Source: an uncultured Gaiellales bacterium | GTDB taxonomy: Bacteria; Actinomycetota; Thermoleophilia; Gaiellales; Gaiellaceae | DNA: 64,000 bases | Assembly: GCA_964461665.1 (NCBI GenBank) | Contig: CAYXAS010000002.1 | Coordinates: 5,400-69,399 of the forward strand | Direction: 5' to 3' | Part shown: positions 1 to 64,000 of the stretch, piece after piece | Numbering within the stretch: position 1 is the stretch's first letter | Layout: every line of letters begins with the position of its first letter | The notes under the pieces: generated by a model | Seen by the model: the letters and a program-made list of their open reading frames with translations, nothing else | The model's database searches: none | What the model was told of the DNA's origin: nothing | Made by a program: the position numbers and the translations under genes

Positions 1-545
1 TCGAGGCAGCGTGCCACGATGAAATCGACGAGATCCTGCACGGTCTCGGCTCCGTGGTAGAAGCCGGGCGCTGCGAAGAGCACGACTGCGCCCGCCTCGT
101 GGAGCGTCGCGAGCCCGCGGAGATGGATCGACGAGAGCGGCGTCTCGCGCGGAACGAGCACGAGCTTGCGCCGCTCCTTCAGCGCGACCGACGCAGCGCG
201 GTGGATGAGGTTCGTCATCGCCCCTGCGGCGAGCGTCCCGACCGTGGACATCGAGCACGGGCAGACCACGTACGCATCGACCTTGGCGGAGCCGCTCGCA
301 TACGGCGAGCGCCAGTCCTGGATCCCGTGCAGCGTCACCTGCCCGGCCGGCGCAGCTCCCACGAAGCGTCGCAACGTCTCCTCACGATCGAGCGACGGAT
401 CGCGGTACAGCTCGGTCGCGAGCACTTCGATTCCGGCCTCGGATGCGCAGATCCCCACCTCGACTCCGGCGGCGACGAGACCGTCGAGAATCCCCTTCGC
501 ATACGGCGCACCCGAGGCGCCGGTCACACCGAGAAACACGCGCAT
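1..545 (-). CDS. ubiX: Flavin prenyltransferase UbiX/Pad1 family (3' end cut by window edge)
   Basis: Not in the ORF track because it runs off the edge. Manual reverse translation from ATG 545-543 gives MRVFLGVTGASGAPYAKGILDGLVAAGVEVGICASEAGIEVL..., the GxTGASG flavoprotein N-terminus typical of UbiX. A UbiD-family gene lies 2.5 kb away. Confidence 0.85.
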   Translation of the reverse strand, partial: MRVFLGVTGASGAPYAKGILDGLVAAGVEVGICASEAGIEVLATELYRDPSLDREETLRRFVGAAPAGQVTLHGIQDWRSPYASGSAKVDAYVVCPCSMSTVGTLAAGAMTNLIHRAASVALKERRKLVLVPRETPLSSIHLRGLATLHEAGAVVLFAAPGFYHGAETVQDLVDFIVARCL

Positions 546-576
546 CCCGGGAGGGTAGCCCCCGACGGGCAGGCCG

Positions 577-1416
577 CTATTCCGCAGCCGCGTGTGCCTC
601 GCCGCCCCTCGACTCCGAGAGGAACGTCGCGAGGTTCGTGAGGTTCTCGTCGCCGAGGTACGAGTACGAGATCATCACGTTGTTTCCGAATTGGGCGGGG
701 TTCGAGATGTAGGACTTGAAGAAGTCCACCCCGCGATCGGAGGCGCCAACCTCGGTCAGCACGGGGGCGCCGAGATTCGCGCTCCCCTCCGAGAGGTAGA
801 CGTGACAGTTCATGCAGCCGGACTGCGCGAACAACTTTGCGCCCGCCTCGGCCTGGGTGTTCCCGGTGAACCCTTGCTCTGCGCCCCACTTGACTGTCGT
901 CCCGGAAGCGATGATCTCGGCCCCGAGCGCCTCCTTCGCGGTCGCGCCCTTCCAGGTGAGAACGCCCATCGAGATCACCGTCAGGATCGCGGCGACAACG
1001 GCGACGGGGCGACGACCGAGTCGCCGCTCAGGGCGCCGATCGTAGAACGGGAGCGCGATCAACAGGATCAGGAGCAACGTCGGGATCCCGACCGTGCCGA
1101 GGATCACCGACTCCGGCCACTTGAAGATCCGCAGCAGATAGAAGAGGAAGTAGAAGAACCAGTCGGGGCGCGGGATGAACTCGATCGTCCCCGGGTCGGC
1201 CTCATGCTGGTACCAGGGGCCGAGGAGCCCGGCCTCGACGCCATCCGCGGTCGTGTACCAGACGACCGAAAGCGCGATGATCACGACCACGACGACGAGC
1301 GACATGACCGTGTCGTGGAACACGGCGTACGGGAAGAACGGCTTTCCCTCCTCCTCGACGTCACGCTTGTAGCGCTTGAACTCGTCGCGCTGCCGCTGCT
1401 TCAGCGAGGTGCCCAT
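577..1416 (-). CDS. qcrC: Menaquinol-cytochrome c reductase subunit IV / cytochrome c fusion (QcrC-like)
   Basis: ORF 577..1452. The N-terminal 3-TM part carries PDWFFYFLFYLLR (cytochrome b C-terminal / subunit IV type). It is fused to a C-terminal domain with one CxxCH haem-c site (CMNCH). ATG 1416, 1 nt after the qcrB stop, is preferred over 1452. Confidence 0.85.
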   Translation of the reverse strand: MGTSLKQRQRDEFKRYKRDVEEEGKPFFPYAVFHDTVMSLVVVVVIIALSVVWYTTADGVEAGLLGPWYQHEADPGTIEFIPRPDWFFYFLFYLLRIFKWPESVILGTVGIPTLLLILLIALPFYDRRPERRLGRRPVAVVAAILTVISMGVLTWKGATAKEALGAEIIASGTTVKWGAEQGFTGNTQAEAGAKLFAQSGCMNCHVYLSEGSANLGAPVLTEVGASDRGVDFFKSYISNPAQFGNNVMISYSYLGDENLTNLATFLSESRGGEAHAAAE

Positions 1417-1417
1417 C

Positions 1418-2158
1418 TCAGTGACCCTCGTCCTCGCCGTCCGGGCGCTCACGCCCGGCTTCGGTCGACGACCACGGCGGCGAGGTGACGCCGAGCCGGA
1501 TCACGAGGTACATGTGGAGGCCGATCAGCGCCATGATCCCGCCGGGGACCGCGAGCATGTGCAGCGAGTAGAACTTCGACAGCGTGTCCGGGCCGATCTG
1601 CGTGCCGCCCTGGAGGAACTGCGCGAGGAACGGCCCCGCGATCGGCGCGGTCGCGTTCAGGTTGATTCCGACGACCGTCGCCCAGTACGAGGTCTGATCC
1701 CACGGCAGCAGGTAGCCGGTGAAGCCCTCGAGCATCCCGAGCACGAGGATCAGGACGCCGACGATCCAGTTGAGTTCGCGCGGGTACTTGTACGCGCCGA
1801 ACAGGAACGTGCGGGCCATGTGGAAGAACATCAGGATGATGAACACGCTTGCGCCCCACTTGTGCATCCCCCGCACGAGCCAGCCGAGCGTCACCTCCTC
1901 GGTGATGTGCGTGATCGAGCTGTACGCGCTCGCGGGGTCGGGCTTGTAGTACATCGCGAGAAACACGCCTGTCGTCGCCTGCACGATGAACGCGGTGAGC
2001 GACGCCGACCCGAGCGTCTGCATCCAGTTGATATCGCGCGGGACGTTCCGGAGCAACATCCACTGGACGTAGCCGACGAGACCGGAGCGCTCTTCGAGCC
2101 AGTCGACAGGGGCGAGTGCCGCCTTCTCGAGCTGCCGTCTGCGGAGTGACTTCGCCAT
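1418..2158 (-). CDS. qcrB: Cytochrome b6-type subunit of menaquinol-cytochrome c reductase
   Basis: 246-aa ORF with a short (b6-like) cytochrome b N-terminal domain. Haem-ligand His pairs sit in TM helices (GMHKWGASVFIILMFFHMARTF; FYSLHMLAVPGGIMALIGLHMY). Confidence 0.9.
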   Translation of the reverse strand: MAKSLRRRQLEKAALAPVDWLEERSGLVGYVQWMLLRNVPRDINWMQTLGSASLTAFIVQATTGVFLAMYYKPDPASAYSSITHITEEVTLGWLVRGMHKWGASVFIILMFFHMARTFLFGAYKYPRELNWIVGVLILVLGMLEGFTGYLLPWDQTSYWATVVGINLNATAPIAGPFLAQFLQGGTQIGPDTLSKFYSLHMLAVPGGIMALIGLHMYLVIRLGVTSPPWSSTEAGRERPDGEDEGH

Positions 2159-2161
2159 CGT

Positions 2162-3052
2162 CTACCCGGTCGATCCGGGGGTCGGGATCGGATACAGCCA
2201 GCGCTCGACCCCGTCCACATGCACACCGGGGTACGCGCGGTAGTACTTGCTGATCTTCGCCTTGGCGCCCGAGCCCTCGACGTCGCCGACCGAGAACAGC
2301 CGCCCGAGAATCAGGTTGCCGTTCTTGATCGAGAACTCGAACCGGTCGAGCGAGCGGACCGGTGGGCCCGCGGTGCGGTTCCCCTCCGAGTCGTACAGAC
2401 CACCGTGACACGGGCAACCGAAGCTCGCCGCGAGGACAGGTCGGAGCTCCACGTCACCGTGGATCGACTTCGCCTCCTCGTCGATGGGGCCGTTGGGCTG
2501 GACGGGACACCCAAGATGGACGCAGCGGCTGAACAGCGCGGTGAAACTCGGGAGGCCCGCTTCGGTAAAGCCGTTGTTCCGAACGAATGCGGTGCGCCGC
2601 GTGACCTCGCCCTGCTCGGGATCCTCCATGTAGGTGGCGATCACGAACTGACCCTCGGGGAAGCCCGAGATCGGACCGAGATCCACATCGTGCGACTCGA
2701 CCCGGCTGCCGATGAACGACGGCAGCACCGCGAAGCCAAGTGAGGGGAGCGTCGCACCAGCACCGATGACTCCGCCGATCCCAGCGCTTGCAACCGCGAG
2801 GAACGTGCCGCGCCCGTACGTCTCCTTCGCGGCCTCGACCACCACAGGCTCGGGGGCAGGCTCGGGCGCGGCGGGAGGACGACGGTCGCGCACCCAGGCA
2901 ATCGCGAACCCCGCCGTGAGCAGCACACCAACGACAAGCGCTGCGGTCGAGGCGACGAGTCCGATGATGATGCATGCGACGCCGACGGCGAACCCGAGCG
3001 GCCACAGGCTCGTGGTCGGGATCGTCTCGTGCTTGCCCTGATCGCTCGTCAT
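2162..3052 (-). CDS. qcrA: Rieske [2Fe-2S] subunit of menaquinol-cytochrome c reductase
   Basis: ORF 2162..3184 has the Rieske boxes CVHLGCP and CPCHGG and TM segments near the N-terminus. The start was moved to ATG 3052 (MTSDQGK...) so it does not overlap the UbiD-family gene that ends at 3096. Confidence 0.88.
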   Translation of the reverse strand: MTSDQGKHETIPTTSLWPLGFAVGVACIIIGLVASTAALVVGVLLTAGFAIAWVRDRRPPAAPEPAPEPVVVEAAKETYGRGTFLAVASAGIGGVIGAGATLPSLGFAVLPSFIGSRVESHDVDLGPISGFPEGQFVIATYMEDPEQGEVTRRTAFVRNNGFTEAGLPSFTALFSRCVHLGCPVQPNGPIDEEAKSIHGDVELRPVLAASFGCPCHGGLYDSEGNRTAGPPVRSLDRFEFSIKNGNLILGRLFSVGDVEGSGAKAKISKYYRAYPGVHVDGVERWLYPIPTPGSTG

Positions 3053-3095
3053 CCGTGCATCTCCGCGGCGCAAACCTACCGCACCGGCGCGCCGC

Positions 3096-4598
3096 TCAGC
3101 GCCGTACCCTGCGGCCGCGCCGGGCTCCGGCGACGGGTCCGGTCGCGTCTGTCGCGGCAACTCCGTACTCGGCCCAACGCGCATCGACCAGCGCCCGAAC
3201 CTCGGCGCTCATCTCGATCTCCGGCGGCCACGTGCGCGCGCCCTCGTCGGGGCCCTTCGCGGTCGCGTCGAACCCGATCTTCCCGCCGAAACTCGGGAGC
3301 ACCGAGGCATGGTCGAGCTGGTCGATCGGGCCGTCCGCGAGCACCACATCGCGCTTCGGATCAACGTTGGCGCAGACGCGGAAGAAGACTTGCTCGTAGT
3401 CGTGGACGTCGACATCCGCATCGACAATCACGACCGCCTTCGTGAGCGAGAGGAGCCCGAGTCCCCATACCGCGTGCATCACCTTCCGTGCGTGGCCCGG
3501 GTAGCGCTTGCGGATCGACACGATCGCGCAGTTGTGAAACGCGCCAGCGGCCGGAAGGTCGTAGTCCACGATCTCGGGGACACTCATCCGGATCGCGGGG
3601 AGGAAGAGCCGCTCGGTCGCCTTCGCGAGCCACTCGTCCTCGGCAGGGGGTTTTCCGACCACGATCGAGGAGTAGATCGCGTCGCGGCGCATCGTGATCG
3701 CGGTGATCCGGAAGATCGGGAACTCCTCCGCCGGGGTGTAGAAGCCGGTGTGATCGCCGAACGGGCCTTCGAGCCCGACATCGGTCGCGTCCACCCAGCC
3801 CTCGAGCACGATCTCCGCGTTCGCGGGCACCTCCAGATCGACCGTCTTGCACCTGACGAGCTCGACGGGCGACCCCTTCAGAAGCCCGGCGAGCATCAGC
3901 TCGCCGACGTGCTTCGGGAGTGGTGCGCTCGCGGAGTACGCGGTCACGGGGTCGAGCCCGATCGCGACCGCCACGGGGATGCGGCCGTCGGGCGCAGCGA
4001 GCAGGTCCGCGCGACCATCCTTGTGGATCTGCCAGTGCATGAAGGTCGAGCGGCTGTCGATCTTCTGCATCCGGTACATCCCGACGTTGCGGACACCCGT
4101 CTCACGATCCTTCGTGATCACCGCAGGCAGCGTGATGAACGGCGCCGGATCGAGCGGCCAGCAGCGCTGGATCGGAAGCAGGTCAAGATCGACGTCGTCG
4201 CCGGTCAGCACGATCTCCTGGCAGGGCCCCTTCGACACGACCTTCGGCATCGAGTCCGCGATCGACTTGAGCGTTCCAAGCTTCCGAACCTTGTCCATCA
4301 ACCCCTGCGGCGGTTGGAGGTCGAGCACCTCCTCGAGCGTCGCGGCGATCTCGTCAAGCGTCTCGACGCCGAAGGCGAGGCACATCCGCCGTTCGGTGCC
4401 AAACTGGTTGATGAGCAGCGGGAGCCGCGAGCCTCTCGGCCGCTCGAACAGGAGCGCCGGACCGCCGCTCTTCACGACCCGGTCGGTGATCTCCGTGATC
4501 TCGAGGTCGGGATCGACCTCGGCGCTCACACGAACAAGCTCGCCCTCACGTTCGAGGAGCGAGATCCACTCGCGGAGATCGGCTGCGGGTGAACCCAT
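3096..4598 (-). CDS. ubiD: UbiD-family (prenyl-FMN dependent) decarboxylase, probably menaquinone biosynthesis
   Basis: 500-aa ORF. The N-terminus MGSPAADLREWISLLEREGELVRVSAEVDPDLEITEI and the overall length are typical of the UbiD family. It is partnered by ubiX in the same window. Confidence 0.88.
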   Translation of the reverse strand: MGSPAADLREWISLLEREGELVRVSAEVDPDLEITEITDRVVKSGGPALLFERPRGSRLPLLINQFGTERRMCLAFGVETLDEIAATLEEVLDLQPPQGLMDKVRKLGTLKSIADSMPKVVSKGPCQEIVLTGDDVDLDLLPIQRCWPLDPAPFITLPAVITKDRETGVRNVGMYRMQKIDSRSTFMHWQIHKDGRADLLAAPDGRIPVAVAIGLDPVTAYSASAPLPKHVGELMLAGLLKGSPVELVRCKTVDLEVPANAEIVLEGWVDATDVGLEGPFGDHTGFYTPAEEFPIFRITAITMRRDAIYSSIVVGKPPAEDEWLAKATERLFLPAIRMSVPEIVDYDLPAAGAFHNCAIVSIRKRYPGHARKVMHAVWGLGLLSLTKAVVIVDADVDVHDYEQVFFRVCANVDPKRDVVLADGPIDQLDHASVLPSFGGKIGFDATAKGPDEGARTWPPEIEMSAEVRALVDARWAEYGVAATDATGPVAGARRGRRVRR

Positions 4599-4612
4599 CG
4601 GGGGCGCCCTGA

Positions 4613-4780
4613 CTAGAGGGGGCGCCGGGCCCTGTCGCGCTTGCGCCTGGTTCCGAGTGCGTGCGTCGCCTCGCCGAGCGCGATCACACCGATGAAAATC
4701 AGGCCCACGACGAGCATCGCGAGGATGACATTGCGCCCTTCCTCGGCAGCGTCCGCGAGAAAGAGGTCGATCACGGCCAT
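4613..4780 (-). CDS. Small hypothetical membrane protein (about 55 aa)
   Basis: ORF 4613..4843. From the internal ATG 4780: MAVIDLFLADAAEEGRNVILAMLVVGLIFIGVIALGEA..., one clear TM helix and a basic tail. No family recognised. Confidence 0.4.
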   Translation of the reverse strand: MAVIDLFLADAAEEGRNVILAMLVVGLIFIGVIALGEATHALGTRRKRDRARRPL

Positions 4781-4790
4781 CGCGGCGATG

Positions 4791-5327
4791 CTACCCGACC
4801 CGCCGCGCATGCGCGGCGAGCGCTCGTTCCACGGGGCCGTCACCGGCGGCTACCCGTGCGACCTGCTCGAGCGGCGCAGGATCGCGCCGCTCGCGGAGCG
4901 CCGCGCGTGCGTCATCGAGTCCGCCCGCACCGAGTTGAGCGGCGGTCGCCGCCCACGCGGCGCCGTCACCTGGACGGTGTTCGGCCCGCGCCTGCGAGCA
5001 GAGCGAGAGAAGACACGCGAGATCCTCGACCGCGACGAGGCTCCCTGTCTCCGCGACCCGGACGAGTCCCTGCGCGAGCAGCGCGTCGCCGAGGAGCAGT
5101 GCGAGGTCACGATCCGGCGGCGCGAAGACCCGCGACCGCCCGTGATGCAGGAGATACCCCTCGTACACCGTCTCGAGTCCGAGCGCCAGCAGCGGGTCAC
5201 CGAGGAGCGGCGAGAACACGAGCTCCTGCTCGCGCTCAGGATCAGGCCGCAACGCCGAGGCCCACAGCGCACTCTCGGCCGCCGCGCCCTCGGCGATCGC
5301 GTCGATCAGCGCCGACAGACCCGTCAC
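4791..5327 (-). CDS. Hypothetical helical protein, coupled to hemL (weak polyprenyl-synthase-like motif)
   Basis: ORF 4791..5483, whose first 52 codons overlap hemL. GTG 5327 gives a GTGA overlap with the hemL stop (5324-5326). The segment ETVYEGYLLHHGRSRVF...DLALLLGDALLAQGL is reminiscent of prenyl-synthase helices but has no DDxxD. Confidence 0.5.
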   Translation of the reverse strand: MTGLSALIDAIAEGAAAESALWASALRPDPEREQELVFSPLLGDPLLALGLETVYEGYLLHHGRSRVFAPPDRDLALLLGDALLAQGLVRVAETGSLVAVEDLACLLSLCSQARAEHRPGDGAAWAATAAQLGAGGLDDARAALRERRDPAPLEQVARVAAGDGPVERALAAHARRVG

Positions 5328-6580
5328 GCGGCGAAGAACGACCGGACGGCCTCGACGGTGAGCACGACCTCCGCGTCTCCGTGCGCCGTCGAGGGGAACA
5401 GACACTCGAACTGAGAGGGCGGCAGGTAGATCCCCTCGTCGAGCAGGTGCCGGAAGAGCGCCCCGAAGCGCACCGTGTCGCAACCGGCTGCGTCGTCGTG
5501 GTCACGGACAGGTTTGTCACGGAGGAACAGCGTCAGCATGCCGCCGACCCGCTGCACCGTCCCGAACGGCGCGAGTCCCGCCTCGAGTGTCGCACCGACC
5601 CGTTCGAGGTGTGCATACACCCCGGGATCGCGCAGCCGCCGGAGGGTCGTGATCCCGGCCGCAGTTGCGAGCGGGTTCCCGGAGAGCGTCCCGGCCTGGT
5701 ACACGTCGCCCAGCGGGGCGAGCCGCTCCATCAGCTCGGCCCTGCCCCCAAAAGCCGCAAGTGGGAGCCCGCCGCCGACGATCTTTCCGAGCACGGTCAG
5801 ATCGGGCAGCACGCCGTAGCGCTCCTGCGCCCCACCGCGACCGACCCGGAACCCTGTCATCACCTCGTCGAACACGAGCAGCGCGCCGGTCGCATCGGCG
5901 AGCGTGCGGAGCGCCTCGAGAAAGCCTGGCGCGGGCGGCACGAGACCCATGTTTCCGGCGACCGGTTCGACGAGAATCGCGGCCAGACCCTCCCCGTACC
6001 GGGCGCATGCAGCCGCCGCCCCGTCGATGTCGTTGAACGACACGACGACCGTGTCTGCCACCACCGCCGACGGAACTCCGGGCGTGGAGGCGATCCCGAG
6101 TGTCATCACGCCCGACCCGGCGCTCGCGAGGAGCGCGTCCACGTGCCCGTGGTAGCAGCCTGCGAACTTCAGCACCCGATCACGGCGTGTCGCGGCCCGC
6201 GCGAGGCGGAGCGCGCTCATCGACGCCTCCGTCCCGGAACTGACGAGGCGCACCATCTCGATCGACGGCACCGCGTCCACGATCTCCGCGGCAAGCTCGA
6301 CCTCCGCCTCCGTCGGTGCACCGAATGTCGTCCCGTTCGCCGCAGCGGCGGTCACTGCCGCAACGATCTCCGGATCTGCGTGGCCGGACACGAGCGGCCC
6401 CCACGACTGCACCCAGTCCACATACCGCCGACCGTGGGTGTCCTCGATCCACGCACCCAAACCCCGGCGCATCACAACCGGCTCGTCGAGTCCGACGGCG
6501 CGCATCGCGCGGACGGGCGAGTTGACCCCACCCGGGATCAACGACGTCGCACGGCGCCAGAACGCGGAGACATCGCTCAC
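5324..6580 (-). CDS. hemL: Glutamate-1-semialdehyde 2,1-aminomutase
   Basis: 418-aa ORF with N-terminal [11 protein letters not shown] and class-III aminotransferase layout ([13 protein letters not shown]..., [14 protein letters not shown]). The GTG start overlaps the hemB stop. Confidence 0.95.
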
Positions 6581-7533
6581 GCGAGCCAGCGGGCGAGATC
6601 GCGCGCCCAGTAGGTGATGATCGCGCCGGCCCCGGCCCGCTTCACCGCCGTCAGCGACTCGAGCACCGCCCGCTCCTCCTCGAGGTGGCCGGCGTCGGCG
6701 GCAGCACGCACCATCGCGTACTCGCCCGAGACGCTGTAGGCCCAGACGGGGCAGTCAAACCGCTCGCGCACCGCTCGGATCACATCGAGATATGGCAGCG
6801 CAGGCTTCACCATCAGCACGTCCGCGCCCTCCTCGACGTCGAGCGCGCACTCCAGGAGCGCCTCGCGGACGTTTGCCGGATCCATCTGATAGCCGCGCCT
6901 GTCCCCCTCAGACGGCGCTGACTCCGCCACCTCTCGGAACGGGCCGTAGAAGGCGGATGCGTACTTCGCAGCGTACGAGACGATCGGAGTGTCTGGGAGC
7001 GCGGCGCGGATCGCGCCGACGCGCCCGTCCATCATGTCGCTCGGCGCGACGACGTCTGCCCCGGCGGCGACATGGCTGGCAGCGGTGCGCGCGAGCAGTT
7101 CGAGCGTCTCGTCGTTCACGACCTCACCGTCACGGAGGACACCGCAGTGGCCATGGCTCGTGTACTCGCAAAGGCAGACGTCCGTGATGAGCGTCAGGTC
7201 GGGGACCTCCGACCGGAGTGCTCGGAGCGCCCGCTGGACGATCCCGTCGCCGGCCCACGCGCCCGATCCGAACTCGTCCTTCTCGTCCGGGATCCCGAAC
7301 AGGAGCACCGCAGAGACACCGAGCCGGTGGAGGTCGGCTGCCTCGCGCACCAGTTCGTCGACAGACCGCTGCGCGATCGCGGGCAGTCCCTCGACCGCGT
7401 TGACCACGCCCTCGCCGGGACGGACGAAGAGCGGTGCGATTAGATCCGCGAGGTCGAGCCTGGTCTCGCGAACAAGTGATCTGAGCGTCGGGGTGCGACG
7501 CAGCCGACGCGGGCGGTTAGCCGGGAAGCTCAC
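6577..7533 (-). CDS. hemB: Porphobilinogen synthase (delta-aminolevulinate dehydratase), Zn-type
   Basis: ORF 6577..7632. It has [18 protein letters not shown], the cysteine-rich metal site [14 protein letters not shown], and [13 protein letters not shown] 7533 was chosen to avoid overlap with the upstream gene that ends at 7569. Confidence 0.93.
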
Positions 7534-7568
7534 GGCGGCAGGGTACGCGAGAAATCGCGGCCTCCTCC

Positions 7569-8750
7569 TCAGCCTGGCGGGCGCTCCTCCTCCAGCGGTC
7601 GGGCGATCGCCTCCGGCCCGGAACCACGCCACCGCTCCAGCGTCACCCGCTCACCGAAGAACTCCCAGATCGCCCTCGCGGCAGCCATCGTCGGAAGCGC
7701 GATGAGAACGCCGGGGATGCCGTACAGGTCTGCGCCTGCGAGCAGGCCGAAGATCACGAGCAGCGGGTGGAGCCGGAGCGCGTTCGCCATCACGTTCGGG
7801 ACGACCACGTGACCTTCCACCTGGTAGATGAAGACGAACAGCAATGCAACTGCGGGGAACCCGAACCCGACCGGGTCCTCGATCAGCGCGTAGACCCCCG
7901 GCGGCACCGCGGAGAGCCACGGCCCGATGTACGGGATCACCTCGATCAGCGCCGTCCAGACGCCGAACAGGAGCGCGTAGCGGTCGGCACCCTCGACCAC
8001 GCCGGTCTTGCCGAGGATCCACATCCCGGCCCCAGCGCTCGTCCCGATCACCGTCGAGAGGATCAACTGGCCGCGGACGTACCCCCAGAGCGACCGTTCG
8101 ATCCGGTGGACAAGCGGGGGCCCACCCGCCGGCGGGAACCGCCGGTCGATCGCCCGCTCGAGCCGCGGCATCGAGAGCAGCATGTAGACGGCGATCACGA
8201 TCACGAGGATGAGCGCGAACAGCAGCACGATCACGCCGAATGCGGCTCCCTGCGCTAACGCGATCGCGTCCTGCGCGTACCCCGACACGTCGCCAGCACT
8301 CAGCCCGCTGACGAGCTCGTCGAGTTGCCCGTCGACACGGACGCTCTCGAGACCGTGGTCGTCGAGCCACTGCTGAAGGTGCTTGATGTCCACCTGAGCG
8401 CCCGTCCGGTTCAAGCCCGGAGCCTGTTCCTCGGTCAGGTACGCGTCGATACGCTCAACCGCTGTCCGCGTCTGATCGACAACCACGGTTCCGAGCGCGG
8501 CGACCACCGACCCGACCGCCGCGACGAACAGCGTGAAGACGATCGCAACCCCGAGGCCGCGCCGGAGCCGCAGTCGCCCCAGGTCGCGCACGAGCGGGTT
8601 CAAGGTGAATGCGATCACCGCCGCGGCGAGAAACAGGAACAACACGTGCCCGAGCGTCCCCGCGAGCAGGAATGCGGAAAGCGCGAGCACCGGCAGCCCG
8701 ATCAACTGGACCCAGCGTGGGATCCGGATCGGGTGCGGATGCGGTGTCAC
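7569..8750 (-). CDS. AI-2E / PerM (UPF0118) family membrane transporter
   Basis: ORF 7569..9107. The C-terminal ~390 aa are multi-TM with family-typical segments ([15 protein letters not shown]; [11 protein letters not shown]). The N-terminal ~119 codons overlap the divergent gene and look non-coding. GTG 8750 is provisional. Confidence 0.8.
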
Positions 8751-8822
8751 GGGGCGATCGTACGGCACGATCCAGACCCCACGGGACGCCGTGTCCGGGC
8801 GCGCCGACAGGTGCGGCTGCCA

Positions 8823-8856
8823 CGGGGCGACGGGACACTCGGGCACAATCGCCCCG
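8823..8856 (+). promoter_or_regulatory. Perfect 8-bp inverted repeat (CGGGGCGA-N18-TCGCCCCG) abutting the start codon at 8857
   Basis: Read directly: cggggcga at 8823-8830 and tcgccccg at 8849-8856. A third GGGGCGA copy starts at 8751. It lies in the divergent intergenic region. Confidence 0.3.
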
Positions 8857-9642
8857 ATGGGCTCTCCCCGCGACCGCGAGTTCTCCCGACTTCGCGCGCA
8901 ACACCGGCGAACCCGGCTTCGCGCGCGCAGGCTCGTGCTCGGGGGCGTCACCGTGGGCCTCCTTGTCGTGGCGCTCGCGCTCGTCGCGTTCGGTGGTGGC
9001 GAGGCTCCGCTCCCGTCCGCAGGCGATCCGTCCTCGGTGCTCCAGCCGACCCCCGAGGAGGCGGAGATCGGGGTGGGCCGCCCGACGCCGAAGGTGCTCG
9101 CATCCATCGGGAACCTCCCGATCCAGCTTCCGGTCGCGGACGGCGAGGTGACCGCGATCGGCTTTCACGGCGCCGATGACGGTTCCGTTGATCTCCAGCC
9201 TGCTGGCCGACAGGGGAATGAGGGGGTGCTCGCGCGGCTCTGGCGACGGATCGCGGGCGGCCCGACGACCCCGGTCTGGTACCAACTCCCCGGCCCGCCC
9301 GGCACGGATGTGCTCGATGTCGGCGCCCGCGTGGGTGCGGACGTCTACAGCCCGGCCGACGGCGCGGTGATCGCGATCTCCGACCGCGTGCTCGACGGCG
9401 TCGTGGTCGGCGCGCGTATCGATCTCCGACCGACGCTCGCGCCCTCCGTGACCCTGTCGGTACTCAACGTCGAGCCCGACCCCTCGCTCGTGGTCGGCAC
9501 CCCGGTGTACGCGACGACGTCGCGTCTCGGCACCGTGGTGGACGTCGCTCGGGTCGAGCGACAGTCGCTCGCGGCGGTCAGCAATGACGAGGGCAACGGC
9601 GTCGCCATCTCGGCGTACCCCGCCGCGGGGTCGCTTCCGTGA
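8857..9642 (+). CDS. Membrane-anchored LytM/M23-like domain protein (catalytic His residues not evident)
   Basis: ORF 8533..9642; ATG 8857 (MGSPRDREF...) avoids the AI-2E gene. It has one TM helix (LVLGGVTVGLLVVALALVAF). The segment LDVGARVGADVYSPADGAVIAI...GTPVYATTSRLGTVVDV resembles the M23 fold, but there is no His in the aligned region. Confidence 0.55.
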   Translation: MGSPRDREFSRLRAQHRRTRLRARRLVLGGVTVGLLVVALALVAFGGGEAPLPSAGDPSSVLQPTPEEAEIGVGRPTPKVLASIGNLPIQLPVADGEVTAIGFHGADDGSVDLQPAGRQGNEGVLARLWRRIAGGPTTPVWYQLPGPPGTDVLDVGARVGADVYSPADGAVIAISDRVLDGVVVGARIDLRPTLAPSVTLSVLNVEPDPSLVVGTPVYATTSRLGTVVDVARVERQSLAAVSNDEGNGVAISAYPAAGSLP

Positions 9643-10418
9643 GGATCCTGTTCGTCGGAGATGTCGTCGGCCGACCCGGGCTCGACGCTGTGCAGGGGCT
9701 TCTCCCTCGCCTCCGCAAAGAGCTCGAGATCGACGCGTGCGTGGTGAACGGCGAGAACGTGGCTGATGGTGCGGGGATCACGCCGCGACTCGCGGACCAG
9801 CTGCTCGCAGCGGGCGCCGACGCGATCACGCTCGGCAACCACGTCTGGCGCCGCGAACAGATCGGCCCGTATCTGGCGACCTCCGAACGGGTCGTACGAC
9901 CCGCGAACCTCGCGGATCTCGCACCCGGCCGAGGCCTCGTGGTCGTCGAGGCGGCAAACGGCGTCCGCGTCGCGGTGATCAACGTGCTCGGCTCACTCAG
10001 TCTCGATCCGCCGACGTCCCTCTGGGACCGGATCGACGCGCTCGTGGACGAGGCCCGCGCCGCAACACCCGTAGTGGTGGTCGACGTCCACGCCGAGGCG
10101 ACGAGCGAGAAGATCGCGCTCGCGTCGTGGCTCGACGGACGGGTGACGGCGGTGCTCGGAACCCACACGCACGTCCAGACCGCCGACGCGCGCGTCCTCC
10201 GTGGCGGCACGGCAGCGATCACGGATGTCGGGATGACCGGACCGCACGACTCGGTGATCGGGGTCGAGACGCGTCTCGCGGTCACGCGGATGCGCACGCG
10301 GATGCCCGTGCGCTTCGAGGTCGCGTCAGGCGATGTTCGGCTCGAGGGTGCGGTCGTCACCTGCGACCCCTCGACCGGCCGTGCGACGGCGATCGAGCCG
10401 GTCCGCGTCCCGTTCTGA
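9639..10418 (+). CDS. ymdB: YmdB-like metallophosphoesterase (2',3'-cyclic-nucleotide phosphodiesterase family)
   Basis: 259-aa ORF with MRILFVGDVVGRPG, VVNGENVADGAGIT and LGNHVW motifs. The GTG start overlaps the upstream stop (GTGA). Confidence 0.88.
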   Translation: MRILFVGDVVGRPGLDAVQGLLPRLRKELEIDACVVNGENVADGAGITPRLADQLLAAGADAITLGNHVWRREQIGPYLATSERVVRPANLADLAPGRGLVVVEAANGVRVAVINVLGSLSLDPPTSLWDRIDALVDEARAATPVVVVDVHAEATSEKIALASWLDGRVTAVLGTHTHVQTADARVLRGGTAAITDVGMTGPHDSVIGVETRLAVTRMRTRMPVRFEVASGDVRLEGAVVTCDPSTGRATAIEPVRVPF

Positions 10419-10446
10419 AAACCGCCGGCCTACCCCGGCGAGGCGA

Positions 10447-10890
10447 CTAGCGTCGTCCGAACGACCAGAGCCGGTTGCCGATGAAGTTCACGGGTGTCAC
10501 GAGCACGATCGCGACCGCCTGTGCGGGAATCTCGGGGAGTCCGGCCGCGACGAGCAGAGCGAGGGCGGCGAGGTTGCCCCCGAGCGCGGTCGCCGAGACG
10601 ACGAGGAACCGTGCACCCTGGACGACGAACTCTCCACGAGAGTCGCGGAACGTCCAGGCCCTGTTCCACCAGTAGTTGCTCGTGACCGCGACCAGGAACG
10701 AGCCGATCGCGGCGGCCGCGTAGTGGAGCCCGGCGAGGTCGAGCAGGAAGATGTACACGGCGAGGTTCACGCCGTAGCCGGTCACGCCGACGATGCAGAA
10801 CTTGACGAGCTGCTCCCAGTTGCCGCGCCGCCCGAGGGCGCGCCGAGCGCGGGCCGCGGAGGATCGGCCGCGGAGGATCGGCTCGGTCAC
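10447..10890 (-). CDS. GtrA-family membrane protein
   Basis: ORF 10447..10992 with four TM helices: KFCIVGVTGYGVNLAVYIFLL..., NYWWNRAWTF, VNFIGNRLWSF. Start uncertain (GTG 10890 chosen). Confidence 0.8.
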   Translation of the reverse strand: MTEPILRGRSSAARARRALGRRGNWEQLVKFCIVGVTGYGVNLAVYIFLLDLAGLHYAAAAIGSFLVAVTSNYWWNRAWTFRDSRGEFVVQGARFLVVSATALGGNLAALALLVAAGLPEIPAQAVAIVLVTPVNFIGNRLWSFGRR

Positions 10891-11030
10891 CGCGCGCGAG
10901 CGTAGCGCAGTCAGCCGTCGAACCCGTCCGCGTCGATCGGCGTCACGAACGGGCACCGAGCCTCGGCCCGCCGCGACGTGTCGCCTCGGCACCTGACCGT
11001 CAACCGCGCGCGCTCATGCGCGCCCGTGAC

Positions 11031-11447
11031 TCACTTCGCAAGCGTTCGCAGCCCCGCGTGCCGCTCGGGTCGGGCGCGCGAGCGCCACCGGGCAGCGACG
11101 GGAACAGCGAGCACGAGCACGTAGCCCGCGATCGGCACGAACGAGATCGCAGCGAGCAATGCGGCAGTTACGACCGAGAGAGCCGCGACCCCGCTCGCCG
11201 TCCCCCCACGCCCGATCGCACCGACCACGACCGACGAGCCTGCGAGTGCGCCCACGACCGCTCCGACGACACCGATCGCCCCGATCGGCCACCCCGCAAC
11301 GAGAACTCCGACAGCGGCACCACCGACGAGCGCAACGGGCACGGTGACGACCGCCCCCGGTCCCCGACCGCCGACGAGCCCCGCGGCGAGGACCCCGACC
11401 GCGAGCGCGAGCCCGACTGCGACACCGGCCCAGTACCAGGTTCCCAC
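11031..11447 (-). CDS. Hypothetical Gly/Ala/Val-rich integral membrane protein
   Basis: 138-aa ORF consisting almost entirely of glycine-zipper-like TM segments. No family recognised. Confidence 0.5.
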   Translation of the reverse strand: MGTWYWAGVAVGLALAVGVLAAGLVGGRGPGAVVTVPVALVGGAAVGVLVAGWPIGAIGVVGAVVGALAGSSVVVGAIGRGGTASGVAALSVVTAALLAAISFVPIAGYVLVLAVPVAARWRSRARPERHAGLRTLAK

Positions 11448-11496
11448 GCACTGAGTGTATTCCCGACCCCCGGGGTGGCTGGGCTACGGTGCGGCG

Positions 11497-12744
11497 ATGC
11501 GGCCCGTGCACCACAGCTGGCGGATCGTCGCCGTCGCGTTCCTCGCGCTGCTGATGGCAGCTGGCTTCCGCTCCACTGCTGGAGTCCTCCTCGTCCCGCT
11601 CCACGAGGAGTTCCACTGGACGCACGGGCAGATCTCGTTCGCGGTCTTCGTGAACCTGATCTGTTACGGCCTCGCGGCCCCGTTCGCGGCCGCGCTCGTC
11701 GAGCGGTTCGGGGTGCGAGTGGTCGCCGCAACCGCACTCTCCACGATCGCCGCGTCGTCGCTGCTCACGATCGCGATGGACAGCCCCTGGCAGCTCTACC
11801 TCCTGTGGGGTGTCATCAACGGGACGGCGACTGGTGCGATCGGTGTCCCGGTCGCGGCGATCGTGGCGAACCGCTGGTTCATCGAGCGGCGTGGGCTCGT
11901 GACGGGGATCCTCACCGCCTCGAACGCGACGGGAAGCCTGATCTTCTTCCCCGTCCTCGCCTGGCTCACCGGCTTCGACTGGCGCTGGGCAGCCGCCACA
12001 GTCGCGATCGTCGCAGTCGCGGTCGTGCTACCGCCGGTCCTCGCCTTCATGCGTGAGCGCCCGGAGGATCTCGGGCTCGCGCCGTTCGGCGCGCCGCCTG
12101 GCTGGACACCGGCACCCGCCGTCGTCGCTCGCTGGTCGGACGCCCTCACGGGGCTTGCGATCGCGTCCCGGTCACGCACGTTCTGGGTCCTCGCCGGGAC
12201 GTTCTTCGTGTGTGGAGTCACGACGAACGGACTGATCTCGACCCACATGATCCCGGCCGCGCACGACCACGGGATGTCTCAGATGGCCGCCGCCTCGCTC
12301 CTTGCAACGATCGGGGCGTTCGACATCATCGGCACGCTCGCGTCGGGCTGGCTGACCGACCGCTTCGATCCGCGCAAGCTCCTCTTCGTCTACTACGGGC
12401 TCCGAGGAGGTGCGCTGCTCGCGCTCCCGGTCGTGTTCGAGGGGCCAGCAGTGGCGATGGCGGCGTTCGCGATCGTGTACGGACTCGACTGGGTTGCGAC
12501 CGTCCCGCCGACGAGCGCGCTCGCGACGGAGACGTTCGGGCGCCGTGCGGGGGTCGTGTTCGCGTGGGTGTTCGCAGCCCACCAGTTCGGCGCCGCCACC
12601 GCAGCGTGGGGGGCTGGCGCGATCCGCGATCACACGGGGGATTACGCGCTCGCGTTCATCATCGCCGGGGCGCTCGGCGTCGTCGCCGCGCTCGCGATCG
12701 TGCTGGTCCGACGCTCGAGTCCGACCGCAGCCGCGACAGCCTGA
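11497..12744 (+). CDS. MFS transporter
   Basis: ORF 11455..12744 with about 12 TM helices and MFS-like loops. ATG 11497 (MRPVHHSWRIVAVAF...) is preferred because GTG 11455 would leave only 7 nt to the divergent gene. Confidence 0.85.
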   Translation: MRPVHHSWRIVAVAFLALLMAAGFRSTAGVLLVPLHEEFHWTHGQISFAVFVNLICYGLAAPFAAALVERFGVRVVAATALSTIAASSLLTIAMDSPWQLYLLWGVINGTATGAIGVPVAAIVANRWFIERRGLVTGILTASNATGSLIFFPVLAWLTGFDWRWAAATVAIVAVAVVLPPVLAFMRERPEDLGLAPFGAPPGWTPAPAVVARWSDALTGLAIASRSRTFWVLAGTFFVCGVTTNGLISTHMIPAAHDHGMSQMAAASLLATIGAFDIIGTLASGWLTDRFDPRKLLFVYYGLRGGALLALPVVFEGPAVAMAAFAIVYGLDWVATVPPTSALATETFGRRAGVVFAWVFAAHQFGAATAAWGAGAIRDHTGDYALAFIIAGALGVVAALAIVLVRRSSPTAAATA

Positions 12745-12750
12745 GACGCC

Positions 12751-13611
12751 CTACACGAGCACGGTGACTGCGCCGGGCTCCGCCTCGAGCGTCACCGAGG
12801 CGACCTCGCCGAGCCCTTCCCCATCCACGTGGAATGGCAACGGACGATCAGCGCGAAGCTCGAGTCGCGCGAGATCGTGGCCGCGAATGTGTCGCGATCC
12901 GCGCCCGATTGCCCACCAGCCGAACCGGATCGCTCCACCGGTGGGGATGCGCTCGGGGGCGAAGACATCGAGGCCCGTCTCGAAGCTCGCCTCGGGCGCG
13001 AACCGCAGCCCGACCGGGCCCGCGAACGTGTAGGGGCTGCAGTTCACGACGAACGCGAAGGCAGCGCGTCCGATCCCGACAAGCTCGATCTCGGGTTCGA
13101 ACCGGTGCCGATGACCGACGAGCGCACGGAGCGTCTCGCGCGCAAAGACGATGTCACCTGGCCTCCGGCCTTCCGGGCTGCGCCCGAGTGCGTCGACCCG
13201 ACCAACGATCTCCGCATCGAAGCCGAGCCCTGCCGCGAACCCGAACCGGCGGCCGTCCGCGCGGCCGAGCCCGATGCGGCGCTCGTGCCCGGCGAGCGCG
13301 CGCCGTGCGGCGGCGACCGGGTCACGAGGGAGTCCGAGCGCGCGCGGCAGCACACTCGTCCCTCCCCCGGGGATCAGCCCGAGCGGCGTCCGTCCGTCGA
13401 TCCCATTCAGCACCTCGTTGAAGGTGCCGTCACCTCCGAACACGTAGATCCGCTCGACCGAGCCCACGAGCGAGCGGGCGAGCTCGACCCCGTCACCGTG
13501 GTGTTCCGTCTCCACGACGCCCGTCTCCGGTCCGAGCACGGCAAGAACCCGCTCGACCGCCTCGGGCGTGACCCCGGTTGACTTCGGATTGACCATGAGC
13601 GCTGCCCGCAT
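12751..13611 (-). CDS. Diacylglycerol-kinase-family lipid kinase (YegS/DagK-like)
   Basis: 286-aa ORF with NPKS..., IYVFGGDGTFNEVLNG and LGLIPGGGTSVLPRALG motifs of the DAGK catalytic domain. Confidence 0.85.
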   Translation of the reverse strand: MRAALMVNPKSTGVTPEAVERVLAVLGPETGVVETEHHGDGVELARSLVGSVERIYVFGGDGTFNEVLNGIDGRTPLGLIPGGGTSVLPRALGLPRDPVAAARRALAGHERRIGLGRADGRRFGFAAGLGFDAEIVGRVDALGRSPEGRRPGDIVFARETLRALVGHRHRFEPEIELVGIGRAAFAFVVNCSPYTFAGPVGLRFAPEASFETGLDVFAPERIPTGGAIRFGWWAIGRGSRHIRGHDLARLELRADRPLPFHVDGEGLGEVASVTLEAEPGAVTVLV

Positions 13612-13644
13612 GCCATCACGTTAGACATCTACGATCATCCTGCG

Positions 13645-13872
13645 ATGCGGGTCGACATCTTCTTCTGCCCCGTCTGAGGGGGCTACGACCGAGAGGCCGC
13701 GCGTGTCGCGGCCGAGCTACAGGAGGTCGGAGTCACTGCAACGGTGATCTCCGGAGAGAAGAGCCAGTTCGACGTGGTAGCCGATGGCGCACTGATCTTC
13801 TCGAAGCAGGCGACGGGGCGCTTCCCTGAGCCGGGCGAGATCGCCGCGCTCATCGCCCCCGCGAGCGGCTAG
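13645..13872 (+). CDS. Rdx/SelW-like thioredoxin-fold redox protein with in-frame UGA (candidate selenocysteine, CxxU)
   Basis: Absent from the ORF track. Manual translation: MRVDIFFCPV-TGA(13675-13677)-GGYDREAARVAAELQEVGVTATVISGEKSQFDVVADGALIFSKQATGRFPEPGEIAALIAPASG-TAG. The layout matches the Rdx family (CxxC/U after beta1; G.F.V..DG.lI.sk...GrFPe). 53 of 64 codons after the TGA end in G/C. Confidence 0.7.
13686..13729 (+). other. SECIS-like stem-loop downstream of the in-frame UGA
   Basis: Upper stem GGCCGCG (13695-13701) / CGCGGCC (13707-13713) with loop CGUGU. Lower stem CGACC (13686-13690) / GGUCG (13725-13729). The upper stem starts 18 nt after the UGA. Confidence 0.5.
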
Positions 13873-13874
13873 AC

Positions 13875-14840
13875 CTACCGCAGCAGGAAGCCCTCGCCGA
13901 TCGGGTCGGCCGGATCGAGCGAGAACTGCGCCTCGCCCGTCCTGAACGCACGCCCCTCCACCTCGGTCACGACCGCTGGGCGGCCTGCGACCTCCGTCTC
14001 CCCGACGACGCGACCCGTGAACTCGCTTCCGACGATCGAACGGTGACGGAGCGTTGCCCCACGCGGAAGCATCCCCTCCGCATCGAGGAGCGCGAGCCGC
14101 GCGGAGGTGCCCGAGCCGCACGGTGACCGATCGACCTCGCCGTCCGCGAACACCGTCACGTTCCGCTGCGTGAACGGCGGGCCCTCCTCGTCCTGCCAGA
14201 AGATCACCCCATACACGTCGCAGAGCTCCGGCTCGAGCGGATGGACGACCTCGTGCGCCTCCTCGATCAGCCGTTTCACCTCGCGGCCGAGCGAGATCAG
14301 TCGCGGTAGCTCGTCGGGCGCAACCCGCTCGCGCATGGTCGCGTAGAAGGCACCCCCGAACGCCACATCGACGGTGTGGGGGCCGACCGCGAGCCCGCGT
14401 GCCCACACGAACGAAGGGACGTTCGTGAATCGGACGGAGACAACCCTGCCGTCCCAAACAGTCGCGACCGTCTCGAGCCGACCAGAGGGGACGTCCACGA
14501 CGACGCGGTTCTCACCCTCCCGCCGCTCAACAACACCCTCGTCGAGTGCCCACGTGACGAGTGCGATCGTTCCGTGCCCACACGCGGTCGAGTACCCCGC
14601 GTTGTGGAAGAAAACGACGCCGAGATCGGCGCCCCCATCGTTCGGCGGAACGACGTGGCAGCCGTACATGTCCGCATGACCGCGCGGTTCGAGCACCACG
14701 AGACGGCGGACGTGGTCGAGGCGCTCGAGCGCATCACGACGCCGCTCGAGGATCGTCGTCCCGCGGAGCGGCTCGACACCACCCGTCACGATCCGGAAGG
14801 GCTCGCCGCCCGTGTGGTAGTCGACGACCTCGACCGTCAC
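13875..14840 (-). CDS. Proline racemase family enzyme (Cys/Cys type: 4-hydroxyproline 2-epimerase or proline racemase)
   Basis: ORF 13875..15029 with DYHTGGEPFRIV, ACGHGT and DRSPCGSGTSARLA (both catalytic Cys present). GTG 14840 gives a GTGA overlap with the upstream stop. Confidence 0.88.
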   Translation of the reverse strand: MTVEVVDYHTGGEPFRIVTGGVEPLRGTTILERRRDALERLDHVRRLVVLEPRGHADMYGCHVVPPNDGGADLGVVFFHNAGYSTACGHGTIALVTWALDEGVVERREGENRVVVDVPSGRLETVATVWDGRVVSVRFTNVPSFVWARGLAVGPHTVDVAFGGAFYATMRERVAPDELPRLISLGREVKRLIEEAHEVVHPLEPELCDVYGVIFWQDEEGPPFTQRNVTVFADGEVDRSPCGSGTSARLALLDAEGMLPRGATLRHRSIVGSEFTGRVVGETEVAGRPAVVTEVEGRAFRTGEAQFSLDPADPIGEGFLLR

Positions 14841-15610
14841 GAGCCCGTGAACCGGGGGGGCCTCCGCTCGAGGAACGCTGCGACACCCTCTGCGAAGTCC
14901 GCCGTCGCGACGATCCCTTGTTGCGTGGCCGCCTCGCGAGCAAGCTGGTCGTCGAGCGTCGATCCGCGCGCCGCATCGAGGAGGGCCTTCGTCCCGGCGA
15001 TCGCGGCCGTCGGCCGCTCCGCCCACCACGCCGCCGCCTCCGCGACCCGTGCGCGGAACTCCTCGTCAGGTACGACCTCGTGGACCAGCCCCCACTCGAG
15101 CGCCTCCTCCGCGGACACCCGGCGGTTCGAGCACATCCACTCGAACGCGCGCGCCGCCCCGAGCAGCCGCTCGATGAAATACGTCCCGCCCGCGTCCGGG
15201 ACGAGCCCGATCCCGATGAACCCGGGGACGAACGTGGCCGTGGACGAGGCGATCCGCACGTCACAGGCGAGCGCGAGCGAGAGTCCTGCCCCCGCCGCAA
15301 CTCCGTTTACCGCAGCGAGCACCGGTTTCGCGAGCGAGCGGATGAGTCGCACGTTCGGGTGGTACGTCCGCTCGAGCCCGTCCGCGATCGAGCCGGCGAC
15401 CTCGCCGAACTCGCGCAGGTCCTGCCCCGAGCAGAACCCCGCACCTTCGCCGGTGAGCACGACGCAGCGCACCGCAGGGTCGCCTGCCTCCACGAGTGCC
15501 GCATGAAGTTCCGCATGCAACTCCCGCGTGAGCGCGTTCCGTGTCGCGGGACGGTTGAGCGCGATCTCCAGCACGGCGCCGTCACGCCGCGTGAGCACCT
15601 CACCCGCCAT
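14837..15610 (-). CDS. Enoyl-CoA hydratase/isomerase (crotonase) family protein
   Basis: 257-aa ORF with LNRPATRNAL, VVLTGEGAGFCSGQDL and AAVNGVAAGAGLSLALACD crotonase signatures. Confidence 0.9.
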   Translation of the reverse strand: MAGEVLTRRDGAVLEIALNRPATRNALTRELHAELHAALVEAGDPAVRCVVLTGEGAGFCSGQDLREFGEVAGSIADGLERTYHPNVRLIRSLAKPVLAAVNGVAAGAGLSLALACDVRIASSTATFVPGFIGIGLVPDAGGTYFIERLLGAARAFEWMCSNRRVSAEEALEWGLVHEVVPDEEFRARVAEAAAWWAERPTAAIAGTKALLDAARGSTLDDQLAREAATQQGIVATADFAEGVAAFLERRPPRFTGS

Positions 15611-15642
15611 GGAGCCGAGTCTAGACGTGTAGGTTCGCCGTC

Positions 15643-16089
15643 ATGAGCATGGGCGGAGCAGCAGGGATTTTTGCGGTCGCCGGCGGACTTGCGGCCACCG
15701 TCCAGCTCGCGGTGCTCGGCCGGCTCGGGGAACGGATCGGGACGCTCGAGGCAGGCGCGGTCGCGTGGCTCGTGACCGCGCTCGGCGGGGTCGTGCTGCT
15801 GCTGATCGCAGGAAAGGGATTCGGTGCGTATCGGGACGCGCTCCACGTCCCGTGGTGGATGGTTGCGGGCGCGCTCTCCGGCAACGTGATCGTCACCTCG
15901 ATCATCGTCGCGGGGCCGCAGATCGGGATCGTCGCAACCACCGCGCTGCTTCTCGTCGGCCAGGTCGCGAGCGGCGCGATCGTCGATCGCTACGGCCTTC
16001 TCGGGATGGAGCGGATCGCACTGAGCCCGACTCGCTGGGTCGGGATCGTGCTTGTGCTCGCCGGCGCCCTGCTGACGCTCCGGCGCTAG
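15643..16089 (+). CDS. DMT-superfamily small membrane transporter (YdcZ/DUF606-like)
   Basis: 148-aa ORF with 5 TM helices and family-like LLVGQVASGAIVDRYG. Confidence 0.7.
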   Translation: MSMGGAAGIFAVAGGLAATVQLAVLGRLGERIGTLEAGAVAWLVTALGGVVLLLIAGKGFGAYRDALHVPWWMVAGALSGNVIVTSIIVAGPQIGIVATTALLLVGQVASGAIVDRYGLLGMERIALSPTRWVGIVLVLAGALLTLRR

Positions 16090-16097
16090 GGTTCGGC

Positions 16098-17798
16098 ATG
16101 GCCTCCGACCTCGCGCGCCGCATCCGAATCGCGCGGGGTGACGAGCCCGCAGATCTCGTGGTCCGGGGAGGCCGCGTCTTCTCCTCGTTCACGCGTGAGT
16201 GGCTCGACGTGGACATCGCGGTCGCCGACGGGATCGTGGCCGGACTCGGCGCATACGACGGCGTGGAGATCCTCGATGCGAGCGGACGGTTCGTCGTCCC
16301 GGGATTCGTGGACGCGCATCTCCACCTCGAATCGGTGAAGCTGCTGGTGGACGAGTTCGCGCGCCTGGTGCTGCCGCTCGGGACGACCGCGGTCGTTGCC
16401 GACCCACACGAGATCGCGAACGTGCTGGGCGTGGATGGCGTCCACTGGCTGCTCGACGCATCCGCCGGGCTCCCGCTCGACGTGTTCTTCATGGCGCCGT
16501 CGTGCGTGCCCGCTTCCCCGTTCGAGTCGCCACGACGGGCACTCTCGGCGGGCGATCTCGAGGCGCTGATGCGACGCCGTCGGGTGCTCGGGCTGGCCGA
16601 GATGATGAACTTCCCCGGGGTCGTGAACGGCGACGCAGCGGAGCTCGCGAAGCTCGAGTTACGGGGAGCGGAGCATGTCGACGGACATGCGCCAGGGCTT
16701 CGGGGCCGCGATCTGCAGGCCTACGCGGCCGCGCGCATCTACTCCGATCATGAGGCGCTCACCGTCGAGGAGGGCCGTGAGCGGATCCGGGCGGGGATGT
16801 GGCTTCTCGCCCGGGAGGCGTCGATGGCGCGCAACCTCGAGGCGCTGCTCCCGCTCGTCGCGGAGTTCGGCCCTTCGCGCATCGCGTTCTGCACCGACGA
16901 CCGAGACCCGGAGGACATCGCGGACACGGGCCACGTGAACGGGATGGTGCGCACCGCGGTCGCCGCCGGGGTTGCACCCGAGGATGCGCTCCTGATGGCC
17001 TCGCTTCACGCGGCCCAGTGGCACGGCCTTTCACGCCACGGGGCGATCGCTCCGGGCTACCTCGCTGACCTCGTCTTCCTCCCAGATCTCGTCTCCTTCC
17101 AGCCGGACCGAGTCCTGAAGCGCGGACGACCGGTGGGCGAGATCCCGCCCGCGATCGTCCCGGACTGGGTGCGCCAGACCGTGAGGATCGCGCCGGTCGG
17201 CCCCAATGACTTCGCGATCCCGTGGGCGGGTGGCAGGGCCCGCGCGATCGGGCTGATCGACGACCAGGTCGTGACCGAGTCGCTCACGTGCGAACCGGAA
17301 ACGCTGAACGGCGAGGTCGTCGCGTCCGTGGCCCGGGATCTTGCAAAGGTCGCGGTGGTCGAGCGCCACCTCGCGACCGGGCGGATCGGGATGGGCCTGC
17401 TCTCAGGCTCAGGGCTGCAGCGGGGCGCGCTCGCCTCAACGGTCGCCCACGACGCCCACAACCTCGTCGTGGTCGGGATGAGCGACGACGACATGACACA
17501 CGCGGTGACACGACTCGCCGAGGTGGGTGGCGGGATCGTGGCGGTCGTGGACGGGAAGGTCGTCGCCGAATGCCCGCTGCCGGTCGCGGGTCTGCTCTCC
17601 GACGCTCCGCTCGCCGAGGTAATTGAGCAGAGCCGTGCCTGCAACGAGGCTGCGGCCGCACTCGGCTGGCGCGGCGCGACGCCGTTCCTCACACTCGCCT
17701 TCCTCGCGCTCTCGGTGATCCCCCACCTGAAGTTGACGGATCAGGGACTCGTGGACGTCGATCGGTTCGCGATCGTCCCGCTCGCCGCCGACGCGTAG
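16098..17798 (+). CDS. ade: Adenine deaminase
   Basis: ORF 15765..17798; ATG 16098 follows the upstream gene. It has DLVVRGGRVFSSFT, VPGFVDAHLHLES (amidohydrolase metal site), and a length of ~566 aa typical of Ade. Confidence 0.9.
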   Translation: MASDLARRIRIARGDEPADLVVRGGRVFSSFTREWLDVDIAVADGIVAGLGAYDGVEILDASGRFVVPGFVDAHLHLESVKLLVDEFARLVLPLGTTAVVADPHEIANVLGVDGVHWLLDASAGLPLDVFFMAPSCVPASPFESPRRALSAGDLEALMRRRRVLGLAEMMNFPGVVNGDAAELAKLELRGAEHVDGHAPGLRGRDLQAYAAARIYSDHEALTVEEGRERIRAGMWLLAREASMARNLEALLPLVAEFGPSRIAFCTDDRDPEDIADTGHVNGMVRTAVAAGVAPEDALLMASLHAAQWHGLSRHGAIAPGYLADLVFLPDLVSFQPDRVLKRGRPVGEIPPAIVPDWVRQTVRIAPVGPNDFAIPWAGGRARAIGLIDDQVVTESLTCEPETLNGEVVASVARDLAKVAVVERHLATGRIGMGLLSGSGLQRGALASTVAHDAHNLVVVGMSDDDMTHAVTRLAEVGGGIVAVVDGKVVAECPLPVAGLLSDAPLAEVIEQSRACNEAAAALGWRGATPFLTLAFLALSVIPHLKLTDQGLVDVDRFAIVPLAADA

Positions 17799-17799
17799 A

Positions 17800-17819
17800 C
17801 GGGCGGCCCCTCCCGCCCG
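17800..17819. terminator. GC-rich hairpin between convergent genes
   Basis: CGGGCGG (17800-17806) / CCGCCCG (17813-17819) with a 6-nt loop, directly after the ade stop. No U-tract. Confidence 0.4.
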
Positions 17820-17855
17820 GGTGGCGAAACACGAGCGCGAGACCGAGCGCGTGAG

Positions 17856-18974
17856 CTACGTGGCTCGCATGGGAACGCGCCTCACCATTCGCTGTACCCG
17901 GCTGCGGAGGCGTGCGATCACCTGCTTCGGGGTCACGCGGGCGTCGATCGGGCCGCCCGCAGGCGGTCGGAGCGCGTCGACCGCCGCGACGGTGTAGTAG
18001 CACTCAACAAACACCGCGACGATCGCCGCGACGAGGCGACGGCTCGGCTCCCAGGGTTTGCCGTTCTCACCAAGCGCGCTCCACGGTGCATGAGAGCCAG
18101 CCCAGCGAATCACCTCGAACGACGGCCAGTAGTAGACCCCAGCGCCCCCCCGTTCGATCACCTGCTCTATCGCGACACGGAGGGTCGACTTCGACACACA
18201 GTCCGCAGCCACCGCCGGACGGTTCCGGAAGGTCACGGCCAGGGGGACCGGCGACAGGGTCAGCACGATCGGAGCGGACGCATTCACCGATCTGATGAGT
18301 CTGACGATCTCGGCGATGTTGTCCTCGTTCTCGTCCACGCTCGACAGCCGAAGCTCATGCCGACTCGCGTCGAACGCTGCCGCCGGGACGCCTCGCCAGA
18401 ACGCCCCACCGGTCTCGCGGTCGCGCCAGACCTCGGCGACCCCGATCGTGAGGACATAGGCGTCCGCATTGGCAAGACGTTGTGCATAGACAGCTCGGTC
18501 GGCGTCGGGCATCCACTCCTCCGCCGCTTCGTCGGCGATCCTGTTGTATCGGTATCCCGTCCCGGACTGCTCGCCCGTCACACACCACGAGAGAAAGTCG
18601 ACGAGCGCGAAGGTGTTGTTCAGACCCTCCGGGACCCAGTAGTTCTCGGACGCGCATCCGATGCTGGCGAGGTGGTCACGCAACTCGCGAGCGAAGCACG
18701 ATCCAAACGTGACGACGACCGCACCGGCATCGAGGAGCGGGGCTGGTGGCGCGTATCCGCGGAGCAGCCATTCGCGGATCATGTGGCGTACGTCGCCAGC
18801 AAATATCTGCATGTCGCGCGGATAGGGCGACGCACCTTCGACGTGCCACTCCGGGTGCGCCCACGCGAACCCTGATTCCTTCGCGGGTGCCGCCTGCAGC
18901 GATCCCAGCGTTCCGCCGTGCGCCCGCTTCGGCCTCCGGGGCTTGGCTCGATCACTCGTGTCGCCGTCCCTCAC
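17856..18974 (-). CDS. GSCFA-domain protein (uncharacterised family)
   Basis: 372-aa ORF containing the eponymous VVTFGSCFAREL motif. Same strand and directly downstream of the XDH-like genes. Start uncertain (an internal ATG, MQIFAGD, is possible). Confidence 0.7.
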   Translation of the reverse strand: MRDGDTSDRAKPRRPKRAHGGTLGSLQAAPAKESGFAWAHPEWHVEGASPYPRDMQIFAGDVRHMIREWLLRGYAPPAPLLDAGAVVVTFGSCFARELRDHLASIGCASENYWVPEGLNNTFALVDFLSWCVTGEQSGTGYRYNRIADEAAEEWMPDADRAVYAQRLANADAYVLTIGVAEVWRDRETGGAFWRGVPAAAFDASRHELRLSSVDENEDNIAEIVRLIRSVNASAPIVLTLSPVPLAVTFRNRPAVAADCVSKSTLRVAIEQVIERGGAGVYYWPSFEVIRWAGSHAPWSALGENGKPWEPSRRLVAAIVAVFVECYYTVAAVDALRPPAGGPIDARVTPKQVIARLRSRVQRMVRRVPMRAT

Positions 18975-19091
18975 ACGGCGATGCTACAGCGTCGAACTTC
19001 GCTCGCTCCTGCGGGCGGCCTGAGCGTTCTGGCGTTCCTGACGGCGCTCGAGCACGGCTCCGCCCACGAGAACCCCGCCGATCGGTACGCG

Positions 19092-21311
19092 TCAGAGCGC
19101 GATGTCGTCCGGGCGCACCGGAACGCGCATCAGAGAGCGCCCGGTTGCGGCTCGCAACGCAGACGCGATCGCCGCGGTCGAGACGACGGTCGGTGGTTCA
19201 CCAACGCCCTTCAGCCCGTAGGGCGCATCTGGCTCGGGATCCTCGACGAGATCGATCGTGAGTGGCGGCATGTCGAGCGCGGTCGGGATCAGATAGTCGG
19301 TGAAACTCGCGTTCGCGATCCGCCCGTCACGGGTCACGATCTCCTCCATCACGGCGAGACCGAGACCCTGCGCGGTGCCACCCTCGATCTGGCCCTCGAC
19401 GGCGCGGGGGTTGAGTGCCCGCCCGACATCCTGTGAAACGCCGATCCACGCGATCCGGCTGAGACCGAGGTCGACGTCCACCTCAGCGACGACACGCATC
19501 GCACAGACGGCGAATGCGACGTGCACACGCTCTCCGAGAGCCTGGCCGTTCTCCGGATCGAGCGCGCTCGTCGGTACGTGACGATGGATCCGCTCGACAT
19601 CGACCTCGCCGCCGCCCTGGAGCTCACGCTGCTCGAGCGCGGCACGACAGGCATCCCGCACGGCGCCCGCCGCCATCCAGGTCATGCGTGACGCGGACGC
19701 CGATCCCGCTGACCCGACGGTCGCGGTGGTGTGCGGCGCGAGGGTGACGTCGTCGGTCCCGAGCTCGGTGCGCGCGACCTGGAGGATGATCCCCTGGACA
19801 CCCTGTCCGACCTCGGTCGCAGCGCTGTGGACGACAGCGCTGCCGTCGCCCTGGAGGACGACCCGGGCTGCGCAGTAGTCGTCGAACCCCTCCGAGAAAC
19901 AGAGGTTCTTGAACCCGACAGCGAACCCGACCCCGCGCCTGACGCCTTCCCCGTTGGTGGTGTTGCCCGCACCACCGGGGAGCCGGATCGGGTCGCGCGG
20001 GAGCGCCTCGGCCTCCGGGACGGGGAGCGCAGCGGCGCGGCGGATCACCTCGCGCGTCGGGAGCGACCCGGTGACGATCTGGCCTGTCGGCAGGACGTCG
20101 CCCGGCTCCATCGCGTTCAGGAGCCGCAGCTCGACCGGATCGATCCCGAGTGCCTCGGCGAGCCTGTCCATCTGCGCCTCGATCGCGAAGCACGCCTGCA
20201 CGGCCCCAAACCCGCGCATCGCGCCGCAGGGAGGGTTGTTCGTATAGACGGAGGTGGACTCGATCGCGAGGTTGTCTACGCGGTACGGGCCGATCGCCAT
20301 CCCGGCCGCGTTCGAGGTGACGGCCGCCGAACTCGAGGCGTACGCGCCGCCGTCGAGCAGGATCCGCGCGCGGACGAACGTGAGGCGGCCGTCGCGCGTG
20401 GCGCGATGCTCGTACCAGAGCTTCGCTGGGTGTCGGTGGACGTGGCCGATGAAGGACTCCGCGCGGTCGTAGACGATCCTCACCGGGCGATTCGTGTGGA
20501 GCGCGAGCAGCGCCGCATGGATCTGCATCGAGAGGTCCTCGCGACCGCCGAACGCGCCCCCGACACCGGCGAGATGGACGCGCACCTGCTCGGGTGAGAG
20601 CCCGAGACACGGCGCGATCTGGTCGCGGTCGACATGGAGCCACTGGGTGGCGACGTGGATGTCGACGCCTCCCTCGCTATCCGGGACTGCAAGTCCGGAC
20701 TCGGGGCCGAGGAACGCCTGATCCTGCGTGCCGACCTCGTACACGCCTTCGACGACGACGTCGCCCGGGGTATCCGGGTCGCCACGACGGATCACCATGT
20801 GACGGACGATGTTGGGTCTCGGGTCGTCGCGATACCCGTGCGCCATTGTCGGTCGGTCGGGATGGAGCGGGGGCATCTCGGTTGCGCGCTCCATGTCGGC
20901 GATCGGCTCGAGCGGTTCGTACTCGACGACGATCGCCGCGACCGCGCGGCGCGCCTGTTCCGGGTGCTCCGCCGCGACGATCGCGACCGCCTCCCCCTGG
21001 TAGCGAACGACATCGCGGGCGAGAACCGGCTGATCGGCGAACTCCAGTCCGTATGTCTTGCGGCCGGGGACGTCCTGCCATGTGAGCACGGCGTGCACGC
21101 CCGGCATCGTGAGCGCCTGCGTGATGTCGATCGAGACGATCCGTGCGTGCGCGTGCGGACTGCGCAGGGTGTCCCCGACCAGCATCCCGGGGGCCACGAG
21201 ATCGCTCGAATAGGCGAATTCACCCCTCACCTTGGCGGGCGCATCGAGGCGAAGTGGGCTCTCGCCGATCCGCCCAACCGAGAGCGCACGCTCCCGCTCT
21301 GCGACGCTCAC
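19092..21311 (-). CDS. Xanthine dehydrogenase family molybdopterin-binding large subunit
   Basis: 739-aa ORF with an N-terminal a/b-hammerhead region (LRLDAPAKVRGEFAYSSDL...HAHARIVSID) and Moco domains. The GTG start overlaps the 2Fe-2S subunit stop. Confidence 0.9.
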   Translation of the reverse strand: MSVAERERALSVGRIGESPLRLDAPAKVRGEFAYSSDLVAPGMLVGDTLRSPHAHARIVSIDITQALTMPGVHAVLTWQDVPGRKTYGLEFADQPVLARDVVRYQGEAVAIVAAEHPEQARRAVAAIVVEYEPLEPIADMERATEMPPLHPDRPTMAHGYRDDPRPNIVRHMVIRRGDPDTPGDVVVEGVYEVGTQDQAFLGPESGLAVPDSEGGVDIHVATQWLHVDRDQIAPCLGLSPEQVRVHLAGVGGAFGGREDLSMQIHAALLALHTNRPVRIVYDRAESFIGHVHRHPAKLWYEHRATRDGRLTFVRARILLDGGAYASSSAAVTSNAAGMAIGPYRVDNLAIESTSVYTNNPPCGAMRGFGAVQACFAIEAQMDRLAEALGIDPVELRLLNAMEPGDVLPTGQIVTGSLPTREVIRRAAALPVPEAEALPRDPIRLPGGAGNTTNGEGVRRGVGFAVGFKNLCFSEGFDDYCAARVVLQGDGSAVVHSAATEVGQGVQGIILQVARTELGTDDVTLAPHTTATVGSAGSASASRMTWMAAGAVRDACRAALEQRELQGGGEVDVERIHRHVPTSALDPENGQALGERVHVAFAVCAMRVVAEVDVDLGLSRIAWIGVSQDVGRALNPRAVEGQIEGGTAQGLGLAVMEEIVTRDGRIANASFTDYLIPTALDMPPLTIDLVEDPEPDAPYGLKGVGEPPTVVSTAAIASALRAATGRSLMRVPVRPDDIAL

Positions 21312-21778
21312 GCGCGCGTCTCCGCAGCGAGCCGCACGGCCTCGAAGATCTTGGCGTAACCCGTGCAGCGACAGAGATTTCCGGAGAGCTCCTCGCGGAT
21401 CTCATCCTCCGTCGGATGCGGGATCCGGTCGAGTAGGGCGGCTGCGGCGACCACGAGTCCGGGTGTGCAGAACCCGCACTGGACGGCACCGGTCCGGACG
21501 AACGCATCCTGCACCGGGTGGAGTTGGTCGCCGTCGGCGAGCCCCTCGACCGTGCGGACGTCGTGCCCGTCCGCCTGAGCCGCGAGGACGAGACACGAAC
21601 AGACAAGATCGCCGTCGAACAGCACGGAGCAGGAACCGCATTCGCCCTGTTCGCAGGCGTTCTTGGAGCCCGGGAGACCGAGCCGGTCGCGGAGGAACGC
21701 GAGCAGGCTCTCCCCGCCCCACGCGTCGCCCTCACGGGCCTCGCCGTTCACGGTCAGCTCGATTCTCACGCGAGACAC
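21308..21778 (-). CDS. (2Fe-2S)-binding small subunit of XDH-family enzyme
   Basis: 156-aa ORF with CEQGECGSCSV and CGFCTPG cluster motifs. The alternative GTG 21769 would give a GTGA overlap with the upstream stop. Confidence 0.92.
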   Translation of the reverse strand: MSRVRIELTVNGEAREGDAWGGESLLAFLRDRLGLPGSKNACEQGECGSCSVLFDGDLVCSCLVLAAQADGHDVRTVEGLADGDQLHPVQDAFVRTGAVQCGFCTPGLVVAAAALLDRIPHPTEDEIREELSGNLCRCTGYAKIFEAVRLAAETRA

Positions 21779-22557
21779 CTCGACAGCGCGCGGCGGGTGA
21801 GCACCCGGAGGGCGTGGCGTCGGTAGGCGGCGCTCCCCCGCACGTCGTCGATCGGGCGCGCTGCCTCGGCAACCCGGTCGGGGAACGTCGCAGAGTCTGC
21901 AATCGCTCCGGTGACGAGCGTTACGACCGGCGCAGCCGAGCCAAACGCAGCGCGGAGCGTCCCGCGTTCACGATCGACGGCGAGTGCGAGCGAGCACACG
22001 GAGATCACCATCGCGTTCCGCGGCCCCACCTTCATGAACGTCTCGCGGGTCTCGGCCACCGGGACACGCACCGCCACGATCAGCTCGTCCGGGGCGAGCG
22101 CGTTCCGCTTCACACCGAGCAGGAACTCCTCGAGCGGCAGGACGCGTCGGCCGCGTGTGCTTGCCAGTTCGATCGACGCACCTGCGACGAGCAGCGGGGG
22201 CAACGCGTCGCCCGCGGGTGAGGCCGTTCCGAGATTCCCACCGAGCGTTCCCCGGTTGCGGATCTGCGGGGAGCCGACCGTTCGCGATGCCTGGGCGAGA
22301 GCAGGGAGCGCCGAGGCGAGCGGCTCGCGCATCACCTCCGTGTACGTGAGGCCCGCCCCAAGGACCCACCCGTCGCCGTCCCGCCTGTACCCGCGCAGCT
22401 CGTGCACCTCGTTCAGATTGAGGAGCGCTGGCGGCCGCGTGTGGTCGAAGTTCAACTCGACGAGCAGGTCGGTGCCACCCTGGATCACGCGTGCGTCCGG
22501 GTGCTCGGCGCGCAGGCGCAGCGCCTCATCGAGGGTTCGCGGAGTGAGGACGTCCAT
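21766..22557 (-). CDS. FAD-binding (CoxM/XdhB-like) subunit of XDH-family enzyme
   Basis: Real part of ORF 21766..23331, starting at ATG 22557 (MDVLTPRTLDEALRLRAEHPDARVIQGGTDLLVE...). ATGA overlap with the permease stop. Confidence 0.88.
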   Translation of the reverse strand: MDVLTPRTLDEALRLRAEHPDARVIQGGTDLLVELNFDHTRPPALLNLNEVHELRGYRRDGDGWVLGAGLTYTEVMREPLASALPALAQASRTVGSPQIRNRGTLGGNLGTASPAGDALPPLLVAGASIELASTRGRRVLPLEEFLLGVKRNALAPDELIVAVRVPVAETRETFMKVGPRNAMVISVCSLALAVDRERGTLRAAFGSAAPVVTLVTGAIADSATFPDRVAEAARPIDDVRGSAAYRRHALRVLTRRALSRCLA

Positions 22558-23516
22558 CAGCGTTCTTCCCGCTCGTAGGGAACACCGAGCGCAGCGGGTG
22601 CCCCGAGGCGGCGGCGACCGATCCCGCTGGAGACAAGGACCAGCACGAGGATCGTCATCACGTACGGGAGCGCCTGGAAGAGCTGCGGCGTGATCGTCAC
22701 TCCGCGCGCCTGCAGGATCAGCGGGAGGGCGGAGAAGGCGCCGAACACGTAGGCGCCGACAAGACAGAGGTCGGCGCGCCAGAACGCAAAGATCACGAGT
22801 GCGATCGCGATCCAGCCCGCGCCCGCTGTGAGTCCATCCACCCACTGCGGCGTGAGCGAGAGGCTGAAGCAGGCGCCGCCGATCCCCGCGAACGCACCAC
22901 CTGCGACCGTGTGGACGTACCGCACGCGCGTCACGTTGATCCCGACCGCATCGGCAGACGCCGGCGCCTCGCCGACCGCGCGCACCTCGAGCCCGGGACG
23001 GGTGCGCGACAGGTAGAGCCCCACCACGATCACGCAGCCCCACGACGCGAACACGAGCCAGCTCTGCGCAAACACGATCGGGCCGACCACCGGGACTTCG
23101 GCGAGACCGAACAGGTTGCTGTCCCCGAACGAGAATCGGGCGGGGTTCTCGGGCAGGTTGAAGTCGTTGCCGACGTACGACGAGAACCCGATCAGGCCGA
23201 GCAGGATCGTGAGCGCGAGCCCTGTCACGATCTGGTTCGCCCTCAGGGTCACGACGAGGAATGCAAGCAGCAGTGCGGCGACGCCACCCGCTGCTGCGGC
23301 GGCGACGAGCGCGAACCCGAGCGCCGTCCACGCCGACGAGCCGACGTGCTGGACGGCAAGAAACCCGATCACGGCACCGGCCAGCATCATCCCCTCGACC
23401 CCGAGGTTCAGGACGCCCGATCGCTCGGCGAGTAGCTCCCCGAGAGCCGCGTAGAGCAGCGGGGTCCCGTACGCAACCGCGGCGGCGAGCACGACAACGA
23501 CGAGCGAGTTGTTCAC
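22557..23516 (-). CDS. ABC transporter permease (BMP/nucleoside-type, second permease)
   Basis: Real part of ORF 22557..23861 from GTG 23516 (VNNSLVVVVLAAAVAYGTPLLYAALGELLAERSGVLNLGVEGMM). GTGA overlap with the upstream stop. Confidence 0.85.
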   Translation of the reverse strand: MNNSLVVVVLAAAVAYGTPLLYAALGELLAERSGVLNLGVEGMMLAGAVIGFLAVQHVGSSAWTALGFALVAAAAAGGVAALLLAFLVVTLRANQIVTGLALTILLGLIGFSSYVGNDFNLPENPARFSFGDSNLFGLAEVPVVGPIVFAQSWLVFASWGCVIVVGLYLSRTRPGLEVRAVGEAPASADAVGINVTRVRYVHTVAGGAFAGIGGACFSLSLTPQWVDGLTAGAGWIAIALVIFAFWRADLCLVGAYVFGAFSALPLILQARGVTITPQLFQALPYVMTILVLVLVSSGIGRRRLGAPAALGVPYEREER

Positions 23517-24637
23517 GGCGTCCCCACGCTCCGCCGGGCCGGGCCGAGTCGGGCCGTCAGCGCGACCCGGTAGCGAACGAGGATCTCGCCGCCGAGCATG
23601 CAGAACAGGATCGTCCCCTGGATCACCCCGACGAGTCCGGAGGGGAACTCCGCGCTCTGCAGCGTGTAGCCCGCGTTCTGCAGGCCCCCGAGCAGGAAGG
23701 CGACGGCAACCGCCGCGAACGGGTTGTAGCGCGCGAGGGCGGCAACGACGATCCCTGTGTAGCCGTAACTCGCCTGCTGCAGCCCGCGTGCATCGAGGAT
23801 ATGGCGGAAGTCGCCCATCTGGCTCGCGCCGCCGATTCCGGCGACCCCGCCCGAGAGACACAGCACCGCGAGGATCTTGCGACGTGTGCGCATCCCCGCG
23901 TAGCGCGCCGCCCGCGGGGAGTCACCGATCACCTGCGCCTCGAAGCCGAACCGGGTGCGGTTGTACAGCACCCAGAGCACGGCCGCGACCCCGATCGCGA
24001 GGAAGAAGCCGGTCGGAATCCCGAGACCCCCGATGTTTGGGGTCCACCACCACGACTGTTCCGGCAGCTGCTTGCCCTGGGGGAAGACCTGCCCCGTGGC
24101 GGAGTCGTCGCGCCAGTACGACATCGAGTCGAAGATGAGATAGTTGAGAAGCAGCGCGGCGCAGTAGTTGAGCATCAGCGAGGTGATGATCTCGTTGGTC
24201 TTCAGAAAGGCCCGCAGGAGACCGGGGATCGCACCCCACGCTGCACCGAGGAGCGCGCCCGCGACGATCATCAGGACGAAGTGCACGGCGGTCGGCCGTA
24301 CACCCAGCCAGATCGAGACCCCGGCGGCACCGATCGCGCCGACGTACAGCTGCCCTTCGGCGCCGATGTTGAACAGCTTCATCCGGAACGCGACCGCGGC
24401 CGCGAGCGCCGTGAATGCAAGCGGGGTTGCCGTGATCAGCGTGTCGCCGAGCGCGCCCTCGTCGAAGAACCCCGCCCCGTAGAGGCGACGGAAGGTCGCG
24501 AATGCCGGATGGCCGGTCCCGACGAGGAGAAGTCCCACGATCGCGTGCGCGACCACGAGCGATGCGAGAGGCACGAGCACGATGTGTCGGCGGCGGCGTT
24601 CGAGCCGCTTCTCGAGCCGGATGCGCGGCACGCTCAC
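23513..24637 (-). CDS. ABC transporter permease (BMP/nucleoside-type, first permease)
   Basis: 374-aa multi-TM ORF with FNIGAEGQLYVGA typical of this permease family. Confidence 0.85.
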   Translation of the reverse strand: MSVPRIRLEKRLERRRRHIVLVPLASLVVAHAIVGLLLVGTGHPAFATFRRLYGAGFFDEGALGDTLITATPLAFTALAAAVAFRMKLFNIGAEGQLYVGAIGAAGVSIWLGVRPTAVHFVLMIVAGALLGAAWGAIPGLLRAFLKTNEIITSLMLNYCAALLLNYLIFDSMSYWRDDSATGQVFPQGKQLPEQSWWWTPNIGGLGIPTGFFLAIGVAAVLWVLYNRTRFGFEAQVIGDSPRAARYAGMRTRRKILAVLCLSGGVAGIGGASQMGDFRHILDARGLQQASYGYTGIVVAALARYNPFAAVAVAFLLGGLQNAGYTLQSAEFPSGLVGVIQGTILFCMLGGEILVRYRVALTARLGPARRSVGTP

Positions 24638-26193
24638 GCAGCCTCCCCCGTGACCCCGGCCATGAGGAGACCAAGTTCCTCGATCGACGCGGTGCGTGCG
24701 TCGCGCTCACCGGCGATTGCGCCCTCGTACATCACCACGACCCGGTCGGCGAGCGCCAGCACCTCGTCGAGGTCCTCGCTCAGGAGGAGAATCGCCATTC
24801 CCCGCTCCGCCGCCGCCCGGAGATGGCCGTGCACCGTCTCGATCGCCCCGACGTCGAGTCCACGCGTGGGGGCGGCAGCGACGAGCACCCGTGGCTCACC
24901 CGAGAACTCGCGCCCGATGACGACTTTCTGGAGGTTCCCCCCCGAGAGTTGCCGCGTAGGGATCGACGGACCGGGCGTCCGCACGTCGTACCGCGAGATG
25001 AGCTCGAGCGCCCGGTCGCGCATCCGTGCCAGGCGCAGGAACGGCCCCAGCGAGCCGCCGTTCCGATAGTCCTTCAGCGACACGTTGTCGGAGAGGGTCA
25101 TGCCCGGCGCCACCGCGGTGTGGAGCCGATCCTCGGGGATGTGCGCCAAGCCCGCGTGGATCGCGGCCCGCGGGTCGCCGGATGCGAGTGGCACACCTCC
25201 GACCTCGATCGTCCCCGAACTGACGGGGCGCAACCCCGTGATCGCCTCGGCGAGTTCGCGCTGGCCGTTCCCCGCAACGCCCGCCACCCCGAGCACCTCG
25301 CCAGCGTGCACCACGAACGACACGTCGCGGAGCGCGGGCATCCCTCGGTCGCCGATTGCGCACAGTGCGTCCACTCGGAGCATCTCGTCGCTGCGCGTTG
25401 TCGACTCTCTGCGTCGTTCTGTCTCGATCTCCCGCCCGACCATCAGCGCCGCGAGCGACCGCGTGGTGGCACCCGCAGCAGAGACGGTCGCGATGGAGCG
25501 CCCGCCCCGGAGAACGGTGACGCGGTCGGCGACCGCGGTCACCTCGTGCAGCTTGTGCGAGATGAAGATCACCGTGCGACCCTCGGCCGCCATCGCGCGC
25601 AGCGTCACGAACAGCTGCGTGGCCTCCTGCGGCGTGAGCACCGCGGTTGGCTCATCGAGGATCAGGATCCGCGCCTCGCGGTAGAGCGCCTTCAGGATCT
25701 CGACGCGCTGCTGCTCGCCAACGGAGAGCTGCCAGATCCGGGCGCGGGGGTCAACCGCGATCCCGTATCGCTCCCCCAGCTCTACGACCCGACGCTCGAT
25801 CGCACGCTGGTCGATCACGATGCGGCCAGCTTCACGGTGGTCGCCGAGCACGATGTTCTCCGCGACCGTGAACGGCTCGACGAGCCGGAAGTGCTGGTGC
25901 ACCATCCCGATTCCGGCAGCGATCGCGGCACGCGGCGACGTGAAAGCAACGGGCTCGCCGTAGAGGACAATCTCGCCCTCGTCGGCGTGGTAGAGACCGG
26001 TGAGGATGTTCGACAGGGTGCTCTTCCCGGCCCCGTTCTCACCGAGCAGCGCGTGTACCTCGCCGACGGCCGCCTCGAAGTCCACCGCGTCGTTCGCAAC
26101 GACCCCGGGGAAGCGCTTCGTGATCCCACGAAGCGATACCGCCGGTGCGGTCGTTCCTTCGGTGGTGGGTGTGGCGGGCGCGATGCGGCTCAT
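24634..26193 (-). CDS. ABC transporter ATP-binding protein with duplicated ATPase domains
   Basis: 519-aa ORF with two Walker A sites (GENGAGKST; GVAGNGQRE) and LSGGNLQK/LSVGEQQR signatures. Confidence 0.92.
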   Translation of the reverse strand: MSRIAPATPTTEGTTAPAVSLRGITKRFPGVVANDAVDFEAAVGEVHALLGENGAGKSTLSNILTGLYHADEGEIVLYGEPVAFTSPRAAIAAGIGMVHQHFRLVEPFTVAENIVLGDHREAGRIVIDQRAIERRVVELGERYGIAVDPRARIWQLSVGEQQRVEILKALYREARILILDEPTAVLTPQEATQLFVTLRAMAAEGRTVIFISHKLHEVTAVADRVTVLRGGRSIATVSAAGATTRSLAALMVGREIETERRRESTTRSDEMLRVDALCAIGDRGMPALRDVSFVVHAGEVLGVAGVAGNGQRELAEAITGLRPVSSGTIEVGGVPLASGDPRAAIHAGLAHIPEDRLHTAVAPGMTLSDNVSLKDYRNGGSLGPFLRLARMRDRALELISRYDVRTPGPSIPTRQLSGGNLQKVVIGREFSGEPRVLVAAAPTRGLDVGAIETVHGHLRAAAERGMAILLLSEDLDEVLALADRVVVMYEGAIAGERDARTASIEELGLLMAGVTGEAA

Positions 26194-26267
26194 GGTGCCG
26201 TGCTCTGACGCGGAGAGGGCGCCGCATGAAGCGACGCCCTCTCGCGCGAATCGGGGCGGTCGGGAGG

Positions 26268-27368
26268 CTAGCCCTTCGCGCTTCCCTCGATGCCCTTCAC
26301 CAGCCAGTCGACGCTGAGGATCTCCCCGAGCGTCATCCGTTTACCCTTCGGGACGCGGAGCTTGCCGGACTGGTCGTACAGCGGCCCCGTGAACTCGTAG
26401 AACGAGCCGTTCTCGATGGCCTTGTACTGCTTCTTGATCAGCGCCTTCGTCTTGGCCGAGACGTTCGGCCCGTACGGGGCGAGCGTCGTAAAGCCGTCGG
26501 CGATCGAGCCCCAGTAGCTGCCCGTCGTCCACGTGCCGTCCATCGCCGCCTTGACACGCTTCAGGTAGTAGTGACCCCAGTTGTAGACCCCTGCGGTCTG
26601 CCAGGAGGTCGGGGCGAACTTCCGCGCGTCGTTGTTGTATCCGACCCACGGGAGCTTCTTCGACTGGGCGTACTGGCCTGCAGCGGTGCCGTCCACGTTC
26701 TGCCCGATGACATCGGCGCCTGCCTTGTGGAGGCTCTCTGCGGCCTTCCGCTCGCCTGCCGGGTCGAACCACGACTTCGTCCACACGAGCTTGACCGTCG
26801 CATCTGGCCGCACCGCCTGCACACCGAGCGCGAAGGCGTTCGCGTGCCGGATGATCTCGGGGATCGGGAACGGGACGATGTAGCCGACGACCCCGTTCTT
26901 CGTCGCCGCACCCGCAGCGATCCCGGAGAGGTAGATCGTGTCCTCACCCGCACCGAAGTAGTTCGCGTAGTTCTTCGCCGACTTGTAGCCGGTCGCGTGC
27001 TCGAAGTACACCTCCGGGTGTTTCTTCGCAGCGGCCTCCATCGCGTCCATGTAGCCGAACGAGGTGGCGAAGATGATCTTGTTGCCGTCACGGATCAGGC
27101 TCTCGATCACCTGCGCGGCCTGCGGTCCCTCGGGGACGATCTCCTTGAAGGTCGTCTCGACCTTCGAGCCGAGCGCCTTCTGCACCATCAGTCGCCCGCG
27201 GTCATGCGCCTGCGACCAGCCGCCATCGTTGTGGGGGCCGACATAGATCCACGCGGCCTTGAACGTCTCCTGCCCCTTCGCAGCACCGCTTGCCGCCGCC
27301 GCCAATGCGACGGCCGACAGGATGGTGATCGCCGCGAGCAGGGCTCCCTTTCTCCTCCTCAGCTGCAC
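26268..27368 (-). CDS. BMP-family (PnrA/Med-like) ABC substrate-binding protein, probable purine nucleoside binding
   Basis: ORF 26268..27500. GTG 27368 (VQLRRRKGALLAAITILSAVALAAA...) has an AGGAGGA Shine-Dalgarno a few nt upstream. There is a signal peptide and no lipobox Cys. Confidence 0.85.
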   Translation of the reverse strand: MQLRRRKGALLAAITILSAVALAAAASGAAKGQETFKAAWIYVGPHNDGGWSQAHDRGRLMVQKALGSKVETTFKEIVPEGPQAAQVIESLIRDGNKIIFATSFGYMDAMEAAAKKHPEVYFEHATGYKSAKNYANYFGAGEDTIYLSGIAAGAATKNGVVGYIVPFPIPEIIRHANAFALGVQAVRPDATVKLVWTKSWFDPAGERKAAESLHKAGADVIGQNVDGTAAGQYAQSKKLPWVGYNNDARKFAPTSWQTAGVYNWGHYYLKRVKAAMDGTWTTGSYWGSIADGFTTLAPYGPNVSAKTKALIKKQYKAIENGSFYEFTGPLYDQSGKLRVPKGKRMTLGEILSVDWLVKGIEGSAKG

Positions 27369-27496
27369 CGTTCCTCCTCTCGGGGGACCCGCTCGCATCC
27401 AGCGACGGGTGTGTTGCAAGGCCGCCATCCTCTCACGTTTCGCGGACGTGTGCCGACCGCGTGACCAAGCCAGCGCACAGGCTGTGGTGGGCTGCG

Positions 27497-28516
27497 TCAA
27501 CCGCGCGCGGCGCGGGCGAGGTGTGCCGCCGCCTCGCGGACGAGAACGGCAGCGCGGCCGTACGCCGCCTCCGCGGAGCCGCCAAGTTCGATGAGGGAGA
27601 GCACGCGGGTGTCGGGCGGGAGGAGTGCGCGGACATCGGAGTCGACCGTGCCAGCCACGATCGCCACGGGAACGCCCGCCGTGGCGGCCGCTTCGAGCAC
27701 GCCGCCGACCGTCTTCCCGGCGAGGCTCGTTCGGTCGAGCCTCCCCTCGCCGGTCAGAACGAGGTCGGATCCGGCGAGCGCCTGTCCCAGGCCGACCGCC
27801 GCCGCGACGACTCCGAAGCCGTCTCGGAGCTCCGCCCCGAGCGCGGCGAGCCCGCCCGCGAGCCCGCCTGCGGCGCCGCTGTGGTCGAGGAGGCGCACGT
27901 CCCGCCCCGTCTCGCTTGCGTACCTGTCCGCGACCTCCTCGAGCCGGCTACTGAGCAGCGCGATCTCGGCCGCGCGCGCGCCCTTCTGCGGCCCGTAGAC
28001 CCGTGCCGCGTCGGAGAACCGCGTGACGACATCGCAGGCGACCGTGACGGGGAGCGGGAGCTGCCAGCCGAGCGCCTCGACAGCCCCCAGGCCCCCGTCG
28101 GTCGTCGCTGAGCCCCCGACCCCTACGAGCACCGACCGTGCGCCCGCACGCGCAGCGCACGCGATCAACTCGCCCGTGCCGCGGGTCGTCGCGGCGACGG
28201 GGTCGCGGCGCCCGCGTGGAACCAGCGCGAGCCCGCTCGCACGCGCCATCTCGATCACCGCGACCCCGTCGGGGAGAAGACCCCAGGCCGCGCTGACAGG
28301 CGCCCCGAGCGGACCGGTGACACGATCCTCGCGACGCTCGCCGCCGCACGCAGCGAGCAGGGCGTCGAGCGTGCCCTCCCCACCATCCGCGAGCGGCAGC
28401 TCGACGACACCGTCGAAGCCAGCGTCGCGCGCGCCATGCGCGAGCGCCGCCGCCGCCTCGGGTGCCGTCAGCGAACCGCGAAACTTGTCGGGGCAGCAGA
28501 CGACCCGCGCAGTCAT
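27497..28516 (-). CDS. Glycerate kinase
   Basis: 339-aa ORF with CPDKFRGSLTA and LADGGEGTLDAL motifs of the glycerate kinase family. Confidence 0.9.
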   Translation of the reverse strand: MTARVVCCPDKFRGSLTAPEAAAALAHGARDAGFDGVVELPLADGGEGTLDALLAACGGERREDRVTGPLGAPVSAAWGLLPDGVAVIEMARASGLALVPRGRRDPVAATTRGTGELIACAARAGARSVLVGVGGSATTDGGLGAVEALGWQLPLPVTVACDVVTRFSDAARVYGPQKGARAAEIALLSSRLEEVADRYASETGRDVRLLDHSGAAGGLAGGLAALGAELRDGFGVVAAAVGLGQALAGSDLVLTGEGRLDRTSLAGKTVGGVLEAAATAGVPVAIVAGTVDSDVRALLPPDTRVLSLIELGGSAEAAYGRAAVLVREAAAHLARAARG

Positions 28517-29725
28517 CCGAGCCGGTGGAGCAGCCTCTCCAGCACATCGAGACAGACCGCGACATCCTCCTCGGCGACCGCCTCCGCAGGGTTGTGGCTG
28601 ACGCCACCCGCGCAGCGGACGAACAGCATCGCGACCGGGGCGACGCGGGAGATGATCACCGCGTCATGGCCCGCGCCCGAGCTGAGACAGCGCACCGGAA
28701 TGCCTGTCGCCGCGACCGCACCCTCGAGCGCGCCGGTCAGATCGGGTGCCATCGCAACCGCACCGTCCTCCTGCAACGTCTCCCACTCGAGTGCGACACC
28801 GCGTGCGGCTGCGGCTGCGTCGGCGCGGGCGCGAACCTCCCCGACCGCCGTCTCGCGCACTCGGTCGTCGGCGTGCCGCACATCCACGGTGATCACCGCG
28901 CGTCCGGGGACGACGTTCCCCGCGCCCGGTTCCGCGGCAACCATCCCGACCGTCGCGACAAGCCCGTCGCGGGAGCGTCCGATCTCCTCGACTGCGAGGA
29001 TCGTCTCGGCGGCGGCCGCGAGTACATCGCGGCGGAGCGCCATCGGCACCGTCCCCGCATGGCCCGCCTGCCCGGTGAAAGTCAGCCGCGCGCGGGTCTG
29101 GCCCGCGATCGCCGAGACGACGCCGACCGCGAGTCCTTCGGCCTCGAGTAGCGGCCCCTGTTCGATGTGCGCCTCGACGTAGCCGATGAGGCGCTCCGGC
29201 GGTCGCGCGGCGGTCGCGATCGCACCCACGTCGCTGCCTGCGGCGCGGATCGCCTCGGCGACAGTGACCCCGTCGGAGTCGCGGAGCTCGAGCCAGGAAG
29301 CATCGAACGCTCCGCACCAGGCGGCGCTCCCGAGGTACGCGGTCGTGAACCGCGCGCCCTCCTCGTCGGCAAACGCGACGACCTCGACCGCGAACGGGAG
29401 CCGCTGTCCCGCCTCGTGCAGCCGCTCGACGACCGCCAACCCGGCGAGCACCCCGAGCGGCCCGTCGTAGCGACCCGCATCGGGGACGGTGTCGAGATGT
29501 GATCCGATCGCAAGCGCGCGCGCTCGGCTCGGTCGCCGCGTAGCGGCCGGTGAGGTTGCCGACAGGATCGACCTCGACGCTCATTCCGGCCGCCTCCATC
29601 CAGTCCGCCACGAGCGCCCGCGCCTCCGCGAGTGCGGGGGTTGCGAACCGTCGCGTCAGCCGTCCTGGCTCCTCGCTGATCTGGCCGAGCAGGTCGGCCC
29701 GTTCGAGGAGCGTCCGCGCATTCAT
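28513..29725 (-). pseudogene. M20-family allantoate amidohydrolase / N-carbamoyl-amino-acid hydrolase, reading frame broken at a (GC)5 run
   Basis: The N-terminal part (ATG 29725: MNARTLLERADLLGQISEEPGRLTRRF...GNLTGRYAATEPSARA) lies in one frame. The continuation (LAIGSHLDTVPDAGRYDGPLGVLAGLAVVERL... to stop 28513) lies in another. The switch maps to gcgcgcgcgc at 29514-29523. The total span of 1213 nt is not a multiple of 3. Confidence 0.8.
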
Positions 29726-31047
29726 CGCGGGAGGAACCGCGCCGACTGGATCCGATGCTCGCGGGCGATCTCGGCCTCGTCCGCATTGACGAGTTCCCCG
29801 TCGCGCACGACCTCGGCACCGCCGACGACAAGACGATCGACACGGTGGGGCCCGCCGAACACGAGCCCGGAGACCCGGTCCGCGGCGCCCTGGAGCGACA
29901 ACGCATCGGTCGGCCACACCGCGAAGTCGGCGCGCAAGCCGGGTGCGAGCTTCGCGATGTCGGAACGGCCGAGCACCTCCGCGCCGCCGACGGTCCCGAG
30001 TCGGATCGCCTCGCGCGCCGCGAGCGCCCGCGGGCCGCCGCGCCCTCGCGCGACGAGCAGCGCCTGCTTCACCTCACCGAACAGGTCGCCGCGCTCGTTC
30101 GAGGCAGATCCGTCCACCCCGAGCCCGACCTTCACACCCGCGTCGAGCATCTCTCGGACGGGCGCAAGCCCCGCGCCAAGCCTGAGATTGGAGGTCGGGC
30201 AGTGTGCAACGCCGACCCCGTGGCGCGCGAACGTCTCGATATCCACCTGCAGGAGGTGGACACAGTGCGCGCACCAGACGTCGTGGCCGAGCCAGCCGAG
30301 CGTCTCGAGGTACTCGGTCGGCCGGCAGCCGTAGAGCTCCGCGCAGAACGCGTCCTCCTCGACCGTCTCGGCGAGGTGGGTGTGGAGCCCGATTCCGAGT
30401 CGGCGTGCGAGCTCGGCCGACTCGATCATCAGCTCGCGCGAGACCGAGAACGGCGAGCAGGGCGCGGCGACGATCTGTACCCAGGCGCCATCCGCCGAGG
30501 CCGCGAGCCGCTCGGTGTCGGCGAGAATGTCGTCGATCCGCTCGACGAGGCTGTCGGGCGGCAGACCACCGTCGGACTGGCCGAGGTCCATCGAGCCGCG
30601 TGAGGCGACGATCCGGAGCCCAAGTTCGCGTGCGGCCCGGATCTCCGCCTCGATCAGGCCCGTCTGCCCGCGCGGGAACACGTAGTGGTGGTCGAACACC
30701 GTCGTGCAGCCGGAGAGCGCGAGCTCGGCGAGACCGGTGCGCGCGGCAGCGTAGACGGACTCCGCGTCGATCCCCGCCCACACGGGATACAGCTCGACGA
30801 GCCATTCGAACAGCGTGTTGTCGGTCGCGCGGGCGCGCGTGAGGGTCTGATACAGGTGGTGGTGCGTGTTGACGAGCCCTGGGGTGACGACCGCGCCGCC
30901 GAGATCGACGACTCTCTCCGCCTGCGGGGGGACGCCACCCCCGACTGCCACCACGAAACCGGCTTCCTCGAGCAGCCACCCGTCGGCGTGTTCCCCGGCC
31001 GTCTCGTCCATCGTGACGAGATGGCATCGCTGATACAGGGTCTTCAC
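29722..31047 (-). CDS. Amidohydrolase of the 8-oxoguanine/guanine deaminase subgroup
   Basis: ORF 29722..31128 with GLVNTHHHLYQTLTR, HTHLAE and CAHCVHL metal ligands. GTG 31047 (VKTLYQR...) was chosen; ATGA overlap with the downstream gene. Confidence 0.8.
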   Translation of the reverse strand: MKTLYQRCHLVTMDETAGEHADGWLLEEAGFVVAVGGGVPPQAERVVDLGGAVVTPGLVNTHHHLYQTLTRARATDNTLFEWLVELYPVWAGIDAESVYAAARTGLAELALSGCTTVFDHHYVFPRGQTGLIEAEIRAARELGLRIVASRGSMDLGQSDGGLPPDSLVERIDDILADTERLAASADGAWVQIVAAPCSPFSVSRELMIESAELARRLGIGLHTHLAETVEEDAFCAELYGCRPTEYLETLGWLGHDVWCAHCVHLLQVDIETFARHGVGVAHCPTSNLRLGAGLAPVREMLDAGVKVGLGVDGSASNERGDLFGEVKQALLVARGRGGPRALAAREAIRLGTVGGAEVLGRSDIAKLAPGLRADFAVWPTDALSLQGAADRVSGLVFGGPHRVDRLVVGGAEVVRDGELVNADEAEIAREHRIQSARFLPR

Positions 31048-31126
31048 GAGCGATCCACCATCCGTCGTCCCACCGTTTCCTCCCGTGGCCGCGGCACCAG
31101 ACGGGCCGAATCGACAAGATACGCAC

Positions 31127-31417
31127 ATGGCGGCGTCCGTTTCGACTCACGTGCTCGACACCGGGACCGGCCGCCCCGCGGACGGCGTCCGGATCGAACT
31201 CTGGCACGGTGATGTGCAGGTCGTCGTCGTAGCAACGGACAGCGACGGTCGCGCCCGGCTCGCGGACGGGTTGGAGCCTGGGCTGTACCGCGTCGTCTTC
31301 CACCCCCCGTCCGCGTTCTTCCGCCAGGTCTCACTCGAGGTCGCGCTGCCTGACGGCCACACTCACGTCCCCCTTCTGGTCTCCCCGTACGGATGCGCGA
31401 GCTACCGGGGAAGTTGA
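31127..31417 (+). CDS. uraH: 5-hydroxyisourate hydrolase (transthyretin-like)
   Basis: ORF 31085..31417; from ATG 31127: MAASVSTHVLDTGTGRPADGV... ending in the family signature YRGS. Confidence 0.9.
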   Translation: MAASVSTHVLDTGTGRPADGVRIELWHGDVQVVVVATDSDGRARLADGLEPGLYRVVFHPPSAFFRQVSLEVALPDGHTHVPLLVSPYGCASYRGS

Positions 31418-31833
31418 CGGTCGAGGAGCTCGCCGCGCTGTTCGAGGGCCGGACACGGCTTGTCGAGCGGCTCGCTGCCTGTGACGACCCGCTGGCCCGC
31501 GCGGCGACGCTTGTCCAGGAGATACCGCACGCCGAGAAGGTCGAGCAGCTCGCCGCCCATCCGGCGATCGGCCAGCGAACCGGTCTCTCGGCGCGCTCGG
31601 CCGCGGAACAGGGCGCCGACGTCGATCCGGTGGTGTTCGAGGAACTCGCCCGCCTCAACACCGACTACGAGACGCGGCATGGCTTCCGCTTTGTCGTGTT
31701 CGTGAACCGACGTCCGAAGGCGCAGATCCTCGAGGTGCTCCGCGACCGGATCGGGAACCCGACCGCCCAGGAGCTCGACACCGCGCTCGAGGAACTCGTC
31801 GCGATCGCAACCGACCGCTGGAGACGCGGATGA
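31393..31833 (+). CDS. uraD: 2-oxo-4-hydroxy-4-carboxy-5-ureidoimidazoline (OHCU) decarboxylase
   Basis: 146-aa ORF with AAHPAIGQR...SAAEQ and HGFRFVVFVNRR motifs. The alternative TTG 31414 would give a TTGA overlap with the uraH stop. Confidence 0.85.
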   Translation: MRELPGKLTVEELAALFEGRTRLVERLAACDDPLARAATLVQEIPHAEKVEQLAAHPAIGQRTGLSARSAAEQGADVDPVVFEELARLNTDYETRHGFRFVVFVNRRPKAQILEVLRDRIGNPTAQELDTALEELVAIATDRWRRG

Positions 31834-33020
31834 CAGCGCTCCCGCTCGCGATCGACGCGTACCTGCAGGACTGGCTGGATCTCCTCCTGCGCTGGCTGCA
31901 TGTGATCGCCGCGATCGCGTGGATCGGAACCTCGTTCTACTTCGTCCTCCTCGACCAGTCGCTCCGCGCCCCGAAGCGGGAGATCGACCGCGACGAGGGC
32001 GTCGGCGGCGAACTCTGGGAGGTGCACGGGGGCGGCTTCTACCGCGTGCAGAAGTTCACGGTGGCGCCACGCGCCCTCCCCGACCACCTCGCGTGGTTCA
32101 AGTGGGAGGCGTACACGACCTGGCTCTCCGGGTTCGCGCTGATCATCGTCCTCTTCTACGTCGATGCGGGCGCGACGCTCGTCGGCCCCGCTGGACTGTC
32201 CGAGTGGGCGACGATCGCGGTGAGCATCGTGCTCCTCGTCGCCGCCTGGGTCGCCTACGACGTCCTGTGTCGGCTGACGGCCGACGGGCGGATCATCTGG
32301 CCGGTGCTCGCTGTCCTCATTGCCGTCTCCGCGTGGGGCTCCACCGAGCTCTTCGCCCCACGCGCGGCCTGGCTGCAGGTGGGGGCGATGATCGGGACGG
32401 TGATGTCCGCAAACGTGCTCTTCAACATCATCCCCGCGCACTGGGAGCTGATCCGGGCGAAGGAAGCGGGGCGCGATCCCGACCCCGCCCCGGGGATTCA
32501 GGCGAAGCTGCGGTCGATCCACAACAACTACCTGACGCTCCCGGTGCTGCTCGTGATGCTCGCGGGGCACTTCACGTTTCTTACGGCGGGCGACCGCGGA
32601 TGGCTCGCGCTGCTCGCGCTTGTTGCGATCGGGGCGTGGGCGCGGCTCTTCTTCAACCTGCGCCACCGGGGGCGGACCCACTGGTGGATGCTCGCCGTGG
32701 GCGCGGTCGCCGTCGTCGCGCTGGCGCTCGCGTTCCGCCCTGCCGAAGAGCCCGGAGCCCCCACGGCCGCTGTCCTCGCCGCCCAGGGAGCAGAGGTGTT
32801 CGAGGAGGCCGGGTGCGGGACCTGCCACACGCTCGCCGCCGCGGGAGCGACAGGTGCTGTCGGGCCAAACCTCGATGAGCTCGCTCCCTCACCGGGCCGC
32901 GTCGCGCGCGCGATCATCAGCGGGATCGGCGGGATGCCCAACTTCTCGGACCGGTTGACCAATGAGGAGATCCGTGCGGTCTCCACCTACGTCTCGACCA
33001 GCGCGAAGGAGTCACGATGA
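31830..33020 (+). CDS. puuD: Membrane urate hydroxylase PuuD-type with C-terminal cytochrome c domain
   Basis: 396-aa ORF with an N-terminal multi-TM domain (WLHVIAAIAWIGTSFYFVLLD) and a C-terminal CxxCH (CGTCH). ATGA overlap with uraD. Confidence 0.8.
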   Translation: MTALPLAIDAYLQDWLDLLLRWLHVIAAIAWIGTSFYFVLLDQSLRAPKREIDRDEGVGGELWEVHGGGFYRVQKFTVAPRALPDHLAWFKWEAYTTWLSGFALIIVLFYVDAGATLVGPAGLSEWATIAVSIVLLVAAWVAYDVLCRLTADGRIIWPVLAVLIAVSAWGSTELFAPRAAWLQVGAMIGTVMSANVLFNIIPAHWELIRAKEAGRDPDPAPGIQAKLRSIHNNYLTLPVLLVMLAGHFTFLTAGDRGWLALLALVAIGAWARLFFNLRHRGRTHWWMLAVGAVAVVALALAFRPAEEPGAPTAAVLAAQGAEVFEEAGCGTCHTLAAAGATGAVGPNLDELAPSPGRVARAIISGIGGMPNFSDRLTNEEIRAVSTYVSTSAKESR

Positions 33021-33424
33021 TCACGATCACGGCCGGTGGGTTCACGTTCAAGGCGCGTCTCGAAGACGAGGCGGCACCGCAAACGGTGGCCGCGTTCCGG
33101 CGCCTGCTGCCGCTGGAGTCGCGGATCATCCACGTCCGCTGGTCAGGGGAGGCGGGCTGGATCCCGTTCGGCGATCTCGACCTGGGACTCGGGCCCGAGA
33201 ACGCGACCTGCTACCCGCATCCGGGCGAGATCATCCTCTACCCGGGCGGGGTGTCGGAGACCGAGATCCTGCTCGCGTACGGGTACGTGAGCTTCGCCTC
33301 GAAGGCAGGGCAGCTCGCGGGGAACCACTTCGCGACGGTGGTCGAGGGGAACGAGAACCTCTACACCCTGGGCCGCAAGTTCCTCCTCGAGGGCGCGCAG
33401 GAGATCACGTTCCGCGCGGAGTGA
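33017..33424 (+). CDS. DUF3830-like (cyclophilin-fold) protein of unknown function
   Basis: 135-aa ORF (MITITAGGFTFKARLEDEAAPQTVAAFRRLLP...). ATGA overlap with the puuD stop. Family assignment is from memory of the motif pattern. Confidence 0.6.
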   Translation: MITITAGGFTFKARLEDEAAPQTVAAFRRLLPLESRIIHVRWSGEAGWIPFGDLDLGLGPENATCYPHPGEIILYPGGVSETEILLAYGYVSFASKAGQLAGNHFATVVEGNENLYTLGRKFLLEGAQEITFRAE

Positions 33425-33527
33425 GCGAGCGGCCGCGCGCCTCCGCGAAGCGTATGCCGGGCTACCGCGCCCAGCCGAGCGTGCGGGAGATCGCGCAAGA
33501 GCCGGGGGCAGATTTACTCTTGCGGGG

Positions 33528-34091
33528 ATGCTTCGGGTGACAATCGACACGAGCGTGGTCGCGGGCGACATGCATCGGCTTCGGGCGAGCGCCGCGGGTC
33601 TGGGGATCGAGTTCGTGATGACGACCGTCACTCAGAGGGAGAACTTCGGCCAGATGGCGAGCAGCGGAATCCCGGAAGGATCGACCGATACTCAGCGGCC
33701 GACTGCATCGGCTGTGTTCGATTGGTCGTCGCTGGCTGTGATCGACGAGACGGCGATTCTGGACGAGTCACGTGTCGGCATGGCCGTTCTGGGCGGCAAC
33801 GAGTCCGCGGCGCTCCTCCAGCGGATCCTCGGGATGATGCGGAACGACAAGTCGTCCAAGCCGCAACTCGGAGGTGAGCGCTCGTGCGGAGAGATGCATC
33901 AACTCCGCGACGCCCTGATGCTGGAGGCGCACGTGCGGTCGGGACACGACATCCTCGTCTCGAACGACGTGAAGGGATTCATCGGAAAGACAGGTGAGAC
34001 CCGAGCACATCTGGAGGAACTCTGCGAGACCCGCATCATGACCGTGGACGAGTTCTGCGCCGCGTTCTCCGCGGTTGCTCCGATGCCCTAG
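33528..34091 (+). CDS. Orphan PIN-like domain protein
   Basis: 187-aa ORF. It has candidate PIN acidic residues in VTIDTSVV, TVTQRENF, LRDALMLEAH and ILVSNDVKGF, plus a ~60-aa insertion. It is visibly less GC-rich than its neighbours, with no partner ORF. The alternative start GTG 33537 has GGGGA 8 nt upstream. Confidence 0.55.
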   Translation: MLRVTIDTSVVAGDMHRLRASAAGLGIEFVMTTVTQRENFGQMASSGIPEGSTDTQRPTASAVFDWSSLAVIDETAILDESRVGMAVLGGNESAALLQRILGMMRNDKSSKPQLGGERSCGEMHQLRDALMLEAHVRSGHDILVSNDVKGFIGKTGETRAHLEELCETRIMTVDEFCAAFSAVAPMP

Positions 34092-34244
34092 TCCGCGTCG
34101 GCGCTCCAGCCGACGGGGATCAGCGTCGGCTGCGCGACCTTCGGCAGCGCCGCCGTCTACGTGTATTCGTCGCCCGGGGGATCACGTTCCGCGCGGAGTG
34201 GGCGCAGGGTCGCGGCCCACGTGAGCGCGGGCGGCCTGTGTCGC

Positions 34245-35717
34245 TCAGGCGTTCGGCCCGCTTGCGAGCGACTCGGCGAGCGCGGCAAGCTCCGCCAACG
34301 CCGACTCGAGTTCCTCGACGATCTCTCGAGCGATCGCGCCGGGTGGTGGCAAGTTCTCGGCGCCCTCGAGGGAGAGATCCTTGAGCCACGTGATGTCGAG
34401 GCTCGCCTTGTCTCGCGCGACGAGCTCGTCGTAACCGAACCGCCTGAACCGCTCCGACTCCACGCGGCTTGCACGGTCGCCGGCCTGGAAGCAGCTGACG
34501 AACTCGTCGAGGTGCTCGCGGTGAAGCGGGTTCTGCTTGAGCGTGAAGTGCTGATTGGTGCGGAGGTCGTACACCCACAACTCGCGCGTCCACGGCTGTT
34601 CGGCGGCGGGCTTGCGGTCGAAGAAGAGGACGTTCGCCTTCACACCCTGGGCGTAGAAGATGCCGGTGGGCAGGCGCAGCAGCGTGTGCACGTCGCACTC
34701 CTCGAGCAGCCGCCGACGCACCGTCTCCCCCGCGCCTCCCTCGAACAGCACGTTGTCGGGCACGACGACCGCTGCCTTACCGTTGATCGCAAGCATCGTT
34801 CTGACGTGCTGCACGAAGTTGAGCTGCTTGTTCGAGGTTGACGCCCAGAAGTCGTCGCGCACCACCACGAGATCGTCGCGGGCGACCTCCCCCTCGTCAC
34901 TCACGAACGTGATTGACGACTTCCGACCGAACGGCGGGTTCGTGAGCACCATCTCGAACCTCTCGCCCGAGTCGGACTTGAGCGCATCCTCGACAGCGAT
35001 CGGGCTCTCGTGCTCCTCGTCACCGATCCCGTGAAGGAGCAGGTTCATCACACACAGCCGCGCGGTGTTGTCGACGATCTCCCAGCCCCGCACCGCCTCG
35101 TAGCGCAGGTGCCACTTCTCGTCGGGGTCGAGCAGCCCGCTCTTCGCGATCGACTCGTGCGCTGCGAGCAGGAAGCCGCCTGTGCCGCAGGCCGGGTCGG
35201 CGATCCGCGTCCCGGGCTGCGGCTGCATCACCTCCACGATCGCCCGGATCAGTGGCCGTGGCGTGAAGTACTGCCCGGCGCCGGACTTCACGTCCTCGGC
35301 ATTCTTCTCGAGCAGCCCCTCGTAGGCGTCGCCCTTCACGTCGATGTCGAGCGTCAGCCAGGCCTCGCGGTCGATCAGGTCGGCGACCAGGCGGCGAAGC
35401 TTCGCCGGATCCTGGATCCGGTTTTGCGCCTTGCGGAACACCACCCCGAGCATCCCCGGCTTCCGCCCGAGCTCGGTGAGGACGTGCCGATAGTGCACCT
35501 CGAGCGCGTCGCCATCGCGCTCGAGTAGCGACTGCCAGCCGAGCTCCGCCGGCACGATCGCCGGGCGCGAGAACGGCGGCCGCGTCTGCTCGTCCGCCAT
35601 CTTCAGGAACAGCAGGTAGGTGAGCTGTTCCAGGTAGTCGCCGTACGAGAGCCCGTCGTCGCGCAGGACGTTGCAGTAACTCCACAGGCGCTGGACGAGG
35701 CCGTGCTGTGCGCTCAT
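34245..35717 (-). CDS. hsdM: Type I restriction-modification N6-adenine DNA methyltransferase subunit
   Basis: Real part of ORF 34245..35972 from ATG 35717 (MSAQHGLVQRLWSYCNVLRDDG...). It has HsdM N-terminal domain features, motif I DPACGTGGFL and motif IV NPPFG. Confidence 0.93.
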   Translation of the reverse strand: MSAQHGLVQRLWSYCNVLRDDGLSYGDYLEQLTYLLFLKMADEQTRPPFSRPAIVPAELGWQSLLERDGDALEVHYRHVLTELGRKPGMLGVVFRKAQNRIQDPAKLRRLVADLIDREAWLTLDIDVKGDAYEGLLEKNAEDVKSGAGQYFTPRPLIRAIVEVMQPQPGTRIADPACGTGGFLLAAHESIAKSGLLDPDEKWHLRYEAVRGWEIVDNTARLCVMNLLLHGIGDEEHESPIAVEDALKSDSGERFEMVLTNPPFGRKSSITFVSDEGEVARDDLVVVRDDFWASTSNKQLNFVQHVRTMLAINGKAAVVVPDNVLFEGGAGETVRRRLLEECDVHTLLRLPTGIFYAQGVKANVLFFDRKPAAEQPWTRELWVYDLRTNQHFTLKQNPLHREHLDEFVSCFQAGDRASRVESERFRRFGYDELVARDKASLDITWLKDLSLEGAENLPPPGAIAREIVEELESALAELAALAESLASGPNA

Positions 35718-36121
35718 GCCAGCCGAACTCGCGTGATCCGCATCTTGTGCACGGTGTAGAGGAACGGCCCCGGATCTTCGCACACGGCCTCGATGCGCTG
35801 CCGGTGTCGGATGAGCCGCTCTGCCTGCTCGGCGGCGGCAAGGTTGCCGCTCGCCAACACGAACGCCTTCACACGGAAGCGGCGGATTGCCGCAAGTTCG
35901 GCCGGGCGGTAGCGGATGCGGCGATCCATCGTGAGCACCGGCCACTGCTCGCTGCCGCAGAGCGTGAGCCACTCCACATCCTCAACCGCCTCGTCGCGGC
36001 CTCCGAAGACCTCGCGGTGCGTGCGGATGACCCATCCCGCGTCGCGGAGCGCATCGGCAACGTCGCGTGCACCGAGGCTTCTGTCGATGAAGAACTCAGG
36101 CGGCGACGGGGAGTGCGGCAC
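35714..36121 (-). CDS. PIN-like (DUF5615 / VapC45-like) putative toxin
   Basis: Real part of ORF 35714..36229 from GTG 36121. The sequence is EFFIDRSLGARDVADALRDAGWVIRTHREVFGGRDEAVEDVEWLTLCGSEQWPVLTMDRRIRY, about 135 aa. The stop overlaps the hsdM ATG (ATGA). Confidence 0.65.
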   Translation of the reverse strand: MPHSPSPPEFFIDRSLGARDVADALRDAGWVIRTHREVFGGRDEAVEDVEWLTLCGSEQWPVLTMDRRIRYRPAELAAIRRFRVKAFVLASGNLAAAEQAERLIRHRQRIEAVCEDPGPFLYTVHKMRITRVRLA

Positions 36122-36809
36122 GCAGGTACTCCTCGACGTCAGCGGCCGGGACGCCGAAGTCCCGTGCGACGTGATCGAGCGACTCCCCAGCCTTCCAGCG
36201 GCTGACGACGCTCTCGACCGGCGCTGCACCGCGCATGAACATCGGCTGGCCGAACGCTCGCAGAGGATCGATCACTACGACGGGCTCGCGGGTGGTCGGC
36301 GAGGCGAGTTGCGTAGCCCACCCGTCGGTTCCGTACTCGATGCGCTTCAGGTACGCCTGCACGATCGGTGCGAACACCCGCTGTTGCGAGACGACCTCCG
36401 TCAGACCCGCGAGCTCGTCGTCGTGCTGCGCGCCTGCGTAGTCGAACAGGATCACGGCGCCGTCCGTGTAGACCTTCTGTGATGCGAGGGCGTGCGCGAT
36501 GCCGATCTCGTGGTCGAGGATCGCGACCGCCTTGCGGATGTGTTGCATGCTCACGCCCCCACGCCTGAACGCCGCGAGCACCATCCCCTCGGCTAGCCCA
36601 ATGAACGGGATGCTCGGAAAGCCGCAGTCGGCATCGACGCTCGTGACGAGAGCAGCGCCATGGACTGGGGGGCGAGCCGGGGGCTGACGCACATAGCCCC
36701 GCGCCCAGGTCGCGAACGTCGACGTCGGCACGCCGAGGAAGCGAGCCGCCTCGTTGAGCGTGTAGAGCGGCGCTGCGAAGCGCAGATCGTCTGTGGCGGC
36801 GGTCGTCAT
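36096..36809 (-). CDS. HTH + DUF433 protein (VapB45-like putative antitoxin)
   Basis: 237-aa ORF with an N-terminal HTH (YTLNEAARFLGVPTSTFATWARG) and a C-terminal DUF433-like segment (VIDPLRAFGQPMFMRGAAPVESVVSRWKAGESLDHVARDFGVPAADVEEYL). The ATG overlaps the hsdS stop. Confidence 0.7.
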   Translation of the reverse strand: MTTAATDDLRFAAPLYTLNEAARFLGVPTSTFATWARGYVRQPPARPPVHGAALVTSVDADCGFPSIPFIGLAEGMVLAAFRRGGVSMQHIRKAVAILDHEIGIAHALASQKVYTDGAVILFDYAGAQHDDELAGLTEVVSQQRVFAPIVQAYLKRIEYGTDGWATQLASPTTREPVVVIDPLRAFGQPMFMRGAAPVESVVSRWKAGESLDHVARDFGVPAADVEEYLRAALPVAA

Positions 36810-38098
36810 CCCGACATGGTCGCACGTCGGCGTGGGTGTCCGCCAGTCGCCCTCTCGGACATGGCCCGTTCCGCGCGGATGCGGGCGAGGAGCGCCTCGG
36901 CCGGCTCGTCGGCCGGGGCCTGCGTGACGAGCTCGCCACGGAACGCGCGCTCGAGGATCGCACGGCGGAGCATCCGGGAGCGCGCCTGTGCCCGCTCGAT
37001 CGCGGCGCGCGCAGCATCGATCGCGGAGAGCTGCTCCTCGATCCGCGCCACGATCCGGCGCTGCTCGTCAAGGGGCGGGACCGGGATCTCGACGGTCTTG
37101 AACCTGGCGAGAGACACCTTCTTCTGCGCGACCCCGCTCGTAATCCGAGCGATCTGCGTTCTCACGCCATGCAGCACAAATGTCAATGCCAGATAGGCGG
37201 CCTCGGCCTCGTTGCATGGGGTCACCTTGATGCAGTCCGCCGTCAGCACGGCGGGCGGCCTATTACTCGGATAGACCGCAGCATCTCCAGGCGGGTCTCC
37301 CATCTTCGTAACGAGCAGGTCGCCTGCACGGACTTGGTGCGCGGCCAGCGCCTTGGCTTTCTCGGCCGATATGAACCGCGTTCCCGGTCCGCCGAACGCC
37401 CTGCGGCGGATGTCTCGAACGAAGATCAGTGGAACCCCGGAATCCGCGTAGTCGCTGACCTTGAGGTTGCTTCCGAACGGCCCGATCGCGAGTGCGTGTC
37501 GGCTTCCATCGCCGAGACGTTCCATCCGGCGAGTCATCCAGTCATCACCGATCGCGTCCACTACAGCGCTGCGACGCAGCGCATCAAGGCGGCGGAAGGC
37601 GGCTGAGAGGGAGGCGTCGGCGGCGTCGAGGCGGGAGAAGTGCTCCTCGATCGCCGCCACGATCCGCCGCTGCTCGGCGAGCGGCGCGACTGCGATCGTG
37701 TGAGCCCTCACCTGGTTGCCGTTTACTGCCTCAAACGTAGAACCCGTCCCAAGCTCTGCAAGGCTGCGGACTGACGCCCGGATCGCCCACAGCACGTAGC
37801 GGGAGTCGATACCTCCAAGAGGCCTGACGGCCGCAAGCCCGCGGCCGATAACACAGTCGGTTGGAGCGAGGTTCGTAGGCCCAACGGGGGCGCGTATGGA
37901 CAGCAGCACATCGCCTGCGCGTGCGAACTTGGACCCAGCGGTTGTCCACTTCTGAACCGTGGGCGTTAGGTCGCCGAACTCAGCCTTGCCCTGGAAGAAG
38001 GGCCGACCTTCACCATCGGCGTTGTAGAAACTCCCCGGCGGGGACTGGCCCAGGACGATCTCCGCAACCTCGTCGAGCCGAGCAGCGATCCAGCTCAC
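36806..38098 (-). CDS. hsdS: Type I restriction-modification specificity subunit
   Basis: 430-aa ORF with two target-recognition domains. They are separated and followed by the conserved helices PLAEQRRIVAAIEEHFSRLDAA and PLDEQRRIVARIEEQLSAIDAA. The TRD DNA is AT-richer (32 G+C of 60 nt counted at 37141-37200). Confidence 0.92.
   Translation of the reverse strand: MSWIAARLDEVAEIVLGQSPPGSFYNADGEGRPFFQGKAEFGDLTPTVQKWTTAGSKFARAGDVLLSIRAPVGPTNLAPTDCVIGRGLAAVRPLGGIDSRYVLWAIRASVRSLAELGTGSTFEAVNGNQVRAHTIAVAPLAEQRRIVAAIEEHFSRLDAADASLSAAFRRLDALRRSAVVDAIGDDWMTRRMERLGDGSRHALAIGPFGSNLKVSDYADSGVPLIFVRDIRRRAFGGPGTRFISAEKAKALAAHQVRAGDLLVTKMGDPPGDAAVYPSNRPPAVLTADCIKVTPCNEAEAAYLALTFVLHGVRTQIARITSGVAQKKVSLARFKTVEIPVPPLDEQRRIVARIEEQLSAIDAARAAIERAQARSRMLRRAILERAFRGELVTQAPADEPAEALLARIRAERAMSERATGGHPRRRATMSG
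37031..37676 (-). repeat. Pair of 37-bp direct repeats inside hsdS (conserved-region repeats)
   Basis: 37031-37067 (ctgctcctcgatccgcgccacgatccggcgctgctcg) versus 37640-37676 (gtgctcctcgatcgccgccacgatccgccgctgctcg). 33 of 37 positions are identical and the copies are 609 bp apart. Confidence 0.85.
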
Positions 38099-40896
38099 GC
38101 GGCGAGCGCCTCGTTGATCTCCGCGAGCAGAGGCGTGAGCCCGTCGCCGAACACCTGGGCCGCCCGCCCGAGCCCGCCCGCCTCGAGGAACGGCGTGAGG
38201 GAGAAGTCCTCGGCCGTGATCGCGAGCGAAGCGGAGACGTGGTCACGGATCCGGTCGAGCCAGGCGCGCTGCTCCCCGCTGAACATGCGCCCGGCGTTCT
38301 CCTGCTGGAGCAGCCAGGCGCGGTAGCGCTCGCGCACCAGATCGGGGTAGGCAACGAGCTCCTCGTCGTAGTGGAGCGCAACGCGGACGAGCGAGACGAG
38401 ATCGGTGAGGACGCGCCCGCCGGAGCCGTGGACTCTCGAGCGGTCGAGCTGCTCGTAGGCGGACCACAGCCGCTCGGGCGTCCAACCGTGCGGTGGGCGC
38501 GCGATCGCGAGGGCGAGCTCCTTCACCTCGCGGAAGGTGAGCCGCTGCGGCTGGCGGCGGGCGTAGAGGATCTCGAGCGCGGTGATCTCGTCGCGGTTGT
38601 CCGCACAGAAGCGCTCCCATGATTCGACGGTCCGCCGGGCGAGATCGGCGGCGTCGGCGGAGTAGCCAGCGTCGATCACCTCGTCGGTGGAGGTCTCGTC
38701 GATCGCCTGCTCGTGCATGCGGCGGAGATCGACGAGCCGCCGCCGCAGGTCGGGGCTGGTGGCGAGCGGGGCCAGCGCCTCGTCGAGCAGCCGCCGGGCG
38801 GTATCGACGATCTGCTCGGCGACGGGATCGACGCCACCTGCGGTCGCGCGCGCGGCCGCGAGTTGCCGATCGGGGTCGAGCGCGGTGACGATCTCGGACG
38901 CGATCTCCTTCAGCGTGCGACCGCCAGCGAGGACCCTAAGTTCGGCTCGTTCGTCCTTCCCGAGACGGCGGTCGAGTCGCGAGAGGCGCGCGGCGATCGA
39001 GGAGGCGACCTCCGGGTCGCGGTCGCCAAACGACACCTGGGTGAGCAGTTTCTCCAACGGGACGGTGGGAGCGCGGTCGAGCGGGACGGTGTCGACCAGT
39101 TCGCTCTCGGTGACGCCAACCGCATCGACGATCACGAACCGCTCCTTCGCCTTCGCGTCAGGGGTGACGGCCTGGAAGGCGGTCTCGTCGATCACGCGGA
39201 CACCGCGGCCCTTCATCTGCTCGAAGTACGTGCGGCTCTTGACCGAGCGCAGGAAGAACACGCACTCGAGTGGCTTCACGTCGGTGCCGGTGGCGATCAT
39301 GTCGACGGTCACCGCGATGCGCGGGTTGTAGGCGTTGCGGAAGGCGGCGATCAGCTCGTCGGCTTTCTTGCCCGTCGCCTTGTAGGTGATCTTTGCCGCG
39401 AAGTCGTTGCCCTTGCCGAACACTTCGCGCGCGAGCTGGACGATCTCGTCAGCGTGGGCGTCGTCCTTCGCGAAGATCAGCGTCTTCGGCACCTCGCTGC
39501 GGCCGGGGAAGATCTCGGTGAAGAGCTTGTCGCGGAAGGCCTCGAGCACGGTTCGGATCTGGTCGCGGGCCACGATGTCGCGGTCGAGTTGGGCCGCGGT
39601 GTAGTCGAGATCCTCGTCGAGCGTCTCCCAGCGGGCCTTGCGGGTCTGCCGGTCGCGAAACTCGGTCACGATCCCCGCGTCGATCGTCGAACCCTGCTCG
39701 GTGATCCGGGTGCGGATCCGGTACACGTCGAAGGGGACGTTGACCTGGTCGACGACAGCCTGCTCGTGCCCGTACTCCATCACGAGGTTCTGGTTGAAGA
39801 ACCCGAACGCCTGCTTGTTCGGTGTAGCCGTCAGACCGACCGTGAATGCGTCGAAGTAGTCGAGTACCTGCCGCCAGTTCCCGTAGATCGAGCGGTGGCA
39901 CTCATCCACGATCACAACGTCGAACATCTCCGGCGGAACCGCGGGGTTGTATTCGACCGGCACCGCCTCGGCCGCCAGCTCGTAGGCGGAGCGCTCGTCC
40001 AGCTCTGCGTCCAGTTCCGCGTCACCGCGGAGGATCGAATAGACCCGCTGGATCGTGGAGATACAGACACGGGACACCGGGTCGATCGTGTTCGAGCCGA
40101 GGTGCTGCACGTTGTAGAGATCGGTGAACTTCCGGCCGTCATCGGGCGTCGTGAACCCCTGGAACTCCTTCAGCGTCTGCCGCCCCAGGTTCGCCCGGTC
40201 GACCAGGAACAGGATCCGGCGGGCGTCTGCATGCTTGATCAGGCGGTACGCGACGTTCGCTGCGGTGAACGTCTTGCCCGAGCCGGTCGCCATCTGGATC
40301 AGCGCCCGCGGCAGGCCGTGCGCCAGAGAGGCCTCCAGGTTCGTGATCGCCGTGTGCTGCGCCGGCCAGAGTCCGGTGGGCTGCAGGTCGGGCGTCGCAC
40401 GGACGCGGTGTCGGAGTGTCGGCGCGAGCGGGTGGCGTCGCCGCTCGTCGAGCCAGCCGATCAGTGTCTCGGGCCGGTGGAACGAGAACACCGGCCGACT
40501 CGCCGGGTCGGGGTCGAGGCGGTTCGTGAACCGAGTCTCCGTCGCGGTCGACTCGTACACGAACGGCAAGCCGCCCTCGACCGCGGGCACGAGAGCGTCC
40601 GGCAGCCCGTCGGCGTAGCGGGCGCTCTGCCACTCGACCCCCGTCAGGGTCTCACCCTCCTTCTTCGCCTCGATCACCCCGGCGGCGCGGCCTTCGAGGA
40701 ACAGCAGGTAGTCCGCCCGGCCGTGGGGCGGCCTCATCACGAACTCCCGCACCGCAACCCCGCGCGAAGTGCCGAGGTTCACCGCGTCGGCACTCTGCAC
40801 CGTCCACCCTGAGGCTTCGAGCATGCGGTCGATCCCGACCCGGGCTCGCGCCTCGGGACCCAGGTATGCGGCGACGTCTCTAGTCACAGCGAGCAT
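38095..40896 (-). CDS. hsdR: Type I restriction endonuclease subunit R
   Basis: 933-aa ORF with an N-terminal nuclease region (RADYLLFLEGRAAGVIEAKK), SF2 helicase Walker A MATGSGKT and a DEAH-like VIVDECHRS. It also has a long C-terminal helical domain. The stop overlaps the hsdS GTG. Confidence 0.93.
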   Translation of the reverse strand: MLAVTRDVAAYLGPEARARVGIDRMLEASGWTVQSADAVNLGTSRGVAVREFVMRPPHGRADYLLFLEGRAAGVIEAKKEGETLTGVEWQSARYADGLPDALVPAVEGGLPFVYESTATETRFTNRLDPDPASRPVFSFHRPETLIGWLDERRRHPLAPTLRHRVRATPDLQPTGLWPAQHTAITNLEASLAHGLPRALIQMATGSGKTFTAANVAYRLIKHADARRILFLVDRANLGRQTLKEFQGFTTPDDGRKFTDLYNVQHLGSNTIDPVSRVCISTIQRVYSILRGDAELDAELDERSAYELAAEAVPVEYNPAVPPEMFDVVIVDECHRSIYGNWRQVLDYFDAFTVGLTATPNKQAFGFFNQNLVMEYGHEQAVVDQVNVPFDVYRIRTRITEQGSTIDAGIVTEFRDRQTRKARWETLDEDLDYTAAQLDRDIVARDQIRTVLEAFRDKLFTEIFPGRSEVPKTLIFAKDDAHADEIVQLAREVFGKGNDFAAKITYKATGKKADELIAAFRNAYNPRIAVTVDMIATGTDVKPLECVFFLRSVKSRTYFEQMKGRGVRVIDETAFQAVTPDAKAKERFVIVDAVGVTESELVDTVPLDRAPTVPLEKLLTQVSFGDRDPEVASSIAARLSRLDRRLGKDERAELRVLAGGRTLKEIASEIVTALDPDRQLAAARATAGGVDPVAEQIVDTARRLLDEALAPLATSPDLRRRLVDLRRMHEQAIDETSTDEVIDAGYSADAADLARRTVESWERFCADNRDEITALEILYARRQPQRLTFREVKELALAIARPPHGWTPERLWSAYEQLDRSRVHGSGGRVLTDLVSLVRVALHYDEELVAYPDLVRERYRAWLLQQENAGRMFSGEQRAWLDRIRDHVSASLAITAEDFSLTPFLEAGGLGRAAQVFGDGLTPLLAEINEALAA

Positions 40897-41036
40897 TGTT
40901 CTCGAACGGTCGGATCGGCGTGTTCCGCGATCGCTTCGGTCACGCGCGCGTCCGTCGAAAGGTCAACGCAAGCGCGATCCGCAGATCTCGGGTGCGATGC
41001 GACGCCCTCGAACGCCGATCGGCGCGCGAGGCGGCC

Positions 41037-41053
41037 GAGCCGGGAGTTCCGGC
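41037..41053 (-). terminator. Short hairpin downstream of the 78-aa gene, upstream of hsdR
   Basis: AGCCGG (41037-41042) / CCGGCT (41048-41053) with a 5-nt loop, 3 nt from the stop at 41056-41058. Confidence 0.35.
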
Positions 41054-41055
41054 TG

Positions 41056-41292
41056 CTACCGCTGAGCGGCTTTTGCCGCTTCGGCCATGTCGCCGCCGAC
41101 AGCGCGGAGGATCTCCGGGCGGTCGAGCAAGCGCGCGCGCTGCGCCGGGGACGTAAGCCGATTCACCACGTACTTGTCCTCGAGGATCTCTGCGAGCGAC
41201 CGACCACGGTCGTGCTCGCGGATCACGTACTGCGCCACCCGCTCCTCTGCACCCGAGGACTGGGAGAGAAACGAGAACAGGTTCTTCAGCAT
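41056..41292 (-). CDS. Hypothetical small soluble protein (78 aa)
   Basis: ORF 41056..41355; from the internal ATG 41292: MLKNLFSFLSQSSGAEERVAQYVIREHDRGRSLAEILEDKYVVNRL... No family recognised. Confidence 0.5.
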   Translation of the reverse strand: MLKNLFSFLSQSSGAEERVAQYVIREHDRGRSLAEILEDKYVVNRLTSPAQRARLLDRPEILRAVGGDMAEAAKAAQR

Positions 41293-41375
41293 CGCCTGCG
41301 GATCATGCCACGCAACGCCAGAGGCCGTCGGTTGCTGCCGCCCCGCGCGACGCACGCTGGTACGGTCGCGCGTCC

Positions 41376-42197
<822 letters not shown>

Positions 42198-42203
42198 CGA
42201 GCC

Positions 42204-43133
42204 CTAGAGCGTGTGGCCGACGCCGCGCTCGCGCGCGCGCCGGACGAGCTCGTGGGCGAGCGCAATGTCCCACGGCGCGATCCCGTTCGACTTGAACACG
42301 ACGATGTCGCGATCCGACTGGCGGCCCACGACCTCTCCCGCGACGACCTCGTGCAACTCGTGCACCTCGAGCCAGTCGAGCTTCCCAGCGGCGATCGGCT
42401 CGATCAGATCACCGGATTCGAGCTTTGCGTCCTCGATCGAGTCGCAACAGACGAACGATGCGCGCGGAATCACCTGCGCGTCCAGTTCCCGTTTGCGCGG
42501 GTCGTTCGCGCCGACCGCGATCACGAGCGCGCCCTCGCGCAGCCACTCGCCACGCAGCACCGGATCGTCAGCGGTCGTGACCGTGACGACGATGTCGCAT
42601 GCGGCCGCATCGGAGGGGGTCTCGGCGACCTCGGCCCCGTTGGCGTGTGCGAAGGACTCGGTGCGTTCGCGCGTGCGTGAGGAGACGACCACGCGCTCGA
42701 GCGTGGGGACCGCCGCGCGGATCGCAGCGAGCTGGGAGTGGGCCTGCCACCCTGCGCCGAAGATCCCGATGCTCGTCGCACCTGTGCGCGCGAGATGTTT
42801 CGCTGCAACCCCGCTCGCCGCGCCGGTCCGGATCTGACCGAGCCGGTCGGCCGCGATCGTGGCGGCGAGCTCCCCGGTGGTGAGATCGAACAGGCAGACG
42901 ACGAACGCGAGCTTTCCCTCGACGACCGTGTAGCTCTTGAGCCCCGCAACACCGAGTCCGCGATCGGCTGCAGCCATCACCGCGAAGTACCCGCCGTCGA
43001 TGCCGAAACGGCGACGCGGCATCAGCTCGACCTCGCCCGCAGCCATCCGGCGGAAGCAGTCCTCGATCACCGGGACCGCATCGGCCGGGGTCGCGAGCGA
43101 CGCGACATCCTCTTCTGAGAGCCAGAGCGGCAC
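42204..43133 (-). CDS. Ornithine cyclodeaminase / mu-crystallin family protein
   Basis: 309-aa ORF with [16 protein letters not shown] and the Rossmann segment [14 protein letters not shown]. Confidence 0.88.
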
Positions 43134-43162
43134 GGTCGGAGTCTACGGCGACGGAAGGTGCG

Positions 43163-44335
43163 TCAGACGCGCTCGAACAGCGCGGCCTGGCCCTGGCCGA
43201 CTCCGACGCACAGCGTCGCGAGTCCCCAGCGGCCACCGCGGCGGCGCAGCTCATGCATGAGCGTGACGACGAGCCGTGCCCCGCTCATCCCGAGCGGATG
43301 GCCGATCGCGATCGCGCCACCGTTGACGTTGACCCGATCCGGGTCGAGTGAGAGTTCGCGGATCACCGCGATCGCCTGGGACGCGAACGCCTCGTTCAGT
43401 TCCACGAGATCGAGATCGCCCGCTTCGAGCCCCGCTCGGGTGAGCAGCTTGCGGACGGCAGGCACGGGTCCGATCCCCATCACCGCAGGATCGACACCTG
43501 CGGCGGCCGACCCGGCGAAACGCGCCAGCGGTTCGAGCCCGTGGGCGCGTGCCCAGTCGTCGCTCGCGATCACCAGCGCCGCCGCCCCGTCGTTGATCCC
43601 GCTCGAGTTCCCCGCGGTCACCGTCCCGCCCTCGCGAAACGCGGCGCGCAGCCCTGCGAGCGCAGCCACGGTCGTACCCGGGCGGGGATGCTCGTCGTGT
43701 TCGAGACCCGCCACCGGGAGCAACTCGTCCGCGAAGCGGCCTGCCTCGTGTGCGGCCGCCCAACGCTGTTGCGAGGTGAGCGCGAACGCGTCCTGCTCCT
43801 CCCGACTCACCCCCCATCGCTCCGCGACGTTCTCACCGGTCGAGCCCATCGGCTCGCTCGAGAACTGCTCCGCGTAGCGCGGGTTGACGAACCGCCAGCC
43901 GAGCGTCGTGTCGTACAGCGGTCGCTCGCCCCGCGCCCAGGGCGCGTCGGGCTTCGCGGTCACGAGCGGCGCACGCGTCATCGACTCGACCCCGCCCGCG
44001 ACGACGACATCCGCGTCACCCGCGATCACCGCTGCGGACGCGGCCGCGATCGCCGAGAGTCCCGAGGCGCACAGCCGGTTGACCGTCACCCCCGGAACCG
44101 TCTCCGGCAGGCCCGCGAGGAGCGCGGCGAAACGGGCGACGTTGCGGTTGTCCTCGCCCGCCTGGTTCGCACAGCCGAGCCAGACGTCGTCGATCGCCGA
44201 CGCCTCGACTCCGGCCCGCTCGACCGCGGCCGCGACCGCGAGCGCCGCGAGATCGTCGGGACGGATCTCCGCGAGTCCACCGCCGTAGCGGCCGACCGGC
44301 GTACGGACTGCGGAGAGGACGACCGCGTGCCTCAC
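43163..44335 (-). CDS. Acetyl-CoA C-acyltransferase (thiolase; 3-oxoadipyl-CoA thiolase-like)
   Basis: 390-aa ORF with [10 protein letters not shown], the active-site Cys in [11 protein letters not shown], and C-terminal [12 protein letters not shown]. Confidence 0.92.
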
Positions 44336-44958
44336 GGAGCGCCTACCCCCGCCAGCAGCCGCTCGACAGCCGCAAACGCGTGTGGGCCGATCCGGTGCTC
44401 GGGATCGTCATCGATCTCGAGCGTCACCGCAGCGCCTGCGTCACGGAATGCCTGCGCGGACGAGCGGACACGCTCGACCGCCACCCACGTGTCGAGCGAA
44501 CTGGTGGTGAACGCGACGGGGACCCCATCGAGCCGTCCGTCGGGGCCGCGCCACTCGTCGTCGGCACCGGCGAGCGCACCGGTCAGCACGGCCGCGCCAC
44601 CGACCCGCTGCGGTTTGCGCGCGAGGCACTCGGCCACGAGGCAGGCGCCCTGCGAGAACCCGACGAGCACGATCCGCTCGAGCGGCAGACCCCCAGCGAG
44701 GAGCGCCTCGACCTCGCGGTCCATCGTTGCGAGCGCCGCCCCGAGCCACGGCTCGTTCTCGTGGCGCGGCACGTTGAACCGCTGCGGCCACCAACTCGAA
44801 CCGACCGCCTGCGGCAGGCGGTACGCCACATCGCGCGGGAGCGCCGAGACCAGACCGGCGAGCATTCCCTCGGCCGTTCCCCCGCGCCCGTGCACCATAA
44901 TCGCGCCGGCGCGGGCCTCGTCAGGACGGCTGCCCGCGGTGAGACTCGCGGTGCTCAA
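44332..44958 (-). CDS. Phospholipase/carboxylesterase-family alpha/beta hydrolase (MhqD-like)
   Basis: ORF 44332..45087 with the nucleophile elbow GFSQGA. TTG 44958 gives a TTGA overlap with the upstream stop, so the start is provisional. Confidence 0.75.
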
Positions 44959-45908
44959 TCGGTGTTGATCGGCTCGAGCGTGGCCATCATCTCGTCGCGC
45001 ATGTGCGCGAATACGGGGGGAACCATGAACCCCTTGCCGAGCTGGTCGGCGGGTTCGTCGATCGTCCACCCTTCCGGCTTCGACCACGCGAGTTCGACGA
45101 GGGCGCCGCTGGGTGAGCGGTTGTACGTCGAGCAGAAGTAGCCGCGATCCTTCATCTCGGTCACGTCGGTGTACCCGATCCCCTCGACGTGGAACTTCGC
45201 CTTCTCCTGCGCCTCGGCGTTGCCGATGTCGTAGGCGACGTGGTGCACTGTCCCCTCGGCAAAGTGCCAGGTGCCCGGCCGCACATCCGGTTCGTGCAGG
45301 AGATCGATGACCCGGCCGACCCCATCCCCCATCTCGTAGCGGCGGGTTTCCGCGCTCTCATCCGTGACGGTCGCCCCGTGTCCGACCGTGAGGTAGTGGT
45401 GCATTGGGTCGAGGTCGAGGACCGAGATCGTGACGCCGTAGGTGCCACGGATCGCGCGTTCGACCGGGACGCCGTTCCCGCCCCACGGCCTGCCGTACGC
45501 GGCGTCGTTGTCCTCGCCGACGAACGAGTACTCGATCCCGCACGGGTGGGCGAAGTGGATCCGCGGCGCGCCCGCGCGCTCGGCAGCCTCCCAGCGGATC
45601 CCGTGCTCGCCGAGCCGGTTCGACCACCAGTCGAGCGATGACGCGGGCACCGAGAGATCGACCGACTTGACCTGGTTCGACCCGGCGCGGCCCATGAGGC
45701 CAAGGTGGCGGACGGGGAAGGAGGTGATGATCGTCCCGGGGTCGCCGTCCGCGTTTCCGTAGTAGAGGTGGTAGATCGGCGAGGTGCCGTCGTAGAGCGC
45801 GGTCTTCTTGATGAACCGCAGCCCGAGCACCCGTGCGTGAAAGTCGTAGTCCTCCTGCGCTCCGCCCGTCGAGAGCGTCAGGTGGTGGTTGCGGCGGATC
45901 GCGGTCAT
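44955..45908 (-). CDS. VOC-superfamily ring-cleaving (hydroquinone-type, MhqO/MhqE-like) dioxygenase
   Basis: Real part of ORF 44955..46322 from ATG 45908 (MTAIRRNHHLTLSTGGAQEDYDFHARVLGLRFIKKT...). It has two glyoxalase-like repeats. Confidence 0.8.
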   Translation of the reverse strand: MTAIRRNHHLTLSTGGAQEDYDFHARVLGLRFIKKTALYDGTSPIYHLYYGNADGDPGTIITSFPVRHLGLMGRAGSNQVKSVDLSVPASSLDWWSNRLGEHGIRWEAAERAGAPRIHFAHPCGIEYSFVGEDNDAAYGRPWGGNGVPVERAIRGTYGVTISVLDLDPMHHYLTVGHGATVTDESAETRRYEMGDGVGRVIDLLHEPDVRPGTWHFAEGTVHHVAYDIGNAEAQEKAKFHVEGIGYTDVTEMKDRGYFCSTYNRSPSGALVELAWSKPEGWTIDEPADQLGKGFMVPPVFAHMRDEMMATLEPINTD

Positions 45909-45971
45909 CACATGCTCCCTCGCGTCGTCGGTTGCGCCTCGTCGGGCCAGCGCGAGCCTATCGCGCCCGGG

Positions 45972-45986
45972 AACCTTGACAAGGTT
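45972..45986. promoter_or_regulatory. Perfect 15-bp palindrome AACCTTGACAAGGTT in divergent promoter region (contains TTGACA)
   Basis: Read directly at 45972-45986, between the divergent dioxygenase genes (starts at 45908 and 46044). It embeds a consensus -35 hexamer on the plus strand. Confidence 0.45.
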
Positions 45987-46043
45987 GCCGCCCGCTGCGA
46001 CGTTCGCCTGCGACGCACGCATGCGCCGTGCGAACATCCCACG

Positions 46044-46925
46044 ATGACCCACGACGCCGACGCCACCTCCCCCGCCGACATCACCGCGGGTGTGCTCGCC
46101 GCCTTCGCGGGGTGCGAGGACGAGCGACTCCTGGAGATCATGCGGGCGCTCGTTCGCCATCTCCACGGGTTCGCGGTCGAGGTCGGCCTGACGGGCAAGG
46201 AGTGGGAGGCGGGGATCCGCTTCCTGACCGACACCGGCCACATCACCGACGAGGTGCGGCAGGAGTTCATCCTCCTCTCGGACACGCTCGGCTTCTCGAT
46301 GCTCGTGGACGCGGTCAACCACGATCGGGCGGGCGGCGGCACGGAGTCGACGGTGCTCGGCCCGTTTTGGGCGGCGGCCTCCCCCGAGCGGCCCTACGGG
46401 GACTCGATCATCGAAGAGCCAGCGGGGGAACCGGTCTTCGTGCGCGGGCGGGTGCTCTCGCTCAATGGGACGCCGATCGCGGGCGCCCGCCTAGACGTCT
46501 GGCAGAACGGGGACGACAGCCTCTACCAGGTGCAGAAGCCAGACGGCAACCCCCACAATCTGCGCGGGCTGTTCACGACCCGCGAGGACGGGGGGTTCGC
46601 GTTCGTCGCGGTGCGCCCGACCGACTACACGATCCCGGACGACGGCCCGGTGGGGAAGATGCTCGCGGCGACCGGGCGACACGCCTGGCGGCCCGCGCAC
46701 CTCCACGTGATCGTGAGCGCGGGGGGGCACGAGACGGTCGTCACCCACCTGTTCGACCGCGAGAGCACCCACCTCGACTCCGACGTCGTGTTCGGCGTCA
46801 AGCCGTCGCTCATCCGCGACTTCGTGTCGCGCGACCCGGACGATGCCGAACGGCCCGCGGGCATCGAGGGCGCCTGGTTCTCGCTCGAGACCGACTTCGT
46901 CCTCGTCCCCGCGACCGGCGACTGA
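46044..46925 (+). CDS. Intradiol ring-cleavage dioxygenase (hydroxyquinol 1,2-dioxygenase-like)
   Basis: Real part of ORF 45705..46925 from ATG 46044. It has LSDTLGFSMLVD, GRVLSLNGTPIAGARLDVWQ and HAWRPAHLHV motifs of the catechol/hydroxyquinol 1,2-dioxygenases. Confidence 0.88.
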   Translation: MTHDADATSPADITAGVLAAFAGCEDERLLEIMRALVRHLHGFAVEVGLTGKEWEAGIRFLTDTGHITDEVRQEFILLSDTLGFSMLVDAVNHDRAGGGTESTVLGPFWAAASPERPYGDSIIEEPAGEPVFVRGRVLSLNGTPIAGARLDVWQNGDDSLYQVQKPDGNPHNLRGLFTTREDGGFAFVAVRPTDYTIPDDGPVGKMLAATGRHAWRPAHLHVIVSAGGHETVVTHLFDRESTHLDSDVVFGVKPSLIRDFVSRDPDDAERPAGIEGAWFSLETDFVLVPATGD

Positions 46926-46936
46926 CGGGCGGCCGC

Positions 46937-48688
46937 GTGCGCGGTTTCGACACCGATGTGATCGTGGTCGGCTCGGGCCCTGCGGGCGCGACCTCGGCGC
47001 TCGCGCTCGCCACCTACGGCGTGGACACGGTGGTGCTGACCAAGTACGGGTGGACCGCGAACACACCACGCGCCCACATCACGAACCAGGGGGCGATGCA
47101 GGTATTCCGTGACCTCGGGGTCGAACGGGACGTGCTCGAGAAGGCGACCCCGCAGCACCTGATGGGCGACACGGTGTTCTGCACGAGCCTCGCGGGGGAG
47201 GAGTTGGCGCGACACCACACCTGGGGGACGCACCCCGCACGCCTGGCCGACTACACGCTCGCGAGCCCCTGCACTCCGGTGGACATCCCACAGACGCTGC
47301 TCGAGCCGATCCTCGTCTCCCACGCCGCGGCCCGTGGCGCCCGGTTCCGCTTCAACGCCGAGTACCTCTCGCACGAGCAGGACGAGGAGGGTGTCACCGT
47401 GACGCTGCGCGACCGGGTGACCGGGCGCGAGGAGACGCTCCGCTCGCGCTATCTGATCGGAGCGGACGGCGGCAACAGCGTCATCGCGGAGCAACTCGGG
47501 CTCCCGATGGAGGGCCAGATGGGGATCGCCGGGAGCATGAACATTGTGGTGCGGGCCGACCTGACGCGCTACGTCGCCCACCGCCCGAGCATCCTCTACT
47601 GGGTCCTCCAGCCCGGTTCGCGGATCGGCGGGGTCGGGATGGGCGTGGTGCGCACCATCCACCCGTGGGACGAGTGGATGATCATCTGGGGCTACGACAT
47701 CGCACAGCCGCCGCCCGAGATCGATGAGGAGGCGGCGATCAGGATCGTGCGCACGCTCGTCGGCGACGAGAGTCTCCCGGTCGAGGTGCTGTCGATCGCG
47801 CTCTGGGGCAACAACCGGATGTACGCGACCCGGTACTCGCAGGGCCGCGTCTTCTGCATGGGGGACGCGGTGCACCGTCATCCGCCGAACAACGGGCTCG
47901 GGTCGAACACGTCGGTGCAGGACGCCTACAACCTCGCCTGGAAGCTCGCGGAGACGCTCCGCGGCCACGCGGGGCCCGGGCTACTCGCGAGCTACGAGGA
48001 CGAGCGGACACCGATCGGTGAGCAGATCGTGCTGCGGTCGAACCGCTCGATCGAGGAATTCGGCCCGATCTTCGAGGCGTTCGGGCTGCTCTCGACCGAC
48101 GATCCCGCCGAGATGCGGCGGAACATGGAGAGCCGCAAGGAGGCGACACCGGAGGGCGCGGAGGCGCGCACGAAGCTGCAACGCGCGATCGATCGGAAGA
48201 ACTGGGAGTTCAACGCTCACGGCGTCGAACTGGGCCAGCGCTACCGCTCCTCGGCCGTCGTGGGTGATGGGTCACCAGAACCGGTGAACCCGCGTGACCC
48301 GGAGCTGTACTACCAGCCGACCACCTGGCCTGGCGCCCGGCTACCCCACTGCTGGGTGGTGCGGCCGGGTGCGACCGAGCGAGTCTCGACGCTCGACCTC
48401 GCGGGGAGGGGGCGGTTCGCGCTCCTCACCGGGATCGGTGGCGAGGCGTGGGTCGAGGCTGCGGCGACCGTGGGTGCCGAACTCGGCATCGAGATCGCCA
48501 CCACCGTGATCGGCCCGGGGCGCGACGTTGAGGATCTCTACTTCGAATGGGCGCGGCTGCGTGAAATCGACGAGTCGGGCTGTCTGCTCGTCCGCCCCGA
48601 CATGGTGGTCGGGTGGCGGAGTGCCACCGTCGCGGAGGACTGCACCGCCAGGCTCGACGGCGCGCTCCGGGCGATCCTCGACCGGTAG
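46937..48688 (+). CDS. FAD-dependent aromatic (phenol/resorcinol-type) monooxygenase
   Basis: Real part of ORF 46028..48688 from GTG 46937. It has VIVVGSGPAG, IGADGGNSVI and GDAVHRHPPNNGLGSN, plus a C-terminal thioredoxin-like domain as in phenol 2-monooxygenases. Confidence 0.88.
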   Translation: MRGFDTDVIVVGSGPAGATSALALATYGVDTVVLTKYGWTANTPRAHITNQGAMQVFRDLGVERDVLEKATPQHLMGDTVFCTSLAGEELARHHTWGTHPARLADYTLASPCTPVDIPQTLLEPILVSHAAARGARFRFNAEYLSHEQDEEGVTVTLRDRVTGREETLRSRYLIGADGGNSVIAEQLGLPMEGQMGIAGSMNIVVRADLTRYVAHRPSILYWVLQPGSRIGGVGMGVVRTIHPWDEWMIIWGYDIAQPPPEIDEEAAIRIVRTLVGDESLPVEVLSIALWGNNRMYATRYSQGRVFCMGDAVHRHPPNNGLGSNTSVQDAYNLAWKLAETLRGHAGPGLLASYEDERTPIGEQIVLRSNRSIEEFGPIFEAFGLLSTDDPAEMRRNMESRKEATPEGAEARTKLQRAIDRKNWEFNAHGVELGQRYRSSAVVGDGSPEPVNPRDPELYYQPTTWPGARLPHCWVVRPGATERVSTLDLAGRGRFALLTGIGGEAWVEAAATVGAELGIEIATTVIGPGRDVEDLYFEWARLREIDESGCLLVRPDMVVGWRSATVAEDCTARLDGALRAILDR

Positions 48689-48689
48689 C

Positions 48690-49658
48690 TCAGTCGCGCA
48701 GCCGGCGCTGCACCGGGAATAGCCGCACATGTGTCCGCTGCGCGACGAGACCCCACAGCCCGCCGCGCGCCCAGACCGCCACACCCACGGCGATCGCGCC
48801 GATCAGGATCAGGTACCACGACCCGTACTGCGCGAGCTCCCGCTGCAACACGAAGAACAGGATCGTCCCGAGGATCGGCCCCTCGATCGTGCCGATCCCG
48901 CCGATCACGACGATGAAGATCATGAACGCCGTCCAGTTGATCGAGTACGCGGATTCGGGCTGAACCCGGAGGAGGTTGAGCGCGACGACCGCGCCCGCGA
49001 GGCCACAGCCGAGCGCTGCCACAACCCACACGACCAGTTTCGTCCTGACGACATCGACACCCATTGCGCGCGCCGCGATCTCGTCGTCACGGATCGACTC
49101 GAGCGCAAGACCGACCCGTGACCGCAACAGCGCGTACGCGCCGAGCACCGCCATCACCGCGAGCGCGAGTGCAATCAGGTACGTCCACCGTTCGCGCATC
49201 CCGCGCTCGATCGACGCGGCCGCAAGGATCGTGGTCCCGTCACCGCCACCGACGTGCTGCCAGTTCAGCGTCAGCAGCCGCACGACTTCGGCGATCACCC
49301 ACGTCCCGATCGCGAAGTAGCCACCGCGCAGCCGGAATGCAAGCGCCGCCATCGGCAGGGAGAGCGCCGCAGCGATCAGCCCTGCGATCGGCACGGCGAG
49401 GAATGGGTGGATGCCGAGCGGCTCGGTCGTGAGCACGACGATCCCGTAGGCACCGAGCCCCACGAACGCCTGCTGGCCGATCGAGACGAGCCCCGAGAAC
49501 CCCGCGAGCAGATTCCACATCTGCGCGAGCGCGAGCAACGTGAACAGCTCCACGAGGTCGCGCATGTTCGAGCTCGAGCGCCACCACGGAACCGACGCGA
49601 GCAGCACGACCAGGCCCCCGAGGAGCACGAGTCGGACGCCGAGACCGGTGGCCCTCAC
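48690..49658 (-). CDS. livM: Branched-chain-amino-acid-type ABC permease (LivM-like)
   Basis: Real part of ORF 48690..50636 from GTG 49658 (GTGA overlap). It is multi-TM with GFSGLVSIGQQAF. Confidence 0.85.
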   Translation of the reverse strand: MRATGLGVRLVLLGGLVVLLASVPWWRSSSNMRDLVELFTLLALAQMWNLLAGFSGLVSIGQQAFVGLGAYGIVVLTTEPLGIHPFLAVPIAGLIAAALSLPMAALAFRLRGGYFAIGTWVIAEVVRLLTLNWQHVGGGDGTTILAAASIERGMRERWTYLIALALAVMAVLGAYALLRSRVGLALESIRDDEIAARAMGVDVVRTKLVVWVVAALGCGLAGAVVALNLLRVQPESAYSINWTAFMIFIVVIGGIGTIEGPILGTILFFVLQRELAQYGSWYLILIGAIAVGVAVWARGGLWGLVAQRTHVRLFPVQRRLRD

Positions 49659-50518
49659 GCCCGCCTCCCCCCGAGCAGCCCGGTCGGGCGAACCATCAGG
49701 ATCGCGAGAAACACGAGGTGGCCCGCGAGGTCGCCCCAGCCCGGGTTGAGTTCGGCGCCGATCGTCTGCGCCACCCCGAGCACGATCCCGCCGACGAGCG
49801 TCCCCCACAACGACCCGAGGCCACCGATGATCACGGCCTCGAACGCGAAGATCAGCCGCACCGGCCCCGCACTCGGGTCGAAGTTCGTTCGCATCGCGAG
49901 ATACATCCCCGCGATCGCTGCGGTACCGAGCGCGATCGCCATCGCGATCCCGTACACGCGAGCGTTCGAGATGCCGACGAGCGGCGCAACATGGCGGTCG
50001 TCGGCGGTGGCGCGCAGCGCCCGCCCGAGCCCAGTGTGGCGGATCAGGAACTGGAGCCCGACGAGGAGCACGACTGCCGTCGCGAGCGTCAGGAGCGGGA
50101 ACCAGCCGATCGCGATCTGGTCGTTGACGGTGATGCTCGCCGTTTCGATCGCGCCCGACTCCAGCCTCCGCGTGTCCGCCGAGAACCCTTCGAGCAGCGC
50201 GTTCTGGATGACGACGCCTACGCCGAACGTCGCGAGCAAGGGCGCGAGATCCGAATCGAGCGTCCGGTTGAGGACCCCGATCTGGAGGACGAAACCCGCA
50301 GCCGCCATCGCCGGAACCACCACCAGGAGCCCGAGCCACGGAGAGAGGCCCGCGTGGTCCGCGAGGAGCAGCGCTGCATACGCTGCGACGACGCCCAGGT
50401 CGCCATGCGCGAGGTTCACGAGCCGCATCACCCCGAACACGAGCGACAGCCCCGCCGCAAACAGGGCATAGAGCCCGCCGAGCAGGATCCCCTGGACGAC
50501 GGCGTTCAGCCAGGTCAT
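49655..50518 (-). CDS. livH: Branched-chain-amino-acid-type ABC permease (LivH-like)
   Basis: Real part of ORF 49655..51169 from ATG 50518 (MTWLNAVVQGILLGGLYALFAAGLSLVFGVMRLVNLAHGD). ATGA overlap. Confidence 0.88.
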   Translation of the reverse strand: MTWLNAVVQGILLGGLYALFAAGLSLVFGVMRLVNLAHGDLGVVAAYAALLLADHAGLSPWLGLLVVVPAMAAAGFVLQIGVLNRTLDSDLAPLLATFGVGVVIQNALLEGFSADTRRLESGAIETASITVNDQIAIGWFPLLTLATAVVLLVGLQFLIRHTGLGRALRATADDRHVAPLVGISNARVYGIAMAIALGTAAIAGMYLAMRTNFDPSAGPVRLIFAFEAVIIGGLGSLWGTLVGGIVLGVAQTIGAELNPGWGDLAGHLVFLAILMVRPTGLLGGRRA

Positions 50519-51228
50519 GCCGTGCGCCCCAGGCCGAAGTACGCCTCGACGATCGCCTCGGGCGACAGCTCTGCGCTGCGGCCCTGGAGCGACACCCTGC
50601 CTTCGAGCAGGCAGGTCGCGCGGTCGGTCGCCGCAAGCGCGCGCTTCACGTCCTGTTCGACGAGCACCACCGTCGTTCCCTGCTCGCCGATGTGCCCGAG
50701 AATGTCGTAGAGGCCGTCGATCACGATGGGAGCAAGACCGAGCGACAGCTCGTCGAGCAGCAGGAGCCTCGGGTTCGCCATCAGCGCCCGGCCGATCGCG
50801 AGCGCCTGTTGCTGGCCGCCCGAAAGCGTGTCGCCGGAACGGGAGCCGAGACCGTCGAGCAGCGGCAGCGCCTCGACGACCGTCTTCGTCGTCCACGGGC
50901 CCTTCCGGCCACAGCGGGCACCGATCTTCAGGTTCTCCTCGACCGTGAGCGACGCGAAGATCCGCCGCCCCTCGGGGACGAGCGCGATCCCGAGCGTCGG
51001 CCGACGGTGCGGGGCGATCCCTGCGAGGTCGAGCCCGTCGAAGCGGACGCTCCCAGCGGACGGTGGCAACAGCCCGGTGACGGTCGAGAGGAGTGTGGAC
51101 TTCCCCGCGCCGTTCGCGCCCATCACGGCGATGCGCTCGCCCTCCTCCACGGTGAGGTCCACGCCCCACAGCGCCTGGAAGTCGCCGTAACGCGCCTCGA
51201 CCCCCTCGATCTCGAGCAGCGCGCTCAC
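50515..51228 (-). CDS. livF: ABC transporter ATP-binding protein (LivF-like)
   Basis: 237-aa ORF with Walker A GANGAGKST and signature LSGGQQQ. Confidence 0.9.
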   Translation of the reverse strand: MSALLEIEGVEARYGDFQALWGVDLTVEEGERIAVMGANGAGKSTLLSTVTGLLPPSAGSVRFDGLDLAGIAPHRRPTLGIALVPEGRRIFASLTVEENLKIGARCGRKGPWTTKTVVEALPLLDGLGSRSGDTLSGGQQQALAIGRALMANPRLLLLDELSLGLAPIVIDGLYDILGHIGEQGTTVVLVEQDVKRALAATDRATCLLEGRVSLQGRSAELSPEAIVEAYFGLGRTA

Positions 51229-51947
51229 AACTCGCGCCCCAGGTACACGTCGCGCAACTCCGGGCTGCGCATCACCTCGTTCGGGTCGCCCACGACGAGC
51301 ACGCGGCCCTCCACGAGCGCGAGCAGGCGATCGACGACCGCGAGCAACGCGTGGACGATGTGCTCGATCCAGATGATCGCGATCCCCTGTTCGCGCAGCT
51401 CGCGGATCAGCGCGACGAGCTGGCCGACCTCCAGCTCCGTCAGTCCGCCCCCTACCTCGTCGAGCAGCAGGACACGCGGATCGGTGACGAGCGCGCGCGC
51501 GAGCTCGAGCCGCTTGCGCTCGAGCAGTGTCAGCGACCCTGCGCGCCGGTTGGCCCGGTCGAGCAGGCCGGTGCGGGCGAGTGCGGTGCGACAGGCGTCG
51601 CTCGCGCCGCCCGTCCGCCCCTCACGGCCGTACGTGTGCGCCACCAGCACGTTCTCGAACGCGGTCAGCCCACCGAACGGGCGTGGAATCTGGAACGTGC
51701 GACCGATCCCCGCCCGGGCGCGGCGATGCCCAGGGAGATGCGTGACGTCGCGCCCGTCGAGCACGATCCGACCGCTGTCCGCGGCCAGATCGCCCCCGAC
51801 CAGATTGAGAAGCGTGGTCTTTCCGGCTCCGTTCGGCCCAACCACGCCGAGCGCTTCGCCCGGTGCGAGCGCCAGGCTGACTTCCTGGACGACTCGCACC
51901 GAGCCAAACGACTTCGTGACGCCGTGCAGCTCGAGCAGGCTCTGCAT
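51225..51947 (-). CDS. livG: ABC transporter ATP-binding protein (LivG-like)
   Basis: 240-aa ORF with Walker A GPNGAGKTT and Walker B LLLDEVGGG. Confidence 0.9.
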   Translation of the reverse strand: MQSLLELHGVTKSFGSVRVVQEVSLALAPGEALGVVGPNGAGKTTLLNLVGGDLAADSGRIVLDGRDVTHLPGHRRARAGIGRTFQIPRPFGGLTAFENVLVAHTYGREGRTGGASDACRTALARTGLLDRANRRAGSLTLLERKRLELARALVTDPRVLLLDEVGGGLTELEVGQLVALIRELREQGIAIIWIEHIVHALLAVVDRLLALVEGRVLVVGDPNEVMRSPELRDVYLGREL

Positions 51948-51960
51948 CGGCCTTCTTCTA

Positions 51961-53283
51961 CTACTTGTACGAGATCGGCTGCAGCTTGCCCTGCGCCTTC
52001 AGCCCCTTGACACCCTTCGCGGAGACGACGACCAGCTCGTACTTGTGCTTCTTGCCCTTCTGCCACTGAGCGCCCGCGAGGGCGGTCTTCGTGACGTTCG
52101 GGACCGGGCCACCCTTCCAGTTGACCTTGCCGACGACCGTGTTCAGGTTCGTCGTCTTGATCGCCTCGACGATCGACTCCTTGTCATCGATGTCCTTGGC
52201 GCGGCTGAGCACGTTGGCGGCCACCTCGAACAGGGCGTGGGCGAAGCCGATCGGCTGCGTCCACTGCTGCTTGGTCGTCTTCTCCCACAGAGCACTGAGC
52301 TGCGCGGCGCTCTGGCCTGTGAGTGACGACTTCGTCTGATGGAACGGACTCCACCACAGCTCGGTGGACATGCCCGCGCCGTGGTCACCGAGCGCCTCGA
52401 CGGAAGCCGGGAACAGGAGCGCCTTGCCGATCGACGCGACCTTCGGGCGGAAGCCCTGCTGCAGGGCCTGCGTCCAGAACGTCGTGAAGTCAGGCGGGAT
52501 CGGGACGCCGGTGATGATCTCGGACTTCGACGACTTGAACTTCGCGATCTGCGCCGAGAAGTCGTCGTTCAGGTTCGGGTAGCGGCCTGGATCGACGACC
52601 TTGTACCCGGCCTTCGCGAGCGGTCCTGGGAAGCCGAGCTTCGGGTCGCCCCACGCGTTGCCGTCGGGGTCGTTCGGGAAGATGCCGCCGACCTTGTGGT
52701 TCGTCGGGACCTGGTTCCACATGTCGATGAACACCCCGATGATGTCCTCGAGCCCCCAGAAGAAGTGGTACGTCCACTTGAAGCCCTTCGCCGGATCGCC
52801 CTTGCGGCCGAAGAAGTACGGCTGCCAAGGAGCGAGCGACGAGACACACGGGACGCCGTTCGCCTCGCAGATGTCGGAGACCGGGTTGACGATGTCAGGC
52901 GTGTCACCGACGAGCATCAGGTCGATCTCGTCGTCGAGGATCAACTCCTGCGCGACGGTCGCCGCGCGGTTTGAATCCGACTGGGCGTCCTTCTGGACGA
53001 TCTCGACGGGGTAGCTGCTCCCGCCGCTCTTGATCCCCTTCGCGAAGATCCGCTTCATCTGCGCGACGGTGAAGTCATCAGCCGCTCCGAACGCCGCGAG
53101 CGGGCCGGTGCGGGGCGTGACGTAGCCGATCTTGATCACGCGGCTCGAGCTCGAGGCCGCCGATGTGGCGACCCACGGCGCGAGCGTGAGTGCAGCCCCC
53201 GCCGCGGCCGTGCGCTTGACGAGCGTGCGCCGGTCGAACGGGGTGCTGAAGAGCGAATCGAAACGGTCATGTGCGTCGAACAC
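51961..53283 (-). CDS. ABC substrate-binding protein (LivK/amide-type family) with Tat-like signal
   Basis: 440-aa ORF. The N-terminus has a twin-arginine motif (FDRRTLVKRTAAAGAALTLAP). Confidence 0.85.
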   Translation of the reverse strand: MFDAHDRFDSLFSTPFDRRTLVKRTAAAGAALTLAPWVATSAASSSSRVIKIGYVTPRTGPLAAFGAADDFTVAQMKRIFAKGIKSGGSSYPVEIVQKDAQSDSNRAATVAQELILDDEIDLMLVGDTPDIVNPVSDICEANGVPCVSSLAPWQPYFFGRKGDPAKGFKWTYHFFWGLEDIIGVFIDMWNQVPTNHKVGGIFPNDPDGNAWGDPKLGFPGPLAKAGYKVVDPGRYPNLNDDFSAQIAKFKSSKSEIITGVPIPPDFTTFWTQALQQGFRPKVASIGKALLFPASVEALGDHGAGMSTELWWSPFHQTKSSLTGQSAAQLSALWEKTTKQQWTQPIGFAHALFEVAANVLSRAKDIDDKESIVEAIKTTNLNTVVGKVNWKGGPVPNVTKTALAGAQWQKGKKHKYELVVVSAKGVKGLKAQGKLQPISYK

Positions 53284-53447
53284 CGTGTGCTCCTCCCTGC
53301 CGATTCCCGATGCGCCCGGAGCCCGGGCGAGCCGGAGTATTCAACCCCGCTGAACGTGTGCAGTCAAGTTGCCGAGGACGGGCTGCGCGCGGCGGCGGGC
53401 GATAGTGTCACGCCGATGCTGCGGAACACTCGCGCTGCGAGCACCCG

Positions 53448-54272
53448 ATGAACACGTCCTCGATCCACAGGCCGCTCGCAGACGCGATCGCCGACCACGT
53501 GCGTGACGGTTCGAGCCTCGCGATCGAGGGATTCACCCATCTCATCTCGTTCGTCGCGGGCCACGAGGTACTCCGACAGGGACAGACCGATCTCGAGCTG
53601 ATCCGGATGACGCCGGACATCCTCTACGACCAGCTGATCGGCGCGGGCCGAGCCCGGAAGATCGTGTTCTCGTATGGCGGAAACCCGGGGGTCGGCTCGC
53701 TCCACCGGCTCCGCGACGCGGTCGAGCACGGCTGGCCGCGACCACTCGAGATCGTCGAGCACTCGCACGCGGGGATGGCGAACGCGTACGCGGCTGGCGC
53801 GAGCCACCTCCCGTTCGGGACGCTGCGTGGATACGAGGGGACGGACCTCCCGACGGTCAACCCCGAGATCGCCTTCGTCAGTTGCCCGTTCACCGGCGAG
53901 ACCGTCGCGGCGGTGCGCGCGCTCCGACCCGATGTCGCGGTGATCCACGCGCAACAGGCGGACAGGCGCGGGAATGTCCTCTTCTGGGGGATCGCGGGAG
54001 TGCAGAAGGAGGCGGTGCTTGCCGCGAGCCATGCGATCGTCACCGTGGAGGAGGTCGTGGATGTGCTCGAACCGCGGCCGCACTCTGTCTTCCTCCCGCA
54101 CTGGACGCTCGACGCGGTGTGCGAGGCGCCCGGTGGCTCGTGGCCCTCGTACGCGGATGGGTACTCGACCCGCGACAACGCCTACTACGCTGAGTGGGAC
54201 GCGATCTCACGCGACCGCGACCGCTTTGCCGGGTGGCTCGACGAAACGATCGGCCGTGGAGCGGGCGGATGA
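53448..54272 (+). CDS. CoA-transferase subunit A (3-oxoadipate/glutaconate CoA-transferase family)
   Basis: 274-aa ORF with family I CoA-transferase A-subunit layout (SLAIEGFTHLISFVAGHE..., VAVIHAQQADRRGNV). Confidence 0.85.
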   Translation: MNTSSIHRPLADAIADHVRDGSSLAIEGFTHLISFVAGHEVLRQGQTDLELIRMTPDILYDQLIGAGRARKIVFSYGGNPGVGSLHRLRDAVEHGWPRPLEIVEHSHAGMANAYAAGASHLPFGTLRGYEGTDLPTVNPEIAFVSCPFTGETVAAVRALRPDVAVIHAQQADRRGNVLFWGIAGVQKEAVLAASHAIVTVEEVVDVLEPRPHSVFLPHWTLDAVCEAPGGSWPSYADGYSTRDNAYYAEWDAISRDRDRFAGWLDETIGRGAGG

Positions 54273-54994
54273 GCGCGACCCCGGACGAGGTGATGGTGGT
54301 GAACGCGGCGCGCGCGCTCACCGACGGCGAGGTGTGTCTCGTCGGGGTCGGTCAGCCGAACGCGGCCGCGAATCTCGCGCGCAGGCTCCATGCCCCGGAC
54401 TGCGTCCTGGTCTACGAATCGGGTGCGATCGCCGCGAAGCCGGTGCGTCTCCCGCTCTCGATCGGTGACGACGACCTTGCCGCGACCGCGGACACGCTCG
54501 TCTCGGTGCCCGAGATGTTCAACTACTGGATCGGCGGCGGCCGGATCGATGTGGGGTTTCTCGGCGCGGCCGAGATCGACCGCTGGGGCAACCTCAACAC
54601 TACCGTGATCGGGGACTACGCCCGGCCGACCGTCCGACTCCCGGGCGCGGGGGGCGCACCCGAGATCGCTGCGCGTTCGGGGAGGGTGATCGTGCTGCTC
54701 CGACAGTCGCGCCGCACCTTCGTCGAACGGCTCGCGTTCACGACCTCGCTCGGCCCCGGCGAAGGCAGACGCGACCGCTTCGTCGTGATCACCGACCTCG
54801 GGGTGCTGCAGCCGAGGGAGGACGGCGAACTCGAGCTCGTCGCTCTCCACGACGGCGTGACCGCCGAGGACGCGGTCGCCGCGACCGGATGGCCGCTCCG
54901 CGTGTGCGAGCCGCTCGAGACAACGGCTCCGCCGACCGCCGTCGAGCTCGAGACGCTGCGTACGCTCCGCGCGACGAACAGCGGTGGCGCATGA
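54269..54994 (+). CDS. CoA-transferase subunit B
   Basis: Real part of ORF 54194..54994 from ATG 54269 (ATGA overlap). It has VYESGAI (catalytic Glu region) and GAAEIDRWGNLN. Confidence 0.85.
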   Translation: MSATPDEVMVVNAARALTDGEVCLVGVGQPNAAANLARRLHAPDCVLVYESGAIAAKPVRLPLSIGDDDLAATADTLVSVPEMFNYWIGGGRIDVGFLGAAEIDRWGNLNTTVIGDYARPTVRLPGAGGAPEIAARSGRVIVLLRQSRRTFVERLAFTTSLGPGEGRRDRFVVITDLGVLQPREDGELELVALHDGVTAEDAVAATGWPLRVCEPLETTAPPTAVELETLRTLRATNSGGA

Positions 54995-56049
54995 GCGACC
55001 GCTTCACCCACGAGGCGTTCCCGGGACGCGTCGTGTTCGGCGCGGGGCGCGTCGCTGAGACGCGCGAGGAGGCAGAGCGGCTCGGGCTCGGTCGCGTGCT
55101 CGTGATCGCGGGCGAACAGTCCCACGCGGACCTCCTGGCGCCGATCCTCGGTGCGCTCGCGATCGAGGTGATCGTCGGGACGCCGATGCACGTCCCCGTC
55201 GCCACGGCCGCAGCGGCACGTGCGCGGGCGGCTGAGACGCGCGCCGACGGTCTCGTCGCGATCGGTGGCGGCTCCTCGACCGGGCTCGCGAAGGCGGTTG
55301 CGCTCACCACCGGACTCCCGATTGTCGTGATCCCCACGACCTACGCAGGCTCGGAGATGACGCCGATCTGGGGGATGACCGACGGCGATGTGAAGACGAC
55401 CGGCCGCGACCCCGTCGTGGTCCCGCGGGTCGTCGTCTACGACCCCGACCTGTCGCGCACGATGCCACCGCGCCTTGCGGCCGCCAGCGGCTTGAACGCA
55501 GTTGCGCACTGCGTCGATGCGCTGTGGGCGCCGGGCGCCAACCCGCTCGTCTCGGCGATCGCGGAGGAGGCGATCCGGACGCTCGCTGATGCGCTCCCCG
55601 CAGTCGTCCGCGACCCGGGGAACGGCGATGCCCGTGCGGAAGCGCTACGCGGCGCGTGGCTGGGCGGGTTGACGCTCGCCTCCGCCGGGGTGGCGCTCCA
55701 CCACAAGCTCTGCCACGTGCTCGGTGGCATGGGTCTCCCGCACGCGGAAACGCACGCGATCGTGCTCCCCTATGTGACCGCGTTTCTCGTGCCCGCTGCA
55801 CCGGATGCTGCGGCTCGGATAGAACGGGCGCTCGGGGCGCCCGACGGCGCAACCGCTCTCTGGCGGCTGCGCGAGCGGCTCGCGCTTCCCGCAGGGCTCG
55901 GCGAGATCGGCCTCGACGAGCGCCTGCTCCCGCGCGCACACGAGCTTGCGCTCGCCGTCGCCCCGGCCGAACCGCGGAAACCGACGGCGGCCGAGCTCGA
56001 ACGGCTCCTCCGTGACGCCTACGCGGGCGTCCCCCCGACGTCGTTCTGA
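54991..56049 (+). CDS. Maleylacetate reductase (iron-containing alcohol dehydrogenase family)
   Basis: Real part of ORF 54889..56049 from ATG 54991 (ATGA overlap). It has GGGSSTGLAKAVA, PTTYAGSEMT and LHHKLCHVLGG motifs. The context is the hydroxyquinol pathway. Confidence 0.85.
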   Translation: MSDRFTHEAFPGRVVFGAGRVAETREEAERLGLGRVLVIAGEQSHADLLAPILGALAIEVIVGTPMHVPVATAAAARARAAETRADGLVAIGGGSSTGLAKAVALTTGLPIVVIPTTYAGSEMTPIWGMTDGDVKTTGRDPVVVPRVVVYDPDLSRTMPPRLAAASGLNAVAHCVDALWAPGANPLVSAIAEEAIRTLADALPAVVRDPGNGDARAEALRGAWLGGLTLASAGVALHHKLCHVLGGMGLPHAETHAIVLPYVTAFLVPAAPDAAARIERALGAPDGATALWRLRERLALPAGLGEIGLDERLLPRAHELALAVAPAEPRKPTAAELERLLRDAYAGVPPTSF

Positions 56050-56080
56050 CCGACGTCTGGCCGCTACACTCCACGTCCCC

Positions 56081-56153
<73 letters not shown>

Positions 56154-56184
56154 TTCCCGCGGCACCCTCGTGGCGGAACCCGCT

Positions 56185-56985
56185 CTACCCGATGATCTGC
56201 GCCTCGGCGCCGTCGATCTCGAGCACACCGTCGGCCGGAACCTCGCGCCGGACGTAGGCGAGCGCGACGACCCCGTGCTCCGGATCGCACACCGCGCTCG
56301 TGATTCGGCCCACGTCCTTCCCCTCGAACCGAACCGGCGTGTCACGGGAGGGTGGGACAGCTGCCTCGATCGCGAGCACCCGGAGCGACCGATTCACGCG
56401 CCCCCGGTGGCGCAGCCGGGCGACCGGCTCCTGACCCGGGTAGCACCCCTTCGTGAAGCTGATCGCGCGCTCGTCGAGGCCGGCCTCGGCGGGGAGCACC
56501 GTCTCGTCGAGCTCCGCCCCCCAGCGCGGCGAGCCGGCACGGATCCGGAGCCGCTCGAGCTCCTCCTCCGCGATCGTCTGGACGCCGTCGGGGACAGACT
56601 CGTCGATCACCTCGACCGCAGCGATCCCGTAGTCGCGGTTCGGGACACCGCCCTCGGCCATCCCGAGCAGGAGCGTCGATGAGCCCTCTGCACGTTCGAT
56701 CGTGCAGCGGGCGGCAACCCGCGAACGCACGAGCGTCGCCACGACGACGGCGCCGAGTCCCGGTTCGGTGAGGAGCAGGAAGTCGTCATCGGCACGCCGC
56801 CAGACGACGAGCGGCGCGATGATCCGCGCCTTCGCAGTAAGCAGCAGCGCCTCGCACACCTCACCCACCGGAAGCGCCAACACCTCGTTCGAGACCATCC
56901 GGTTGAGATAGGCGGCGGCGTCACGACCGGCGATCGAGACGAGGTCCCTTGGTCTCGGCGCAGCCTGTACCGTCGATGGTGTCAT
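56185..56985 (-). CDS. ygfZ: YgfZ-type folate-binding protein (GcvT-like fold)
   Basis: Real part of ORF 56185..57105 from ATG 56985. It carries the signature KGCYPGQE. Confidence 0.85.
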   Translation of the reverse strand: MTPSTVQAAPRPRDLVSIAGRDAAAYLNRMVSNEVLALPVGEVCEALLLTAKARIIAPLVVWRRADDDFLLLTEPGLGAVVVATLVRSRVAARCTIERAEGSSTLLLGMAEGGVPNRDYGIAAVEVIDESVPDGVQTIAEEELERLRIRAGSPRWGAELDETVLPAEAGLDERAISFTKGCYPGQEPVARLRHRGRVNRSLRVLAIEAAVPPSRDTPVRFEGKDVGRITSAVCDPEHGVVALAYVRREVPADGVLEIDGAEAQIIG

Positions 56986-57003
56986 CGAGGCGAGGGTAGC
57001 GGG

Positions 57004-57615
57004 GTGTTCAGAGCGAGAGCGGAACGGAAGGTCACGGAAGCCGGGTACGACCCGGCGCGGCTCCCGCCCGGGCAGTACCTGACCGACACATGGCCCGTCC
57101 TCCATGCCGGTGAGGTTCCGGTGTACTCGCCGGGACTCGCAGGTTGGGACTTCCGCGTGTTCGGCGAGGTCGAGCAGCCACTCCAGGTGGACCGCAAGGG
57201 GTTCCTCGGCCTACCGCAGACAACGCTCACGCAGGACATCCACTGCGTCACCCGCTGGAGCCGCTTCGACGCGGAGTTCACGGGGGTCGCGTGGCCGACA
57301 CTCGCGGCACTCGTGCGGCCCCTCCCGAGTGCGCGGTTCGTGATCGCACACTGCGAGGCCGGGTTCACCGCAAACGTGCCGCTCGCGGCGCTCGACCAGG
57401 AAGGCGCGCTCGTCGCGACCCACGCCGACGGCGAGCCCCTCTCACCCGAGCACGGCTGGCCGCTCCGGCTGATCGTCCCCGGGGTCTATTTCTGGAAGAG
57501 CGCGAAGTGGCTGCGCGCGATTGAGCTCACCGCGGACGACCGGCCCGGTTTCTGGGAGCGGTACGGGTACCACAACGACGCCGACCCCTGGCACGAGGAG
57601 CGGTACGCATTCTGA
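57004..57615 (+). CDS. Sulfite-oxidase-like molybdopterin oxidoreductase domain protein
   Basis: 203-aa ORF with a conserved Moco Cys region (DIHCVTRWS), HGWPLRLIVPG.YFWKSAKW, and C-terminal GFWERYGYH. Confidence 0.85.
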   Translation: MFRARAERKVTEAGYDPARLPPGQYLTDTWPVLHAGEVPVYSPGLAGWDFRVFGEVEQPLQVDRKGFLGLPQTTLTQDIHCVTRWSRFDAEFTGVAWPTLAALVRPLPSARFVIAHCEAGFTANVPLAALDQEGALVATHADGEPLSPEHGWPLRLIVPGVYFWKSAKWLRAIELTADDRPGFWERYGYHNDADPWHEERYAF

Positions 57616-57709
57616 GGTCTCCCGCCGGGCAGTTGACGGATGGCGGCGTAGTCCGCACGCTCGGAGTAGCATCACTAGCGGCAGGGAACTTCGGCGAACG
57701 GGGGGCGTG

Positions 57710-58480
57710 ATGAGGGTTCGAATCGTTCTTGGGGCGGTCGTGGCAGGTGCTCTGATGGCGCTCGCCGGGGTCGCGTCCGCGGGTCACTCGTGGGGCGGAT
57801 ATCACTGGGCGCGCACCGCCAGCCCGTTCACGCTCAAGGTGATCGACGCGAACGGTGCAGCCTGGGATGGCGCGCTTGACCGCGCGATCGCCGACTGGAA
57901 TGCGTCGAGCGTGATGGACGTCACCGAGGAGGCGGGCGCGGAGGACAAGCGCTGTCGCGCGGTGAAGGGGAAGCTCAAGTCGTGCAACGGGAAGTACGGC
58001 CAGAACGGCTGGCTCGGGCTCGCGCAGATCTGGCTCACCGGGAGCCACATCACGCAGGCGACCGCGAAGATGAACGACACGTACTTCGCGATGGCGGCCT
58101 ACAACTCCGCAGTCAAGCGCCAGCACGTGATGTGTCAGGAGATCGGGCACGGGTTCGGGCTCGGACATCAGGACGAGTCGGGCGCTGACCTCGGAACGTG
58201 CATGGACTACGCCTCGGCGCTCGACAACCCGTCGCCCAACGCGCACGACTACGACCAGCTCGTGACGATCTACGGCGGCCACCTCGACTCCACGATCACG
58301 CTGGCGCAGAGCGCCGCGACCCAGGGAGCGACGAAGCCGGTGAAGATCGAGCGTGCAGATGGGCACGGCTACACGGTGATCGTCGAGCACTACAACGACG
58401 GCTCGCGGAGAGTCACGCACGTGTTCTGGGCCGATGACCAGCGGGGCAAGGGTCGCGACCGGCACGTCGAGACCGACTGA
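57710..58480 (+). CDS. Secreted metzincin-like protein with variant zinc motif (QEIGHGFGLGH)
   Basis: Real part of ORF 57521..58480 from ATG 57710. It has a signal peptide (MRVRIVLGAVVAGALMALAGVASA). The motif at 58136-58168 aligns to HExxHxxGxxH with the first His replaced by Gln. A possible Met-turn CMDY follows. Confidence 0.6.
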   Translation: MRVRIVLGAVVAGALMALAGVASAGHSWGGYHWARTASPFTLKVIDANGAAWDGALDRAIADWNASSVMDVTEEAGAEDKRCRAVKGKLKSCNGKYGQNGWLGLAQIWLTGSHITQATAKMNDTYFAMAAYNSAVKRQHVMCQEIGHGFGLGHQDESGADLGTCMDYASALDNPSPNAHDYDQLVTIYGGHLDSTITLAQSAATQGATKPVKIERADGHGYTVIVEHYNDGSRRVTHVFWADDQRGKGRDRHVETD

Positions 58481-58516
58481 GCACGCGGCGTCGCAAGACG
58501 CCTGCCAGGAGAACGA

Positions 58517-58546
58517 CGAAGGGGCGGCCGAGAGGCCGCCCCTTCG
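58517..58546. terminator. 13-bp GC-rich hairpin with GAGA tetraloop between convergent genes (bidirectional terminator candidate)
   Basis: CGAAGGGGCGGCC (58517-58529) / GGCCGCCCCTTCG (58534-58546), read directly. No clear U-tract, which is not unusual for intrinsic terminators in high-GC bacteria. Confidence 0.6.
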
Positions 58547-58572
58547 CGTCGAACCGCGAGCCCTGGGGCTCG

Positions 58573-60533
<1,961 letters not shown>

Positions 60534-60587
60534 GCAATTGCCTCCCTGCTTCGGTGCTTGCCGTGGTATCCGTGGGGGTCGTTCTGC

Positions 60588-60612
60588 TGGCACTCTCCAC
60601 GGTCGAGTGCCG
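60588..60612 (-). promoter_or_regulatory. CIRCE-like HrcA operator (GGCACTC-N9-GAGTGCC) with upstream TATACT -10 box
   Basis: The inverted repeat was read at 60589-60595 / 60605-60611, in the groES 5' region. The reverse strand has TATACT at 60617-60622. Confidence 0.75.
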
Positions 60613-60660
60613 AAGAAGTATAGCACGGCCTCGTAGACCCCGGCGAAGTATGGTGCGGCC

Positions 60661-61023
60661 GTGCCGACCTATGCGCTCAACTTCTACTCGCCGGGCGTGA
60701 TCGACCAGCTCCGCACGGGTCGGAAGACCGCCACGATCCGCCTCGGTGACAAGTCGAGGAAGTATCAGAAGGGGATGGTCGTGGTGGTTCTCGTCGGACT
60801 GCGGTACGGCCAGCGAGAGAAGGTGTTCGAGGCGGTGATTGATCGAGTCGATGTGAAACCGCTCGCAGAACTCTCTCCCCGCGAGATCGAGCACGACAAC
60901 CCGGAGATCAAGCGGCTCGACGACTTCATCACGCTTCTCGGGCGGCTCTACAACCGCGAGGTGACGCCGTCCGACACCGTGACCGTGATCCGCTTCTCGC
61001 AGATCATCGGGACGATGTTCTGA
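60661..61023 (+). CDS. ASCH-domain (PUA-like) protein
   Basis: 120-aa ORF (GTG start) with [13 protein letters not shown]... typical of the ASCH fold. Confidence 0.65.
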
Positions 61024-61033
61024 CGCTCGCTGG

Positions 61034-61315
61034 CTAGCGGTCAGCGCGGCGGATCGCCCCGCCGAACAACTCGTTCGCCCGGAGCGGCTTCCCACACTCC
61101 TCACAGTCAACCGCGAACACCGAGGGCACGAGCGCGTCGCAGCCCGAGCAGCGATGCCGCATCTCGCCGCCACAGACGTCGCATGCGGTCGGGAGTCGCG
61201 ACTCATCCTCCATGAAGAACCGCTGCGCGTTCCCGCAGCCGAGGCAGAACGACACCCAGTCGCCGAGCGTCTTGCGACGCTCCTCCTGAACCCAGTTCCG
61301 CTTCGGCCGAGCCAC
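61034..61315 (-). CDS. Small double zinc-ribbon protein
   Basis: 93-aa ORF with four CxxC pairs (CLGC, CDVC, CSGC, CEEC). Confidence 0.55.
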   Translation of the reverse strand: MARPKRNWVQEERRKTLGDWVSFCLGCGNAQRFFMEDESRLPTACDVCGGEMRHRCSGCDALVPSVFAVDCEECGKPLRANELFGGAIRRADR

Positions 61316-61336
61316 GCCCTGACGGTAGCGCGGCCG

Positions 61337-61531
61337 CTACCCGCGGTGCGGGTCGATCGTCGCTCGCTGGGAGGCGCGCTCGCGCCCCTCGTTCACCTGG
61401 ACGGCGACCCCGATGGCGGCGATCACAGCGCCGATCGCGAGCGACGGCACCGGTGACGCAGGCCCGATCGCCGCAGCGGCGAGCGGTGCGATCGAGAGGG
61501 CGTACCAGCGATTGGCCATTGCTCTACACAC
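61337..61531 (-). CDS. Possible small membrane protein
   Basis: 64-aa ORF with two hydrophobic segments. Support is weak: small, with no recognisable family. Confidence 0.3.
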   Translation of the reverse strand: MCRAMANRWYALSIAPLAAAAIGPASPVPSLAIGAVIAAIGVAVQVNEGRERASQRATIDPHRG

Positions 61532-61660
61532 GGTACGACCGCCGCGTGAGGACGGCGGGTGCGTCGAGTAAGGGTCCGGTAAGGGTTTGGGCGCGCCGCC
61601 CGAAGACGCCGCCGGGGTGACGGGTTAGAGTGCTCGCGCACCCGGTCTGGAGGTCGGAGG

Positions 61661-62704
61661 ATGGCTGTCAGGGAGGCAGAGCCGGTCGGCTCGCTCCAGG
61701 AGGCGAAGGACGCAGGACTCGATCGCGAGGATCTTCTCGAGGTCTATCGCAACATGTTCCTGACCCGCTCGATCGAGGAGCGCGCCCACATCCTCTACAA
61801 GCAGGGGAAGATCCCCGGCTCGTTCTACACCGGTCGCGGCAACGAAGGGGCGTCGGTCGGAGTCGCGACCGCGATGGGCCCGAACGACGTCGGCACCCCC
61901 ACCCACCGCGGGCTGGGCGTCCACATCACCCGCGGACTCGAACCGTGGCGGATCGTCTCGCAGTACCTTGCGCGCGCCGACGGGCCAAGCGGGGGGCGGG
62001 AAGGGAACCTGCACCTCGGTGACATGCGACTCGGGACGTTGACGCTCGTCAGCCACCTGCCCGCGATGCTCCCCGTCGCGGTTGGCGCGGCGCTCGCATT
62101 CCGGATCCGGGAGGAGCGGCGCGTCGCGGTCACCTGGTTCGGCGACGGATCCGCCGCACGCGGCGACGCGCATGAGGCGATGAACCTCGCCGGCGTGCGC
62201 GGACTGCCCGTCGTTTTTGTGATCGACAACAACCAGTGGGCGTACTCCACCCCGAGCACGCTCGAATACGCGTGCGAGCATCTCGCCGATCGCGCTGCCG
62301 CCTACGGGTTCGACGGCGTGGTGGTGGATGGCACCGACGTCCTCGCGGTCCACCGCGAGGCGAAGCGCGCGATCGAGAAGGCGCGCGAGGGTGGCGGGCC
62401 GACCCTCATCGAGTCCGTCACGCTCCGGATGGAAGGACACGCGGTCCATGACGACGCCTCCTATGTCCCGCGCGAGATGTTCGAGGAGTGGGCGAAGCGC
62501 GATCCGCTCGCGCGATTCCACGCGTGGCTCCGAGACAACGTCGAGTTCACCGACGACGAGGAGGACGAGGTCACCTCCACGGTGAAGCGGCTCGTCAACG
62601 ACGCGGTGGAGCGTGCGGAGGCGTCGCCTTACCCCGACCCAGCAACCCTGCTCGATGGCGTGTTCGCCGACCCCGAGTCGCTCGACACCCCCCACCACCG
62701 GTGA
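61661..62704 (+). CDS. 2-oxoacid (branched-chain/pyruvate) dehydrogenase E1 component alpha subunit
   Basis: 347-aa ORF with a GGAGG Shine-Dalgarno upstream and a TPP-binding region (GDGSAARGDAHEAMNLAG..., VIDNNQWAYSTP). Confidence 0.92.
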   Translation: MAVREAEPVGSLQEAKDAGLDREDLLEVYRNMFLTRSIEERAHILYKQGKIPGSFYTGRGNEGASVGVATAMGPNDVGTPTHRGLGVHITRGLEPWRIVSQYLARADGPSGGREGNLHLGDMRLGTLTLVSHLPAMLPVAVGAALAFRIREERRVAVTWFGDGSAARGDAHEAMNLAGVRGLPVVFVIDNNQWAYSTPSTLEYACEHLADRAAAYGFDGVVVDGTDVLAVHREAKRAIEKAREGGGPTLIESVTLRMEGHAVHDDASYVPREMFEEWAKRDPLARFHAWLRDNVEFTDDEEDEVTSTVKRLVNDAVERAEASPYPDPATLLDGVFADPESLDTPHHR

Positions 62705-63684
62705 GCGCGACCGCGGAGAAGACGTACCTCCAGGCGATCAGCGACGGGCTGCGTCAGGAGATGCGACGTGACGAGCGCGTGTTCCTGCTGGGCGAGGACA
62801 TCGGTGCCTACGGCGGAGCGTTCAAGGTCACGCTCGGCCTGCAGGAGGAGTTCGGCCCGTGGCGCGTGCTCGACATGCCGCTCTCCGAGACGGCGATCGT
62901 CGGCGGTGCGACCGGCGCGGCCCTGATGGGGATGCGCCCCGTCGCCGAGATGCAGTTCGCCGACTTCGTCTCGTGCGCGTGGGATCACCTCGTCACGGTC
63001 GCTGCCAAACAGCACTACCGGGCCGGGACGCCCGTCCCGATCGTCGTCCGGCTGCCGTCCGGCGGCGGATTCTCGGGCGGCCCATTCCACTCGCAGAACC
63101 CAGAGTCGAGCTTCGCCCACATCCCGGGGCTGAAGATCGTCTGTCCGTCGACCCCGGCCGATGCGAAGGGGCTGCTCGCGACGGCGATCGAGGATCCGAA
63201 TCCGGTGCTCTTCTTCGAGCACAAGCACCTCTACCGGCGGATCAAGGGGCCGGTGGCCGAGGAGCGGTACACGATCCCGTTCGGCCAGGCGCGTGTCCAT
63301 CGCGCCGGCGAGCACATCGTCGTCGTCACGTGGGGAGCGATGACACACACCGCCGACGAAGCGGCGGAGCGGCTCGCCGCCGAGGATGTCTCGGTCGAGG
63401 TGCTCGATCTGCGGACGCTGATCCCGTGGGACAGCAAGGCGGTTCTGGCAGCCGTGGAGCGCTGCGGGAAGGTCCTCGTCCTCCACGAGGACACGCGCAC
63501 CGGGGGTTTCGGGGCCGAGATCGCGGCGACGATCGCCGAGCAGGCGTTCGAGCACCTCGACGCACCGGTTCGGCGGCTCGCCGCACCCGACACCCCGGTA
63601 CCGTTCTCGCCGCCGCTCGAGAAGGCGTACATCCCCCAGGTCGAAGATGTCACCGTCGCACTCCGTGAGCTTGCGGCGTACTGA
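62701..63684 (+). CDS. 2-oxoacid dehydrogenase E1 component beta subunit
   Basis: Real part of ORF 62488..63684 from GTG 62701 (GTGA overlap): [36 protein letters not shown]. Confidence 0.92.
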
Positions 63685-63706
63685 TGCGAAAGGACGAAGT
63701 CGCGCG

Positions 63707-64000
63707 ATGAGCACCGATTCGCAGATTGATGTCGTGATGCCGCAGATGGGCGTGTCGGTCTCGGAGGGAACGGTCACGCGGTGGCTCAAGCATCCCGGCG
63801 ACACGATCGCCCTGGATGAGCCGCTGCTCGAGATCTCGACCGACAAGGTCGACACCGAGGTTCCGAGCCCCGGCGAGGGCGTGCTCCAGGCGATTCTCGT
63901 CCAGGAGGGAGAGACGGTCGGGGTCGGGAGCGTGCTCGCGACCATCGGTGCCGGTGTCGCATCCGTCGCCGCCTCGGCGCCGGTCGAGGCTGCGGTGACC
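63707..64000 (+). CDS. Dihydrolipoamide acyltransferase E2 component, lipoyl domain (3' end beyond window)
   Basis: Manual translation from ATG 63707: [55 protein letters not shown]..., with the lipoyl-lysine motif TDKV. Confidence 0.9.

Follow-up and report, generated by a model that had tools for sequence, protein, structure and literature searches.

A conserved in-frame TGA and a SECIS-like hairpin point to a SelW-like selenoprotein gene in a Gaiellales bacterium and its relatives

The window studied here, i.e., the whole stretch of 64 kb of DNA that was analyzed, contains a gap of 263 bp between two genes on the minus strand, and the plus strand of this gap raises the question whether a reading frame interrupted by a TGA codon encodes one complete protein and, if so, how the TGA is read. 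Starting from ATG 13645, the frame translates as MRVDIFFCPV*GGYDREAARVAAELQEVGVTATVISGEKSQFDVVADGALIFSKQATGRFPEPGEIAALIAPASG*, with 10 sense codons preceding the TGA and 64 following it. An earlier note on this DNA had interpreted the frame as a hidden selenoprotein gene of the Rdx (SelW/SelT/SelH) family, and upon re-reading of the sequence its coordinates for the ATG, the TGA, the TAG, the hairpin and the TACGAT box proved exact (Table 1). The same holds true for the number of G/C-ending codons after the TGA, for which a recount gave the identical value of 53/64. Before the TGA all 10 codons end in G or C, and the figures for the other two frames of the same stretch are 46/64 and 32/64. On the basis of the evidence set out below, we consider it very likely that positions 13645-13872 of the plus strand encode an Rdx family protein in which the second redox position is read as selenocysteine (Sec).

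A reassigned genetic code was considered as well and ruled out. TGA terminates 37 of 56 genes in the window and is thereby its most frequent ordinary stop codon, so that the code must be standard and only the TGA within the Rdx gene is special. The stop codon of the Rdx frame and that of the convergent Pro_racemase gene (13875-13877, minus strand) lie 2 nt apart, and an intrinsic-terminator pattern is absent here (13870-13877).

Table 1. Features of the Rdx locus, given in window coordinates together with the basis on which each was recognized.
Feature	Position	Strand	Remarks and basis
DAGK_cat/YegS-like gene	12751-13611	-	flanking gene
-10-like box TACGAT (TANNNT)	13630-13635	+	read from sequence; 9 nt before ATG
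Complete CDS, probable Rdx/SelW-like selenoprotein	13645-13872	+	75 residues including putative Sec11, plus TAG; translation, Pfam, ortholog matches, GC3
Start codon ATG, probable 5' end of leaderless mRNA	13645-13647	+	sole in-frame start candidate 5' of the TGA
Codon TGC, first redox Cys (C8) of the CPVU motif	13666-13668	+	Cys invariant among orthologs
In-frame TGA, putative selenocysteine codon (U11)	13675-13677	+	column conservation
SECIS-like hairpin	13695-13713	+	fold, pairing, covariation, invariant loop G-U
Hairpin 5' arm	13695-13701	+	fold
Hairpin pentaloop CGUGU	13702-13706	+	fold
Hairpin 3' arm	13707-13713	+	fold
42-aa fragment with GTG start, as called automatically	13744-13872	+	ORF list; identical to database entry P0002
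Stop codon TAG	13870-13872	+	translation
Pro_racemase gene	13875 to about 14840	-	flanking gene

The earlier note had assigned the read-through product to the Rdx family and had named the Pfam profile PF10262 as the means of checking this. The search, performed with U written as C, was significant (42.2 bits, E = 9.4e-11) and lies above the curated gathering threshold of 22.6 bits. The match spans residues 2-70 and positions 1-72 of the 74 model positions, i.e., the full domain, and the family assignment stands. With the NCBIfam models the picture is graded: the subfamily model TIGR02174 (CXXU_selWTH) is narrowly missed with 32.2 bits vs. a cutoff of 34.2, and the equivalog model NF041051 (SelTWH_Campy) yields about 57.2 bits vs. 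a cutoff of 88. The window gene is not assignable to this Campylobacter-type equivalog, which leaves its membership in Rdx at the Pfam level unaffected.

Within the window protein, the motif C8-P-V-U11 directly follows the sequence VDIFF of the first strand (b1). The TGA column is aligned with Cys in the solved Rdx structures 2LJK and 2FA8 and also in P0001 (CPVC), a full-length natural Cys homolog that stems from a metagenomic locus (L001) and is 65% identical to the window protein. This places the TGA at the second redox position of the CxxC/U motif, just as had been proposed. An AF2 model of the Cys ortholog P0001 (pLDDT 86.7) displays the topology b1-CxxC-a1-b2-b3-b4-a2, with the CxxC located between the strand E3-8 and the helical segments H10-13/H16-29. 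When this model was submitted to Foldseek, the 23 best PDB matches were all SelW-related or Rdx proteins (TM 0.63-0.76), among them 2P0G, 2FA8, 2OKA, 2OBK, 2OJL, 3DEX, mouse SelW 2NPB and MIEN1 2LJK, and thioredoxins rank after these 23 entries. Judged from the model of its ortholog, the window protein should likewise adopt a thioredoxin-like fold.

A scan in which each GTDB species was represented by one genome revealed 243 loci coding for a relative. Of these 243 loci the best 80 were kept, almost all of them labeled as Gaiellaceae, Gaiellales, Gaiella sp., Thermoleophilia or unclassified Actinomycetota MAGs; together with the window and the metagenome locus of P0001 they form a comparison set of 82 sequences. 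At the position in question, TGA occurs in 81/82 sequences and the Cys codon TGT in the remaining one, TAA and TAG being absent from all 82. The first redox Cys is invariant in 81/81 aligned orthologs (TGC in 80, TGT in one). Matches obtained by tblastn start at query residues 1-5 and end at residues 61-74, and the alignments therefore cross the TGA. Conservation at the protein level is seen on both sides, with xVEIFYCP[VT] before the TGA and xGYDxRAASLAAEL... after it, so that the comparison of orthologs suggested in the earlier note came out in favor of its reading. Synonymous variation is present before the TGA, where Pro is encoded by CCC, CCG, CCT or CCA and Tyr by TAC or TAT, and wobble positions outside the hairpin vary normally.

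An error of sequencing or assembly hiding a true TGC or TGT codon would require a difference of one single base, and nothing specific speaks for it; as the TGA is found in 80 independent assemblies that originate from different projects and different sequencing technologies, the probability of such an error is practically negligible.

Protein databases contain the gene almost exclusively in truncated form. When 5.8 billion proteins were searched, 105 relatives were retrieved, 104 of which have a length of 42-64 aa. All 15 of the short relatives that were inspected begin after the TGA position, and several of the short entries are labeled "predicted Rdx family selenoprotein" or "Rdx family protein". 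The database entry of the window itself, P0002, is the 42-aa fragment from GTG 13744, in line with the expectation voiced beforehand that gene callers would truncate this gene. Gene finders would do so, here as in hundreds of related genomes of soil actinobacteria, because they take the UGA codon for the active-site selenocysteine to be a "stop". The fact that automatic callers report fragments of 42-48 aa only could also be taken to mean that the TGA is a true stop and that the locus is either a pseudogene or the source of nothing but the 42-aa C-terminal fragment, a reading that we regard as most improbable for several reasons. Protein-level conservation accompanied by synonymous variation is seen in the 10 codons that precede the TGA, the stretch from the TGA to the internal start is conserved as well, and orthologs disagree on where the internal start lies and which codon it uses. 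Moreover, the fragment is devoid of b1 and CxxU and consequently of the active site of the family, and in a pseudogene TGA would not have persisted in 81 sequences without ever being replaced by TAA or TAG. If the TGA is instead read as Sec, the annotation error is a systematic one: the window and at least 80 reference genomes carry the gene either as a 42-64-aa fragment or unrecorded, and about 100 further protein-database clusters are equally truncated and lack the active site.

The hairpin located downstream of the TGA provides a further line of evidence. In the window it has the sequence GGCCGCG-CGUGU-CGCGGCC and a minimum free energy (MFE) of -13.0 kcal/mol. Its stem begins 17 nt downstream of the UGA, and 24 nt (13678-13701) separate the UGA from the apical loop; the latter spacing is identical in all orthologs because the alignment of the 72 nt around the TGA contains no gaps. 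A comparison with shuffled sequences, made on DNA of 69% GC, resulted in z values of -1.3 to -1.7, with 11-17 out of 200 shuffles folding equally well or better. As the fold is no better than that of GC-rich shuffles, the single sequence alone does not prove an RNA element, and significance beyond chance derives from the Rdx profile match given above and from the comparison of the 81 orthologous loci.

For the alignment of orthologs, RNAalifold predicted exactly one helix, comprising 7 bp and formed by the two arms listed in Table 1. The stem is paired in 98.7% of the alignment cells, as compared to 28-50% for slid controls. Compensatory changes are found at three of the seven stem pairs (G-C to A-U, C-G to U-A and G-C to C-G), and further G-U intermediates occur among the orthologs. 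The 7-bp GC stem with its GU-containing pentaloop, which the earlier note had taken for a bacterial SECIS, is thus conserved as a helix. This is not the case for the lower stem that was proposed in addition: CGACC (13686-13690) and GGUCG (13725-13729) do pair in the minimum-energy fold of the window, but they are paired in 41% of the ortholog cells and are absent from the RNAalifold consensus. Since it is not conserved, we rejected the lower stem as part of the element and regard it as a coincidence of the window's single sequence.

Three loop variants exist in the comparison set, AGUCU (77 sequences), CGUGU (four sequences, namely the window, L002, L007 and L021) and GGUCU (one sequence). Loop positions 2 and 3 are G and U in 82/82 sequences. 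The loop of the window is accordingly a minority variant, the first and last bases of which are unable to pair, unlike those of the majority form AGUCU, for which a loop of 3-5 nt and a stem of 7-8 bp result. The loop variants are coupled to variants of the encoded peptide, RAASLAAE occurring with AGUCU (77 sequences) and EAARVAAE with CGUGU (window plus three; positions 13693-13715 in the window and 10049-10071 in L002, L007 and L021). Both loop codons switch together, from AGU CUC to CGU GUC, and the G-U at loop positions 2-3 is retained.

Selection at the RNA level is also apparent from codon usage. Codons within the hairpin are nearly fixed (Ala GCG in 79/79, Ser AGT in 77/77 and Leu CTC in 78/78 cases; at two further positions Ala GCG in 68/72 and Ala GCC in 73/78), and their entropy amounts to 0-0.4 bits vs. 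1.2-1.7 bits for columns of Ala, Leu, Ser and Gly elsewhere in the gene. The codons forming the loop are rare in the genes of this genome, AGT accounting for 3.9% of Ser and CGT for 10.9% of Arg codons. Near-fixed synonymous codons that are rare at the same time indicate that selection acts on the RNA and that protein constraint alone is insufficient as an explanation. A published model of bacterial SECIS elements (bSECIS) calls for an upper stem of 4-16 bp capped by a loop of 3-9 nt, in which one of the first two bases is G and the next one usually G or U, for a distance of 16-37 nt between UGA and apical loop, and an MFE of -7.5 kcal/mol or lower (PMC13188914). The window and every ortholog conform to all four constraints, the MFE of the hairpin ranging from -7.6 to -14.7 kcal/mol in 81/81 orthologs. 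In a permissive Rfam search of positions 13600-13900, neither a SECIS-type nor any other curated family matched the hairpin.

The sole Cys form in the comparison set, with TGT at L001 (L001:1057-1097), retains an intact SECIS hairpin, GGCUGCGAGUCUCGCGGCC, of -12.5 kcal/mol. The persistence of the hairpin beside a TGT codon suggests a recent conversion from Sec to Cys.

Because the TGA and a SelB-type hairpin have been under purifying selection across 81 sequences, we infer that Sec is inserted at the UGA. According to the mechanism that we propose, UGA at codon 11 would be recoded as Sec, resulting in an active site Cys8-Pro-Val-Sec11, and the 19-nt hairpin in the coding region would act as a bacterial SECIS whose loop presents G-U. 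The hairpin is predicted to bind SelB·GTP·Sec-tRNA(Sec) and to deliver it to a ribosome paused at the UGA. By analogy with other members of the family, the protein may then serve a redox role, in which it would cycle between a selenenylsulfide and the reduced selenol/thiol form and thereby reduce or oxidize a partner.

Genes for selA, selB, selD and tRNA-Sec were found neither in the 64-kb window nor, in the 81 loci, in the flanks of up to 10 kb around the Rdx gene. When E. coli SelA, SelB and SelD served as tblastn queries against the 1.32 Mb made up of the window and the 81 loci, no match had an E value below 0.04, and ARAGORN and Rfam detected only ordinary tRNAs in the window and related loci. 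The lack of Sec machinery in this sequence space is compatible with an organism that does not possess it and in which the UGA is read through by near-cognate suppression with Trp, Cys or Arg, the hairpin serving as a stimulator only. Hairpins located after stop codons can indeed stimulate read-through in other systems, which lends this alternative some general plausibility. We nevertheless judge it very unlikely. The UGA is situated exactly at the redox position of the CxxC/U motif, and the sole alternative codon found there encodes Cys; the hairpin fits a SelB-type bSECIS in spacing, loop size and invariant G-U. It is furthermore implausible that an inefficient site should have been kept in 81/82 sequences when a single change from TGA to TGC or TGT would repair it, and the Sec form of CxxU is documented for bacterial SelW-like proteins (PMC1088965, PMC1794560). 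Taken together, we hold with high confidence that the locus represents a genuine Sec-encoding Rdx gene.

A Sec/Cys homology scan of the 1.32 Mb for a second selenoprotein was swamped in its first pass by Arg/Ser-rich shadow frames, and a stricter scan of the same 1.32 Mb, in which the Rdx positive control was lost too, yielded no second selenoprotein. A covariance model of the hairpin (R1) recovered 82/82 known copies; none of its best additional hits (29 bits for L033, 25 bits or less for the others) has an in-frame TGA ahead of it in a coding frame.

Another question concerns the start of the transcript, which the earlier note had suggested to be leaderless. A TANNNT box close to the start codon in the absence of a Shine-Dalgarno sequence is a signature of leaderless transcripts in actinobacteria that has been established for mycobacteria. 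In the window, a Shine-Dalgarno-like run is not visible between the TACGAT box and the ATG, and a scan for an E. coli-type -35/-10 promoter was negative. A TANNNT box is present 6-9 nt, mostly 7 nt, before the first in-frame start in 78/81 orthologous loci, examples being TAGGCT, TACGCT, TAGAGT and TACGAT; with a background of 0.00056 per nt, it would be expected in about 1.6% of loci. The spacer of the window marks the long end of this range. The start codons of the orthologs are ATG (33), GTG (44) and TTG (1), and they are located 9-13 codons before the TGA. The comparison thus supports the original suggestion, and the mRNA is probably leaderless and transcribed from the TANNNT box. In mechanistic terms, TANNNT would constitute a promoter with a -10 element only, and the AUG would be placed at or next to the 5' end.

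Bacterial SECIS elements are well known from the E. coli genes fdhF and fdnG, where a stem-loop resides within the open reading frame just 3' of the UGA and the G-U of its loop is needed for SelB binding. The element described here resembles them in being an in-frame stem-loop after the UGA with an apical G-U and a spacing within 16-37 nt. It differs from them in that there is no sequence similarity and in that its 7-bp GC stem is perfect and lacks a bulged U. In eukaryotic SelW, on the other hand, the SECIS is located in the 3'-UTR and functions with SBP2 and eEFSec, whereas the element of the window lies inside the coding sequence right after the UGA, i.e., it is arranged in bacterial style.

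SelW-like proteins with a CxxU motif have been catalogued in the Sargasso Sea/GOS data and in genome surveys; they are present in several sequenced bacteria, and they constituted the most abundant selenoprotein family in the Sargasso Sea data set with 48 Sec vs. 7 Cys forms, Sec having been suggested as the ancestral state (PMC1088965, PMC1794560). Bacterial selenoproteins of this type have been known since 2005, and neither a new mechanism nor a new protein family is described here. The gene of the window shares with them the Pfam family Rdx, formerly termed "Selenoprotein W-related", the position of CxxU at the b1-a1 junction, and the in-frame UGA followed by a hairpin in the coding region with a small loop containing G (PMC1088965, PMC1794560); by analogy, the presumed redox role would also be the same. 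It is set apart from them by the clade-specific sequence of the hairpin, by an apparently leaderless mRNA and by its host lineage (Gaiellaceae/Gaiellales/Thermoleophilia), which is not linked to such proteins in the literature found. Decoding of Sec is known for several Actinobacteria (PMC1794560, PMC5029168), and a literature search for reports linking Gaiella, Gaiellales, Thermoleophilia or Conexibacter to the use of selenocysteine found none.

Among solved structures, the closest comparison is offered by Cys-containing Rdx proteins, namely those from V. cholerae (2P0G), A. tumefaciens (Atu0228, 2FA8), P. aeruginosa (2OKA) and S. avermitilis (SAV_2001, 3DEX). They superimpose on the AF2 model of P0001 with TM scores of 0.7-0.76, carry the CxxC in the same place and are of similar size (about 75-85 residues), but have Cys and not Sec and are 23-30% identical. 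Mammalian SelW (2NPB) and MIEN1 (2LJK) belong to the same family and exhibit the same fold; SelW contains CxxU as well, and MIEN1 is the best sequence match among the solved structures (E = 0.017).

A wider claim, namely that Gaiellales and their relatives, which are abundant soil Actinomycetota, universally produce a SelW-like selenoprotein whose mRNA is leaderless and holds the whole recoding cassette within its first 70 nt, has in our estimation about an even chance of being correct. If it holds, the cassette would open with a 5'-terminal AUG or GUG and continue with a UGA, placed at codon 11 in the window as in most loci and at codons 10-14 overall, and with the 19-nt SECIS, which would span roughly +51 to +69; it would rank among the most compact natural units for Sec insertion. 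SelB would then have to act on a ribosome that had begun translation as a 70S particle on a 5'-terminal start codon. The gene may furthermore serve as a marker for the decoding of UGA as Sec in a poorly studied and mostly uncultured soil lineage, and the uniform 19-nt hairpin provides a putative SECIS signature of the clade together with a covariance model that could be put to use in finding further selenoproteins in these genomes.

As to the genomic neighborhood, genes resembling paaA, paaC and paaD are located upstream on the same strand in 34, 41 and 44 of the 82 loci, respectively, and a PaaG-like enoyl-CoA hydratase is encoded downstream on the opposite strand in 53 loci including the window (14837-15610). 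A PaaE-like reductase was not detected within 10 kb of any locus. A functional link between the Rdx gene and the adjacent paaABCD/paaG phenylacetyl-CoA genes is a possibility, which we treat as a lead only because the Rdx gene and paaD are separated by anything between 18 bp and 9 kb, depending on the locus, because the Rdx gene has its own promoter box and because paaA-D are absent from the window.

Several further observations were made in the window. The longest open reading frame of the Pro_racemase gene (384 aa, 13875-15029, minus strand) shares about 190 nt with the enoyl-CoA hydratase gene. As the Pfam match begins at residue 5 of a 321-aa version, the true start of Pro_racemase is probably located near 14840. 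Open reading frames for an intradiol-dioxygenase-like and an FAD-monooxygenase-like protein (aromatic catabolism) are present at 45705-48688 on the plus strand; they were missed by the GC3-based gene call because of overlapping shadow ORFs, and base composition is normal in this region. A gene for adenine deaminase (15765-17798) is situated near one for a molybdenum subunit of the xanthine dehydrogenase family (19092-21311). The minus strand finally carries type I restriction-modification genes at 34245-40896, with an HsdM-like protein at 34245-35972 and an HsdR-like protein at 38095-40896.

Follow-up and report, generated by a model that had tools for sequence, protein, structure and literature searches.

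A minus-strand operon in the window (the whole 64,000 nt stretch of DNA that was analysed, from a soil actinobacterium) encodes a type I restriction-modification (R-M) system in the order hsdR-hsdS-hsdM (R-S-M). The slot between hsdS and hsdM is probably occupied by a single, autonomous toxin-antitoxin cassette (type II) of the VapBC45 kind, which would stabilise the locus and may add abortive infection. The operon is a fresh example of a known embedding pattern, not a novel type of system. The original prediction for this region stood in what it observed, while its interpretation was only partly supported.

Genes and junctions of the operon

The five ORFs run in the order hsdR (restriction subunit, 38095–40896, 933 aa), hsdS (specificity subunit, 36806–38098, 430 aa), an HTH_66-DUF433 antitoxin gene similar to VapB45/Rv2018 (36096–36809, 237 aa), a PIN_10 toxin gene similar to VapC45/Rv2019 with a GTG start (35714–36121, 135 aa), and hsdM (N6-adenine methyltransferase, 34245–35717, 490 aa). 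All of these assignments were confirmed by Pfam, PADLOC and NCBIfam, in agreement with the gene identities predicted originally, and hsdM is indeed the last gene. HsdR matches the Pfam families ResIII, SWI2_SNF2, Helicase_C, HSDR_N and, at its C-terminus, EcoEI_R_C, which relates the system to the EcoAI/EcoEI type. It is recognised by PADLOC (REase_I, E = 5e-44), its matches to the NCBIfam PRK11448 and EcoAI-type models fall under the equivalog cut-offs, its translation shows a D...EAK nuclease motif (RADYLLF...VIEAKKEG), and its identity to relatives is 60–82%. Two stretches of HsdS match Methylase_S (PADLOC Specificity_I, E = 2e-58), and full-length matches to its relatives are merely 24–40% identical, as variable target-recognition domains would predict. 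HsdM matches N6_Mtase (E = 3.7e-67), HsdM_N and PADLOC MTase_I (E = 2e-191), carries DPACGTGGFL and NPPFG motifs, and has more than 100 homologues at 78–87% identity. The closest relatives found were mostly MAGs of Gaiellales and Solirubrobacterales (class Thermoleophilia).

Each gene overlaps the next. The hsdR stop and hsdS start share GTGA (38095–38098), the hsdS stop and antitoxin-gene start share ATGA (36806–36809), the antitoxin and toxin genes overlap by 26 nt (36096–36121), and the toxin-gene stop and hsdM start again share ATGA (35714–35717). Short gene models were preferred to the longest ORFs on homologue support; the PIN_10 relatives are 134–137 aa long, and those of HsdM begin MSAQ... 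and are about 490 aa. The interlocked five-gene chain described originally was found at all four junctions, and the tight coupling read from it is real. The chaining is not a product of chance, since the full operon of a related locus (L166) has overlaps of 4, 4, 26 and 1 nt, and such overlaps recur in other loci. The 26 nt overlap between antitoxin and toxin genes is also present in L081, L164, L165 and L167, while L001 and L002 have a gene order identical to the window, with tightly abutting matches. Throughout the family, hsdM typically begins with an RTGA overlap, whether cargo is present or absent.

The 159 nt intergenic region upstream of hsdR (40897–41055) is the only non-coding gap and none lies inside the operon, so the operon promoter is presumed to lie here. 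A consensus scan found no sigma-70-like promoter, the consensus being poorly suited to a high-GC lineage, and terminator-like matches (5, compared with 2.5 ± 1.5 expected) were not significant.

The VapBC45-type pair and its distribution

By sequence, the pair is a member of the VapBC45 (Rv2018/Rv2019) family, as originally called. The antitoxin matches Pfam HTH_66 (E = 1.8e-30) and DUF433 (E = 2.2e-6) and, over residues 8–229, PDB entry 5af3 (Rv2018; E = 3.2e-44). The toxin matches PIN_10 (E = 4.4e-22, 78 bits against a cut-off of 26), and is assigned to the Mut7-C group of PIN-like nucleases. The search for toxin homologues found 128, and a check of conserved residues in the PIN-like ORF, the acidic ones among them, showed that E9, D13, S15, D48, D66 and E75 are invariant. 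The AlphaFold2 model of the toxin has a mean pLDDT of 89.8; a Foldseek search with this model gave no significant PDB match, so the PIN-like fold is unconfirmed by structure search. PADLOC matched no model to the pair beyond a weak HTH match to mad1. RNase toxicity of this family has been demonstrated in M. tuberculosis: Rv2019 is an RNase that cleaves rRNA and mRNA, its toxicity shows in both E. coli and M. smegmatis, and Rv2018 neutralises it (PMC5175181). The antitoxin has two DNA-binding-type domains (PMC2701414), with which Pfam agrees.

In 78 of 80 loci the PIN_10 gene directly follows the antitoxin gene, and no hsd gene occurs within 10 kb of the pair in 74 of the 80 species-level loci. 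The pair would therefore be an autonomous two-gene unit, and the enrichment at hsd genes on which the original prediction depended was not seen in any strong sense. The embedded cases all fall within one clade of the pair, and the embedded state spans that whole clade, pointing to an association that is old and retained and not a casual insertion. Two of its members (L164 and L165) have an R-less layout with the DUF433/PIN_10 pair between hsdS and hsdM. L007, L081 and L167 still have the pair although the R-M genes beside it have decayed to remnants; in L167 two toxin-antitoxin cassettes are stacked.

Free-standing pairs have a conserved, promoter-like box (TACGATC) just upstream of the antitoxin start, and this is also seen in some embedded pairs (L007, L164 and L165). 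The box is missing in the window, L001, L002 and L166, and TACGAT has no occurrence within positions 34001–41400, suggesting that the pair of this lineage has lost its own promoter-like box. Given the lack of gaps and of a TACGATC box, the pair is presumably co-transcribed with the operon; an internal promoter within hsdS is a possible alternative. As a separate observation, complete loss of the box and strict chaining in this subclade fit a tighter functional integration than the term 'autonomous cargo' conveys.

The M. tuberculosis pair Rv2018-Rv2019 has the same antitoxin architecture, a toxin in PIN_10 and the antitoxin gene upstream. We take it to be a free-standing pair, whereas that of the window sits within a type I R-M operon, is chained to both hsdS and hsdM and has no TACGATC box. 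Toxin homologues of the Mycobacteriales lineage (L020, L041) are 45–51% identical to the window toxin.

The hsdS-hsdM junction as a site for cargo

The R-S-M order had been regarded as unusual, but it was found in 56 of the 56 HsdM-related loci where all three hsd genes were seen, and it belongs to the four arrangements that have been catalogued (PMC12255300). In 69 HsdM-related loci hsdS was seen upstream; the S-to-M junction is direct in 34 of these and carries inserts of 0.3–4.6 kb in the other 35; L082, L083, L126 and about 30 more are cargo-less operons. Insert content was scanned for 25 of the cargo-bearing loci. More than 20 unrelated types of cargo occupy the slot, mostly of defence-associated families, including HEPN+MNT, HepT/MntA, MarR+HEPN, CBS-HEPN, HD, NERD, PIN, AbiEi/AbiEii, WYL, VapC, AAA_15/21, AAA_14-DUF4143, ABC-ATPase, TIR-STING, MazE+Fic, IrrE-HTH, RhuM, HipA_2+DUF3037 (HipA-like) and DUF6119. 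The junction in this R-M family thus serves generally as a docking slot for mobile cassettes, of defence as well as toxin-antitoxin type, and the original idea of cargo lodged within a type I locus is sound.

Among the operon relatives found, the closest is L084 (HsdR 82%, HsdM 84%, antitoxin 79%), whose antitoxin is intact but whose toxin core has been removed by an in-frame deletion. About 36 codons of the toxin gene remain, and they still overlap the antitoxin gene at one end and, through ATGA, hsdM at the other. The R-M system is apparently intact despite this loss, which argues that the toxin is dispensable for it.

Possible roles of the pair and comparison with known systems

If the pair is an autonomous cassette that stabilises the locus, the R-M enzyme would methylate and restrict DNA as normal, while the RNase toxin, translationally coupled with the operon along with its antitoxin, would be sequestered by that antitoxin. 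A halt in operon expression, whether because a phage shuts it off or because the locus is lost or disrupted, would let a presumably labile antitoxin decay, and the freed RNase would cut rRNA and mRNA and arrest growth. Arrest upon loss would stabilise the operon and may provide an abortive-infection back-up. The pair would stand outside the restriction chemistry and would not be a dedicated R-M sensor.

The promiscuity of the slot would also suit a selfish cassette in a recombination-prone site, kept by its own addiction and of no benefit to defence or R-M. Cassettes in L004 are flanked by hsdS 3' fragments, suggesting accretion by recombination, there are IS-related genes within or close to the slot (Y1_Tnp in L116, IS110 in L168), and the toxin has decayed in L084. 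Such neutral carriage is nevertheless unlikely, as the architecture is kept across a clade of two orders, the remodelled overlaps and absent box imply long residence and selection on expression, and most of the slot cargo is defence-associated.

PrrC resides within the type IC EcoprrI locus, and a guard role resembling that of PrrC had been proposed for the pair. As a dedicated R-M sensor, it would release the RNase and abort infection when Hsd was inhibited by phage anti-restriction proteins or its subunits were out of balance. This would be consistent with strict embedding on the same strand, full chaining kept in L001, L002 and L166 (with overlap lengths confirmed in L166), loss of the TACGATC box in this subclade, and the precedents of PrrC in EcoprrI (PMC12707154) and DarTG2, a toxin-antitoxin system within a type I system of the EPEC RRDM island (PMC12255303). 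Genes embedded in type I systems have been surveyed systematically ('guilt-by-embedding'), with 96.7% in the same orientation and co-regulation proposed (Payne et al. 2024). Like these, the window pair lies between hsd genes and shares their strand. However, DarTG2 lies between hsdS and hsdR, not between hsdS and hsdM of an R-S-M operon, and PrrC is without a separate antitoxin and almost always embedded, whereas the window pair has its own cognate protein antitoxin and belongs to a mostly free-standing family (74 of 80 loci). Together with the sharing of the slot by unrelated cargo, the apparently intact R-M system of L084 and the survival of pairs beside decayed R-M genes, this leaves the guard role unsupported and improbable.

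It is likewise very doubtful that the DUF433 protein has been co-opted mainly as a transcription factor that controls the R-M operon in the manner of a C-protein, or as a translational-coupling spacer sending ribosomes to hsdM, with the toxin secondary. Two DNA-binding-type domains would suit a controller, and L084 retains the antitoxin and both overlaps although its toxin core is gone. A related case is M. tuberculosis, where the partner subunits hsdS (Rv2761c) and hsdM (Rv2756c/MamC) are non-adjacent; in the H37Rv annotation vapBC42 and vapBC21 lie between them. As in the window, actinobacterial type I S and M genes are parted by VapBC-type genes, but the cargo is canonical PIN VapBC without hsdR, rather than DUF433/PIN_10 with hsdR. 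The R-less arrangement of L164 and L165 matches this one, with the DUF433/PIN_10 pair as cargo. There vapC21 adjoins hsdM, and its deletion alters transcripts, raising those of hsdM and hsdS.1 (PMC7517352). Against co-option, L084 is a lone example whose deletion may be recent, operons that have no cargo manage without such a regulator, an operator motif was not identified upstream of hsdR, and the toxin is clearly constrained, with invariant acidic residues.

The original prediction knew of no type I system with a DUF433/PIN-like pair between hsdS and hsdM. As far as the account of Matelska et al. (2017, PMC5499597) describes it, one operon of Belliella baltica combines a DUF433-PIN_10 pair with HsdM and HsdS of type I, and with GmrSD; the same toxin-antitoxin family thus accompanies hsdM and hsdS in both. 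Compared by description, the Belliella operon differs in coming from Bacteroidota and in its restriction part, GmrSD (type IV) in place of HsdR. The chain of hsdR, hsdS, pair and hsdM in Thermoleophilia is a separate conserved lineage from that of B. baltica.

Operon layout and Hsd subunits

The operon comprises five minus-strand genes in the order hsdR-hsdS-antitoxin-toxin-hsdM, each identified by its ORF and domain matches. The genes hsdR (38095-40896) and hsdS (36806-38098) meet in a GTGA at 38095-38098, and hsdS meets the HTH-DUF433 antitoxin gene (36096-36809) in an ATGA at 36806-36809. The antitoxin gene overlaps the PIN-like (PIN_10) toxin gene (35714-36121) by 26 nt, and the toxin gene joins hsdM (34245-35717) through a second ATGA at 35714-35717. 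All of these ORFs and junctions coincide exactly with the original prediction. The longest possible ORFs of the PIN-like gene and hsdM exceed these models; the shorter versions are backed by the lengths and starts of homologues, as PIN_10 relatives are 134-137 aa long and HsdM relatives are about 490 aa with an N-terminus of MSAQ...

HsdM matches the Pfam families N6_Mtase (E = 3.7e-67) and HsdM_N (E = 2.5e-10) and the PADLOC model MTase_I (E = 2e-191), and its translation shows the SAM-binding DPACGTGGFL and catalytic LTNPPFG (NPPF) motifs. HsdS has two stretches matched by Pfam Methylase_S, as for a subunit with two target-recognition domains, and is aligned over its full length with PADLOC Specificity_I models (e.g., residues 1-390, 392 profile positions). 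Pfam matches to ResIII, SWI2_SNF2, Helicase_C and HSDR_N would give HsdR an SF2 core and an N-terminal nuclease, and a D...EAK nuclease motif is readable at residues 62-78. Judged by the HsdM catalytic motifs and the HsdR nuclease motif, the R-M system looks intact. HsdR also carries a C-terminal EcoEI_R_C domain (Pfam, E = 1e-32) and scores 197 bits against NCBIfam restrict_EcoAI (cut-off 550) and 362 bits against PRK11448 (cut-off 729), making it related to these models but below equivalog level, and no more than a candidate for the type IB (EcoAI/EcoEI) family.

The co-oriented R-S-M order is shared by the window and all 56 related loci in which the three genes were seen, and is one of the four main catalogued type I gene arrangements (PMC12255300). 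An ATGA overlap at the hsdM start is present in the family both with and without cargo (genes inserted between hsdS and hsdM), and overlap chaining is a trait of the R-M family, not a peculiarity of the window locus. A consensus scan found no sigma-70-like promoter, although such a scan is uninformative for so high-GC a lineage, and its five terminator-like matches were not significant against an expectation of 2.5 +/- 1.5.

Six proteins from the window flanks gave no tblastn matches in 163 compared loci (L001-L163). Directly upstream of the presumed hsdR promoter region, and on the same strand, is a putative ORF of 99 aa (41056-41355, minus strand), which has no family match in Pfam, NCBIfam or PADLOC and no conserved counterpart beside related operons. 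An ORF of 187 aa (33528-34091, plus strand), convergent with hsdM, has a loosely PIN-like look, with an N-terminal TIDTSVV and a C-terminal ILVSND. It found nothing in Pfam (E up to 10), NCBIfam or PADLOC, adjoins the operon in no related locus, and was rejected as a second PIN-like gene, as hhalign against the PIN_10 alignment returned a probability of 0.1%.

Identity of the toxin-antitoxin pair

The toxin (135 aa) matches Pfam PIN_10 (PF18478) with 78.4 bits against a cut-off of 26.2. A set of 26 diverse homologues shows no variation at E9, D13, S15, D48, D66 and E75, and the acidic residues expected of a PIN-like toxin are present. The antitoxin (237 aa) consists of a wHTH (HTH_66) and a DUF433 domain, and matched PDB entry 5af3 at E = 3e-44. 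A scan with the PIN_10 alignment, using one genome per species and up to 10 kb on each side, gave 80 loci, and the pair, with the antitoxin gene directly upstream of the toxin gene, was kept in 78 of them.

According to PMC5499597, 5af3 is Rv2018, the VapB45 antitoxin. Rv2019, the M. tuberculosis toxin, cleaves rRNA and mRNA; it is toxic to both E. coli and M. smegmatis and neutralised by Rv2018 (PMC5175181). From the domain and structure-entry matches and the Rv2018/Rv2019 literature, the earlier designation of the pair as VapBC45-type is therefore correct. The pair is a predicted type II TA system of the VapBC45 family (DUF433/PIN_10), in which toxicity and RNase activity have been shown only for Rv2019/Rv2018. 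The PDB molecule name of 5af3 is 'VAPBC49', which clashes with the assignment of Rv2018 to VapB45 in PMC5499597; VapBC49 is Rv3181c-Rv3180c in PMC3968373, an inconsistency to bear in mind when citing the entry.

The AlphaFold2 model of the toxin is confident (pLDDT 89.8). A Foldseek search of the PDB with this model gave no match below E = 0.001 (the best was SurE, E = 0.025, TM-score 0.49), and the toxin sequence found only chance matches in the PDB. The Foldseek result is consistent with the Mut7-C group, described in Matelska 2017 (PMC5499597) as a reduced PIN-like fold without a solved structure. Against PADLOC-DB v2.0.0, the toxin matched no family and the antitoxin gave a single weak HTH match (mad1, E = 9e-6), and the pair is covered by no PADLOC v2.0.0 model.

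Distribution of the pair and the cargo slot

The proposed tie between the pair and hsd genes is not a general one, as hsd neighbours were absent from 74 of the 80 pair loci. Genes of the window's hsd family adjoin the pair in only five (L001, L002, L003, L004 and L007), and in the sixth locus (L038) the hsdS and hsdM 5-7 kb from the pair belong to an unrelated type I system and are encoded on the opposite strand. Further embedded cases came from look-ups of close protein relatives (L166, L164, L165, L167 and L081). In L166 the R-S-pair-M chain is complete and its overlaps measure 4, 4, 26 and 1 nt, and two others (L164, L165) have S-pair-M without hsdR. In a neighbour-joining tree of the concatenated pair, all of the included embedded cases fall in one clade, together with ten free-standing pairs (L005, L006, L008-L014 and L016). 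The association with hsd genes is therefore genuine and has been kept in a single lineage; the DUF433-PIN_10 family overall is a free-standing mobile TA system and not an R-M-specific accessory.

From the side of the R-M system, more than 100 HsdM proteins share 78-87% identity with that of the window. Three look-up contexts and 80 metagenome loci (HsdM 64-84% identical) were surveyed, and hsdS was seen upstream of hsdM in 69 loci. The junction was direct in 34 of these, usually with an RTGA overlap, and in the other 35 the two genes were separated by 0.3-4.6 kb of inserted DNA. For 25 inserts the main ORFs, 40 in total, were scanned against Pfam, and 18 had no match. The remainder included HEPN+MNT pairs, HepT/MntA, MarR+HEPN and CBS-HEPN; an HD-domain protein, DUF3644 with a restriction-endonuclease-like domain, and NERD; canonical PIN, AbiEi/AbiEii with WYL, and MazE+Fic/Doc; AAA_15/AAA_21 ATPases and AAA_14-DUF4143; TIR-STING beside a nucleotidyltransferase-like gene; and HTH-IrrE, RhuM, HipA_2+DUF3037, DUF6119 and an IS200-like gene. 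Because inserts occur in about half of the loci and are diverse, the hsdS-hsdM junction is a general slot for cargo in the R-S-M family, with DUF433-PIN_10 as one of its many occupants. Such frequent occupancy by very diverse defence cargo makes the slot useful for guilt-by-embedding in poorly studied Actinomycetota.

Locus L004, which carries the pair, is more complex (8655-11676). Downstream of hsdS, in the stretch up to the contig end, come a 191-aa ORF of no assigned family, the DUF433-PIN_10 pair and then two separate fragments of the hsdS 3' end; the fragments are 66-74% identical to the C-terminus of the window HsdS and have ORFs of no assigned family between them. The L004 ORFs around the pair have no Pfam matches. 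This layout suggests that cassettes may be accreted or turned over by recombination at the conserved hsdS 3' end.

Two other slot contents were observed. The TIR-STING effector and the adjacent nucleotidyltransferase-like gene form a CBASS-like pair in the slot of a related R-S-M operon (L149, 5967-7966). A protein of about 210-265 aa recurs in four slots (L116, L118, L124 and L157) and, more weakly, in a fifth (L097). The member from L116, the only one scanned, has a C-terminal match to an IS200-like Y1 transposase (E = 1e-6), and the recurrent protein is possibly a mobile element, or else a nuclease that has been domesticated.

Embedding of TA genes in type I systems has precedents. In Belliella baltica, a DUF433-PIN_10 pair occurs with HsdM, HsdS and GmrSD, and PIN-like TA genes coupled to type I subunits were already described in 2017, both in PMC5499597. 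DarTG2 of EPEC lies between hsdS and hsdR, at a site described as a probable hotspot of recombination (PMC12255303). In a survey of genes embedded in type I (among other) systems, Payne et al. found 96.7% in the same orientation and proposed co-regulation. The original prediction named no described type I system with such a pair between hsdS and hsdM; R-S-M is catalogued, and PMC5499597 reports DUF433-PIN_10 with HsdM/HsdS. With a catalogued arrangement and no general hsd enrichment, two outcomes set at the outset as refuting, the finding is largely explained: the window locus is a new example of a known pattern and reveals no new kind of system. The biological reading first offered, of the pair as a guard, abortive-infection layer or addiction lock, is plausible in outline, and its novelty was overstated.

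Expression and role of the embedded pair

A conserved TACGATC box precedes the antitoxin start by about 5-20 nt in the ten free-standing pairs of the embedded-case clade, and is also kept in three embedded ones (L007, L164 and L165). Actinobacterial -10 elements have the form TANNNT, which TACGATC fits, and the resemblance would mean a leaderless or short-leader transcript. The window and its embedded relatives L001, L002 and L166 are without the box, and their antitoxin genes start right next to the hsdS stop or overlap it; window positions 34001-41400 contain no TACGAT at all. Loss of the box, together with the hsdS-abutting start, is evidence, though not proof, that the pair is expressed from the operon transcript.

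Of the operon relatives found, L084 is the closest, with identities to the window of 82% (HsdR), 84% (HsdM) and 79% (antitoxin). In its region 5821-6615, the antitoxin is kept and the core of the PIN_10 toxin has been removed by an in-frame internal deletion, leaving a mini-ORF of about 36 codons (VPPSLSPPEFFL|ACAEPGPLPYAVHATQIVRFFPG) that overlaps the antitoxin gene and ends in the hsdM ATGA. The R-M system can therefore do without the toxin, whose deletion would fit a toxin that is costly or dispensable. The maintenance of both overlaps suggests that there may be selection on translational coupling into hsdM.

Taken together, we think it fairly probable that the operon is of an ordinary type I R-M kind and that its cargo slot holds an autonomous VapBC45-family cassette. 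In the window lineage, cassette and operon would be expressed together, with translational coupling between them, and the antitoxin, presumably labile, would hold the RNase toxin. The RNase would be freed when expression of the operon, or the locus itself, is lost. Toxin release of this kind would make the operon more stable and might also provide an abortive-infection back-up. That the pair is instead a neutral selfish hitch-hiker is unlikely, although it keeps some weight.

A stronger form of integration, which we regard as improbable, would apply to the subclade of the window, L001, L002 and L166. Here the pair, having lost its box, would be an obligate, stoichiometrically coupled module of the operon, with the RNase as an R-M-linked abortive-infection effector or guardian, triggered by an interruption of operon expression through phage anti-restriction or host shut-off. 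The antitoxin would have a second role as an hsdM regulator or coupling element, and this would account for its retention in the toxin-deleted L084. If true, such a module would represent an evolutionary route from a free-standing TA pair to an integrated R-M accessory.

In M. tuberculosis, the partner genes hsdS (Rv2761c) and hsdM (Rv2756c) are separated by other genes, which we take to be vapBC42 and vapBC21. There, vapC21 adjoins hsdM, and its deletion alters hsdM transcript levels. These data and L084 are the only hints that the antitoxin was co-opted as an operon regulator or coupling element in its own right, a reading to which we give a slim chance.

A guardian like PrrC, the classic embedded example, is just as doubtful, given that the pair is mostly free-standing and that L084 has lost its toxin core. 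Guardians of the PrrC/RloC type are embedded near-exclusively in type I systems as a single ABC-ATPase-anticodon-nuclease protein with no separate antitoxin, whereas the window pair is two proteins, with a cognate antitoxin and no ATPase domain. The PADLOC PrrC model has no match in the window operon, and membership of this type was rejected on the 74 loci that lack an hsd neighbour.

The window locus is a clean, conserved natural case of a TA cassette absorbed into a type I R-M operon. Alongside it are cargo-less operons, a toxin-deleted operon with both overlaps, embedded pairs with their own promoter-like box, and R-M remnants reduced to the pair and hsdM. These variants could be compared to learn how embedded cassettes come under joint regulation with a host defence system, and could show whether they stabilise that system or back it up.

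The pair also survives where the R-M locus has decayed and hsdR is truncated, hsdS fragmented or hsdM fragmentary (L167, L081 and L007, 7460-11871). In L167 (816-5770), decayed hsdR and hsdM fragments accompany a MazE-PIN pair stacked before the DUF433-PIN_10 pair. In L081 (4032-9479), the pair is followed by a MarR-like gene, a HEPN-like gene and then an intact hsdM.
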